The notes under the pieces are model-generated. The model had not been told where the DNA came from. It worked only from the letters and a program-made list of their open reading frames with translations, and did not search any database. From positions 1 to 64,000 of the forward strand of contig CP075494.1 in NCBI GenBank assembly GCA_021613535.1: DNA of 64,000 nt, read 5' to 3'. Positions 1 through 64,000 of this stretch are shown piece after piece. How positions within the stretch are numbered: position 1 is the stretch's first letter; every line of letters begins with the position of its first letter. A program made the translations under genes and the position numbers. The DNA is from Adineta vaga (lineage: Eukaryota; Animalia; Rotifera).

Positions 1-1454
1 TGATAATCAGTTACAATTGCCAATTTAGAAATGTCACTCAATCCATCGAAATCTTGTCGTAAGACAGCATCGAACAAGAGGTTCATCATATTTTTATTTG
101 GTGTTTGTGGAGAATGTGTAGTAGCATAGTAATAGCCAGTATCAGGGCGACAAATACATATATTTTTTGCCACCAAACGTAAACCTATATCATCATCTTC
201 ACCACCCCAATTAAAATAACGATTTGAAAAGCCATTGATTTTAACAAAAACTTTTGGTCGAATAGCAAGTACACCTCCAACAAGAAAAGTGTAAAATTTT
301 GTGTGAGAGTTGTTTACTTTAGAGTGAATATTAACCGAAAAATGAATAGGTTGATCAAATGATGAGAGACAAGAATATAGGTTATGATCATTCGTCGGTA
401 TGAGATCGACATCTAAGACAGAAAATAAATGCAAGAATAAAACTCATTCAAAACAATCATTTAGCTGTAATTGAAAAATAATTATATCAAATACGTTGAA
501 CATTTATTTCTTTCAAACATTGCTATGAAAGAGACCTAACTGTCATAGATGCAAGATGAGTTCAACTATTAAATATTTGAAAATTAAACTTTAAACATTC
601 AAGTTTTCATTTATTCATGAAATACCATCTAAATTTACTCCAAAATCGTGACTAGACAGCTAGTACTGAAAAACTTAAATTCAACTTTCAAGTTTGATAT
701 TAATTGAAAATACATAAAAGAAGAATTTACCATGAAAAATAATACATGTTGGCTTGTATATTTTCATAATTTGTTGAAAGGCTATGTTATAGAGTCGACC
801 TTTATTAAATTCACCTTGTGCTTTCTGTTCAACAACAAATATTTTGTATTGAGAAATCTTCTGCCGTTTGAGTAATGGTACAAGATTGTGAATTAAGTAT
901 TTTAAATTTTGTTCACGATCTCGATATGGAATAACAATTGCAACTGATTCGTTTTGAAATAAAGGACATTTTTCTGTCGTAGATAAATCTGAATTAATAT
1001 TTGATGGGTTAGATAGATGTGTTTTTGGTCTTTTTACAGATGATAATGCGTGAAATTCAAAATCAGCCGGTGGATGCCAATCGACCGTTAATGTACCGTT
1101 TAAATTTGCATGACAAACACTCTGTATTTGACGAATCAAATCTGTTCGATTAAGGATTCCATCTTGATCATAACAAAGAATTCTATAACGTAGGAGCTCC
1201 TTAATGTGCAGTGGCACAAGAATTCTTTTCTGTTCGATTAAATAATGATATCTATTTTCGATATTCTCTGTCCAATCTGCTGTGCTGCTCTTTCTTGAAG
1301 GCCAGTTTGATATTTTGAAAACAAATGTTAAACAAATTATTATTAATAGAACGAATGCAGAAAAGACAAGACGTCGACTATTCTTCCATTGCTGCATTAG
1401 AGATAATTTCGAGGAAAGCCAACTCATAGTATCCGCTAAATACAAATAAGACAT
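1..1454 (-). CDS. Beta-1,4-galactosyltransferase/GalNAc-transferase family (GT7); 3' end runs off the window
   Basis: Exon 1 is 1454-731, with an N-terminal TM segment and the VAIVIPYRDRE and FNKGRLYN motifs. A GT-AG intron spans 730-413. Exon 2 (412 to <1) joins as IIFHD-VDLIP and contains GGVLA, NGFSNRYFNWGGEDDD. Confidence 0.9.
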
Positions 1455-1837
1455 TGGTCACAGAATCTGTAAAAAAAACGAGAATATTGAAAATAGATTA
1501 TTAGCTCGTCCATAAATAATAAATTAAGTACTAAGCTATCTTTATCACCAATAATCTTGATATGTATAAATTTTTGGACTCAAAACATCCAAAGAGTTTG
1601 TTAGTGTGTACTACTTTTTAAGTAGACTGAACTATATCCCTCACTTTGCACATTAAATAAAAAAACGTATAACATATATAAGACTTCTCGATACATTTTA
1701 TGATGCAATAGTCTGCAATAACAAGGCATATGGTGATGTTTCGGATGTTATATATGAAATATTCTCTCATTATTAGTGGAAAGGTCTATTTATCATGAAG
1801 GGTGTGAAATATTGAGTAAAAATTCTGAGAATAGTTT

Positions 1838-2790
1838 GATCCAAAGATAACTTTCGACGAGAAACTAACAACTTTGAAATATACGATGCTAACGACTTAG
1901 CTGAATAGATATATGAAATGTTTAAGCTATGGACTATTAAGATATAGAAGTATGATAATGGATATTTCTGAAAGCGTGGAGACCTACTAAGAGCTTTGGC
2001 AGTATTTAGTGATGCTCAATTTAGGTACTTGCTAATAATTTCAGATTTCTATGTTCATATAAAAGGAAGTAACATGGACCTTATTTTCAAAACACTCATC
2101 CTTTGACACCGATGCATACATATATATATGTGTTAACGCCCTGTGGATATTATCCTCATTAGAATATTATTTACAGTGTATCGAAGAGACCTGTCTCTCT
2201 GTCACTTATTTTAGCAACATTATTGTGCGAACAGTCAATATTGTCATGTGTGTAAATTCTTTCTCTCGTATGTTCTGCTCTGACATATCTTTTCATAGCC
2301 AGATCACTCGTTTTGTCTCAAGAGTTACCTTGTAGATTACCGTATTTAAAAAAATTTCTAGATACTTCTCTATACTGATAAAGTTGATTCAGACTATTTT
2401 AGAAGCAAAAGAAAACCTTGGTGACAAACGGTCAAGACTTCGAGTTGAATGCTACATGTACCTTCTTTTATTGTAGTTTTTCACAGCTGAGAAAATATGG
2501 TCGATGCTACTTCTCTTTATAAGAATATATAAATCTAAAATTAGTAGCAAGTACCTAAATTGAGCATCACTATATACTGCCAAAAGCTATGAGACTTCAT
2601 GACTCTTGGTAAGTATTTACTCGTTTTATAAATATTTATTTTTCATACTCCTATATCTCAATAATCCATAGCTGAAATATTTCATATTTCTGTTCAACTA
2701 ATGAGGGAACCCCCTGATGTGTCCCGCGTAGGTCATTCGAATTTTATATTTCAAATTTATTAGAATTTCGTCGGAAACAATCTTTGAATC
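1838..2790. mobile_element. Degenerate foldback/MITE-like element between two divergent genes
   Basis: ~1838-2040 is an imperfect inverted copy of ~2540-2790 (e.g. ggcagtatttagtgatgctcaatttaggtacttgcta vs tagcaagtacctaaattgagcatcactatatactgcc). Confidence 0.6.
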
Positions 2791-2961
2791 GTAGGGTTCA
2801 TGCCACACATTTTCTACTATGGAAGCAGATGTCTTGAGCGACTAGACTATAATGAGCATCTCACCTTTATTTTAAAATCATTACTGAATAACCTTGATAC
2901 CTTCTTTTTAAGTAGATAATCAATAATAAACCCTTATTTTCCGCAAGTTTTATTCGTCAGC

Positions 2962-5900
2962 ATGTCTTTCGAAAAGCTTACAGCCCCGCCACCACTCATT
3001 CCATCAACTCGTTTCACCTTAGCTCTACTGATCTTTTACAGCTTTGTTGTAAAACTTTTACAGCGTAACATATTATCAATTGCTATTGTTTGTATGATCA
3101 AGCAGACGACTACCATTGGATCCGAAATGCAACCATCTAAATATGGTTTTTTCTTTCTTGAAGAGAAACATTATTCATGGACAGAATTGCAACAGCAAAC
3201 TATACTTGGTGCCTATTGGATTGGATACGTTTTCACTCTTGTACCAGGTATGTTGATGGACATGTACCGAATATCAGAAGTTTGCCTTATTTTATCTTTT
3301 TCAAATATGCTGTCTGATAGGTAGTTGGCTAACAATGAAGATGGGTCCAAAGAAGGTGTACACTTACTCTATGTTGATAAGTTCCATGACAACCCTCGCA
3401 CTTTCAATAACATATATTGTACCACACGGTCACATTCTTTACTTGTATTCATTCTTCGCATCATCACTGGAGCGGCACATGGACCCATGTTTCCTGCAAC
3501 ATATACACTTTGGTCTCAATGGGCTGTTCAAGAAGAACGAAGTACTTTAACGTCCATCGGTTTCTGCGGCACTAATTTTGGAATGTGTAAGTTGATGTAG
3601 TTTTTCTTGCTCAGTTCATGTAACAATTATGAACCGTGTATTAAGCTCTGGCAATGTTCATGGGAGGTGCTCTTTGTCGTTATCTAAAATCTGGTTGGAC
3701 TTACTCATTCATCCTATCAGGTTTGCTTGGTTTGCTCTGGTTACCATTGTGGATGTGGAAAGTATCAGATGCACCTGAATGTCATCGAGGAATTACCGAA
3801 AAGGAACGTGATTACATATGTAATAGTATTGGCAAAAACAGCTGGACATTGTTTTCTATAGCATCACTGCCTTGGTTACATTTAGCTCTTTCAAAAGCAG
3901 TTCTTGCGTTATTAATTACTCATTCATGCAATTTATTTGGACTTGTTTTCTTTATTTCAAATTTTGGTAAACTCTTAACCGAAATCTATCAAGTATCAGC
4001 GGATGATGCTGGTTACGTATTGGCTAGTGGATACATGCTTATGTTAGTTTGTAGTATCGTTTCAGGTAAGCATAAAGATGAAGCACTGCAAACCACAGTA
4101 GGGTTCAAATCATTTTCATAACAGACAAATAATGATGTTCTATCGCAGACTTTGTATCTCCCAAACATGTATGTGACTTATGTTAGCATATAAATTAAAA
4201 CAAAATCACTTGTATAAAGTTTTCTTTACATAAAATGTCTTTTGGTTGCAAAATTGGAGAATGGTAGGAGAAAGATGCTAATGATGAGATGTAGTTTAAA
4301 ATCTATGTTGAAAAATATATTATGTTAATCATTTAAAAGAAAAACTAAAAAGTTTTTAAAAATGTTTTCGGTAGTGTGACTATATTATTTTTAACGTCTA
4401 TTAGATAAGAGTCCACGAAAAATGATCGATAAGAAAATAAGTCAATATGAGCATAATGAACATAATACAAGAAAAGAGATTAATCTCTACAGTAAGCCTC
4501 TCTGTTAAAACAAATACATCAACTAATCGAAATAGAAGAAGATTTTGTTCGCTGCCAAATAAGACAGATGATTGACTGTCAAAAGATTCAACGAAATAAA
4601 TAGTATTTAAACCACAGCATATGTTTCCGTCACTTTATTATGCATTCATTTCTTATTCTTTTACATCATCTGAGCGGCCTTATTCATAACTTATGATTTC
4701 TTAGTTCTGTCTTATCCACTTTGACGATTTCTTGCTGATCGTAATTTCCTCGTCTGCTATATATATATATGTCACTATAGTTAGTATTAATTTTTATACG
4801 TAATTGAATATAGATATGGATATATCTCACGTAATAAATATGTTTTACAGGCACAAATCTGTCAAATAATATGGCATATCGACTCATGTTTGTGACATTT
4901 AATTTTCGTATTGATCAATTTTCGTTTGCTTCCATGAACTGTACACACTTGTTTTTGAATAGAGTCGATAGAATAGGAAATATTGAAATGATATTTATCC
5001 AAGCGGTTGTTCGATCTTTTAGTACAATCATAAATATATATATTAGTATTAATTTTCTATTATGAATATTAACTATGCTCCACGTTGACATTCATTATCA
5101 CCAATAGTTAATAAAGTATTTCAACAACTGAGTCAATTCATCACGTTTAGATTCACTTAAATTAGTTCTAAGATTGTCAAATGATGTCGAAACATATTTT
5201 GTAGAATTAGTCTTCATGTATTTGACATTATTGTAATAATTATCGTTTTGAATAAACTAATCGATAATGATCATGTACATTCAGTTGATATTGACGAGAA
5301 TATTTCGAAAATTGCTCGTTTAATCTGATCGTTTTCTATTTTAAATAATAGACAACTAATCAGTACCGCATCTAGAGCTTTTCGTCCAACATAGTTCACT
5401 CTGTACATAAAAAAATACTTTAAATAGAAATTGAATATCTACACAAGTATGATATATACAATACAACGCTTTCTATGTTAAAAAGATCTTATGCACACAA
5501 AGATAATAAATTTGTCTAAAGAATATTTTTGTAGATAAAGGGCTTTTGGTCAAAAATAGTTTTAAAAGAATATGGCTGACCGTTTCAAATCTTTCTTACG
5601 TTAGGTTATTGTAGTCGATGCCACATTAAATAAGTGTTAACTCTGCAGAAACATGTTTCGATCTAACTATCTTTTCTCTGCTCCATATGAAGAGAAAATA
5701 CTTGATAAAACACCCCATTTGATAAAGGAATTTAAGAGAACAACAATGATGAAATAGGAATTCTCAAATACTACTTTGGTGACACTTATTGTTCATATCT
5801 TTCTTTTTGATGCAGGTAAAATTGCCGATGTTCTCGTCAAAAAGTCCTTACTTTCGCTAACCAACGTAAGAAAACTCTTCAATTCCATGTCCTCCTTTAT

Positions 5901-6350
5901 ATGTGGCCTATGCATCAGTATTCTTTATTTTTGTGATGAATCACGACGAATCATGGCTATTACTACAATCTTAGTTTTTCTTTTCAGCGCAGGTGAGTTA
6001 CAGAAAAGCGCTGCAATAAATAATAGTTGACATTGTAAATTCAACAGATAAAGTTAATTTCTGGGTCGATAATTGTAGGATTTGCTATTGGATCTGGATA
6101 TATGGTCAATTTTGCTGATCTGACACCAGCCTATTCTGGATTGCTCTTTAGTATATCGAGTACGTTAGCTTCTCTAGCCTCCATCATCGGTAGTATTATT
6201 GCAGGTATTTGGATCGCAGAACCGGTGCTTACTGATTGGCAAAATATTTTCATACTTATTGCTATCATATTCATCACTGGTGGAGTTATTTTTCTCTTTT
6301 ATGGTTCAGCTGTACCACGAAAATGGGCTACATTAACACAGCAAGATTAG
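2962..6350 (+). CDS. SLC17/sialin-like MFS anion transporter with an apparent 1-nt frameshift in exon 2
   Basis: Exons 2962-3247, 3321-3586, 3646-4065, 5816-5992, 6079-6350, all with GT-AG introns. Typical SLC17 motifs: RNILSIAIVCM, LGAYWIGY, RIITGAAHGPMFPA, EERSTL, VRKLFN, DLTPAYSG. The reading frame switches near 3430-3445. Confidence 0.8.
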
Positions 6351-7079
6351 AGAAATCTCGAAACCATGAACGTAGAACAAAGAAAAACAAAAATTAAGAA
6401 ATATAACACCAATAGCAAACATATCTGTTTGTATATTTATGCTGCAAAGATTATACAAATCATGAACAGTTCATTAAATTTTCCTACTAAAAATACGTAT
6501 ATATATTATTATGTTTGCGTGATGTTTTCAATCGTTGAAACAAATTTCATCTTGAGTAGAAGAAACTTTAGTTTTTTCCTTGTACGCTTTTTGTGGATCT
6601 GACGAAACTCACAGAAGTATTTTTTTTGCTTTTTCCACACGAAGGCTTAACCTTTCGAAACCATCACTCTGTTGATCGTTAATCTTCTGACGATGAACAT
6701 GTACCATATTAAACTTCTCACTAAAACCTCACGATTACAAAACTGACGTATGAATCTACACATCCCTCCGTCTAACAACTTTAATGTTACATACGTGATT
6801 TTCGTACATAGTCCATCTGCCATCTTTTTTTTTCAGAATATATTGTTTCGAGATTGGTTTGTACAATACAACCAATAGTAAATCATTTACATTCTCAAAT
6901 ATTTTTCTCACGATTTTGTTATATATCTTCGACATATCACTCTCTTCACCTTTCGTACCTATTCCAACAATCATACCCAAAATTTTTACGTTGAAAACAA
7001 TTAGTCTAAAAGTTTCAATATTACTTGCATACAAAACTCAATAATTTCTTTGCTTTTCAAATCAAAAATGATTAGTAAA

Positions 7080-7560
7080 ACGAAACTGTAAAGGATCCGA
7101 GAGATCTATCTCAGAAGTGATAATGATGATCTTGATAAAACTGTTGCTGAAAGTAATAGATCGAATTCTAATCCTAATTCAGATTATTGTACATCTGAAA
7201 CAGAATCTGATGACAGATTCGTTGATGAATATATTTCGAAAGATGGTGACTTATCTTATTCGTATGTTACTGATGACGATATAAATATCAATATTTAACC
7301 TGATTTTTTTAGAAAAAATTGGTATTAGATGAGTTAAAGAATGTAACTGAGATCACGGTCGTCTTCGTGTCACCAACATAATCAAGAACAAATCAGATGT
7401 TGTTACTTCCGTTCATATAGAAACTGATGCTTTCAAGCTCTTCCTGATAGATGAAATATTAAATGCAGTCGTATTACACACAAATAATTATGCACGAAAA
7501 TATTACGATCAACAAAACCAAAGACTTAAATCCTGGTGGCAACAGTTTCCTCCTGTTTCA
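7080..7560 (+). mobile_element. piggyBac-type transposase remnant
   Basis: An acidic N-terminal stretch is followed by DAFKLFLIDEILNAVVLHTNNYARKYY (~7426-7510), which resembles the start of the piggyBac/PGBD DDE domain. The frame is broken by stops. Confidence 0.55.
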
Positions 7561-8419
7561 CATTTTTAATTCCGTAGAGATTGCGCTAATAGATTTTCAG
7601 TATTATTGGTGTTTCAAAAGTTTGCTCCAAAAATTACCCAGAGTTTTCCAGCAAGCCAAAACCGATGAGCAGAGAAGGTCGTACTCATACCAGGCAATTT
7701 TCTAACCTAAACTGGGAAAAATCAGTTTACGAACGAAAGTAAGTTTAGTTCAAAATGAAAGAAATTCAGTCATTTTTTTTCGAAGACAGGAAAAGACGCC
7801 CTCAGATCGGAGGGTTCTTGAAATGTATAACAAAAATGCATTCATTTCTAGGCAAACTCTTCAATTTTTCTAAGATATAGAAAACATAGGATGACTACGA
7901 AGCCAGGCCACTAGGAGCAGTGTAGTCTGATAAAAAATGGTCTATGTTCAGCAAGAAATCGCTGCTCTTTCAAAATAAATAAAAGAAGATCAAAATTCGT
8001 TGAAAAAATTTGAACAATGCAATAAAGTATATTTTGACTTTGTTTAGTCTCTGTCTTCAAAGAGCATCGAGCTTGTCGTTTAATCACGACAGGGATAGAA
8101 TATCATAAGATTTACTTGCGTCAAAGCGAAGTTCTCTTATGGATCAAAGAAACCATAATGAGTTTTTATAGTCAAATCATTATTCAGAATTATACAAAAA
8201 TATCACTTTACAATACACATCAAACTTGACGATCGAAAAGAACTTGGAAAAGCCCACTGACGACTTTTCTGTCGTCTTACGAAGCTATGTTGGATACGCT
8301 TCAATACTTTCTATAAGATAAAAATAATATTTTGTTTTCATTTTCAACATTAACTGTTTAGTTATATCACAGCTGATTGAAAAGTTTTCTACTAAATTTA
8401 AATTCATTTTTCTTATTTT

Positions 8420-9420
8420 TTTATATAAAATACAAGCACTGTAGCTCTATAAAAATATATAATTAGCGTTTTGAGAATGATACTTTTTGTTACTGTTTTT
8501 GTATGCTTATTTGGGGATCTTTTTGTGTACTCAAAAAGTGAGTACACTACTAAAATCGGTCTGTATGTCCGGCCGTTTATCCGATAACTTTCGAAAGGAG
8601 AGTCCGATTGAGCTGAAATTTTCCACACAGTTTAGCCTCATTAATATCTCAGTCGAGTTCGAAGATGAGACCGATCGGTCAATAATTGCTTGAGTTCTCG
8701 TAAAAATACTGAAAACTGGCCAGACCATCCCTGAGGAGGAGTACGGGAATATTTTGCGAAAATTTTTTTTTCGTCATTTTCACAGGATATATCGGTCTGT
8801 TGGGCTTCATGTGCATTACCTTTGTGTTCTCAAGTCCTGAGAATGAATGTGGGTGATATAAGTAATCTGGGTGATATAAGTAATCTGGGTGAAATTTCAC
8901 CCAGATGGTTTTATGATCGGTAAAATCTCCAAACTTCGTATGGTGGTTTCCTAGGCACGAAATAACGTCGAGAACTTGTTGGAACATGAGGAAGGAGTGT
9001 GGATGACGATGAGGGCGAGGTTAACCTGGGTGAAGTGTCAGTCAAGATGTTCCACATAGATAACGTCACCATAGTTTCTCAGGTGGTTTCCTAGGTCTAC
9101 AGAAACGTCCATAAAGTGTTGGCACAATAGTAAAGATAAGAAGTTGACCTATGTAAAGTTTTATGGTAACAGACAAGATGAAAATAGGTGGTATATGCAT
9201 AAGCCAGGTAATTTATTTCATATGATGAAAACTGAGTGCACTGCTTGAACAGTTTAGTACGTCTGCTCATCCGTTCATAGACACGATAATTCCTGAAGTA
9301 TTGGTACAGTTCTGATGAAATTTTCTACGGAGTATTGCGACAATGATACCTCACTTGAGTTTGAAGAAGCGCCTGATCAGCCGAACGATTTGTGAGTTAT
9401 TGGAAATAGTGGTATTTCGG
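8420..9420. repeat. Composite interspersed repeat (Helitron/DINE-like) with internal duplications
   Basis: An 18-bp unit gggtgatataagtaatct occurs ~2.4x at 8851-8892. Diverged direct duplications: ~8605-8700 vs ~9310-9400, and ~8941-8986 vs ~9081-9126. Confidence 0.35.
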
Positions 9421-9524
9421 TATGATTTTATTATGTCTTCTATCTGATATACTTTTTGCAATACACATAACATTCGGATAAAATCCGAAGTTTCCGCATT
9501 TATTTTTGTATTTGGACAATATTA

Positions 9525-10075
9525 CTGTTAATTATAATATGGTTTGCAACAAATTCATCTTTTTAATTTTAATCATATTGTTATCATTCGATGATTTTCA
9601 TGCATTTTACCAAGAAATATCAAACAAAACTTTTGTACGGATCAATATCTTTGAACATCTTGTAAATTGATCTACTTTGGTACGAAATTATTATTGCACC
9701 AAAAAATATCAGTGGTAATACATCATTTGCCCTATTTTATAATGATCATTCTGACTAAAATTTTAATTCGGAACTAAACAACTTTATGACATTTGGCTAA
9801 GCACATGTTGCCAAGAATAGCTATATATATTTTTTTTTCCGGGCTATTTGGAATTGTTAAGAGGAGGAAATGATGTTTCACCACTAATGTTTTCGATATC
9901 ATAATAATTTTGTACCAAAGCAGATCGATATACAAGATGTTCAAAAATATTGATCCACACAAAAGTTTTGTTTGATGTGTTTCTCGGCAAAATGCATGAC
10001 AATCCTCGAGTGATAAAAATATGACTAAAATTAAAAAAGATGTATTTGTTGCAAAACATAATATAATAATCAGCA
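9525..10075. mobile_element. Palindromic MITE/foldback element
   Basis: ~9525-9735 is an imperfect inverted repeat of ~9860-10075. Confidence 0.7.
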
Positions 10076-10203
10076 TGGTAAAATCAGAAGAAACTTTCCA
10101 ATCAGCCGTTAGACGTACTTACTGTTGTACAATTATCAACCAAATTTATTACTCAAATAATTTACTGATTGAATTTCCTGCCTTGTTTAGTAACTTACGA
10201 ATT

Positions 10204-10461
10204 ATGTTTCACGTGCATATATTCATCGCCATAATGAGTTCGTTTACATTGGTTACAATAATTGATAGCCAGAAAATACCGTTGGGTTGTATTTGTGGTG
10301 GTGTTGATTTTCCTCCTGATGATACTTTTACTGCTAATACTCTTTTCGGTACTTGTGGTGATGCTGCAGCGAACGGTGGCTGTACTGATTATTGTCCTCT
10401 GTTTGGTACCGGTGGTGTTCTTTGTCTTCCTTGTTGTCTATTTTGTTGTAGCTCTAGTTGA
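10204..10461 (+). CDS. Small secreted cysteine-rich peptide (85 aa, 10 Cys)
   Basis: The ATG at 10204 gives a hydrophobic signal-like N-terminus (MFHVHIFIAIMSSFTLVTIIDS). Cys spacing is C-x1-C-x19-C-x8-C-x3-C-x9-C-x2-CC-x2-CC. The upstream part of the listed ORF falls in the MITE arm and is probably non-coding. Confidence 0.7.
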   Translation: MFHVHIFIAIMSSFTLVTIIDSQKIPLGCICGGVDFPPDDTFTANTLFGTCGDAAANGGCTDYCPLFGTGGVLCLPCCLFCCSSS

Positions 10462-12938
10462 TATTATCTGGATTATATTTCATAACAATTATTCTCCTGA
10501 AGAAAGCATCAAGCCTAATAAATCTGTTTAATCCTCGAGTACATTAACCAAAAATTAGATCCGCACCGAAACACTTTCTTTTTGTTTTTTGTATGTTTTT
10601 TTCTATTTTTGCAATACGATCTTGTGAAATAAAATACATACATCATCAGATGTTTCGGTTCAACTCTACTGAATGTGTCATTTTTATCATGCGTTGTGCA
10701 AAGTTTCGAAAAGTGATTTTAACATTTCACCGACCGTTTATGCTTAAAATATCATAAGATCGGACGATTGAATGGATTTACTATTTAGCAAACTAAACTA
10801 TAATACATTTCTTTGTCAACAGAAATAATCATAGATCTGAGCCGTATATTTTGACATCAATCGATAAAAAAGAGAATTATTATGAAATCCGGCATGTGTG
10901 CTTTTTGCTTTTGTACTTCTACTCTCCCTTATAGCCACAAGTAAACCATATAGCTTAGAATTGGAGCTTGCCTAGTTGGAGAGAAAGACAATTATCTCTG
11001 TTTATCGGCATTGGTATTTGTTTTAATAAAAAGAGCGAATCAGATTGTGTTTGAAGATACTTTTGAACTGTATAGAATCAATTCTGTTCAATTTCAACAA
11101 CTTAATCGTTATTCAACAAATTGAATTTATTCAACGACGATTTTAATTGTCTTTAGTTCGCAAAATTCTCCCCGCTTTCTCATTTTACACCATGTAGTTG
11201 AATGTTAGCATCTGAAATATGTTAATACTCCTGAAGTGAATTTTAAATCATATTTTTAGGAATTTCATTTGAATTCAGTTGAAAACTAGTTATCCAAGTT
11301 AGGTATATCCGATTCCGTGGCATCCAGCATCATGGAATAGATTGCATAGTTCAAAAAGAGTCCAATTGTCATATTAATATGCATCTCAAAATGCAACTAA
11401 AGTTGAACAGCATCGGTCATGAAACCATTTCTAGAATTAACTGACATGATAGAAATTTTGGCACATTCTTAAAGATATTCCAGGCTTCTTAGACTTTAAA
11501 ATAACAGTTAAACTGTACAGCTACCATAAACATTGAATACTAGTTCGATCAGAACTTTTGCAATTAAAATACTAGCTTCATTATTATTATTAGGACATCG
11601 ATAATTTAGTATCATAATATATTTAATATATTGATTTAGAAAGTTAGAAAACTTTCTCATTCTAGAGTGTTTGACAAACCATTTAGCTTTAAGGTACAGT
11701 TATTAACACTTTGGTGTCCTATGTCTTCAGCATGAAGATAAGCATAACAGAAGAGATTGTTTAATTCTGTTGTACCGTGGAGCATATGGTCATAGAAGAG
11801 TACATAGATAGAGAACTGTTCATCCAAACGACACAGCGTGTATATACAGCTGGTAAAAGGTGACAAAACCCAAACAATCGTCGGCATTCGGAAGGCCAAT
11901 GAGCTTGAAAACATTCGATTTGGACTTAGAATGCAAGATTGTCGCGAAATGTGGGTACTTTCATCGTATAACACACATCAAAATCCACTTGCGAAGGTTA
12001 AAATCAAAATCACGTTAGGTCCCATTATCCGGCATGAGAAAAATATCAAGTTGTGACTTAATTGGACGTTGCATTTGAGTTGTATTGCTATAATCTACAG
12101 ATTAAATTGAGTAATCTCAGTGCATGTGAAAGATAAAAGATTGAAATATACCGTTGATTTTTCTTTCAATACTAATTATAATGTGTGAAAATAAAAGGTT
12201 ATGAGTTTGTAACAATTGTCAGACCCTTGTGCAGTAAAAGCATATGTGATAAATTGAAAAAGAATTTGTTATTTCTGTCGTATGCGAAAGAAAGGTTTGC
12301 GGTTCATTGCAAATTAATAAATTATGGTTCGTTCATTAAATCTTGGAGTGGCCTCAGTATATATGCCATTTCGATTATATTTCCAAAATCAGACGCTGTA
12401 GAACCTCTCGGGCGGCAAGATGAGTTTTGTTCTATCCCATACCAGAACAGATCATGCGCTGTTTTGTCGTGTATTGCAAGCGATTATGCTCAAATCAGTG
12501 CAGTCCTATGACATACAATTTTTGATATAATCTAATAATATATATATATTGCATTCATTTTCAAAATCATACTAACATAATACGACCAATTTAACATATG
12601 AATAGTTGGATCAGTGGTAAATCTTCTTTTGTAAGAATGTTCAGTACAAGGCAATCTCACTGGCAGATTCTTCATAATTATGTTTGTCGTGCTTGCTTAA
12701 ATAAAATCTCTCATTTCTGAGCTTGCTTTTGTCTGTGATGAACAGTTTAGGTAAAAGTTAAGGATATGCAATGATCTTGTTTCACTTGTTATATCTTATT
12801 CCTGACATCAAAATGAAAATATATGGCCAAACATGAATTGTATTGTGGCTTTTGGAATTTATTTTATTTTATCAGTACACAGATGATTTTATATTTTAAA
12901 AGTACAGAAAAACTGTTTTGTAATAATGATTGATTATG

Positions 12939-13967
12939 TCAGCTATAAACGATAGTGTGAAGAATTGTGTCGTTTATTCTTAATATTTCCGTCACTGATC
13001 CATTATGAACTTCGCGTTGCACAAACGGATAAATATCAGCGAGATCAATACATTTTTGTGTTGTTACATCGGCAAATGTTTCATTTCGATGATCCCAATA
13101 GTTACTTACACAGTTTATTTCTATATCAAATGGTAAAAGATATAGCGGTTGATTCGGTGCTGGTAACCATAATTGACCAAATGGTCGCATAATCAATGGA
13201 AATATATATTGAAGTTCAACTAGTAATTGGTCTGGTCTATCATATAACCATATATGACTTCTGTTTGTTGCATAAAAAAAGATGTCAACAAACGGAAATG
13301 CCCAAGGAAATTTACTAACAGATGAGTTGTGTTTAAAATAAACTCTACAAAACTCACTTATTGGTTTTTTACTGTATACATAATAATGATAAGCAACAGA
13401 CGTATTATTCAAAGCATTGAGACCATCAAGTAAACGTAATCGATCTGTAATTAATATCATTATATCAGCATCATCATCCCATGGAATTAAATCATGATGA
13501 CGCCAAGAGCCTAACAATGTTCCACTATGCATCATATATGTTAAATTATATAGTCGACACATTCGATCAATAACTGTTAGAAGACGTATAATTTGTAAAT
13601 GTTGGCATGGAGTTATTTGTCGACGAAGAAGAACCGATGATCTCCATCGAGAATAATGATATGGTATGGAATGAGATTCATTTGAGTTTATTAATGGAGC
13701 GAAAAATTTTGGCTTCCTAAATATATTATGCTTATCATCAAGATGAAATGTTGATTCAATACATTCTATAGAGATATCATCGATTTTAATGGGTTTTCTC
13801 CTATTATGTGGCGACGTGTTGTCTAGTAGTGTATTTGTCAACGAGAATGACGAGTCCTCACACGAGAAACAAGAAATATGTTGTCCAAATCTCATTATGA
13901 TGAAAAATAAAGCAAATCCAATACTGAGCCATAGATATCGACTATTCTTTCCAAATAGATCACACAT
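12939..13967 (-). CDS. LicD/fukutin-family phosphoryl-transferase (type II membrane protein), single exon
   Basis: N-terminal TM segment, plus the LicD signature SGTLLGSWRHHDLIPWDDDADI, FVDIFF and IFPL..RPFG. Confidence 0.88.
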   Translation of the reverse strand: MCDLFGKNSRYLWLSIGFALFFIIMRFGQHISCFSCEDSSFSLTNTLLDNTSPHNRRKPIKIDDISIECIESTFHLDDKHNIFRKPKFFAPLINSNESHSIPYHYSRWRSSVLLRRQITPCQHLQIIRLLTVIDRMCRLYNLTYMMHSGTLLGSWRHHDLIPWDDDADIMILITDRLRLLDGLNALNNTSVAYHYYVYSKKPISEFCRVYFKHNSSVSKFPWAFPFVDIFFYATNRSHIWLYDRPDQLLVELQYIFPLIMRPFGQLWLPAPNQPLYLLPFDIEINCVSNYWDHRNETFADVTTQKCIDLADIYPFVQREVHNGSVTEILRINDTILHTIVYS

Positions 13968-14619
13968 TAGTTTTCTGAAACAGAAGTTTGTTCTGAGTTG
14001 GCTATCAAATAAACAGAACTCTCATCAATTTCATGAGGGTTTGGAACGCCATAAGAAACATCGATGGGAAAATATTTTTTGAAAATCCACATGATCTACA
14101 ACGAAATCTGTAAGAATAAAAGTTTCATTAATACACATCTCCTTTTTGAACGCATATCCAAGTGTCTCCAACCGATCTTTTACTGTAAGTAGACCTCTAA
14201 ACAGTGAACACTTTCTTTTCGTCGATTCAACAAAAAATATTCTATATTGTCGAAGCATGCACTATCATATTAAGCATCTGTAAAAAACGAAATGAAAGAA
14301 CAAAAGAACAGAGCATAGATTGGAAAGCGTTCATGCAAAAACTCTTGAATGATTTATTCATCAGAAAAAAATACATTGCATATACGATATAAAAGAAACA
14401 TGAATAGTCTAGAATGAGTTGAATGATTGGATATAAAAAAGCAGAATAATTGCTTATCCGCATTTGTGAGAATGACAACAAGACAAATATTAGGTGTAGG
14501 AAATGGAAAAAAATTCTCACAGTAAAGTAGCTAATGAGTATATAGTCTCAGTTGAATGTAAATCCAGCATTGGTAAGCACAAGTATGATCACACCGAAAC
14601 TTACGAACATGCTGACAAT

Positions 14620-14712
14620 CAGTGATGGGATTCGGTTTCATTTTTGTCGAACCGAACCGAATCGAACCGAAAAAGTTTTAAATTAAACCGAACCGAACCG
14701 ATCCCATCACTG
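14620..14712. mobile_element. 93-bp hAT-like miniature element
   Basis: Terminal inverted repeat cagtgatgggat...atcccatcactg with internal gaacc repeats. No clear TSD. Confidence 0.55.
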
Positions 14713-16586
14713 TTGTGCACTATATAGTGTTTCTATTGGACGTGAAGAACCAAAAATAACGAAATTATGCGATACAGAAAAGCACCCTAATAAATAAAGC
14801 GGAACAAGGCCTACGATAACTTCGTATACCGAGTTGATACAACTGATCCTTAGTCCACTGATATCCTACTCATCATATATCCCAAGGCACGCTGAAAAGA
14901 GAGAAGAAGGAAAAGAAATAGAGGTGTATGTCGTCAAAAGATTCTTGCTGAAGCAGCCGACTAGTAGCCGATGTTTACTATAACTGACGAGTTATACCTC
15001 TAAAAAGAAAAACGATCAAAGAATGAAGAAGAAAGGCGAAAATGATTAATTCTAAACATGTAGAGAGATAATATAACAACTAATTAGTAATACAATTGTG
15101 TCATGTGAACAAGAAAGGATGATGTTCGCGACATAAACAGCGTCGGAGGATGAAAAGCAAAAAATGGTGTCATGGATCAGTCGCAAAACAAGTATCTATG
15201 AGAGATAGATGGTTTTATAAATGAAAAGAAAAGCAATTATTACAAGATAGTTTTTTATTCTACGGTTTCTTCTCAAGGGTTTACTATTAAACCATTTTCC
15301 GAAGGGTCTATGAAGTAAAAACACCCTTTAAGGGTATATTACTGCTGATATAATCTAAACCGTTTATGAAAGTGCAACGTATAAAACACCTATTCTAGGG
15401 TTGATGAAGGAAAAGGGTATATGAAAGAGTTTATTTTACTAAAAGGGTATATGAACGGGTTTACGAAGTCAATAAACTCTTCCGAAGGATTTATTATTCT
15501 ACACTCACTTTTTACAGTGATAGACCACGTTTCATTGTACATACCAGAAATGGGACAAAATCCACCAATACACGCTCTAACTCCGCGCAGATCCGTCGAT
15601 TTGTTTGAAGAGCTCATACTCACTCGAACTGCAGCTTCATCTGCATCTAGGTTACCCTTTATATCACTTTGACTCTGTCTCTATCTCGGAAATCCCTTTC
15701 CAATTATATCTATGTACACCTCCACTCAAACTTCATTCTTATTCTGAAAATTCAATCTCAACTTTGGAGTTAAAGTTTAGGTAATTCACATACTGACAGA
15801 CTCAAGTCTTTTATTTTGGTCTTTCACACAGCAATGATAAGAAAGGATTTCTATTATGTCCTTAAAGAATGATATTTCATGAGCACTGACTTTTTAAGAA
15901 ACTATTTTATTACTCAATTGTTAGGGGCACGATTTTACATCCTTCATCTTGATGCTTTTTGCTCTTCATGTTGTTTCTATTCTCTTTCAATCGCTTCGTA
16001 ACTATGATGTGACCTATCTGTGAGCTACGCAAATACCGATACAAATTGTACTGCGTTTTGGCATTCATATTTCACAATAAAATACAACAAGCAAACATTA
16101 TTTCTCCAATACTACGATGTGGATTACAACTAAAAGATTTAGTTGTCATGTACTGCTCAATTTCAGGTATAAAACCTAGAATCGGTTAGCTTGTATTCTT
16201 TCAAATTGAACATGTTGTGGGTTGCAGATTATGATAATATATAGATATTGAAAAGTTCTTAGTGGGCGATACTGTTCTTCTATTTGACTTCAGAAAACAA
16301 CTTTGGCCCACAGATATTCTAAATTTGAAGAAAATGAGAATATTAGTAGTATGTCAAGTATGTATTTCAATATACATGCATAGAATGGAATGATAAAATG
16401 AAAATGCAAGTTAATATGTTCTAGACTTTTCAGATCCAAAGCATGACAGAGTACGCGACAGTGCAAGATTATTAATTGAAGAAATTTCTGTCGAATACAT
16501 GGAAATACAAGAATACACATATTGATAACTTAGGATTATCAGACTTCAGCACATGTAACTATGTAAGAGCATATGCGGTATATGTA

Positions 16587-17791
16587 CAGGCTTGCCAAAC
16601 GAAAATTTTAGAAATCAGGGATTTTTGAAAAAAAATCAGGAGTTTATCAGGAGAATTTTTCTTAGAAATCAGGAGAAAAACCAGGAGATTTTCTTTAGAT
16701 GTTCAAGAACGTTTATATAATTTTTACTGTACAAGTTACACTCATCTAAAAACTTGCTCAAATGTTTCTGGTAGAATCTATGTTCTTCACTGTTACTGAA
16801 CTTTTTATTCACCCAGTTTGCAAAAAATTGACCTTATATTCGAGCTCCACGACTTCAACTATTCGTCGGTGAATCCTTACCAAAAATTATTATTTTTTCG
16901 TAGAAGCAAAGATGTTTTTTTATCCAAAACAATACGATCTATTCTTTTCAAACTATTGTCAAATCCAGATTTCCTATCTTCTATTATCCTCTAGTCAAGT
17001 ATTAGCTTAAATAGTCTCTTTTGTTTTTATTTATCTTCCGATCAATCAGTGAAATGCGACCACTAAACAAGTAAATAATTTATTCTTGCAAAAATCCTTT
17101 TCTATGAGAATCAGAATAATATTTAACTTTTGCCTTTTGCCTTAGTGTTTGTCTATACCTTTACAGACGTGTCGCTCTTCTATTACAAAGTAACTAAAAG
17201 AATTCCATATAACTAAAGGAAACTGAAAGAAATGCTCATTTCACAAAATTTACTTCTATGTTTATTCTATGAATAATTATTAGCAAATGAATATTAACTT
17301 CTCGATTAATATAGAACAAAAAATAAAGCAGAAAGTATGTAATTAAGTAATTACTATTAAATTGGTGGCTTTTTTCAATGAGACTATATTTCTCTGAGTA
17401 TATTCGATTTAGTGAACACATAAACATAAAACTGTAGATGTCAAATGGGTGTTCATATAGTTTGGAATTCTACTTCAGCTGAAACATGTGTCATCTTGTT
17501 TCTGATTGTTGTCAAAAAAAAACATCATGTATCTAAAAACTAATTTAGAAAAAGCGTTCGACACAGAAATAGTTAATAAAATCTATTGAATTCTGCTTAT
17601 TTTCTCGTTTTCTCCACCAAATTTGTATAAACGAGAAGGTGTCTGTCAATTTCGACAAAGGGAAAGCAAAAATCAGGAGAAATCAGGAGAAAATGATGAA
17701 AATCAGCTCCTAATTTCAGGAGATTTTCAATCAGGAGAAAAGGTAAAAAACCAGGAGACTCCTGATCACATCAGGAGGTTTGGCAGCCCTG
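16587..17791. mobile_element. Non-autonomous hAT DNA transposon
   Basis: TIRs caggcttgccaaac / gtttggcagccctg, a perfect 8-bp TSD tatatgta (16579-16586 and 17792-17799), and subterminal tcaggag repeats at both ends. Confidence 0.88.
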
Positions 17792-18733
17792 TATATGTAG
17801 TATCTGGAAAACTGCATTACAATTTGTATGTTTATTTGTACATCTCTGATCCAGAACTAATAATACTCGTACTAAAGAATATCTGTGGGTATGCCTTTCT
17901 TGTTTTACGGTTCAAATATGCTTCTGTTATTGGTAAAACTTCATTCTATTTGCTTAGGTCGTACAAGGCAGAATAAAGATTCTCTTGGTAAAACACCTTT
18001 CGGGCCACTCTGTGTAAGAAAAAAGTTTTTAAAATTTGCTACCACACGTATAAAACTGAAGGGAGTTTCTTAATGTATGTTTTGCGTCGTTTACTTTACT
18101 GAGATCTTCTATTATTGATGCTTGGGGTCTTAATATGTGGCAGCGATTTAATATGTTCAAGGCTTTAGAGGAAAAAGATCTTCGACAGAGAATTTCTTTG
18201 GATGTCGGAATACATAAATTTGATCATTGTTCAGATTAACACTGTGTTCAACGTCAACTCTTCTTGATTATGATTTGTTTATTTTTCTAATTTTTCCTCT
18301 TTCGTTCTTCGTATTGCACTTTATGTTGCGGTGAATTTTTCTCTGTTCTATCATTTCCATAGGAAGATGATGGCATTGTTCTTCCTTGCAGAAAGGATTC
18401 AGCACATGGTGCTTTGTTTCCTCTTCCTTATAACCAACTTTGAGCATTTCGTTGTGTGTATTCAAAATCAATTTCACGTTCAGAATAATCTTCAGATTCT
18501 TGTTGATTCTTGTTCATTTCGCTTTCAGTTCTTTTCTAACATGATTCTACATTGTCATTGTTTGAATTCATATACCTTCTGTTCCGATCAAAATATTTTT
18601 GAATAATTCCACTATCAAACATTCAATCTTTGGCTTTCTGGCTTACATGAACATAATGGTTGTAATTATTCATGAATGTTTACATATACGATAAATAAAT
18701 TTATCAAGGAATACACGCTTTGCACACAGTATA

Positions 18734-19102
18734 CACTCTAAAAAAAATTTCAGTCTACCGAACCTTTTTAAGTTCTGCAGCAGCTACGGAACCTAAAATG
18801 GTTCTTCCCCTGGATACAATCGCGGAACCTTAGCTACGAAACCTTTTTAAGATCGGTGGGACTAAAAAAGGTTTGATGAGGAAAATACGAAACCATCTAC
18901 GTTTAAGGGGGATCGGTAATGGTTTCATACGAAACCTAGCTGGTTTTGTACATTCCTTATCAAACCTTTTTTAGTCCCACCGATCTTAAAAAAGTTACTT
19001 AGCTAAGGTTCCGCGATTGCATCCAGGGGAAGAACCATTTTCGGTTCCGTAGCTGCTGCAGAACTTAAAAAGATTCGGTACACTGAAATTTTTTTTGGAG
19101 TC
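18734..19102. mobile_element. MITE with ~150-bp TIRs and CACT-like ends (EnSpm/CACTA-like)
   Basis: Long near-perfect inverted arms (cactctaaaaaaaatttcagt.../...actgaaattttttttggagtc), flanked by TA on both sides. Confidence 0.75.
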
Positions 19103-19771
19103 TACCGGTCAACGGATGAAGAGGAACCATATGTCTACCTTTAACGTGTAAAAAAGATAAATGGCATTGAGATCTATCTCAATATTAAGTTTCAAAGCAA
19201 AACTTGAAAATGTATTTTTCCGATTTCTATCTGAGAATCACAACATTCAGTTATCTACTTTGATTAAATATTAAAACTGCTAATCGAATCTTCCGATAGA
19301 ACAATGAAGATTTCAGAAAATTATATGAAATAAATCATTCATACAATTTAATCGAAAATAGATGATATACCTCATTCCATCTACCCCAGGTATACTTCAT
19401 TGACTTGATCTCCAGATTCTCTTCGACAACATATTGATGACGTTTTCGTCAACGCAATCATTACGGATGCAATGGTAGAAATAGCTATTGGATATTGATG
19501 ACAAGAATAATATCATTCCACTTATCGTCTATTAAAGACTCGTGACAAACATATATAATTTTGCTTTCACCAAAATTACATCCTGTTAGGTGTACTGTAA
19601 AAGTATCCGTATGATCGATCTAGTCAATCATAAGTAATGCGAAAAAATCTGATCAAGCAATCACGAGTTCTTCGAAAAACTTACCTACCTTCCGCTTTAT
19701 AAATAATTCCATCCACGACTTATCTTTAAGTTCACTGAAATTATTTCACTGTGCCACACGTGATGGCCAAC

Positions 19772-21758
19772 CCACTTCCCTGTTAGTAGCAAGCGATCCC
19801 AGGGTGTGCCGATCCTGAACACCACACTTCCCTGTTAGTAGCAAGTGATCCCAGGGTGTGCCGATCCTGAACACCACACTTCCCTGTTAGTAGCAAGCGA
19901 TCCCAGGGTGTCCCGATCCTGAACACCACACTTCCCTATTAGTAGCAAGCGATCCCAGGGTGTGCCGATCCTGAACACCACACTTCCCTGTTAGTAGCAA
20001 GCGATCCCAGGGTGTGCCGATCCTGAACACCACACTTCCCTGTTAGTAGCTAGCGATCCCAGGGTGTCCCGATCCTGAACACCACACTTCCCTATTAGTA
20101 GCAAGCGATCCCAGGGTGTCCCGATCCTGAACACCACACTTCCCTGTTAGTAGCAAGCGATCCCAGGGTGTGCCGATCCTGAACACCACACTTCCCTATT
20201 AGTAGCAAGCGATCCCAGGGTGTCCCGATCCTGAACACCACACTTCCCTGTTAGTAGCAAGCGATCCCAGGGTGTCCCGATCCTGAACACCACACTTCCC
20301 TGTTAGTAGCAAGCGATCCCAGGGTGTCCCGATCCTGAACACCACACTTCCCTGTTAGTAGCAAGCGATCCCAGGGTGTGCCGATCCTGAACACCACACT
20401 TCCCTGTTAGTAGCAAGCGATCCCAGGGTGTCCCGATCCTGAACACCACACTTCCCTATTAGTAGCAAGCGATCCCAGGGTGTGCCGATCCTGAACACCA
20501 CACTTCCCTGTTAGTAGCAAGCGATCCCAGGGTGTGCCGATCCTGAACACCACACTTCCCTGTTAGTAGCAAGCGATCCCAGGGTGTCCCGATCCTGAAC
20601 ACCACACTTCCCTGTTAGTAGCAAGCGATCCCAGGGTGTCCCGATCCTGAACACCACACTTCCCTGTTAGTAGCAAGCGATCCCAGGGTGTCCCGATCCT
20701 GAACACCACACTTCCCTGTTAGTAGCAAGCGATCCCAGGGTGTGCCGATCCTGAACACCACACTTCCCTGTTAGTAGCAAGCGATCCCAGGGTGTCCCGA
20801 TCCTGAACACCACACTTCCCTGTTAGTAGCAAGCGATCCCAGGGTGTCCCGATCCTGAACACCACACTTCCCTGTTAGTAGCAAGCGATCCCAGGGTGTC
20901 CCGATCCTGAACACCACAGTAGCAAGCGATCCCAGGGTGTCCCGATCCTGAACACCACACTTCCCTGTTAGTAGCTAGCGATCCCAGGGTGTCCCGATCC
21001 TGAACACCACACTTCCCTGTTAGTAGCAAGCGATCCCAGGGTGTGCCGATCCTGAACACCACACTTCCCTGTTAGTAGCTAGCGATCCCAGGGTGTCCCG
21101 ATCCTGAACACCACACTTCCCTGTTAGTAGCAAGCGATCCCAGGGTGTGCCGATCCTGAACACCACACTTCCCTGTTAGTAGCAAGCGATCCCAGGGTGT
21201 CCCGATCCTGAACACCACACTTCCCTGTTAGTAGCTAGCGATCCCAGGGTGTCCCGATCCTGAACACCACACTTCCCTGTTAGTAGCAAGCGATCCCAGG
21301 GTGTCCCGATCCTGAACACCAACTTCCCTGTTAGTAGCAAGCGATCCCAGGGTGTCCCGATCCTGAACACCACACTTCCCTGTTAGTAGCTAGCGATCCC
21401 AGTGTGTCCCGATCCTGAACACCACACTTCCCTGTTAGTAGCAAGCGATCCCAGGGTGTCCCGATCCTGAACACCACACTTCCCTATTAGTAGCAAGCGA
21501 TCCCAGGGTGTCCCGATCCTGAACACCACACTTCCCTGTTAGTAGCAAGCGATCCCAGGGTGTCCCGATCCTGAACACCACACTTCCCTGTTAGTAGCAA
21601 GCGATCCCAGGGATGTCCCGATCCTGAACACCACACTTCCCTATTAGTAGCAAGCGATCCCAGGGTGTGCCGATCCTGAACACCACACTTCCCTGTTAGT
21701 AGCTAGCGATCCCAGGTGTCCCGATCCTGAACACCACACTTCCCTGTTAGTAGCTAGC
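19772..21758 (+). repeat. Tandem minisatellite, 52-bp unit, ~38 copies
   Basis: Unit cacacttccctgttagtagcaagcgatcccagggtgtcccgatcctgaacac (29/52 GC). Three recurring SNV sites and one internally deleted unit near 20915. No unique spacers. Confidence 0.97.
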
Positions 21759-24219
21759 ATCTGAGAGTGGTACTCGTATCGCTATCGATTGCTGTCTTAT
21801 GATGTTACAGAGTGGCCGTTAGTCACTGTACCGTAGTTTTTTTTCAGTTTCGTAATTATCGAATGCGGAAATAATATATGTGAGGAAAGGGAGCTGATAG
21901 GACAACAATTATTAAGAAAATTTGTGTTTCGACTGAGCTGAGGATTGAATTCAGATAAAGTGCGTACGGTGTGTCAAATAATATTTGTTGGCTTTTTTCT
22001 TTGATAGTAAAATGGATGGGCATGTGATTGATTGTTTTCATCTTATAACTCGCTGTAGGACGAACACGGCGGACGGGATTTCTTAGAAACATGGTGATGC
22101 ATTCATTTTTCTAGTATATTGGCCACTATTTACGTTCGAAATAATCATAAATCTGAGGCTCGCACAGTTTGTATTGACGATTGTGTATTGATACTAAAGG
22201 TAGAAAACATACATGGAAACTGCCGTTTATTTTAATGGTCTTAGTTCAAACAGAATCGAGTGTTTCTGCTTTTTGAAGTACATCTTTTAAAAGTAAATGT
22301 CAGCTAAAAAACTGTAAAACCACGGACAATACTTGTCTAACTGTACCTTAGATCGAACCTGGAACTGAATTGGTAGACCGATACCCAGCTAGGCGATTTG
22401 GTCTTGTCGAACCTTTCAGGCTGGTGTAGACAGATTTGATCGGCCTTATTGTCAAAATTTTGGGAATAGACTCTAAAATGATGCATTTTGCTCGTTTTTA
22501 TTGATTTTCACCACGTTAAACTAAAATATCAAAAACGATTTCTTGTTTTCGTACATGTTATATCAACTGCTGGTCTCTTGCAATTATGGAAATCTGCAAC
22601 AAACAAATATTAAAAGGACTAGATTAAAACCTTTACCAAAAAAACGATATTTTTTGCTGATTTTCACTTTATATTTTTATCGAGCAGAATTTTATAATTA
22701 AACTGACTCGATTTTACCAGTCTGATCAAGCATTTCAACCGTCCGTTCCGATTCGATAGAAAAAGCGAGGCCGGCTGGTCTAGTTTGATCCCGTCCAGTC
22801 TGACTATGGGTGTAACTGTTGTATTCAATTCTATCGTGAGAGAAGATCATATCTTTGATCTAATTCAACTCATTCACAAGTTATAAAGGTTGATTTCATA
22901 TCTAACAGATAATCAATAATGAATGTAAAAATGAAACGGTAAGAAAAGTAGCTAGAGTATATTCTATATTTATCTTTTGTAGTATATGTGTAATAATGCA
23001 TCAAAAAAAGTTCCAGAAAAAATCATATTGATCGATTTTGAAAAACTTATTGTTATGTTCTCGTAATGATATCTTCACTAATGCAAAAGTGGATGTTAGT
23101 CAGTATTATATCATTCTAATTCTAAACTTTGTGAGGGATGCCCTAGACGATTACAAAATATATGCCCTGCCGAAGTTGCACTTTTTGCCAAAGCTGGAAC
23201 TTCGACAGCGGGTGTAACTTCGGCACGCCATATATAAATTTAATAAGAACATCAGGTGAATTTGGATACATAAACATTGATCAGAGTTAGAATAGAAAAT
23301 AAAAGGAAATTGGTCAATAGAGAGTTTGGATATAACTTTTCGAGGTATATCGTTCAAAGCATAATATCAATACTTTATCATTTGTCTGAGATACACATGT
23401 CAAATAAAATATATTCGAGAATATTTACTTGTAATTAAGATATTCAATGAACATATATTTGAATAAATAAATGGAACAAAAATTGCAGCTGCAGAATTTT
23501 GTGTCTTTTAATTCATCTAGTCGGCATAAACGGCTGTTCTTCACATAATGTTTCTTATTATTGACGAGTATAAAGCGTTATTAAATAAAGTCGATGCATT
23601 TAATCCAGCAATTACACGTATCTGTTTATATAATTGAAAAAAAGGAAATATTCGTTGGAGCATGACAGAAAAACGAGCGAAAGGAAGCACATGGTTACCG
23701 ATTTTTTCTCTCCTGTATCAAAATGAATATGGTGAAACGATTGCTTCGTACGTAAAAGGAATAGATTAATCAATGCTTATATTCAATTTTTTGATAGATA
23801 TGAATCTTGAAATTGATCAATTTACGATATTCTTCTGAGGAAAATTTAAATAAATTCATTTTTCTACAGATGTTGAGGAACTATATGTTTAAATGAGAAC
23901 AAATTAGATGATATAAATAATTTATAATGCGATCACATAGGAAGAGTAACTTGAGTCTCGAATCTCGTGGCTTCTGCCTGAAATTTAGTTTTATTCAGTA
24001 AAATTCCACAAGATCCGACGACTTATTTGTCTCTTTTAAAATACTTTTCACATACAGTGGTAATAGAAGTTATTATACAATAATAAAAAAGTGCATGAAA
24101 ACAATTGTTTGATACTTATATGTGCTTCAGAAAAAAAAGACAAAAACAACGGAAAACAATCTTTCTGTATCAGGTCTATCGTATAGTGCAGTATTCGTTT
24201 CTAAGACATCATCAGATGA

Positions 24220-24764
24220 CACTCTAGAAAAAAGTACTTTACAGTACCCCAAAAAAGGTTCCATAGATGACAAAAAAGCTTCCAAATGATCTAAAATCTC
24301 GAAAGAAACCAACATGAAAAACAATGAAACTTTGAAGATTCCGATTTTGTATCCAGGAGAAGAACCATTGCTCCGAAACCTTTTTAAGTTCTAGATAGAC
24401 AGGAAAAACGTTCGGTAGGATAATACATAACCTTTAGGTTTTCTTCGAATCTGCCAAGGTTTCGTACAGAACCTTAAACGTTCCGCACAAACCCATACAA
24501 GATCACAAGATTCGATACGAAACCTTTGTGGCTTCGGAGAAAACCTAAAGGTTGTGTATTATCCTGTCGATCCTGTTTCTTATATATACGGAACTTAAAA
24601 AGGTTTCGGAGCAATGGTTTTTCCCCCGGGGCACAAAATCGGAACCTTTTAGATTTCATAGTTTTTGATGATGGTTTCTTTCGACATTTTAAATCATTTG
24701 GAAGCTTTTTGCCATTTACAGAACCTTTTTCGGGGTGCTGTAAAGTACCTTTTCTTTTAGAGTA
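24220..24764. mobile_element. MITE with long TIRs, related to the 18734-19102 element
   Basis: cactct...agagta ends with ~250-bp inverted arms and GA on both flanks (2-bp TSD). Shares the gaaccttttaagttc and gaagaaccatt motifs with the 18.7-kb element. Confidence 0.72.
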
Positions 24765-25692
24765 GACAAAACCGATAATAATTATGTACATGTACCTTTA
24801 TAAGCAGTTGTAGTTCCTTAGACATATTATCACCGCGTAATTCTGGAGATGAACGCTTTTTTCGGCCCCGGCTGTATAAACTAACCACAATAATGTGCAC
24901 CATATATGTAGCGCCACCTATCCGTTGAACAATATCTCGTGCACAATTGCTTAATCGTTCTATAATTAGTGAGAGAAATTGTGGAACAAGGGAAAAACTA
25001 TCTTTCTTCTTTCATTTTATTGCTATTTACTGCTATTGACTGACTACAAAAGTATTCGTAATCTCAGTCATACACTGCAGGAAGATATGAATTGAATATA
25101 GGCGGCGGAAGTCAGAGGCTCGGAAACTCCTGAGCCTCACTTAAATTTGACCTCTGTCGGCTCAGTCTCACCTAAATTATGAATCATATATTTTTTGCAC
25201 AATGATTTATCCTTATTTTATTATATGAATATTATTCGAAAACGTTTATTTATATGTTGTGGTAAAGAAAAATAAGAAATTCATACAATAATACTCTCGT
25301 TAACTATGTGGCTGTAGTTAATAACGGCATTTTTTATCTGATTTACATGAAGTGATAGGTACTAAACCAATTGTAGAACTATGTAATGAAAAGACATGAG
25401 AATTCTAGCTATATTCAGCTGTTCACTCTGTTTAATGAATTCAGTGAAATTCATCTGTTTTATTGTTTGAAATACTAGCAAATATATTAACTAAAATACA
25501 ATGTCAAACGAATTGATTGTATATTCATCTGAATGTCTAGGTTCTAAATTTTTAATAATGGCTTGGTTATTAACCTCCTGCATACCGATGAGTTTTGTAT
25601 TCTTAGAAAACTTTAAAAGAAAAAGAAACATCACTCTCTCTTGCGTTCAGTCACTCTATATCAGCTGCATACATGTGCCATATTTGAACATA

Positions 25693-27357
25693 CAGGTCGA
25701 TTACGTTATTTTTAATAGTTTTGTGTCGTTTGCTGTATTTATGCAATACATAAAAAAAAATTTATTCCAGCACAGATGAATAGAGCTTGAGCTCTTCTAT
25801 CAAAACATATATTCTGTTAATTAGTTTCTCATGCTCTAGTCCAAAAATTTGATAAATCTAAAACAAGTGCGGAAAATGTTTTTAAGGGTTGTCGTCACGA
25901 TTATTAATAGTATTATTTTCCATATATAAAAATAAAAAAACAATAATTACAATCGATGTTCGACATGAGAACCGCTAGCTTGATATATCATTAAGATTCT
26001 CCTTGGCCAGGAAGCTAATACTTTATCGATATACACCTGACTCATATTTTGCCACTCATACAAAAGCTTATTTTTAAGTTCATCAATAGAATCAATACGT
26101 GTTTTATTGAGTTGTTATTTCAAATGTCCCCAAATTGAATAATCCATTGGTGCAGCATCAGGACTAGCAGGCATCCATTCTTGTGGTGTTATATAATGAA
26201 TTTTGTTTCTTTGGCAGTATGACTTGGTGCCGAATCTTGATGGAAAAACCATTTCAGTTTTTGTCCTTTTGGAAATAAACGTTGAACATCTTTTGATAAA
26301 AATGGTTTTAAAACCTTGTTAATGTAATAATTTCAATTAACTTTGGTACCAGGTGTAACAAAACGAAGTATAAGTTTTCCTTGATTTGATACACCACCTC
26401 ATACCATAAAACCTTTTGGTCGACAAGTGTTTTGTTCAATAATCATTCGATCATAGTCGGGAGCAGTTTTTTTTTAAATAACATACTTTTCTTTTTCCAC
26501 TAGCTTCGTCTAAATAAAAACAAGCTGCGTCTGTTGTAATGAAGTTCTTATATCGACCACGTGCTAAGCGGCGATAAAGTTGAAATGATCGTTGTCCACG
26601 TTTCATAACATTTGATGATGTTAACTTTTGAACTTTTTGTTTCTTTCGAAGAGTAAATCCAGAATTTTTGATAATATTCGAGACAGTCGATTGGATAATG
26701 CCAAGGTCTTTAGCAATAGTACGTTGAGTTGGTGGGTCTTCAACATCAATCTTAATGACCTTCTTAATAATATTAGGTGTTTTCAACGGCTTTCTTCGAA
26801 AAATTTTAATTTTTGGTTTGGAATTTCTTTGACCACCGACCTTTTATTTGACATTTGACACAGTAGGTTGAGATACATGTATACCATCAAGCTTGAAAAT
26901 GTTCACACTACGAGACTGAGAATATCCTTGACGTAATAGTTGCAAAATACGCCCTTCGATAATGTCAGAAATTTTGTTACGTGGCATTTAGTTGAAACGA
27001 ATTTAAACGATTTGAACTAACGAGAAAGTCTAACTGTCATGGAGAGGAAAGAAAAAAAATCGTTCAATATATGATGCGCACGTGCGATCGGAAATTCTAT
27101 TAAGCATAAGACAAGGAGTCTATGTATGAAAAATAAAACTATTAATACTCGTGACAACAGCCTTCAAAAATGTTTCTTAGTACTTGTTTTAGATTCATCA
27201 TATTTTTAGGCTAGAGCATGAGAAACTAATTAACAGAATATATGTTTTGATAGAAGAGCTCAAGCTCTATTCATCTGTGCTGGAATAAATTTTTTTTTAT
27301 GTATTGCATAAATACAGCAAACGACACAAAACTATTAAAAATAACGTAATCGACCTG
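25693..27357 (-). mobile_element. Tc1/mariner-superfamily transposon with long TIRs and a disrupted transposase
   Basis: TA flanks both ends; TIRs are ~230 bp (caggtcgattacg.../...cgtaatcgacctg). The transposase (~26987-25947) has an HTH region, FITTDA, HQDSAPSH and WMPASPDAAPMD, but carries stops and frameshifts. Confidence 0.92.
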
Positions 27358-27399
27358 TATATGAAGTATATAATCAAACCTCTACTGATTTTCTTTCAC

Positions 27400-28345
27400 T
27401 TGAACATATGTTCTTCGATACGACAGAACGAAAAAATCTCTTTCTGTCTTCAGTCTGAAGACAGTGGTATCCAAGAAGTTAATATGCTATAAAAGCGATT
27501 TACTCAAAATAATATTCAATTATTTTGTAATGATGAAAAATTTATTGTTCATGTAGCAAATAATTCAACAGATGATATAACTGATTGTTTATAGTAAATG
27601 GAAATTTTTTGGTTGTGATGATATTGATGTCGAACGATTGAAAGCCGAAGCTCTTATGGTTTTGATTTTTGTCAATCAGTAATTAAAACAGACCAGATGA
27701 ACATAAAACAAATCACAAAAATTTCAATAATTTGTGAAACTTTAAATACATGTCAAATACGTAAACAAATATTGAAAGAATGTCATAAGTTATTATTCCT
27801 AGTAGTACCGTCTTCTGTTTTACGATATATGTGATCCCAAATGAGGTCGACAAAGAAATTTTTATATGGTGGATTATCCCCTCGAGAAATTATTCCTCTA
27901 ATCTGAAAATTGATGTTAATTCCTTCTCTGAATATCCATCCATCGCCATCGCTTTGGACTCCTTCTTCGCATGGTTCACATACATCCTATACTCGCTCAC
28001 ACTCCGAACTCTATAGTCTAACTCGTCCCAAACTTGTTCTGAAAACTAACAGAATAATTCAAAATTTCATCACACTATAAAAATTACTATTAGAGTGGTT
28101 AAAAATGGCCCAGTTGGTACTACTAGGGTTTAAATTATATCTAACCATTCCGGTTACCATGGCCTTGATGGAACATACATTCGGCGCATTAAATAGAATA
28201 AAAAATGTATTTCGTTCTTCGACGAATCAGCCACGTCTCAACCATTGTTTATTATCACATTTTTACAAAGAAAAACTTGATGAAATTGATCCAAATCAGA
28301 TCATGTCCGAATTTATATCATCAAACGAAAAATGACAAACTTTTT
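27400..28345 (+). mobile_element. hAT transposase C-terminal (dimerisation domain) remnant
   Basis: CHKLL|KLYLTIPVT...EHTFGALNRIKNVFRSSTNQPRLNHCLL matches the hAT dimerisation-domain pattern. It is interrupted by an insertion at 27797-28128. Confidence 0.75.
27797..28128. mobile_element. piggyBac-like MITE inserted in the hAT remnant
   Basis: TIR cctagtagtacc...ggtactactaggg with TTAA-like flanks. Removing it approximately rejoins the hAT peptide. Confidence 0.6.
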
Positions 28346-29260
28346 TGGTTCAATACTCTAGTGTGAAATCAATTATCTTCATATTTTTTCGAAAATCTTG
28401 TCTATGTGTAGAGGGTTAGAAGTATTGTAAGTGAAGGATGAAATGAATGAACTGATTAGCTTTTTGATAGCAAAACATAATAATAAAACAGTCTAAAAGC
28501 GATTTATCGTCTATAATCACTGATATTGTCTCATGCTAATATGTGAAAAGCTACCTTTGAGTGTCATTTGATTTCAGCACGTTCCACCATTCCTGGCATT
28601 GAAGTGATAATGAATAGTATACTTTCCTATACTGAAGGCAAAGAGATATGTTTCAGCTAGTTTTTAGTCTCTTGTCTAACTTTTGAGACGGAAATATGAA
28701 TATACAGATCATTGGAAAATTAATTTATATATGAATCTGTATCTGAATATCGAATGCGTTACTTTAATATCGAAACAGACAATAAAAAGTTAGATTTAAT
28801 GATTTAGCCTTTGTACTACAAAAGTAAGATTTTACTGTGAAACACCAAAGGTTTTGATGTTTCTATGGAAATACGATATTGCTACATATTAACGACATTT
28901 TATACACGGATTCTTGTAATCATAAACTGTACGGTATATCAAGAAAAATAGCGTGTACTAAGTTTACGAATACGAAATTGTAACGAACTCTCTTCTAAAT
29001 GACCGCCTTGCTAATGTTAACGCTTTTCCTTGATGTTTACATTGAAGAGATTTTATTGTAAATAGCTGATTTATAAATAATTCCGTTAATTTATTCAATT
29101 TGAAAATGAAAGTATACAGATAAAATATAATTAAAAATATATATCTGTCGTAGTAAATTGTTCTATATGGAGTATTTAACTTTGAAGGCCAATAATTTCA
29201 GAGATATTTGAAACGGTCTCAAGTACAGTGATAGAAATTGAGGACTTAGCAATGAGAGAA

Positions 29261-29813
29261 ACTGTCTGATGTGTCCAACATTGATTCCCTTACTGTACAT
29301 ATCGTCTGATAGATGGTATCCCGATAGTACACATCCTCAAAGGTTTTAAACTGACTGGTTTTCCGAAAAGGTCGTGAATATTTTTCTAACTTTTAGGTCT
29401 ATGTCTAAATGTTTCATATCAAAATCAATCGATAGTTTTAACCTCAAACTTAACTCGTAAAAAGTACTTATGAGCCCCTTAGAATATTCCAAGAATTTAC
29501 TTCGAAAAAGAATTATCCTTTTTTAGGATGAGAAATTTAAAAAAACAGACGCTCCCCACATATAAAGCCACGAAAAGTGTGGTCAATTGGAAATCCTCCA
29601 TCTTGAGAATGTAAATTTTCGGAATATTTTCATGCTCATGAGCGCTATTTATGAGTTAAATTTGAGGTTAAAACTCTATCGATTGATTTTGATGCGAAAC
29701 ATTTATATATATAGACCTAAAGGTTAGTATAATACCCAATACCTTATTTTGCCGATGCCCACTATCAAACGATATATGGATTAACAAAATCGTTGTTGAA
29801 CACATCAGTTAGT
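29261..29813. mobile_element. Degenerate foldback element
   Basis: ~29385-29476 is inverted relative to ~29634-29727, with weaker outer inverted matches (ctgatgtgtccaaca / tgttgaacacatcag). Confidence 0.6.
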
Positions 29814-30550
29814 TGCCTGGCCAGGACGAGAAAGAGTACATAATAAAAATCTATTCTCCATATAATGCGAATCAGAAAAAGTCTAGAGAATTTATAAACT
29901 TTACAGCATTTTTGCAATATATATATAATACGTTGCGCCTGAAAAAGTGAATTTTTTCAGTCAATTCTGATTACCTTAATGTTTTTATATGAGATATCCG
30001 TTGGAAATCGTCAGAAGCAAACAAAAGTTATCAAATTTTTCGAAATATACAAGAAGAGAACGAGCAAAACATCGACTAAAGTTTTCAAATGAAGCCAATA
30101 TCAATTTGTTGAGTAAAATTAGATTGCTATTAAACCATGACTTAGTGCTACCTTTTAATGAGAAGTTTATTTACATAATACTTTAACTTATGTGTAAGTC
30201 ATAGACCAAAAGTTCTTCCTGATGACTACTGTTTTGACGAATGTAGAAGTTTAGTGACTTAAAAAATACTGATTTATAGAAACTTTAGCACATGATCTAA
30301 AATTACTTGGATTATTCGAGTCAATCTGAAGTTCTGTAAGGCTAACTGTATTTATAGATACATGTCTACTAAAATTATTTCGCTTACTACTAATTGCGAA
30401 AAGTAAATCTAATGTATAACACCGTAAAATTTTTCTGCAATTATTTTTATTAAAAACCAACTACACTATTTAGTTTGGTCTCTTGGCTGCTCAAAGCTGG
30501 TAATATAAATATACTTGACTTGTGATAGCACTAAGACAGCATATACTTGA

Positions 30551-32215
30551 TTAAAATGACTCATTTGCAGAATTGTTTTTGAAGGAAAAACCTTCATAAC
30601 CATTGCTCTTGATTTCCTCACATTTCTTCCAGTATTCAGGACAACCACCTACATAAGGCATAAAAATTCGTGGTTTTCCAATGATATTTGCCCCAGTATA
30701 CCAGGAATTGCCAGTAGGATACAGAGTTGTATTGGCAACGTCATTAACATGTTTAAACCAACTATCTTCTGCTTCGATTGTAGGCTCAATACTGCCGAAG
30801 TTATGTGTTCGCATATATTCCAGGCATTCTGTGACCCATTTAACATGCTCCTCGATCGAGGTGGCCATGTTGCTTATTTCAGAAGGACTACCAGGGCCGG
30901 TAATGATAAATAGATTAGGAAAATCAGCGACCATAATGCCAAGATAAGTGCGCGGTTCATTCGCCCATTTTTCTCGAAGTGTCTTGCTTTCAGAACCACG
31001 AATATCAATATTAAGCAATGCTCCAGTAATTGCATCAAATCCAATAGCAAGAATGATATCATCTACTTCATAAGTTTTATCTTTAGTTTTAATTCCTAGA
31101 GGTATTATTTCATCAATAGGACCGTTGTAAATATCAACAAGTGTAACATTTTCGCGATTATACGTCTCATAATACGTAGTGTCACAACAAACACGTTTGG
31201 TACCTAAAAAATAATTTTGTGGCAGCAAAGTCTTAGCAACGGTAGGATCTTTGACAATTTCACGAATCTTGGCACAGACAAATTCTGAAGCTGTCTTGTT
31301 TGCTTCCTTACTTTTAAGCAAATCATTAAAATGAAAAAGAAATACAATTCCTCCTTGTTGCCATGCTATCTCATATTTCTGTTGCAACTCTTCTGATGGT
31401 AGACTTAGCGCAGAATATGCTTTAATATCGTTCCAAACGCCACAGCGCATCTGTCGCATTTCACGTCGACGTTGAGCATAATTAGTTTTCCATTCTTTTT
31501 CGTATTCCTTTGTCATAGGTTCATTATTTAGTGGTATACTAAAATTTGCCGTTCGTTGAAATACATAAAGATGAGCAGCCTCTTCAGCGACGACCGGAAT
31601 GCATTGTATAGCTGATGACCCCGTGCCAATGACGGCCACACGATGACCAGAGAAGTTAATATTCTCATGTGGCCATTGACTGACACTATAACACTTGCCC
31701 TTGAAACGGTCCAACCCTTTGATATCAGGAGTTTTTGGAATCGAGAGACAGCCTGTTGCCATAACGCAGAATTTAGCTGAAATTTGATCACCACGGTTCG
31801 TTCGAACTGTCCATTTTGTGGAAGATTCATCAAAGATTGCGCTCATTACACGAGTGTCTAACTGAATGTCTTTCCACAGATCCAATTTATCAGTTACGTA
31901 ATTGAGATAACGCAAGATTTCTGATTGAGATGCATAACGTTCTGACCATTGCCATTCCTGTTGTAGCTCTTCATTGAATGAATACGAATATTGCATACTC
32001 TCAACATCAGATCGTGCTCCGGGATAACGGTTCCAGTACCATGTCCCACCGACTCCACCACCGACCTCAAATACCTTCGCCGAATATCCTCGCTCTCGTA
32101 CTTGATGCAACATGTATAAACCAGCGAATCCAGCTCCAACAATAACAACATCGACTGTACTAATAATATTTCCGTTAGCATCATCTGTGTTCTGTGAATC
32201 TATCTTGGTAGTCAT
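30551..32215 (-). CDS. Type I Baeyer-Villiger monooxygenase (cyclohexanone/phenylacetone monooxygenase-like), intronless
   Basis: 554-aa ORF with Rossmann motifs GAGFAG and GTGSSA, GGTWYWNRYPGARSD, ATGCLS, GTKR, and a variant fingerprint FKGKCYSVSQWP. Confidence 0.93.
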   Translation of the reverse strand: MTTKIDSQNTDDANGNIISTVDVVIVGAGFAGLYMLHQVRERGYSAKVFEVGGGVGGTWYWNRYPGARSDVESMQYSYSFNEELQQEWQWSERYASQSEILRYLNYVTDKLDLWKDIQLDTRVMSAIFDESSTKWTVRTNRGDQISAKFCVMATGCLSIPKTPDIKGLDRFKGKCYSVSQWPHENINFSGHRVAVIGTGSSAIQCIPVVAEEAAHLYVFQRTANFSIPLNNEPMTKEYEKEWKTNYAQRRREMRQMRCGVWNDIKAYSALSLPSEELQQKYEIAWQQGGIVFLFHFNDLLKSKEANKTASEFVCAKIREIVKDPTVAKTLLPQNYFLGTKRVCCDTTYYETYNRENVTLVDIYNGPIDEIIPLGIKTKDKTYEVDDIILAIGFDAITGALLNIDIRGSESKTLREKWANEPRTYLGIMVADFPNLFIITGPGSPSEISNMATSIEEHVKWVTECLEYMRTHNFGSIEPTIEAEDSWFKHVNDVANTTLYPTGNSWYTGANIIGKPRIFMPYVGGCPEYWKKCEEIKSNGYEGFSFKNNSANESF

Positions 32216-33917
32216 GCAAATCTGTTATATTCAATACAATGAAGAAAATGCTGTGACAAAAGTCTATTATGACGATATTTTATAGAATTATACTATATTT
32301 CTCTATATCAATAACTGTATCATTTCCATATAAAGCATATACTTACACCCTCACTTTATGGACAGAACGAAAGAATATGTAAATTGCTAAGCGTTTATAG
32401 TTCGCAATATAACTGTCAGTACAGACCGAAAACTGTGTCTACAGCTTATTTTATTCTTGACTGTGAACAATATGCTATAAACAATTCTATATAAACGAGA
32501 GAAAACCGTATAATTATAATATTGAATAAGTATTTTCATGGTCTATTCTATCAAAAGAGGGATAAAAACAAGTAAAATGGACGATTATATATAAACAATT
32601 AAAACGAGGGGTCGACAAAGTTCAGCTCTAGTTCAGAACAGTTCAACTTTTCAAAAAGCTCCACTTACTGAGCTAAACTTATTGATCAATTCGAATAGTC
32701 TGAACTCTACGATCAACTCCTTTTAATAAACACTAAAAGATTTATTCCTCTCCTACCGTTCAGAGGTATCCTTGTGCCTTCAACTGTTGTACTAATCAAG
32801 TATATCAAGATCTAAGGGGCACTCCAATGGAATGATAGTGATATAACTCCCTGTGGTAATATCACTAAAGTGTCACCCAACGTATGTGTACATACCAGGT
32901 ATACCAAAAGTTTTGCGACATGTCATAAAAATCATTTTATTTCAAAAGAGAACAAAGTAATAGAATAACAAGAAGTTCGCTTCAGAGCTACAATAGAGTA
33001 TTACAATAATCAACTATGTTCAGAAAAAATCAGCTCACCACCGTGTTGTATAACTGAACGCATCCGAAGAGGAAAAGCATCAACGACGTCCCGAACATAA
33101 TTGAGATTAACTTTTTTGATCAGTGCTGCCACCTCTTCTGCTTTTCTTGATATAAGATCGTTCGTGTTTTTCATCGATAGTTCCTCTGAATGATCATTTT
33201 TTCGAATTCAAAAAACAAATTTTTACCATTAACGGCTCATATTACTATTTTATCCTAGTTCGATTTCAATTATATAACTTCTGTTCTCGAGTGACTAGCT
33301 GCTTTTCTTGATCTTGTTTAATCCTTGTAATTCAAAAGGTTTCTTCCGTTCAATCACCCGTGTCTGAACCCAATACGATTCTTAAGACATGAAAATCAAG
33401 AAAAAAGTTCTTACTATTAGAAGAATCAGAAGTGATAACTCGGTTGAACATAATATGATATTCGTCTTGTAAAACAACGAAACGAAAAGAATATCTTTCG
33501 CGTTCTTTGTGTCATATATATCTAAGATGACGTCAGGGATTGAAAGGGTTGATAAAGATTGAATTGAATGTGCAAATTTTAATTGTAGTGTTGAATCTCA
33601 ACTTTATAGTTGATATATGTAAGAAACAAGATTTTTGCTTTTATTGTTGAAATTTTTGTCATTTTCTACTTATTGTACTTCAGAACGTCGCAGCACTGAT
33701 AACAATTATTGAATTTGTTACTGACGTTTTCTTTTCTAATTAGTGATTACCTTCTTTTATCAGTGAATAAAGCAAGTTTTTATGTTTGTCTGATATTATT
33801 TCATTTTATTTCATCTGATTCCGGATTTTTGAAAGTATTTTAAACTATTTTTACGTAATTTTAAAGTGCTTTGTTGTATTTTAAACTACTTTTCTGCTTC
33901 AAGTCTGCTTTTCACTA

Positions 33918-34183
33918 GAGATAAACTGTATTCTTCATGCCAGAAACCCGAAAATACTGCAAAAAAACTAGAATCTAAAAAGAAACAGATATTTTTAATG
34001 GAAATTTAAAAAGTAGTGATCTAGAATCATTTTTGTATGCTCAATCAGGAGCAAAAGCTTTCCAACCTATATCAAGATTTTTACAAAGCCCTTCAACAAA
34101 TTTTCTGTGAGAAACCTGGTTTTTCAAAATTCTAGGTTTTTGGAATATGTTCGAATTTTTGGCATGGAGAATACATTTTATCT
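33918..34183. mobile_element. Small degenerate palindromic element in the BVMO-NRPS intergenic region
   Basis: agataaactgtattcttcatgcca ... tggcatggagaatacattttatct form inverted ends. Confidence 0.5.
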
Positions 34184-34824
34184 TCATTTACTATAAATCT
34201 TCGGATTCAGCGCATTAAACTGCGTTGAATCATCTAAAAAAAAGTTTGCTCGAATTTTGCGTTGCGTATACCTTATGATCATTGATGGGCATATTCGATG
34301 ACGATTAAGAAAAGCCTACACTAAAACGTCGCTTATCGAAAAAATATAGGAGATACAGATAGGAATATGCGTAAAATATTTGCGCCTGTACTCCCTATAT
34401 GCCTTGCCGCGCACATCAAAGATTGACAATTTCGTCTATACCCTTCTCCAAACAGGATCTACAGAATTTATTCCTCTCGCACTTATTTCTGCTGTAGGAT
34501 TTGTTCTCAGAGCCACGCTCTAATCCTCATCAATACCCTGAAGATGGATTTGCCATTTTTGTTGAGATTTTTTGTATAGGACGATACGTATGTTTGATGG
34601 TTCCAGTAAGTTTGCAAAATATTAGCCTCTAATCGAAATGAGTTCCTTACCAGTGCAGCAAAAAAGTCAAGTCAAAAGTTTTCTCATTTATCTATTTTCT
34701 AGATCTTTCTGCGTTTATATTGTTCACATTAATTTGTTTCTAATAAATTTAAAGTTTTCATTAGTTACTATTTAAAAATCATTTCATCGCCCATCTTCAA
34801 AATGATAATTGTAGTTTATGTAAG

Positions 34825-37800
34825 ATGGAAGAAGCGAAGTCATTAACATTCTTGGAACCTCCTCTTGTCATGACCAATGAGCAATTGCATGACTCTCCAT
34901 CGTTTGATCAACAACGAACTTGGTTCAATGAACAAGATTATCTGGATTGTTGGCTATCAACAACTCATTGCAATATGATATTACCTTTAATAATCAAACA
35001 TCGCACAATGTCTATCGGGCGCATTCATTCATCCTTTAAAACTATTATCAGACAACATAATATTTTTCGAGGAACTATTCAATTCAATGAAGATAAAAGT
35101 CAGCTTGAACAAATAGTTCAGCCTATTACAGATGAAAGCAAATATTTATTTGAAGTGACATCCATTAATAAGTCTCAAAAGGATATCGATACTCTGCTTA
35201 AAGCTGAATTAACCATAAAATTTTCAGAGATTGATAACAGTTTGGTAGTTCGATGTCATCTCATCACAATGCATTTAGATGATACGGAATATTTACAACC
35301 AGGTGATCTGATCATCTTTACCTTTCATCGAATAGTATTTCATTACATGTCTTTTGATCCTTTTCTGAATTCATTCTTGCAGGCCTATAGTGATGAAGAA
35401 TCTTGTGAAACAACAAAGCGTTCTTTTGATTACGTTTTGCAAGAACATGAGCAGATAGACAATTCAAATTCAAAAATAAATCACACAGAACGCTTTTGGT
35501 CAACATTGCTAGAAAGTTATAATTGGAATCAAGCTTGTTTAGATTCCAGTCGTTTTTCAATATTGACAAAGGCATACTCGATCCACAGCAATTCGATTGC
35601 TTTTATTTTGGAAACGAGTATACTTAATGCAATGATACAATTTGCTTCGTTCTACAAGATTTCCATGTTTGAACTGTGTTTAGCATGCTATTTTACTTTC
35701 CTGCATAAACTTACCAATCAACAAAACGATAATTTGATTGTAATCAGTCCAGTAGATAATCAATCTTTCCACAATAGAAAATCAACGATTGACACATTCA
35801 TCAATCTCACACCGTATCAAATCAAAATTGAATCGGAAAATAATTTTGTTCATTTGATGCAGCAAATTCATACTTTAAATATCGATGTATATCAACAGAC
35901 TCAGTTGTCATATAACGACATTGTCAAGAATGGCTCGTCGATTTCGAAAATTCCTTTTTATTTTCAATATAAAACAAACACATCATCGCTTAAACATGAG
36001 TTTATTATTAAAAGAAATACAAAACAAACACTACTGGCTTACTATGTTTATCCAAATTATTCCCACACAAACGATGTGACCCAGAGCGATCTTTCGTTAA
36101 TCATGACTCCTGATTATCAACAACAAACAATAAACTGTATATTAACATGTTCATCCGCTTTGTATGATGAGAAGAAACTGTTTATGATGGTTCACAATTT
36201 TCAACATCTTTTGAAAGAACTATTTTATTCTCACCAAGAAGCCAATAAGTTTAGTCAAGGCTTTCAACCAATTCGAAAGCTAACGTTATTCTCTGACAAT
36301 CAAATTAATGGAATACAAGACACAACTTTCCATCGCCTACCGGAGATCATCGATCAAGGTATGTCCTTAAATGATTATGACGCCAATTACTTTTGTCATT
36401 TTAAAAATACACATGGTCAAAATCATGCGCTAGCGATATGACATTAAACACTTTGAATAAGTGTGTCTTCGTAAAACAAATTCATCTGGAGTTGAGTTGT
36501 TCTATATAACTTGCAAAATCGATACTAGAAAAACTGGCGTTTGCGACGTAACTCAAAAGAAGATATCGCTGCGGTAAAATTCTGTGAAATTGCACAGAAT
36601 ATACCTTAGTTGTTTAGTAGGTTTTCTGATTACGGCCGTTTTCTCAATATATCATACTTATCTCGGGTGAGCGACGTGACAGTATACGAATAAAAGGCAT
36701 TATCCGTGTGAAACTGCTAATTTACTATAGTCTTAGTCTTCTAATTATCAAACAAATATTCGTTCAAAATTGATATAAGAAAAATCTTGAATTTTATTAT
36801 TGAGATTTTAGTACAGGTTCAATGTTGTGTAAACTTAATAAAAAATATTGTTTCAGCAGAAACACAATATATTCTGAATGTTACCGAAAAGAAAACAGCG
36901 AATTAAGTCACATTCTGTTGTTCAGCAATACGCCGTTGCACTTTAGTATTATGTTCATATTAGATCCTATATAACAATGCCATGTATCTTACAAATTGAA
37001 GATGTTGGAGAAGCTTACGAAAATACGAGAGTTGCTAAGTTACTGTCAGATCAAATAGTTGAGAAAAAATCTGTCATCAAATTTTACGAGAATCCACATC
37101 GTGATAAGACTATGAACTAAAAGATACACAAACTTATTCAATATTAACCACTCATCCACACTTCTTTTGAAAAATATGAGGTATACAATATACTTCCCCT
37201 AAACGTTATATCTTTCCGCGTCACTTCAAATATTGTTATTTTTTGTAGCACCCGTTTCCTATGCTCAATCTCGCATTTGGCAAGATGAACAAGTGCGATT
37301 TATGCGAACAAAAGAAGTAGTAGCCATTCACAATATGCCCTTTCTATATTCTATACCATCGGATAACACCATTTCAATCACAAAACTTCGGAAAGCTTTA
37401 GAGCATGTAGTGATGAAACACCCGTCACTTCGGACATCAATCATCTTCGACATCGAGAAAAATGAATTAATACAAAAAATTATGACGCCAAACGGTAAAG
37501 AAAATTTGTTCATATTTGTTGAAAGTAACTTCAAAACAGAAAAAGAACTTAGTACTATTATCAATGATGAGTACAAAAATCCTAATCATTTCAATCTCGC
37601 TAGTGGTTGTGTATTTCGATGTCACATTGCTCGTCAGCATCCGATCTTTTCAGATGACCTACTTTCCAAAGATGATATAGTAATTTTTAATTTTCATCAT
37701 GCCATCTTCGATTTTTATTCCATGGATATATTCAATTTTGATCTAAATCTTGCTATCTATGGTAATCTAACGACATACGATGAACATACAAACCTGCGTT

Positions 37801-40800
37801 ATTTTGACTGTAAGTTTGATATTCTATTCTTTTCTTATCTGGACATCGAATATATTTTTTTCTAGATGCTGTCATTCAGCGGCAAGTGGATATGTCTAAC
37901 GCTAGTTCATTTTGGTTTGACGCGCTTCGTGATTATAAATTTGACCAGTTATTGACATTGCCATTTGACCAGTATCGAGTTACCGATGAATCCCGTTCAT
38001 GTCGTGGAACATCAGTTTCTTTTGATTTTGGTGAAAAAATATCTCAACGTATTACTACCTATGCATCAACTAATAATACGAAAGTGGAATATATTGCACT
38101 TGCTATCTATTATGTCTTGTTATTCAAAATAACAGATAGTCAACAAGATTTGTGTGTGAGTGCAAATGCACATGGTCGCTACAGAGCCGAACTTATGTCT
38201 CTAATTGGAGTGTTTATCAACGTGATTCCTTTGCGATGCCAGATGGATCCCAATAGATCTTTCAATGAACTTGTCGACCATGTGCATAGAACAGGAAGTC
38301 GATACTCAGAACATTCTTATTTTCCTCTTCAACGTATTCTTGAACTACATGTCGCTGCCAATCAATCCGCATTTCTTGACATTTATTTTGGATTCGAATC
38401 TATAGCATTCCCAAATACTTCTGACCATATCAGATTAGGTAATATTTCTATTCAGTCCGCGACTGTTCAATATAATACTGGTACGACTGATATTGTTACT
38501 AAGTTCGATCTTTCAATCAATGTTCAACATGATTTGACAAACAATCAGTTATCATGTGTAATTAATGGATCCTCTGATTTGTTTAGCAAACAAACAGTAT
38601 ACAAGATAGGACAACGATTTATACTAATCATGGAACAATTATTTGAAGATACCTTTAGCCAAACTAAGAAATCAATATACGAGTTATCGTCACTAATGCC
38701 CGATGAAGCAATATTCATTCGATCTATTAAAAACACAGACATTGTCCTTCCTACTTTCAACTGTCTTCAGCATGAGTTTGTATATCAAGCGAAACATCAT
38801 AATCAAAAATTAGCTATTGAACTTGATGAACAATCTCTCACTTACACTGAACTTCTTTATTATGTACAAAAATTAGCTCTTCATCTTATCATCAATCATC
38901 ATCTCACAACTAATGATATTGTTTGTCAATGTATTGAAAGAAGTCTCTCAATGGTAACACTATAATAATAAGAAATAAATTAATAAATAGTTTTTCTGAT
39001 TCTCTAGGTCATTGGAATTCTCTCGATTGAAATAGCTGGTAGTGCTTATTGTCCCTTATCAGCTCGAGATCCTGAACAACGATTAAATATTCTCATTCAT
39101 CAAACTCAAAGTCCTCTTGTTCTTATTCATCATCTAACCCAATATAAATTTAATAATAATAACATTAATACATTAGATATTGATACAATAATTAACAATA
39201 ATCAAATAATCAATGAAGAAGATCTTTATCATCTATCAAATATTATCATTACACCAGAAAGCATTGCTTATGTCATATTTACTAGTGGCTCGACAGGCAT
39301 ACCAAAAGCTGTTAGTTCTAACTTTGATGTTTGTTTTCTTCTATTGTATTCTGTTTATAGGTTCAAGTACGTCATCAGAATTTTATTGAATGTATTCATT
39401 CTCTTGTTCATATTAATACATTTACTGAGATGGATACAATCATACAAATGGCACGTTGTTCATTTGATATTCATATGCAAGATATTGTCGGAACATTAGT
39501 CGTTGGTGGTACATTAGTAATGCTTCATCCAAAAGGAAATATGGATTTTGAATATTTGACTGAAGTACTTAAAACTAAACAAATCACTTTTATACATGCT
39601 GTGCCAACATTAATCTATAGTCTTTTTCAATATATCAAGGAAACCAAAGATTTGCTTGTCATCGAATCATTACGTACACTTTGTGCTAGCGGTAAGTACT
39701 ACCTATACTATGTCTAGAATAGTCATGTAATGTTCTTCGTTTTTCTTAGGTGAAGCTGTATCTACTAAAATGATTAATTTTTTAGCGACTTTTCTGGCGC
39801 GAACGGTTCAAATATGGGATTTGTATGGTCCGGCTGAGACTACACTCATCTCTACCTATCATCTAATAGATCCAACTATTGATAAAACAAGTATTCCAAT
39901 TGGTCGACCTCTTCCTAACTATACATGTTTTGTTCATGATGAATTTTCACAACCAATTTCTATACATCAAGTAGGTGAATTGATTATAGGTGGTGTAGGT
40001 GTATTTGCTGGTTATCTTGGTCGAGATGATTTGACAGCAAATGCATTAGTAAATATTGATGGAGAAATATGCTATAAAACAGGTGATCTTGTTCGATTAA
40101 ATGAAAATGGTTTACTTGATTATCTTGGTCGAAAAGATAATCAAGTAAAGTTGCGTGGACAACGGATTGAACTTAATGAAATTGAACAATGTTTGCTTGA
40201 AACATCGATTACAGCATGTGTTGTTATAAAATGGAAGGATGATTATTTAGTTGCATATGTGCAAAATATTAACACTGATGTAAAATTATTGCGTGAACAT
40301 TGTCTTTGTCGTTTGCCATCGTTTATGGTTCCATCGATGTTCATTGTGCTCGAAGAATTTCCATTAAATGCAAATGGAAAAATAGATCGGAAGCGTCTTC
40401 CTACACCTGACTTTTCATCAGTGTCAAACATTGAAGAAGATCTTGAACATATCGAACCAAAAACTAAGCTTGAAAGACGTGTTCATTCATTATGGTGCAA
40501 GATTCTCGGTTACACTCAAATATCTACGAATACAAGTATCTCCAGCATTGGTGGTCATTCGCTTTTATTGACACAACTTTACCATAGTTATAGAACAAGT
40601 TTTAACATTGGTAGTCAGTTTGCCGGTATTATGGAATTTTTTGAGCATCCTACAATTGCTGATCATGCTCGTCTGATTGAAGAGTCGATAACCAGTCAGG
40701 AGTGTGATATTATATCTGCTCACTTATTGTCAGAAATAGAGACGTTGGAAACGGATTCAAACTTGATCACTGAAAACCAGAAATGCTCGAGATATGAAAA

Positions 40801-43800
40801 CTTTCCTACCACAGAAATCCAACAAGCTTATCTATTTGGACGAAACGAATACGTGGAGCTTGGTCACGTTTCCTGTTTCTCATACGAAGAATATGATTAT
40901 TCATCAAACTTTAATATATTACAGTTCGAACAAGCATTTAACTGTTTAATTGGTCGTCATGAAACACTACGTATCATTTTTCCATGTGCAACCGAACAAA
41001 AAATTCTCAAGGATGTTCCTTATTATAGAATCGTTGTACTCGATTTAAGCAATAATTCATCAATAGATGAGCAACTTCTGAAACGTCGAATACAATTGTC
41101 ACATCAAGTGCGTCCTGTTGATCAATGGCCACTTTTTGATATTCAATTGACTCGATTCATGATTGATGAAGAACACCAGCTTCGTTTACACATCGGCTTT
41201 GATCTCCTTATTCTGGATCTTTGGAGTTTAAAATTGATTTTATCTGAATTAAATGAACTCTATCTCAATATAAATAAGGTTCTAGCATCTTTAGATATCT
41301 CTTATCGGGATTATATTTTAGCCGAACTGAAAATGAAAGAAACAGTTATCTATAGGAGCAATAAAGAATATTGGATGAATCGCTTAACTTTGTTTCCATT
41401 AGGTCCTAATATGCCACTACGATGCTCGCCAACTGAACTGAAAGTACAACGTTTCTGTCGTCTAAAGAAAACGTTAGATCGATATATATGGCAACGTTTG
41501 AAACATCAAATTCACAGACTCAAGTTGTCACCAGCTGGCTTCCTAGCATCAGTCTACTCAATAGTATTATCTAAATGGAGTGAAAACAAACACTTTTCTC
41601 TAAATCTACCTATTTTTAATCGTTCATTAATACATCCGCAAGTCAACGAAATAGCTGGCGATTTCACATCAATACTTCCATTAGAAATTAATCTTGATAA
41701 GTCGGTTGCTTTTGAACAATTTGCTCGTACTGTGCAAAATCAATTGTGGAATGATCTTGAGCATATGCTGTACAATGGAGTATCGTTTATTCGTGAACTA
41801 ATGTGCTTAAATAATTCAAGACAAATTATTTTACCGATTATTTTTACATGTGGAATAGATGTTGATAAATCTAGTTATGAGACAGACTATAACAATATCC
41901 TTTTCGACAAACCACCAGTATACGGTATTACGCAAACTCCTCAAGTTTTTCTTGATAACCAAGTACATGAACATAATGGACACTTGATAATACATTGGGA
42001 TTATGTAGACGATCTGTTTCCGCCAAAAATGGTTAGTGATATGCTAGAGGCATTCATCGGTTTACTTCATAGATTTTCATTGTCTGAAGACATATGGCAC
42101 GAGCCTGTCATTCTTTCAATACCAATTGATCAACACGAAAGACGGCTAGCCTTTAATCAAACAAAGTGGACGCCAGAAGTAGAAAATAAATTACTTCATA
42201 CATTGATAAGCAAGCAAGCCGCACAGGTACTTAATGCTCCGGCTGTTTTCTCTTCCCGTGGAAATCTAACATATGAACAACTAATGAATTATACATATTC
42301 TCTTGCAAATCACTTACGCGAACATGGAGCACAAAATAATCAGTTAATCGCTATTTTTATGGAGAAAGGTTGGGAACAGATTGTTGCATGCTTAGCTGTA
42401 CTGTTCTCGGGTGCTGCATTTTTACCATTAGATATAGACTCTCCCCAAGAACGTCTTCTTACATTGGTGAAAGAAACTGATGTAAAAATTATTCTTACAC
42501 AATCTGATCAAAAATCAATCTTTTTGGATTTGATAGTCATTTCAGTTGATATATTTACATTTGATCTCAATCCAAAGCCATTTCCCATGCCACAGCAATT
42601 ACCAACTGACTTAGCCTACATTATTTTCACATCTGGTTCTACTGGAAAACCAAAAGGTGTCATGATTAGTCATCAAGCAGTCATTAATACTATTCTTGAT
42701 CTCAACGATCGGCTAGAAATTTCAGCTCAAGACAGAATATTTGCATTGTCTCACTTGAATTTTGATTTGTCGGTTTATGATATTTTTGGAACGTTAATTG
42801 CTGGTGGTGCTATTGTCATGTGCGACCAAGAAAGTTACAAAAACCCAAAGCATTGGTATGAGATGATGGTTAAATATCAAGTGACTATTTGGAATAGTGT
42901 TCCGATGTTGATGCAAATGTTAGTCGAGTTTTTAAAACATACTTCTAATGAAAATCAGTTGCGACACATTTTGTTAAGTGGCGATTGGATACCATTGTCT
43001 TTACCAAAATCAATACAAACAATATTTGGTGATCATGTAACAGTGACTAGCTTAGGTGGTGCTACTGAAGGATCAATTTGGTCTATCGCTTATTCCATTC
43101 CAAAGCTATTACCAAATGATTGGAAATCGATTCCTTATGGAATACCATTACGTAATCAAGAGTATTATGTTTACGATATACAATTAAATGATTGTCCTGA
43201 ATGGGTTACTGGTGAGCTTTATATTGGAGGATTAGGACTAGCTGATGGTTATTGGAAAGATAAAATAAAGACAGAATCAAGTTTTATCCTTCATCCACGC
43301 ACGAATCAACGTCTCTACCGAACGGGTGACTACGGTCGTTTCTTGCCAAACGGATATATTGAATTTATTGGACGCACAGATTTTCAAGTGAAATTGCATG
43401 GACATCGTATTGAACTTGGCGAAATCGAATATTGTTTACAGCAATTTTCAAATATTCGCCAGGCAATTGTAAATGTAGACGACAAATCTAAACGTTTAAT
43501 AGCCTATATTACGACAGAAAAACATCATGAAAACAACGATGATTATAACAAAGACAATATTTTTATCACTGATCCTACTCAATGTGATAGTTTTAAGTTG
43601 ATGAAACATAATATTTTACGGCAAGATCTAGTGAAAAAGAATTATTCATTGAATAAGTTAGAGCATACAGACACATTAATCGATACATATTATATTCGGA
43701 AGAGCTACCGACAATTTACTAATGAAATTATCACCGAAGATGATATTGAAAATTTATTAAGAAAATATCAATCTATCAATAACGGTAAAAAAGTCATATG

Positions 43801-46800
43801 TTTGAACTTGAATTCAAACACCCTAAGCCAATTTCTGTCGGTGCTAAGACCAATTACGATTCTTGATAAAACTTCTCCGAAATATCGTTACGCATCAGCA
43901 GGATCACTGTATCCAGTCCAGGTATACATTGAAGTTTTTACAATTATTGATGATATTTTACCGGGTTTTTATTATTATAATCCCGATAATCATAATCTTC
44001 AGTTGATCAGTACATGTACTAATAATGACAACGATCATAATAAAATTCACTTGCACTTAATTGGTAGATCAGCGGCTATCGCTCCAATCTATGGGAAAAA
44101 ACTAGGATCACAATTGTGCGTATTAGAAACTGGATATATGATGGGATTGTTAAAAAATGAAGCATTAAAAATGGGTTGGATATTTTCAAAGATAGAGTAT
44201 GTAGATGTAAATAACCAATTACATTTAAATTTAGACGAACATGATACTCATCATGCTTTTTCAATTCAATTAATTACACAAGATCATTACACTGATAATG
44301 ATGATGAACTTAGCAATTATCCCGAATGTATTGTGTATTTTAAGGCATCTGATCATCAACCAGAACGATGGTTTATTTATGATAGAGCTACTAGCAATCT
44401 CACACCTTTTTTTATAAAGTTATATGAAAAACAAGAAGAACCATTGCTCTTCTTTGAAAACAATGACGAAAATAAAGTTATCTTTAATGATTGTCGTGTT
44501 GCGATATTTTTCATTGGACACTTGGAGCAAGCCATAAGCACGGGCATGATGGCGCATGTTTTAATGGAAATTGGTGTTAAAGTCAACATTGGTATGTGTC
44601 CAGTCAGTAGTCATATCAATTTGCCATCGAAGATCACTAATACAATAAATGATTTTTTGACTCATTCTGACTCTCACAAGGAAAAAATATTATTACATAC
44701 TTTGCTTCTTGGAAAAATAAATCCAGAGCAAAAGTATGAACATAGAAGTTCGGTAATACGATCCGTACCCAATTACAGTCAGACGTTGACAAAATACTTG
44801 AGTACAAAACTTCCAAGTTATATGGTACCATCTTTATTTATTACTGTTTCAAAATTTCCATTGAATGTAAATGGAAAGATTGATCGGAAGGCTCTACAAA
44901 ATACATTTTCATTATCGTATAATAAAGAAAATTATGAACCACCGATTAGTGATTTAGAAAGAACCATTGTTGGTATTTGGCAGAAAGTGCTAAACTATAA
45001 ACAAACTAATCCTATCTCGATTACTGCAGGTTTCTTTAGTCTTGGCGGTTATTCTCTACTTCTCGTTGAACTTTATAATTACTATCAATCAGTATTTGAC
45101 TTTGACACTCAAACATTGACAATTAGATCATTCTTTCAACAGGATACTATAGCCGAACATGCAAAGATGTTGCAAACAACTTCTTCGACTAATATTAATT
45201 TCAACGTTTGGAAGACACTTCATATTATCGAAGGTAGTATAGATTATATAATGGGACTAACACATGAATACTTGAATTTTAGGTAGAGCATCATTTGCAC
45301 AAGAACGTATATATCTTGATGCTCAGATTAGAAATACAAACAATCTAGCGTTGTACAATGAGTTAATAGTATTTCGACTTATAAAAGGTTCATTGTCAAA
45401 AGAACGTCTTGAACGAGCTATTTGTTCGATTTTAAATAAGCATCCTGTGTTACGCACTTCCCTTTTTCTTAGTAATGATGATGGCATGTTAATGCAAAGC
45501 ATCAAGTTTAATTGCCCTGATCCATTTAAAAACGAAAAAGAGAAAACTTTTAAAAATAATGAAGAACTGGATGATATTATTCGTCAAACTACTATCGATC
45601 CTAATCTTTTTGATTTGTCAAATGCTCGAGTTTTTCATTATGAAATTGTTCGTTACGAACCAGCTAATAGTTTCAATGAGGATTATGAACTTATGACCGC
45701 ATCTGATGCACTCATCATTGCCTTTCACCATGCAGCATTTGATCTAGTGTCTAGCCGGGTCTTTCTCGAAGATTTAACTGTTGCGTACAATAGTGATAAG
45801 TTACTGTCGATTGATGAAGATTCATTTCAATATATTGACTATTCCATTCATGAACATCTGATGGATATGACGACATCTCAGATGTTCTGGCGTTCACAAC
45901 TTGAGGGATACAATTGGGAGCGTCCTTTATTATTACCAGCCAATCGATACCACAATTCTACTCATAATCGATCAAGTTTCTCTACAATGATTCATTATTA
46001 TTTCGACGACAATCTTTCCCAGTCATTTCTTGCATATGCTTCCTTGCATGGAGTTACTCCATTTCATCTAGGTATTGCGATCTTTTACGTTTTCCTATTT
46101 AAATTGAACAATGATCAAAACGATTTTTGTGTCACTTGTCTTAATGCTAATCGACATAGGACGGAATTACGAGACCTGATAGGTATGTTCGTTGCTACAC
46201 TTCCTTATCGTATTCAATTTGATCCAAGAGCATCTTTCAATCATCTCATGAAACAAGTGTTCAATCAATCTTTATCCATTTTACAACATTCGCATTATCC
46301 TCTTCAACAAATTCTCGCTAACTCATCTAAACAAGAACCGACCACTAATTTTCTCAAAATTATGTTTGATCTAATCATCTTGTCCCAAAATCTTAGCTTA
46401 TTAACTCTTGATGGAGCGCAACTTGAACAAATGCCATTTCAACAACTCGATATCATAGCTAAGTTCGACATGACATGCAGACTTATATATGATCCATCAG
46501 CTGTATATTCAATTATATCATGTTCTATAATCTGCTCCGAAGATATATATGATCAGATAACAGTGCAGATATTGATGAATCGCTATGTATCTCTTTTTCA
46601 GCAACTATTTGATCTTACATCGGTTGATATCACATCACAGCCAGTTTTTAATCTGTCCATCATCCTCCCAGACGAACTCAATATTATTAACGTATTGAAT
46701 ATCAATCATGATCTTGAAAAACGAACAGATATATTAACAATTAACGAATCTTTTTATCATCAAACTTTTAGATTTTCCCAAAAGCTCGCCATTGAACTCG

Positions 46801-49800
46801 ATGATCAGTCTCTCACTTACACTGAACTTCTTTATTATGTACAAAAATTAGCTCTTCATCTTATCAACAATCATCATCTCATAACTAATGCTATTATTTG
46901 TCAATGTATTGAAAGAAGTCTATCAATGGTAACACTAATAATAAGAAATAAATTAAATAATATTTTTTCTGATTCTCTAGGTCATTGGAATTCTTTCGAT
47001 TGAAATAGCTGGTAGTGCTTATTGTCCCTTGTCAGCTCGAGATCCTGAACAACGATTAAATGTTCTCATTGAACAAACTCAAAGTCCTCTTGTTCTTATT
47101 CATCATCTAACTCAACATAAATTTAATAATAGTCACATAATTACGTTAGATATTGATACAATAATCAATAATAATCAAATAATCAATGCAAAAGATCTTT
47201 ACCATCTATCAAATATTATGATCACATCAGAAAACATTGCTTATGTCATATTCACTAGTGGTTCGACAGGCACACCAAAAGCTGTTAGTTTAAACTTTGA
47301 TGTTTGCTTTCTTCTATTCTATTGATATTCTTCTATTTATAGGTTCAAGTACGTCATCGAAACTTTATCGAATGTATTCATTCTCTCGTTCATATTAATA
47401 CATTTACTGAGATGGACACAATTATACAAATGGCACGTTGTTCATTTGATATCCATATGCAAGATATTGTTGGAACATTGATCGTTGGTGGTACATTAGT
47501 TATGCTTCATCCAAAAGGAAATATGGATTTTGAATATTTGGCTGAAGTACTTAAAACTAAACAAATCACTTTTATGCATGCTGTGCCAACTTTAATCTAC
47601 GGTCTTTTTCAATATATCAAAGAAACCAAACAATTGTTTGTCATCGAATCACTACGTACACTTTGTAGCATTGGTTAGTGTGTACAGTCGAAATTTTTGA
47701 GTAGTGTTATATTTGTTGTTATGATTTGTAGGGGAAGCTCTGACAGTGAAACAAGTTAGTCTATTCATATCACTTATAACGAAGCATTGCCGTATTTGGA
47801 ACTTATATGGTCCTGCTGAAACTACACTAGTGTCTACGTATCATCTAATCGATCCAACTATTGATAAAATGAGTATTCCAATTGGTCGACCTCTTCCCAA
47901 CTACACATGTTTTGTTCATGATGAATTTTCACAGCCAGTTTCTGTACATCAAGTGGGCGAATTGATTATAGGTGGTGTAGGTGTGTTTGCTGGTTATCTT
48001 GGTCGAGATGATTTGACAGCAAATGCATTAGTAAATATTGATGGGAAATTTTTCTATAGAACAGGTGATCTTGTCCGATTGAATGAAAATGGTTTACTTG
48101 ATTATCTTGGTCGAAAAGATAATCAAGTAAAGTTACGTGGACAACGAATTGAACTTAATGAAATTGAACAATGTTTACTTGAAACTTCTATCACAGCATG
48201 TATTGTTATAAAATGGAAGGATGATCATTTAGTTGCATATGTGCAATGTGTTAATAGTGATGTGAAATTATTGCGTGAACATTGTCTTTCTCGTTTGCCA
48301 TCATTTATGGTTCCATCAATGTTCATTGTACTCGAAGAATTCCCATTGAATGCAAATGGAAAAATAGATCGAAAACGTCTTCAGACGCCTGACTGCTTAG
48401 ATGAGACGAATGCGGATAACAGCACTTCTTCTCCTTCAACGCCTTTAGAACATCGTTTGCAATCTATATTTACAGAGGTTCTCAATAAAAAGGTATTGGA
48501 TAAAAATGTTTCGTTGGGAGCTATGGGTGGTACATCTTTAGATGCTATGCGGGTGCTTGTAGTTATCCGGCAGCAAATCTATACAAATGTCGATGCTGCT
48601 CTTCTTTTTGCTAATCCGTCTGTTGGACAACTTGCGAGAGCTATGGAGCCGTTACTCAGTTTAAAAAAAGATCTATCACCTGAAAATGAAACAACTTCGT
48701 TCGAACAGGAGAAGCATTATCGACCAATGCCATCCTTATTTATTGAAGGATTGGGAATTATTTTACTTTTTTTTCAATGGATATATCCACTGTGGATGAT
48801 TCATAGAACTGGATACTACTTCGCCTTGCTACTATTACCCTTATTCTATCTCCTAACCTACATAGTTTGGCAACATTTGTTACTTCGTCCGAAAGGATTT
48901 TGGAAGAGTAAAGATGAACTCTATTCTTGGCGTTATTATCGTATGTGGTTTTTGAATCGTTTATGGTCAATCAATAATTCTTATTGGCTACAATGTTTAA
49001 TGGGTACTCCATTTTATAATGTTTATCTTCGAATGTGTGGCGCAAAAATTGGTTATGGTACGCATATTTATACAACATTAATTGATGCTCCATGGTTGCT
49101 TGAAGTAGGTGATTCAACATTTATCGGTGAAGAAGTGATCCTTTCGAGTCTGTCTTATCAGGATCAAACCTATAAGATTCATTCAATTCATATTGGAGCA
49201 AATTGTTCAATTGGCACTCGTTCAGTTTTATATGACGATACGGTAGTGTATGATCATGTGCATAAAGAGCCTTTATCCAGAATATCTGGACATGTGTCAT
49301 CGCCAAAGGATCACATCTCTATGCATGACAGATCTTTCACTACTGGTCAAACTATATTTCAACTTGTTTGTATTCTCTCTGTTGTGTTTATTCATGGTTT
49401 GCTACTAGTCTTTACTTCATTTGTATATTGTTATTACTTAACTTCGTTATTATTTTTACCTGCGAGTCTTGCTTTATGTTGGTTAATATGGACATCATTA
49501 AGTCTTCTTGTCCTTTTGCTATGCCTAAGATTTGTCGTAGGTGAAGTTAATCCAGGTTGTTGCTCGCTCAACTCCTATTATTACTTACGCAAAGTGTGGT
49601 TACGTCGTTTAGTTATATCATCATTTTATTATTCACTGAATCTTGTGCAATCGTATGATGAATTTGGACCAGTTATTTTACGCTGGCTAGGCGCTCACAT
49701 TGAGGATGATGTTCGACTGGCCGAATTTCAACAGATATTAAATTTTCCATCAAATCTTCTCAAAGCTAAGCGTGGAGCAACGACGTTTGCTGGAGCTACC

Positions 49801-50734
49801 CTTGCTCCATTCGAAGTTACACACGACGGTAAATGTCGTATGGAAGAAATTCATCTTGGTTCGGATGTAAATCTTGGTAATTGGTGTGTCCTGATGCCTG
49901 GAACTCAGCTAACATCGAGAACGATTGTCGGTAGTCTTACACGAGTTACAAGGGAAACAAATAATTCGGATAGTGGTACTATATTACTGGGCATTCCAGC
50001 TAGCATAATGCCATTTATGAAACTTGAACATATATCGAATGTCAGTAGTTGTCCATCGTCCCATTCGTTAATATTTATTACTTTTCTCTCTAGCGTTATT
50101 AATTTTCTCATGAGCAAGTATATATGTATCATTATATACTCAATGATGACTATTCCTATTGCAGTTCTTGTTCATACGAATCTTTTCTGTGCAGTCTATT
50201 ACTGCTCGATTTTCCGTCATAAAAAACGTACATCTTTCACTTACTCAGAAGTTGTTAATCGTACACAACAGTTTCTCCATACGTTGATGGCTGATTTTTT
50301 TACATTCCTTGGTCCATTTCTATCTGAAACACAGTTTCTTGTTTTTCTTTATCGCATTCTTGGCGCCCGAATCGGACGCGATGTCATCGTGTCTGATATC
50401 AGCTGTCTTACTGATCCTCATCTAGTGACTATTGGTGATCATGTTCGACTAAACCGAAGAGCTTACATTCAGGTAATAGACAAATCTTTTCTAATTCCAT
50501 TTATGTTATCTTTACGCTTTTTTTCTTAAGTGTCACACATTTGAACAGCGTCTATTCAAATTAGCACCTGTTACTGTGGGTTCTTCGAGTGTACTTATGA
50601 GTAATACTTTGGTATTATCTGGCGCAAGACTCTTAGGAAGAAACCGTATTTCAGCGTGCACACTTGTTATGAAAGACGATCAATTGCTAGATGACACAAC
50701 TTGGTCTGGTGTACCAGCACAACTTGTAATATAA
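34825..50734 (+). CDS. Trimodular NRPS, ~4,841 aa: C*-C-A-T-Cy-A(Ox)-T-C-A-T-Pls-like terminal membrane domain
   Basis: Exons: 34825-36358, 37249-37809, 37866-38953, 39008-39310, 39361-39691, 39750-45233, 45283-46928, 46981-47283, 47343-47673, 47732-50472, 50531-50734. All introns are GT-AG and the exons total 14,526 nt in one frame. Motifs: three A domains (FTSGSTG.PK, TGD, NGKIDR), three T domains (GGHS, GGYS, GGTS), and C cores HHAIFD and HHAAFD. Confidence 0.9.
40800..45180 (+). other. Cy-A(Cys)-Ox-T thiazole-forming module within NRPS exon 6
   Basis: Cy motifs FPTTEIQQAY, DLLILD and TPQVFLDNQV. A-domain code read manually as DLYNLSLIWK. Oxidase insert RKSYRQF...YASAGSLYPVQVY at ~43560-44750. 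Confidence 0.88.
48720..50734 (+). other. Epsilon-poly-L-lysine synthetase (Pls/PosA)-like terminal domain
   Basis: Three TM-plus-hexapeptide-repeat units (GAKIGYGTHI, GAHIEDDVRL, GARIGRDVIV) and the C-terminal QCHTFEQRLFK...WSGVPA motif. No thioesterase or reductase domain follows. Confidence 0.82.
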
Positions 50735-51721
50735 AAAACTTTATTGATCCATCAAATTTAACAACTAGCTAATCTTCAGTGTTCGAAGACTTCTTTTCTA
50801 TTTATTTGAAGAACTATTTCAAGTTTGCAAAAAATTTAGAAATTTTTATTTTTCGCCTTTATTTCTCTATTTTTCATTGTCAGCAGCAAATACATCATTT
50901 ATTCTGCTAAGAATGAGTTATCGCTACATATACTCCATATTGATTATATGAAACTATTGTTTCGTTTTTTTAAATATATAAGCATCATTCTTTCACTCAA
51001 TCTGACTATTCAAAAACTGTCATATTTCAATTTTGTATTTTTCGAACAAAATTAAACGATTCATTAACTTTTTTTATGAAAGAAAATATCCAATAAAAAT
51101 TTTTCCACTGTACAGTACCTGCACAAAGAAACAAATAAATTCATTCAAACAACTATATAGAATTTGTTCACTATTTGTTACACCAGCTGAACAAGAAAAC
51201 TACATAGTAATCAACATACCCAAAAATGTAATGGAGTAACTTTTAGTGACATAAAAAAGTTGTACGAAACACACTGATCAGTATTTTCATCAAGAATAAG
51301 TCATGTCAATGAATATAATCATGAGAATCCTTTATCCAATATTCAAAATGATAGTTTTGGTCATAAGATCCCTCAGAATTCTGCGGAAAGTATGCCGAAA
51401 AGCCATCGTAACAAAATATATAAACGACGAACCACGACATACTTTCGTTGAAATACACAAGAAAATTTTGGAATTTTTATCACAAATAATTTCTTTATAT
51501 TCAAGGAAAATACAGGTCTGCTTCATATTTCTTTTAGAAATAAATAAAGAGGATATCATACTTTGCTGATTTTTAGTACTCAATACGGGCATATACTGCT
51601 GTACGAACATATTCGAAGTGTGTTTCTGTAGAAGATGATCAATTTATAGAAAGGTTAAAAATTTTTTTCAAACACTTTCAAGATTTTATTAGATACTTCG
51701 GACGATGAAACATCTTGTTCA

Positions 51722-52021
51722 TTAAACCAGACAAATGAAAACATTAGGATAGTGTATAAAAACACGACAACGATAGGGAGGGCAACAGTTGCCAGTGCTT
51801 ACATAGCCAAAACCAAAACCACCACCACCAGCAGAAATAAAACCACAAGGATTAGCATAAAGACTATCGCCAGGAATGCAGACAGTACCCGCTCTGCTGT
51901 TTAGCTGGCTCAGAAATTCTCTTGTTTCATGAGCACGATTCGTTGTTACTCGTGGAGTGGTAAATGTAACCATTAAGAGAAAAATGAAAATTAAGTGAAT
52001 AAATTGACTGCTTTTGTGCAT
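51722..52021 (-). CDS. Secreted prepro-peptide with an inhibitor-cystine-knot-like framework
   Basis: Signal-like N-terminus, a putative pro-region ending in SQLNSR, and a 56-aa mature part with C-x10-C-x19-CC-x4-C-x11-C. A TATA-like atataaata lies ~80 bp upstream on the minus strand. Confidence 0.75.
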   Translation of the reverse strand: MHKSSQFIHLIFIFLLMVTFTTPRVTTNRAHETREFLSQLNSRAGTVCIPGDSLYANPCGFISAGGGGFGFGYVSTGNCCPPYRCRVFIHYPNVFICLV

Positions 52022-53199
52022 TGTTTTCTCTTGTCGTTTAAAATTTGAGAATCAGTGATAAGTCCGTATGGCGGAATATCTAAATGATATGTTTCGATAT
52101 TTATATTTGAATCTATACATATAGAGTACGTCACAAGCAAGGAAATGGTATTTTTGTTCATCTTTATCATATAAGATCTATCAATTGATGTTGATTTGTA
52201 GAGTTTGTTACGCTATTAATTGATATAATAACCGAAGGAGCTCTACAAATTGGCAGCAACAAAACTTCAAAAGCACCTGATAAATTCTAAATCCTCTATT
52301 ATTAAATATGTCTCCACATATTTCATTATCATGTATTCATATCCTTATGAACAAATTATTATATCAAGATATGATCTCGATGCTGCATTTTTCAATCAAG
52401 TTATCTATTTTTTCTGGTCTAGACATGAAACTTAATTAGAGATGGTATAAGAAATTCAAAATTTTGGGATTTATTACAACAGATTTGTGTTTAAACTTGG
52501 TCTCAAATGTTAAATCTCTTCTATTCATTATAGTAAAGTAAGGTCACGGCAACGCAATTTATCAGTAAAAACTTTTTTATCCATTTGTGAAACACAATCT
52601 GAAAGAGAGTGATGTGGTGTATAAGGGTGAAAATTTGCGCCGCTTACCCTCAATCCTACAGCTCGTTGCCGACAGCCAATAGGAAGGAGCCATCACAGAC
52701 CGCGATTGACACAAGTCCAGTGTCATAGAATGCAACTTTTCATAAGCCATTCTACGTATGCGTTAATGCATTCTATGACCATATTACAAACTGTGACCCA
52801 CAGGCCCCACCATTCGTCACCCATCATGAATAGTATTTAATTAACTATTTACGTAGCCATCATAGACATTGATGGATATATTAATTAATGAACTAATCAT
52901 CACAGACCCTGACCGACGTCGCAGAGATCCTCGCTACGCTACAATAGACCACCATATATAAAGGAATATAGTCTAGTATAGACTTTTAACTAGATAAACA
53001 TCTATGTGTTACATAGTATGTATAGCTTGATCGTGTTTCACATTATTAATCTCGCTGGGATTGTGCTGAAAGATTTTTTACTTCATTTGATAGAATTTCA
53101 GAAAGGCATCATTAACAACTACTTTTGAGCATTACGAGATAACCACCCGATTCGATACCTTCCGTTTTCCTTCATTCACATCTTGTTTGATAGAGTATA

Positions 53200-54270
53200 T
53201 CAAAGTAATAAAAAGTCAAAAAGGATTCTTGCTCACGCTTCTCCTTTCAAAAGCTATCACTGTTTTACTGTATCTTCGTTCTATTCTAAGATACTCATCG
53301 AAAAATAAAACTATGGAATTTTGCTTAGAACTTGTGTCCGTATATATATGGCTAAAGAACCTCAGAATATCCTGAAAGTTTCACCTCAGATGGATATTTA
53401 TTCCTTGAAATATGGAATTTTTTAAATATAGTGACTTTCTGCAGATGAATTACAAAAGTCGAGTTTACTTAAAAATTCAAAATCTCAAGAAAAGAATAAT
53501 CGTTTGGATTGAAGCTCTCTGGATATTCTTAGGTTCATTAGCCATATCTATACCTGAAAAATAGCTGTAGTCGATGTTGTCAGCATAGTACTATAATAAA
53601 AGGATATTTTCTAAAGACTAATAGCATATTATCAAAGCCCTGTGAAGCTTTCTATCATCCTGTAAATTTTTGTTTTAGTTTGTGTCTATCTATTTGCGAA
53701 ATAAATTGAGTACAATGGAAGCACTGTCATGTCTAGATCCACACTGCCATGCCACTGTATTTCTATCATCAAAATCTCTTTTATAATTTTTTTTCATTCG
53801 AAAGTTTTATCTAATATAGAATTCAAGCTCTAGCAGAATCCATTATTGCTTTGTATGAATGATACTTCCCTAGTAATGTAAAATTTAAATAACCAGCTTT
53901 GATGACTGTCAAAAAATATCATGTCTATGAGAATCCAGACGCAAGAGTGCTTCCATTATACTCAATTTACTTCGCAGATAGAGAGACAAAACTAAAACAA
54001 AAATTTACGGGATGATAGAAAGCTGCATAGGGGTTTCATAATATATGTCATTACCTTTTAGAAATTATCCTTTTATCGTAATAATATACTCAGAACATCG
54101 ACTGCAACTTTTTTCCCAGGCTTATATATAGACAAAAGTTCGGAGCAAAGCTCCATAGTTTTATTTTTTCGATGAGTATCTAAAAATCAATCAAAGATAT
54201 AGTAAAACCGCCATAACTTTTGAAAGAAGTAACATAGGTAGAAACCCTTTTGAGCTTTTTATTACTTTGA
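53200..54270. mobile_element. Large foldback element with a nested palindromic insert
   Basis: ~53200-53340 is inverted to ~54130-54270, and ~53555-53730 is inverted to ~53945-54120. An extra ~200-bp hairpin (~53345-53550) occurs in the left arm only. Confidence 0.7.
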
Positions 54271-55071
54271 GGGTTAGGGTATCTTATTTTGACATTCAGC
54301 TTGAACCTCATTCTCACGTACTTTCCCGTCTTCGTTACTCTTGAGCTGCAAAATATAGTTCCTTAACTTCTTTGAGTTCTTTGGATTCTTTGGGTACTGT
54401 CAATCTTTTTAAAAACACTAATTCTAGACATATGTGCTGTTTTTTGGTATATATTGTAAACAATTCTAGTTTTGAATTCAAGAAATTGGACATGTCTGAG
54501 GGTCAATTTGTCATGTTCAGTAAAAAAAGAAGCCATATATACATGGAATAGTCGCAAATTTTGCATATTTCGTGAATGAGTGTCTGTTTGTCGAAAAACG
54601 GTGTCTTTCGAATGTTTCATCTTGTTCGATCAAAAACAAATGTTTTGATAAGGCTAAAAAGTAGATATTTATGATCAGCCGCTGAAATTCTATCAAACGA
54701 GGTATTAAATAGGTACAATTTTTTACTGGAAATTCGCGTTGCCAAGACCTTACCTTACCAATACATTCTTGTATGTCTGTAAAACTGACGAGTAATTCAA
54801 CAAGAAGAAGTCTCCAGCCAGTATTGCACATTCGAAACTTTAGAGATGTATTTATATCTTCCACAGAAGATAAGTATGTAAATGTGAGGTATGCGCATAT
54901 TTGATAAAAATCTTCTGACTCCAATGGTTGATGATTACACTCTAGAATGTGGGTGACGCGAGATATATTTGGCATATGCGATTGCATCTCGAAAATCCCG
55001 GATATGTGACACAACTGCACGTATTGGATAAAATGGTAGAGATTGAAAGTTATTTAACACATGATAATATT

Positions 55072-56898
55072 TTATTGTGTATAAAGGAAACAACAATAGT
55101 ATCTAAGAGAAGCTAGTTTTTGAGTAAGCATAGACACCATCATAATTAAAATAATAATTAATATTACAGTTATATTTTTGGAACGATAATTACAAATAAA
55201 AACGGGAATCATATGCGGACATATTGTAGTATTAGATGACATGATGTGGGGAGCGTAGCGAGTGCGATTACGAGGTATGGGTATATCGAAATATTTCCTA
55301 AGCGCTAATTCTGCATCAATATGACTCGTGTCTTGACCAACACGAGCTAAAAGAAATTTTCTCCATACTAAAGTACGTCGATCATTATCACAGTGATTTA
55401 TGAGTACATTCCTCAAAAGATCCGTGTGTGAACAATACTTGATACCATTCATATTTGCACGTTTAATACCAATGTTTTCAGCAACAATAGCCGTCACAAA
55501 AAGATCATCCAAAAATATGATAGGTACGTTTAGTTCAACGATTCGAAACATTTCTGAAACCAGATTTGGAATTAAGTTTGACGGATAAAGTGCTGAAGCA
55601 CCAGTGATATACGCTGGATATGTTACATTCGGATAATCTTCGAGGCTAATTGCCCATTTACCAATTGGATGTGGTCGAACAGGTGGAATATATAGGCCAC
55701 GTATTTTATTTGCATCAACATCTTCAGTATCATAAACAATTTTAAGTAATGATTCAACATTGATGAGTACATCATCATCGACATAGTATAAATAAGGTGT
55801 AATTTTATGACACCCACGTGATAAGAACCAATGAAGTACGCCTGTTATTTTCAGTGTTATATTGTAATATGCATCTGTAAATAGAAGAAAAGAATTCTTT
55901 GAGACATCAGTATATTTTAATGCTTTTTGTGGGGAAGCAAACTTTTTAAAATCCTAATACCTCATCTCTTTTCTGCAAGTACTTAGAAGGCAAAATAGAA
56001 GAAAATGACCAATAATGAAGTGAATATAGAGAAATTACACAATCGAGAGTGAAGATGAAGATATATCGTAAGTTATGGATATTTTCTTAATTTTAATATA
56101 AAAATAATGTATAAATCGACTTTGAACAATTCCTATTTCAATCATAGGTAGTCTATTTATTAGAGATAGTAACCAAAAGTAGTTGGAATCAGTATAGATG
56201 AGGATAAAGTTTGCCAAAGTCATTTAAACTAACTTAAAATAGTCGAAAATAGCTCAGTATCATTTAAACAATGGTTAAAATATTTCCAAGTAACTCTAAT
56301 TAATACGAATTAATGCGATGTTAAATAGGCATTTCTGTCCGGTAGTATCTAATCAAGAAAAAAAGAAGAATTCTCTCTTGAATCATTCTATATATCCTCA
56401 GCAAAATTTCATTGTTTTATAAAGAAACTCACCAATAAAATTGAATTGCAATATATCACCATATGTGCGATGTTCTTCTTCTAATTCCTTTTGCATTTTT
56501 TTATCATTGGATCGTCCGATTGCGTAAATTACTGGAATATCATGTGCTCGTGCTTCTTGTGCCCAAGTTAGTCTCGTAAACATACGTCGTCGAAAGTAAT
56601 CTCCCGAAGATTGACCCACTGTTTTAACAATAATGTAAACTGGATAACCAATGTTGCTCGAATCATTTGTGCATGAAAACAACGATGTCGGTTCGAGAAT
56701 AACTTCTTTTGCTAAGAGCATTTGTGAACGCTTTAACATAGGAGCAGCACTGCGTGTCACTAGCCCAGGATGACTCTTACTCTCATTGTATAATTGAAAA
56801 ATAACTTCAAGAAATATTGTACCGACTAGAAAACTCATAAGAAGCATCAGAATTGTACACTTCGGTGAGACACAGTTCTTCTGTGTTGGAGAATGCAT
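55072..56898 (-). CDS. Beta-1,3-galactosyltransferase family (GT31)
   Basis: Exon 1 is 56898-56433 (TM, RRMFTRLTW, EEHRTYGDILQFNFI). A GT-AG intron spans 56432-55875. Exon 2 is 55874-55072 (DAYYNITLK, YVDDDVLIN, YPAYITGAS, LDDLFVT). Confidence 0.88.
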
Positions 56899-57269
56899 GC
56901 TATGTTAGGTGAAACGACTAAAAAACAAGCAAGAAAATAAAAAATTGTATTTAAATAATATTCAATTGAGACGCTCAATTAATCATCTCAACAATCGATC
57001 TCCAAATACACGAATTACTTGCTGATGAAGACGATGAGAAGCCTTCGTGAAACAATATTGTGCGTAAAACTATGCCATTACAGTCAGCTATGTGTTTGGA
57101 AAAATAGTGTCATGATATTGTAGTCATCGTATCCTATTTTACTAACTAGCAAAAGAAACGAAAACAGCAACGATAACCGATACATTGTTTCAATATTATA
57201 TTTTTATTGTCGATCCATCAGCTAATGGATATGAAAAAGAAGCTGTGAATCGTCCATACACTTTGTATG

Positions 57270-57841
57270 TACTTAGATCATTCCAAAAGTAGTGGCACTG
57301 ACATTTTATTAACATATAATAAGTTGTAAGAAATTTTCTTTTTATATGTAGTGGTACTAAAGATTATGCTGTATCGCTCTATCATATTGATTTAATCTTA
57401 AACTGATGTCATGATAGGAAAACTTCGATAAAAAGTATTTATTATGATATGTAACGATAACATAATACCATATTTCTCTTTGATGAATATTCACTTGTTG
57501 AACTTCTTTGATATTTCATTTTCTGTTTCGAAGCTATTAATCTCGATTACTTTAATATAAGTAGACGATTAGGTATCGAACACGACGAGAGAAAAAGGAA
57601 GAAAGAACATCAACAAGTGAATATTCATCAAAGAGAAATATGGTATTATGTTATCGTTACATATCATAATAAATACTTTTTATCGAAGTTTTCCTATCAT
57701 GACATCAGTTTAAGATTAAATCAATATGATAGAGCGATACAGCATAATCTTTAGTACCACTACATATAAAAAGAAAATTTCTTACAACTTATTATATGTT
57801 AATAAAATGTCAGTGCCACTACTTTTGGAATGATCTAAGTA
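57270..57841. repeat. Apparently perfect ~232-bp inverted repeat with a ~108-bp spacer
   Basis: 57270-57501 is the reverse complement of ~57610-57841; no mismatch was noticed by eye. Confidence 0.9.
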
Positions 57842-58767
57842 TATGAATCTGTATCTGAATGTCTAATGAGTCGAGTCACTTTTTAATATCGAAATACATT
57901 AAAAGATTTTCTTTTAATTTCGTCAAAAAAAGAGCGGTGGGTCCTTAATCAATGAAACAAAAGTTTTTATGTCGTACTGTATTTTTTATGTAGTTGTTGT
58001 AACAATACAACATTATTAGAAGAGTAATGTTAGAAAATCTAGTCATATGTTAAAAGTGAATCCATTCAGAGAATGATACTCTTCGATATAATATGCAAAC
58101 CGCAATTTCTAGTACGGATTTTGCGAAATAAAATACCGTAAAAGATGGAGTTTTTACGATACCGCAACTAACTGCTAGCATACGATGTTTTTTCTAAACC
58201 TCGGTATCTGTTTAAATACTCTCCCGTAGGAGCATACTACGGGTGACAAAGCCACGTCTTTTTTCACATCCGTAAACTTAACTGTACTTTCTTTGCCTTT
58301 CTGTACTTTTGTAATATAACGATGTCAAAGAACAAAATAATACTAAATACTCCTTATGGTTACTAATATTTTATAAGCGGTTGAAGTGTGTTTTTTGCTA
58401 AATTATATACAAATCTATTAAATTTTGTATTCTGTTCTAATCGAAATCCTCATTAACTTACTAGTAACATTAATGTTTTGATAGTGACTGGCAAATGATA
58501 GCACTAATCAATATCAATGATTACTAAATATCACAACAAACTTTCAGAAACTATTAGATATAGACTCTGCTTCAAATACATACTTTCAAAACCGAAAAAT
58601 GAATCAGGTTGCATCAATTCAAGTCTGGCTTACGCAATCATATAGCTTCGCACACGGATTGCGGTACTTAATATTATTGGTATTGGGTGTTTTTATTGGA
58701 CGGTGCATATTCTTTGTGCACTTGAAATATTGTAACATTTGTGAAAAATGCCAAGAAATGGTGATTA

Positions 58768-58922
58768 GTGAGGGTGTGAGTGTGGGTGTGGGTGGGTGGG
58801 GTGGGTGTAAGTGAAGGAAATATTCCCACACCCACACCCCCACACCCACAGCCACACACACCACCCACACCCACCCACACCACCCACACCCACAGCCACA
58901 GCCACAGCCACACCCGCCACCT
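58768..58922. repeat. Head-to-head degenerate telomere-like repeats (TGTGGG)n / (CCCACA)n
   Basis: G-rich tract at 58768-58813, a short spacer aaggaaatatt, then a C-rich tract at 58825-58922. Confidence 0.8.
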
Positions 58923-61352
58923 TCTCCCTTTTCGTTTGTATGATCTAGCTGAGCGTTTTTCATGACGTAGTCGATCACTATGATGAAAAGAAAAGGTGCT
59001 AAGATGTCTCCTTGTAGAACAGCAGTCGTCACATCGAATTCTTCTGAGACGTTGCTGTCTACGAGAACCATGCTTTTAGAATTATGATATATGGCTTTGA
59101 TTGCGTTTACTATTTTGATAGGTATTCCATAGTGTCTTAAGATGTTGAACATTGTTTTTCTGTTAATTGAGTCAAAAGCTTTTTTGAAGTCGACGAATGT
59201 TATGAAAATTGGAAGTTGTTTGTCAATTGCGCTTTCTAGGATCCTACGAATGACATGAATCTGGTCAATACAACTTCGTCCCCTCCTGAAACCTGCCTGA
59301 TTTATTCTAAGAATCGATTCTAGTGGTTCTCGTATTCTATTTAACAGGATTCTGTTGTAGGTCTTAGCTGCGATTCACATAAGACTAATGGCTCTGTAGT
59401 TCGTCGTAAGCGTTTTATCACCTTTTTTTGGTATTGGTATTATGATGTTGGTGTTGAATTGTCTTGGTGTCTGTTGATTTTCATAGATCTCGTTGCATAT
59501 ATTGCATAATTGATTTAGTATCCATTTGCCGCCATACTTGAGTACTTCAGGTGTTATTGCGTTGTCCAGTCCAGGTGATTTTCCATCTTTTAGTTGTTTG
59601 ACTGCTTGTTCCACTTCGTCAAGTGTGAAAGGACCTTGATTGATTAGTAGGTCTTCAAGAGCTGGTGAAATTGCTTGGCTATCTTGTGAGTTGTTTGATT
59701 CTACGTTGAGTAAGTCTTTGAAATAAGTCTTCCATTCGTTCATGAGTTCGTCTGTTGAGTTGATTTTGGTTCCATCTGCTCTTTTGATTTTTGATGCGTT
59801 GCTGTATCTGTGTTTGCCACTGATTTCGTCGACCAAGGACCATGTTGTTCTTAGTTGATTTGATGCAGCTGCTTGTTTGAGTTGTTCAAGTTTGTCTTCT
59901 AAAAAATTAATTTTGTCATTGCTATAAGATGTATCGAGCTGTTTATTGAGTGTGTGCGCCAATGATCTTTTTCTCTGCGCTTGGATTGTGTCTGAATTTG
60001 GTTTTAGCTGCATTTCGTTGTTTTAGGATGTTGAGTGTGTCAATGGTAACCCAATTTCTCCTCTTTTTCCGTGTCGATTTCCCTACCAACTTTGTTGTTG
60101 TTTCTTGTATACATTGCACAAAATTGTCGTATTTTGCTTGTATGTCGTTGTCGGGGTTGCTGTTGTCTAAAATTTCATAACGAGTTTGAACTTCTATATT
60201 GAATTGTGATTGTAGTTTGCAGCTAGTTTTGAGTTTGTTTCAGTCGTACTTGATCCTTTTGCTTTTGATATCTTTCGGTGCTCGAAGGCTGATTGATAGC
60301 TTGGCGCTAACAATACGATGTTAGGAATTGAATTCTACTGTGTTGTAAGCGCGAGCGTTTTGAATTGAATTCAACCATTTTCCATTTATGAGAATATGAT
60401 TCAGTTGAGCTTTGGATTTGCCATTTGGGTGTAACCAGGTCCATAATCTTGATTGTGGTTGTGGAAAGCGTGTCTGTGTTGAGCGCATGTTACAGGCTTC
60501 GCAGTAGTTGACAAGTCTGTTGCCGTTGTCGTCAGTTGAGTGATGATATGTGTGTTTGCCAATTGCTCGTGGATTTGTTGTGTGACTGTCGGATCCCAAT
60601 CTTGCGTTAAGATCGCCAGCAAGTATCAGGACATTGTGTAGTGGAACGTCATAAGTACATCTTTGCAGATCATCGTAGAAGGTATCTTTTTCTACATCAC
60701 TTTTGTCTTCAGTAGGTGCGTAGACGATGATGATGGTTATTGTTGGGTTGCCTTTAAAGTGTGCCACCATGATGCGATCAGATATTTTTTCTGAAGAGTC
60801 GAAGAATGCTGACATTCTAGGATTTATCAGTAGTCCGACGCCTCCATGTTCTTCTGGTGTTGCTGAGCAGTATTCGAAGCGCCATGTTTCGTCGTTCAGT
60901 GTTTGATAAGTTGTACTTGTTTGTTCTGATGTTTGCCAGCGATGTTCTTGAATTGCTACCAGATCGATGTTGTTTTGGTTGCATCCATATACAAGTTGGT
61001 GCAGTTTTTCAGTTTGCTTGAGACTGCAAACGTTGTAGGTGGATATTGTGATGGTCTTGTGAAGAATTTTTATGTTTTTTGTGTTTTTATTTTTTGAACG
61101 ACTCGCCGCTGCTGTATCAAAGGCAGGTAGCTGTCTTATCATAGGCTTGAATTCTTGCAGAATCTTTGCTTGCTGACGGCGAGACGAGAGACTGTTGCCC
61201 GGCATGGGTTCTTCAATTGTTGTTTTCGGAGTCATTGTGAAGCACGCTTCAAATGACTAGCCCTGAAGCGCTTACCAGAGCCCATCTTAGCCGCCGAGAA
61301 CGGCATCTCCATCCGACACTGCGAGGAAGTGAAGGGTTGGGTTTTGCCGGAC
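58921..61352 (-). mobile_element. Non-LTR retrotransposon (RTE-like, APE-RT), inactive and 3'-truncated
   Basis: APE motifs TYNV, IQEHRW, YAPT and GDLNARLG. RT motifs KSPGLD, IPKKGD, NYRAISL, QAGFR, DFKKAFDS and LQGDILAPFLF. In-frame stops at 60321, ~60240 and 59375. The element ends before YADD. Confidence 0.9.
61281..61352 (-). ncRNA. HDV-like self-cleaving ribozyme in the retrotransposon 5' UTR
   Basis: Minus strand parses as P1 GUCCGGC/GUCGGAU (G1-U wobble), P2 CCCUUC/GAUGGG, P3 ACU/AGU with L3 UCCUCGC, GG for P1.1, P4 GCCG-UUCU-CGGC, and J4/2 GGCUAA containing the catalytic C. Confidence 0.82.
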
Positions 61353-61407
61353 CTCTAACAGTTATTTGAATTGAAACTTTTCAATTCAAGTTTCAAATGA
61401 GATTATC

Positions 61408-63759
61408 GGGAAAGTAGCAAAATGTCGACGGAAAAATGTCGACAGAAAAACGTCGAAAGCACAAGTGTCGACGAAAAAATTATGTCGATATTAAAAATGT
61501 CGACAACATAGAATGTCGACAATGTAAAATGTCGAAAGTGAAAAATGCCGATATTTGAAAAAATATGAGAGTTGAATTGTTAAAAATTTTATTTTTAATT
61601 AAAGTAGTTTTAACTGATACATTGCAATCGATTATGTTGATGAAAGACACACGTGAATAGGAAAAACATTGAGAAAAATCATATCTGACACATCACTGTA
61701 TACACTTCCGAGATTATGTTGACTTCGTACCAACTAATAAAGACAATTGATGGTGGTATTCAACCAATTGAATTTGATTTTCACCATAACGTTTTTTTAA
61801 TTGATCGAGCTTATCTTGCATCACGCAAGTTTTTTGTGAAATTTTCTTCAACTTGCCCGAATTAGCGTGAACCAGCTGATGTTTAAAATGAACTTCTTCT
61901 TTTTTCACGACATCGATGAAGGCCCAAACGTTGGGATGTTTTCTTTCAATTCTCTTGTTGAATCGGCTATGCCATGCTATAGAGGAATAAAAGAGATGTG
62001 AGAAATAAGAAAAGATTCATCAATACATACACTCAACATTGTTGTTGGTTCTTGCTTTGAGATTAGATACATTCCAAAGACGGATTGGAACTTGTTTCAT
62101 CCACCAATCGTCGAAGTACTCAAAAAGGGGTTCGAGTTTAGCCGGTATTTTTTCATTGAGCTCGTCGAAAGCCGATTGAACGTGTTGTTCAGGAAGTAAT
62201 GGTAATGCCATTAGATGTCGACATAAAGAACGAATTTCATCATTACTGTTGTATAATGTCCCCAAACCGAGTGACTGAATTCGACGGTATAAACACTGTG
62301 AATAGTGAAAATAACATCCAGAATGTTGCGCGGCCGGAAACTAAAAATAGTAAAGATATACCAAGATCAAATGGGTACAAAAAGAAACACATACATGTGA
62401 TGCAATCACCTTGATAAGAGCCTTTTCGTAATCGCTCATGATGTGTTTAGGTTGAAACGTGAGATTAAGTCGACGAGCAGCTTCGTCCAGAAGATTAAAT
62501 ACATATTTGTATACTGGAGCACTTCGACCGGGTAATAAACCAATAACACATGGAAAATCTAAGAAAATCCGTTGTTAATAACATTGGATTTTGGAAAATA
62601 GAAATGTATCTTACTGTAGCCATACTTGATACAGTGAATAGAAAACACTTGATCAAAATGAGGCACACATGCCGAAAACGTTCCATCAACCATGATATGT
62701 GTTGCTGCAAATAACATACGTAGTTGTTCATCACTGGCGAACAAGATCACCCTCTTTTTGCGAATAAGTGTATCGCTAAAGAGAAATGAAACACCATCAA
62801 TTGTCGATGAATACGCATCGGGAACATCGAAAAAACCAGATTTCGGTAATGGTGGTGTCGTTTTTCGTCGAAGACGATTAAGAGCTGATTCTGAAATACA
62901 AACAGATATATAAGAATTGAGGAAGATATAAATACTTACTTGCTTCATTAGCTAAAGGAGCCAAACCAAGAGCAGCTTCGCTGAGATTACCAGCAGCTAG
63001 TTCATTGTCGTAAATTTTTCCAATAGCAGTCATTTCGTTCACGACTCGATTTTTAACTTTTTCCTTGAAGGTGACAACTTCAATACTTTCAGGTACCGGC
63101 AAATGAGAATCATGATTTCCTGATTTTCCAATACATTGATCGTGATGGTCGGTGTGCATGTAAGCCGAACACATTCGATTCTTGCAACGCCAGTATTTTA
63201 CTTTTGGTCGAGTTCGATTTAATTGATAGATATATCCATCACAAATCAAGATTGGTTTGCCCCTTGTTACTGATTGAAAAAGTGAGAGTGGATGTGGTCG
63301 ACATGGTGGACGTGTAAAAGTAATAAATTTACCAGTGAATGAAATAGAATGATATGTCGGACTTATTTATAGGGCGAACGTACAAAAGACTTGTTAAAGA
63401 AGAGAAACGATTTCTTCAGTCAGAAAGAAACATAGTATTCGTTTCTATATCTAGGGTCACATGTACAAAACAGACTAAAAGAAACGCGAAGAATGTTTGC
63501 AATAAAAGCTTAAAACACTCTCCACTTTTATAGTCTCTTTCGATAATTATATAATACGACATTTGTACTTGTCGACGATCCTTGCTGTCGACATTTGTAC
63601 TTGTCGACGATCCTTGCTGTCGACATTTGTACTTGTCGACATTATGCTTGTCGACGTTTTATTGTCGACATTATGCCTGTCGACATTTTTACTGTCGACA
63701 TTATGCCTGTCGACATTTTTACTGTCGACGTTTTTCTGTCGACATTTTACCACTAAATC
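61408..63759 (-). mobile_element. MULE (Mutator-like) DNA transposon, full length
   Basis: 8-bp TSD agattatc (61400-61407 and 63760-63767). Imperfect TIRs are built from gtcgac-containing repeat arrays at both ends. Confidence 0.88.
61714..63304 (-). CDS. FLYWCH-MULE transposase with four introns and a probable +1 frameshift near the start
   Basis: Motifs YWRC...C...H.SH, DGTF, MSDYEKAL, GCYFH, RTNNNVE-SWH and HPNVWAFI. Introns at 62939-62891, 62614-62559, 62394-62341 and 62030-61977. The ATG at 63304 is one base out of frame at a G4 run (63260-63263). Confidence 0.8.
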
Positions 63760-64000
63760 AGATTATCTGGATGATTTCAAAGTGATTTCGACAGTTGAAA
63801 TCCCATTGTTTCCCCTTGCATACGGGTCATGGTTTTTCGAATTTAAAAAACAGATTTTCTTTTAAATTCAGTAAATCGCTTTTTTATGAGTGGGCATTTG
63901 GGACATCTATTTTAGAATCGAAGAAAAAGATTTTTTTTCGTTTTAGTTTCAAGATCGATTTTTCACCAGCGGTACATACGTGACATTTAGCGATTGGATG

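Follow-up and report, generated by a model that had tools for sequence, protein, structure and literature searches.

The analysed window, the first 64 kb (64,000 nucleotides) of the chromosome-scale contig C5 of the bdelloid rotifer Adineta vaga, is a subtelomeric site. All features described here lie on its forward (+) strand. From its sequence, the window is predicted to encode one spliced nonribosomal peptide synthetase (NRPS) with the domain order (C0)-C1-A1-T1-Cy-A2(Cys)-Ox-T2-C3-A3-T3-Pls-like terminus. Splicing was inferred from GT-AG ends, frame continuity, and exon ends conserved across Rotaria and over 20 paralogous cassettes; a search of sequencing reads yielded no RNA for this copy. 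Both the start of the gene at C0 and its final intron stand as models only.

The condensation-like domain C0 (34825..36358) was matched by Pfam Condensation (E 1e-24), and a search of it for the HHxxxD motif found none. Its exon is probably the first coding exon of the same NRPS gene. The probable splice from C0 to C1 spans a long candidate phase-1 intron of 890 bp (36359..37248, GTATGT donor, TTTTTGTAG acceptor) and was inferred by parallel with the gene models P0014, P0045, P0010, P0005, and P0011; the joined reading ...LPEIIDQ-A-PVSYAQSRIW parallels orthologous gene models. The N-terminal part of C1, with HHAIFD, occupies an exon at 37249..37809. It is followed by a 56-bp intron (37810..37865, GTAAGT...CTAG), with exon ends identical in paralogues, and by an exon carrying the C-terminal part of C1 and the start of A1 (37866..38953, A1 from ~38804). 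Three introns interrupt A1: intron 1 (38954..39007, 54 bp, ~92% identity to A3 intron 1), intron 2 (39311..39360, 50 bp), and intron 3 (39692..39749, 58 bp). They enclose exon 2 (39008..39310, AMP-binding profile 61-181, core motif A3 TSGSTGIPKA) and exon 3 (39361..39691, profile 180-293, FDIHMQD), the latter being one of ~100 such exons in the genome. Exon 4 (39750..40412) has the A5-A10 motifs YGPAE, YKTGD, GRKDNQVKLRGQRIELNE, and NGKIDR, and falls in the rotifer A1-type clade.

On the downstream side, T2 and C3 are separated by a 49-bp phase-1 intron (45234..45282), which is conserved in paralogues, in Rotaria, and at A-T|C junctions lacking Cy. The next exon (45283..46928) carries C3 (HHAAFD) and the start of A3 (from ~46779). 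Domain A3 continues through intron 1 (46929..46980), exon 2 (46981..47283), intron 2 (47284..47342), exon 3 (47343..47673), and intron 3 (47674..47731) into an exon with A3 exon 4, T3, and a Pls/PosA-like hexapeptide terminal domain (47732..50526). Past 50526, the coding sequence probably crosses one more short intron and runs on to ~50731. The preliminary description had given the flanking A domains three introns each, and this was borne out: A1 and A3 carry three 50-59-bp GT-AG introns apiece, which interrupt the Pfam AMP-binding profile at ~61, 180, and 293 with zero profile columns lost.

Between these parts runs an open frame of 1851 codons (39731-45283); in 33% GC DNA, a 5.5-kb open frame is not due to chance. 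The best GT-AG model placed an exon of 5,484 bp at 39750..45233, the same length as that of the single exon in which the whole module had been described. It comprises A1 exon 4 (A7, A8, and A10 motifs), T1, Cy, A2 with the embedded Ox, the A9/A10 motifs of A2, and T2. T1 was located at 40469..40750 (GGHSL at 40550-40564) and the heterocyclisation domain Cy at 40802..42160, where it matched the Cy structures of BmdB, EpoB, and HMWP2 and had DLLILDLWS (41201-41227) in place of HHxxxDG. The A2 core (42161..43423, motifs A1-A8) contains TSGSTGKPKG, FDLSVYD, WNSVP, LLSGDWI, SLGGATEGSIWS, YRTGD, and GRTDFQVKLHGHRIELGE, with the Cys-type pocket DLYNLSLIW. The motif-anchored pocket code, mapped to PheA numbering by hand, was D-L-Y-N-L-S-L-I-W-K. 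The sequence-type motif SLGGATEGSIWS and the Cys code DLYNLSLIWK reported earlier for A2 were thus both present.

An insertion of ~460 residues between A8 and A9 of A2 (43424..44809) holds the Ox (FMN oxidase-like) domain, with KYRYASAGSLYPVQ, GFYYYNP, and AIAPIYG. The Ox region matched TIGR03605, SagB-type dehydrogenase (E 1.7e-12), and Pfam Nitroreductase at E 7e-4, a match that falls short of that profile's cut-off; the insertion also aligned to bacterial NRPS Ox regions bearing PF00881. The A9-A10 part of A2 (44810..44890, LPSYMVP ... NGKIDRK, with the Lys517 equivalent) and T2 (44960..45233, rotifer T type, GGYSL at 45044-45058) complete the exon. Judged by these motifs, the bacterial-type block is intact and is predicted to convert cysteine to a thiazole ring. 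A2 would load cysteine onto T2, Cy would condense the cysteine with the residue carried by T1 and form thiazoline by cyclodehydration, and Ox would oxidise thiazoline to thiazole. C3 would then hand the product on to module 3.

The domain order is that of the EpoB / MtaD-type thiazole modules (Cy-A-Ox-PCP), including the position of Ox between A8 and A9, and BlmIII-type modules have a related arrangement. Shared features are DxxxxD in Cy, the Cys pocket DLYNLSLIWK, and the Ox motifs KYxYxSxGxxYPVQ, GxYYYxP, and IxPxYG, and PDB sequences matched were the EpoB Cy domain (5t7z) and the BmdB Cy-A-T protein (7ly7, 626 bits). Unlike those modules, the one in the window sits in a spliced gene of an animal genome, is only 38-53% identical to any bacterial module, has a rotifer-type carrier domain, and neighbours rotifer-specific C/A cassettes and a Pls-like terminus instead of PKS modules.

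The identity of T2 was 44-47% to T domains of cassettes lacking Cy and ≤39% to bacterial T domains. Its tail, W..LH..G|intron|.ASxAQERIF, is common to T2 and the A-T|C junctions without Cy. T2 therefore belongs by sequence to the rotifer T radiation, and the bacterial-type block consists of Cy-A-Ox only. The earlier reading of a bacterial Cy-A-Ox-T module thus holds for Cy-A-Ox and fails for T2, which is host-type.

A1 and A3 were ~93% identical as DNA over exactly the A domain, introns included. The gene-conversion or duplication tract spans 38808..40388 and is shared with 46779-48372. By blastn it was 88% identical over 1625 bp, and the sliding identity profile was 92-97% with sharp ends; as DNA, C1 and C3 could not be aligned, nor could T1 and T3. 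Inside the tract lies a divergent island of 40-60% identity (39669..39820), spanning the end of exon 3, intron 3, and the start of exon 4 (pocket positions ~299-322). A1 and A3 are a gene-converted pair; the 3+3 introns therefore form one set, and the two triplets do not support the preliminary description independently.

A-domain and sub-domain recombination is a driver of bacterial NRPS diversity. The window resembles that process in that the conversion tract coincides exactly with a single A domain, bounded by the C-A and A-T linkers, with the divergent island at pocket-lining residues, and in that rotifer A domains upstream of Cy are polyphyletic and Cy-A blocks monophyletic. The rotifer cassette differs in carrying three spliceosomal introns, which travel along and mark its history.

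A1 exon 3 had 104 matches in the genome, where ~100 A1-type A domains share intron positions; most matches were open frames of 111-150 codons ending at the same two exon borders. Intron gaps of 50-63 nt recurred in at least 20 A1-type cassettes, and the cassettes were followed by T-C, T-Pls, or T-Cy. The analysis covered 20 of 80 planned A1-type loci. The paralogues without the module, which had been proposed as a check, are abundant as C-A-T-C and C-A-T-Pls. In a quick-search tree of exon 4 only (~220 columns), all rotifer A1-type sequences formed one clade (98*) and A2 fell within the clade of bacterial Cys-A domains. Monophyly of the A1 domains that precede Cy was rejected (AU test p 2e-62). 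Among the sequences compared, the intron-bearing A1-type C/A/T radiation was confined to rotifers.

The layout of the window copy, in which the exon that completes an A1-type A domain also contains the block and T2 is followed by an intron, was found in at least seven A. vaga copies and in copies from A. steineri, A. ricciae, and Rotaria. Layout and exon ends were the same at A. vaga C1:16.83 Mb, C1:17.96 Mb, C5:10.19 Mb, and C1:1-30 kb. The layout also recurred in the gene models A. steineri P0004, A. ricciae P0014, and Rotaria P0111, and in Rotaria contig L102, where the T2|C3 intron and downstream A introns are likewise present. No intron was found inside the Cy-A-Ox block in any copy of any species compared. 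The 33 rotifer Cy-A blocks formed one clade (100*) among bacterial Cy-A(Cys) sequences, within which the window copy grouped with Rotaria copies. The module at C5:10.19 Mb is of the same family and layout; the window copy differs from it in that C3 is followed by A3-T3-Pls, in its A1/A3 converted pair, and in having Rotaria sequences as nearest relatives.

The idea that this one resident gene recently received a bacterial module would fit an intron-free module with bacterial-like Cy, A, and Ox, but it is very improbable; the paralogues and the Rotaria orthologue refute it. The fusion has matching exon structure in at least four further A. vaga loci (55-68% protein identity), Rotaria copies are more closely related to the window copy than its A. 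vaga paralogues are, and the top bacterial identity is just 38-53%. Composition is fully host-like: GC3 was 0.263 in the block and 0.266 in the flanks, codon usage correlated at r = 0.97, and the block was inseparable from C1, C3, and Pls, the A1-type exons alone being outliers (GC3 0.15-0.23). The proposal of a separate and more recent acquisition thus stands as to two module lineages with different histories and is not supported as to recency in any absolute sense. Bacterial contamination or a chimeric assembly has nothing but the bacterial affinity of the domains in its favour, and its probability is close to nil. The block shares one exon and reading frame with a rotifer-type A1 exon 4 and T1, has 34% GC and host codon usage, lies in a region where independent 2013 DNA contigs are colinear (38900-41590), and recurs in other assemblies and species; reading frame, composition, independent contigs, and other species refute this artefact.

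Once copies are discounted, the absence of introns from the block is only modestly unusual. The unique coding sequence, ~11.6 kb, contains ~6 independent intron positions, with none in 4.8 kb, which gave P ~0.04; counting the 4-5 old positions, all within ~3.2 kb, against none within ~4.5 kb gave P ~0.01-0.03. These values are hand arithmetic under uniform gain, and the statistics are weak. Recombination with a reverse-transcribed copy is a known route to the loss of adjacent introns in eukaryotic genes. The right-hand edge of the block coincides with an exon edge, as might be expected if all block introns had been removed at once through a processed partial transcript copy. Such a loss is nevertheless improbable: no copy with an intron inside the block exists in any species compared, and the event must clear 4.5 kb mid-gene yet spare the introns on either side, among them the one at T2|C3 and A1 intron 3, which is only 1 kb upstream within that transcript. 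On its left, moreover, the intron-free stretch has its edge within A1 instead of at the block border.

The nearest bacterial identities were 38-40% for Cy, 49-53% for A2, 31-47% for the A1 exons, and 25-27% for C3 and C1, the last even in a scan of 1.84 billion representatives. The divergence asymmetry between C3/C1 and Cy/A2 may reflect constraint rather than age, because conservation is generally much lower in C domains than in Cy and Cys-A domains. The grouping of Cy and A(Cys) with bacterial thiazole modules does not show separate transfer, because Cy, A(Cys), and Ox are functional subtypes that cluster in any NRPS. The per-domain trees called for earlier accordingly placed Cy/A2 among bacterial Cys modules and A1-type exon 4 in a rotifer clade, and cannot settle separate transfer.

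Alternatively, one bacterial C-A-T-Cy-A-Ox-T-C-A... gene may have entered the bdelloid ancestor, gained introns in its C and A parts only, by chance or local sequence propensity, and later had its A (and C, T) cassettes multiplied into other genes, with Cy-A-Ox staying intron-free. Bacterial C-A-T-Cy-A-Ox genes do exist (Pedosphaera, L025; Kitasatospora, L027). Every rotifer Cy block observed has the same left and right partners, and the deepest rotifer Cy copy, P0111, already shows the full A1-type...Cy-A-Ox...C-A layout. Several A1 domains upstream of Cy branch deep within the A1-type clade, and the likeness of T1 to T2, both of a single type, and the shared GC3 and codon usage of block, C1, C3, and Pls also agree with a single acquisition. 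We nevertheless regard it as unlikely, given the intron distribution. At the closest bacterial Cy-A-Ox loci, the flanking domains (C 22-26%, A exon 4 ≤40%) were no nearer to C1, C3, and A1 than random NRPS domains; no bacterial gene turned up that combined the joint architecture with close flanking domains, nor did a close donor for either part. The nearest non-rotifer relatives of C3 were Bacteroidota giant NRPSs, those of Cy-A came from Desulfobacterota, Bacillota, and Cyanobacteria, and A1-type domains radiated much more widely and deeply than Cy.

Horizontally acquired NRPS/PKS clusters of bdelloid rotifers are described in the main text of Nowell et al. 2024 (PMC11258130) and 'Nonribosomal Peptide Synthetases in Animals' (2023, PMC10531068). 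As described there, they resemble the window gene in organism group, subtelomeric position, a large rotifer-specific C-domain clade, and many divergent copies across species. Searched by term, the main text of these papers neither mentions heterocyclisation, thiazole, or oxidase domains nor uses intron maps as separators of module lineages.

We consider it fairly probable that the gene is an old mosaic of two bdelloid lineages, each of single origin, joined once. The first would be the A1-type cassette family (C, A, T), with ~100 A-domain copies in the genome. The introns of this family, three in the A domain and a phase-1 one before each C domain, would predate its radiation and have been copied along by duplication and gene conversion, A1/A3 being such a pair. 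The second would be the bacterial-type Cy-A(Cys)-Ox block, which would never have gained an intron. A single event would have placed it between two T domains, the first of the host and the second host-type, after the cassette introns arose and before the Adineta/Rotaria split; upstream A domains would then have been swapped repeatedly. The block probably derives from a second bacterial acquisition recombined into the resident scaffold. Such a separate, later acquisition is, if by a modest degree of confidence, the likelier reading because of the intron distribution, with none of ~5-6 independent positions within 4.5-4.8 kb, and the divergence asymmetry. Separate origin is also favoured by the different bacterial groups nearest to C3 and Cy-A, and by other NRPS lineages of the A. 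vaga genome, whose open frames of up to 7,164 codons suggest several acquisitions differing in intron state. The block does lack introns, but this is a long-standing trait of the whole rotifer gene family and no mark of a fresh insertion.

The genome searched was the chromosome-scale assembly of Adineta vaga (6 contigs, 100.8 Mb). The locus is subtelomeric (C5:1–64000), and GC content is approximately 33% across the window, the NRPS region not being distinct from the rest. Stop-to-stop segments and Pfam/NCBIfam scans outlined a colinear NRPS on the + strand at ~34.8–50.7 kb, with the domain order (C0)-C1-A1-T1-Cy-A2(Cys)-Ox-T2-C3-A3-T3 and a Pls-like terminus. Introns were chosen as GT-AG pairs preserving the frame and the protein alignment. 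On the + strand, the model placed one intron inside C1 (37810–37865), three in A1 (38954–39007, 39311–39360, and 39692–39749), one between T2 and C3 (45234–45282), and three in A3 (46929–46980, 47284–47342, and 47674–47731). A1 and A3, handled one exon at a time in searches and alignments, are broken at matching positions of the Pfam AMP-binding profile (~61, 180, and 293), with zero profile columns lost. The preliminary description had reported an intron-free thiazole module within one 5,484-bp exon, flanked by A domains with three introns each; the long exon recovered here between A1 intron 3 and the T2/C3 intron (39750–45233, + strand) has the same length, and the intron counts agree. The sequencing runs matching the stretch gave contigs of DNA that continue colinearly across the introns; from the one run presumed to be RNA, only one contig of 155 nt was obtained. 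The intron model is therefore a predicted one, based on sequence logic and conservation.

The gene start is also modelled. A condensation-like domain without HHxxxD (C0; 34825–36358, + strand), placed by gene-model parallels, is probably spliced to C1 via an 890-bp intron (36359–37248), as in gene models of A. ricciae and A. steineri, which would give a tandem C-C gene start. C-C pairing (C3-type, then C1-type) was also observed to recur between modules of paralogues. The final short intron (near 50.5 kb) is likewise a modelled one. The Pls-like terminus matched TIGR02353 (E 7e-39, 134 bits; curated cut-off 423) and Hexapep. C3 was considered as an epimerisation domain and rejected, its best solved relatives being ordinary C domains and its HHAAFD motif being kept.

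Three other features of the window were recorded. An intronless 554-codon ORF at 30551–32215 (− strand), transcribed divergently to the NRPS, encodes a flavin-dependent monooxygenase (Pfam Pyr_redox_3, FMO-like, Lys/Orn oxygenase-like) that may act in the cluster as a tailoring enzyme. A 2-kb stretch at 20001–22000 has a GC content of 0.53 and a strong negative GC skew, the window otherwise being at 30–37% GC; it contained zero ORFs of at least 80 codons and zero Rfam matches. An ORF with an endonuclease/exonuclease/phosphatase domain (60321–61235, − strand), probably part of a retroelement, is located not far from telomere-repeat scars called in the preliminary description (58768–58930).

The 5,484-bp exon contains, in order, the last third of A1, T1 (GGHSL), Cy, A2, an insertion, A9/A10, and T2. 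In Cy, DLLILDLWS (41201–41227) supplies the DxxxxD motif that replaces HHxxxDG of ordinary C domains, and D139 was fully conserved when Cy was aligned with its counterparts in bacterial modules. The closest solved relatives were BmdB (626 bits), PchE-type synthetases, and the Cy domains of EpoB and HMWP2. A2 carries the motifs FDLSVYD, WNSVP, LLSGDWI, and SLGGATEGSIWS. Its pocket, read by motif anchoring with residues mapped to PheA numbering, was D-L-Y-N-L-S-L-I-W-K, the same cysteine code as reported earlier, and cysteine is the predicted substrate. The insertion (~460 residues) lies between A8 (43370–43423) and A9 (44810–44830) and contains three oxidase motifs (KYRYASAGSLYPVQ, GFYYYNP, and AIAPIYG). 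It matched the SagB-type dehydrogenase family TIGR03605 (E 1.7e-12, 47 bits; curated cut-off 78) and, weakly, Pfam Nitroreductase (20.3 bits; cut-off 23.5), both scores falling under the cut-offs because the match is confined to the N-terminal part. The insertion also aligned with bacterial NRPS regions annotated PF00881, and it is predicted to be an FMN-dependent oxidase (nitroreductase/SagB-like) domain. T2 matched PP-binding, with the phosphopantetheine-attachment serine in GGYSL (45044–45058) after A/Ox. With Cy, A(Cys), Ox, and T all found, a thiazole-forming module of the EpoB/MtaD type is predicted; the Cy-A(Cys)-Ox-T order is common to those modules and to this one.

The part of the module that is of bacterial type was narrower than the whole Cy-A-Ox-T unit first proposed as an insert. 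T2 was 44–47% identical to T domains of cassettes without Cy (loci L110 and L122), 38% identical to T1, and 39% or less identical to the bacterial T domains compared, and its tail (FFQQDTIAEHA...W..LHI.EG) matched resident T tails up to the shared intron. T2 is thus host-like, and the block of distinct ancestry is Cy-A(Cys)-Ox, lying between two host-type carrier domains.

At least 7 copies of Cy-A-Ox, 55–61% identical to the window copy, were found in the A. vaga genome, in open frames of 1,864–3,293 codons except for a broken copy at C5:16.91 Mb. That copy (C5:16907488–16910642, loci L007 and L009), near the other chromosome end, begins at the A domain, has a frame break at 16909932, and gave no match to the Cy domain; it is possibly decaying. 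By exon-by-exon tblastn, the same syntax, C(1 intron)-A(3 introns)-T-Cy-A-Ox-T-intron-C, was recovered at 16.83 Mb, 17.96 Mb, and 1–30 kb of contig C1 and at 10.19 Mb of contig C5. The same architecture was present in proteins of A. steineri (P0004), A. ricciae (P0014), and Rotaria (P0111). On a contig of Rotaria sp. Silwood2 (L102), one frame runs from A exon 4 through T, Cy, A, and Ox to T, the T2/C3 intron is kept (HISEG, then gtaaga...ttcag), and the same short introns interrupt the downstream A domain. On this contig, ~4.1 kb (9047–13177) separates exons 1 and 2 of the A domain after C3, in place of the 52-bp intron of A. vaga; the gap may represent inserted sequence or an intron of great length.

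All trees were quick searches under LG+G4. Of the 116 Cy-A blocks in one tree, the 33 from rotifers grouped as one clade (SH-aLRT 100) nested among bacterial Cy-A(Cys) modules. The window Cy-A grouped with Rotaria copies and not with its A. vaga paralogues, which places the paralogue groups, and with them the fusion, before the Adineta/Rotaria split. GC3 was 0.263 in the block and 0.266 in the flanks, and relative synonymous codon use was correlated at r = 0.97. The best matches came from Adineta, Rotaria, and Didymodactylos, and bacteria ranked next. With its subtelomeric position, eukaryote-type introns, and host composition (GC3 0.26), the gene belongs to the bdelloid radiation of horizontally acquired NRPSs. 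The suggestion that the module was more recently acquired was not supported in any absolute sense: the fusion occurs in several A. vaga loci, other Adineta, and Rotaria, and codon usage is host-like. A recently transferred bacterial gene was rejected on the same codon usage, the Rotaria and Adineta orthologues, and a best bacterial identity of 38–53%. The thiazole block is an old feature of the family; recent insertion is effectively excluded, as is a contamination or mis-assembly artefact.

Variants of the block were also noted. At 11358–19979 of contig C1 (− strand; loci L002, L005, and L012), a single open frame of 3,293 codons holds a tandem pair of Cy-A-Ox units. The units are sisters in the tree, which indicates local duplication, and the tandem was accordingly rejected as an ancestral bacterial-like state. 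The A domain upstream of the tandem is atypical, with ~1.1 kb between its exon-2-like and exon-4-like parts. Among environmental or bdelloid proteins (P0039, P0026, P0049, and P0060), the arrangements Cy-A-T-Pls and Cy-A-Ox-T-Pls have the Pls-like terminus directly after the block. Copies of the block without Ox also exist, and these would be predicted to stop at thiazoline.

The family of rotifer intron-bearing A domains to which A1 and A3 belong (A1-type) was surveyed in the first 20 of 80 selected loci, together with paralogue regions. A1 exon 3 had 104 matches in the whole genome, mostly at 35–57% identity. Most were in open frames of 111–150 codons and spanned query residues 1–2 to 111, so they are bounded by the same two introns; approximately 14 weaker relatives were in long open frames. 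In the 20 fetched loci and paralogue regions, the exon ends of C1b and of A exons 2, 3, and 4 coincided, and the intron gaps were 50–63 nt, with three longer exceptions. Every C domain following a T, with or without an intervening Cy block, has the same phase-1 intron 3–4 residues before SxAQxR, and so does C1. Most cassettes continue into T-C, and the others into T-Pls or T-Cy; the paralogues lacking the module that the preliminary description had proposed to look for are therefore plentiful. Bacterial relatives of A1/A3-T-Pls were absent from the best 120 word-search matches, all of which were bdelloid or environmental, and several of the most distant began exactly at the exon-4 border, which points to intron-bearing genomes for these too. 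The A1-type exons of the window gene (39008–40412 and 46981–48399) had a GC3 of 0.15–0.23, against 0.25–0.32 everywhere else in the gene, the Cy block, C1, C3, and Pls included; the compositional outlier of the gene is the A cassette, not the thiazole block.

The A-domain tree was built from exon 4 only (138 rows), with the 20 loci, the paralogue regions, and database proteins as its sources. All rotifer A1-type domains formed one clade (98), and A2 lay inside the bacterial Cys-A clade. The 15 A1-type domains preceding Cy were scattered among those preceding Pls or C. Forcing these 15 together cost 579 log-likelihood units (AU test, p 2e-62), a very large margin for a group that was named after the tree was seen.

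Within the window, A1 (38808–40388) and A3 (46779–48372) were 92–97% identical at the DNA level, all three introns included, and the three-plus-three introns of the pair are one set. The tract ends sharply at the C-A and A-T linkers, and C1 versus C3 and T1 versus T3 gave no DNA-level alignment. Inside the tract, an island of ~150 bp (39669–39820 and 47651–47800) is only 40–60% identical. From the end of exon 3 it runs through intron 3 into the beginning of exon 4, which corresponds to the pocket-lining residues ~299–322, and the inferred pockets, DIQHCSLLIK and DIQHCILLVK, differ at 2 of 10 positions. The island looks like homogenisation of the scaffold that spared the specificity segment, or like a second short swap. 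The two corresponding A domains of the Rotaria contig are unalike, and the likeness of A1 and A3 in A. vaga is thus attributed to later gene conversion, not to a new duplication. The scattered pre-Cy A domains, the single clade of rotifer Cy-A blocks, and the tract shared by A1 and A3 together show that entire A domains, with their introns, have been replaced repeatedly.

The trees gave the grouping expected in the preliminary description (A2 and Cy with bacteria, A1-type with rotifers), but this is not diagnostic of separate transfer, since Cy, Cys-A, and Ox functional subtypes cluster even within a single bacterial gene. A single donor was searched for among 80 bacterial loci recovered by a profile of the block. 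Genes with the C-A-T-Cy-A-Ox architecture were present (Pedosphaera, L025; Kitasatospora, L027), so one acquisition of a gene already carrying the joint architecture has bacterial precedents, and the deepest rotifer Cy copy already has its full set of partners, which also counts against a separate origin. However, the C domains of L025 and L027 were only 22–26% identical to C3/C1, and their A domains 40% or less identical to A1 exon 4. In a scan of 1.84 billion representatives, no donor for C3 was identified: rotifer proteins were followed by giant NRPSs of Bacteroidota (Chitinophaga fulva, Cytophagales, and Flavobacteriaceae) at 25–27% per domain, their rank being inflated by scores summed across many C domains. 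The block had bacterial identities of 38–40% (Cy) and 49–53% (A2), to other bacterial groups (Desulfobacterota, Bacillota, and Cyanobacteria). At such identities, neither the block nor the scaffold has a close donor. The asymmetry in divergence points to an older resident scaffold, though it may only reflect stronger conservation of Cy/Cys-A.

Introns also speak against joint arrival: the C-A cassette (~3.2 kb) has ~5 old independent intron positions and the block (~4.5 kb) has 0 (rough binomial P about 0.01–0.03, assuming uniform gain). Intron loss via a processed copy is very improbable as a source of this difference. The intron argument for a separate origin survives in weakened form, and a single acquisition of the joint architecture is considered rather unlikely. 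Of the original proposal, separateness keeps the support of intron asymmetry and of the direction of divergence, set against the full partner set of the deepest Cy copy. On balance, the most likely reading, at even or slightly better odds, is that the block was a separate, later bacterial acquisition, joined by one early in-frame recombination between host-type carriers of an older intron-bearing scaffold.

Approximately 40 subtelomeric NRPS/PKS clusters have been described in the A. vaga assembly, together with a large rotifer-specific C-domain clade and induction of some NRPS/PKS clusters by a fungal pathogen (Nowell et al. 2024, PMC11258130), and a 2023 survey counted 69 NRPSs in A. vaga (PMC10531068). 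By term search, the main texts of these two papers do not mention thiazole, oxidase, or heterocyclisation domains, nor use introns to tell modules apart, and a search for literature on rotifer thiazole nonribosomal peptides returned nothing relevant. Horizontally acquired bdelloid NRPSs were thus already known; this locus adds that they include complete predicted thiazole-forming modules, and thiazole formation is chemistry typical of bacterial antibiotics and cytotoxins. As the transfer is not shown to be recent, the locus tells us little about how fast genes are now being taken up.

The family is built of exchangeable cassettes; here, exactly one A domain has been copied, introns included, with a divergent pocket island. 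Intron maps distinguish cassette lineages of different history within one gene, and the locus family offers naturally occurring data on the points at which NRPS modules tolerate being cut and rejoined without loss of function. If the separate acquisition is true, spliceosomal introns would be inherited barcodes of module ancestry, and tracing cassette by cassette how an animal rebuilt bacterial assembly lines would become possible. The gene is a concrete candidate for finding an animal-made thiazole peptide, and, if the prediction is true, the animal would use genes of its own nucleus to produce peptides that contain thiazole.
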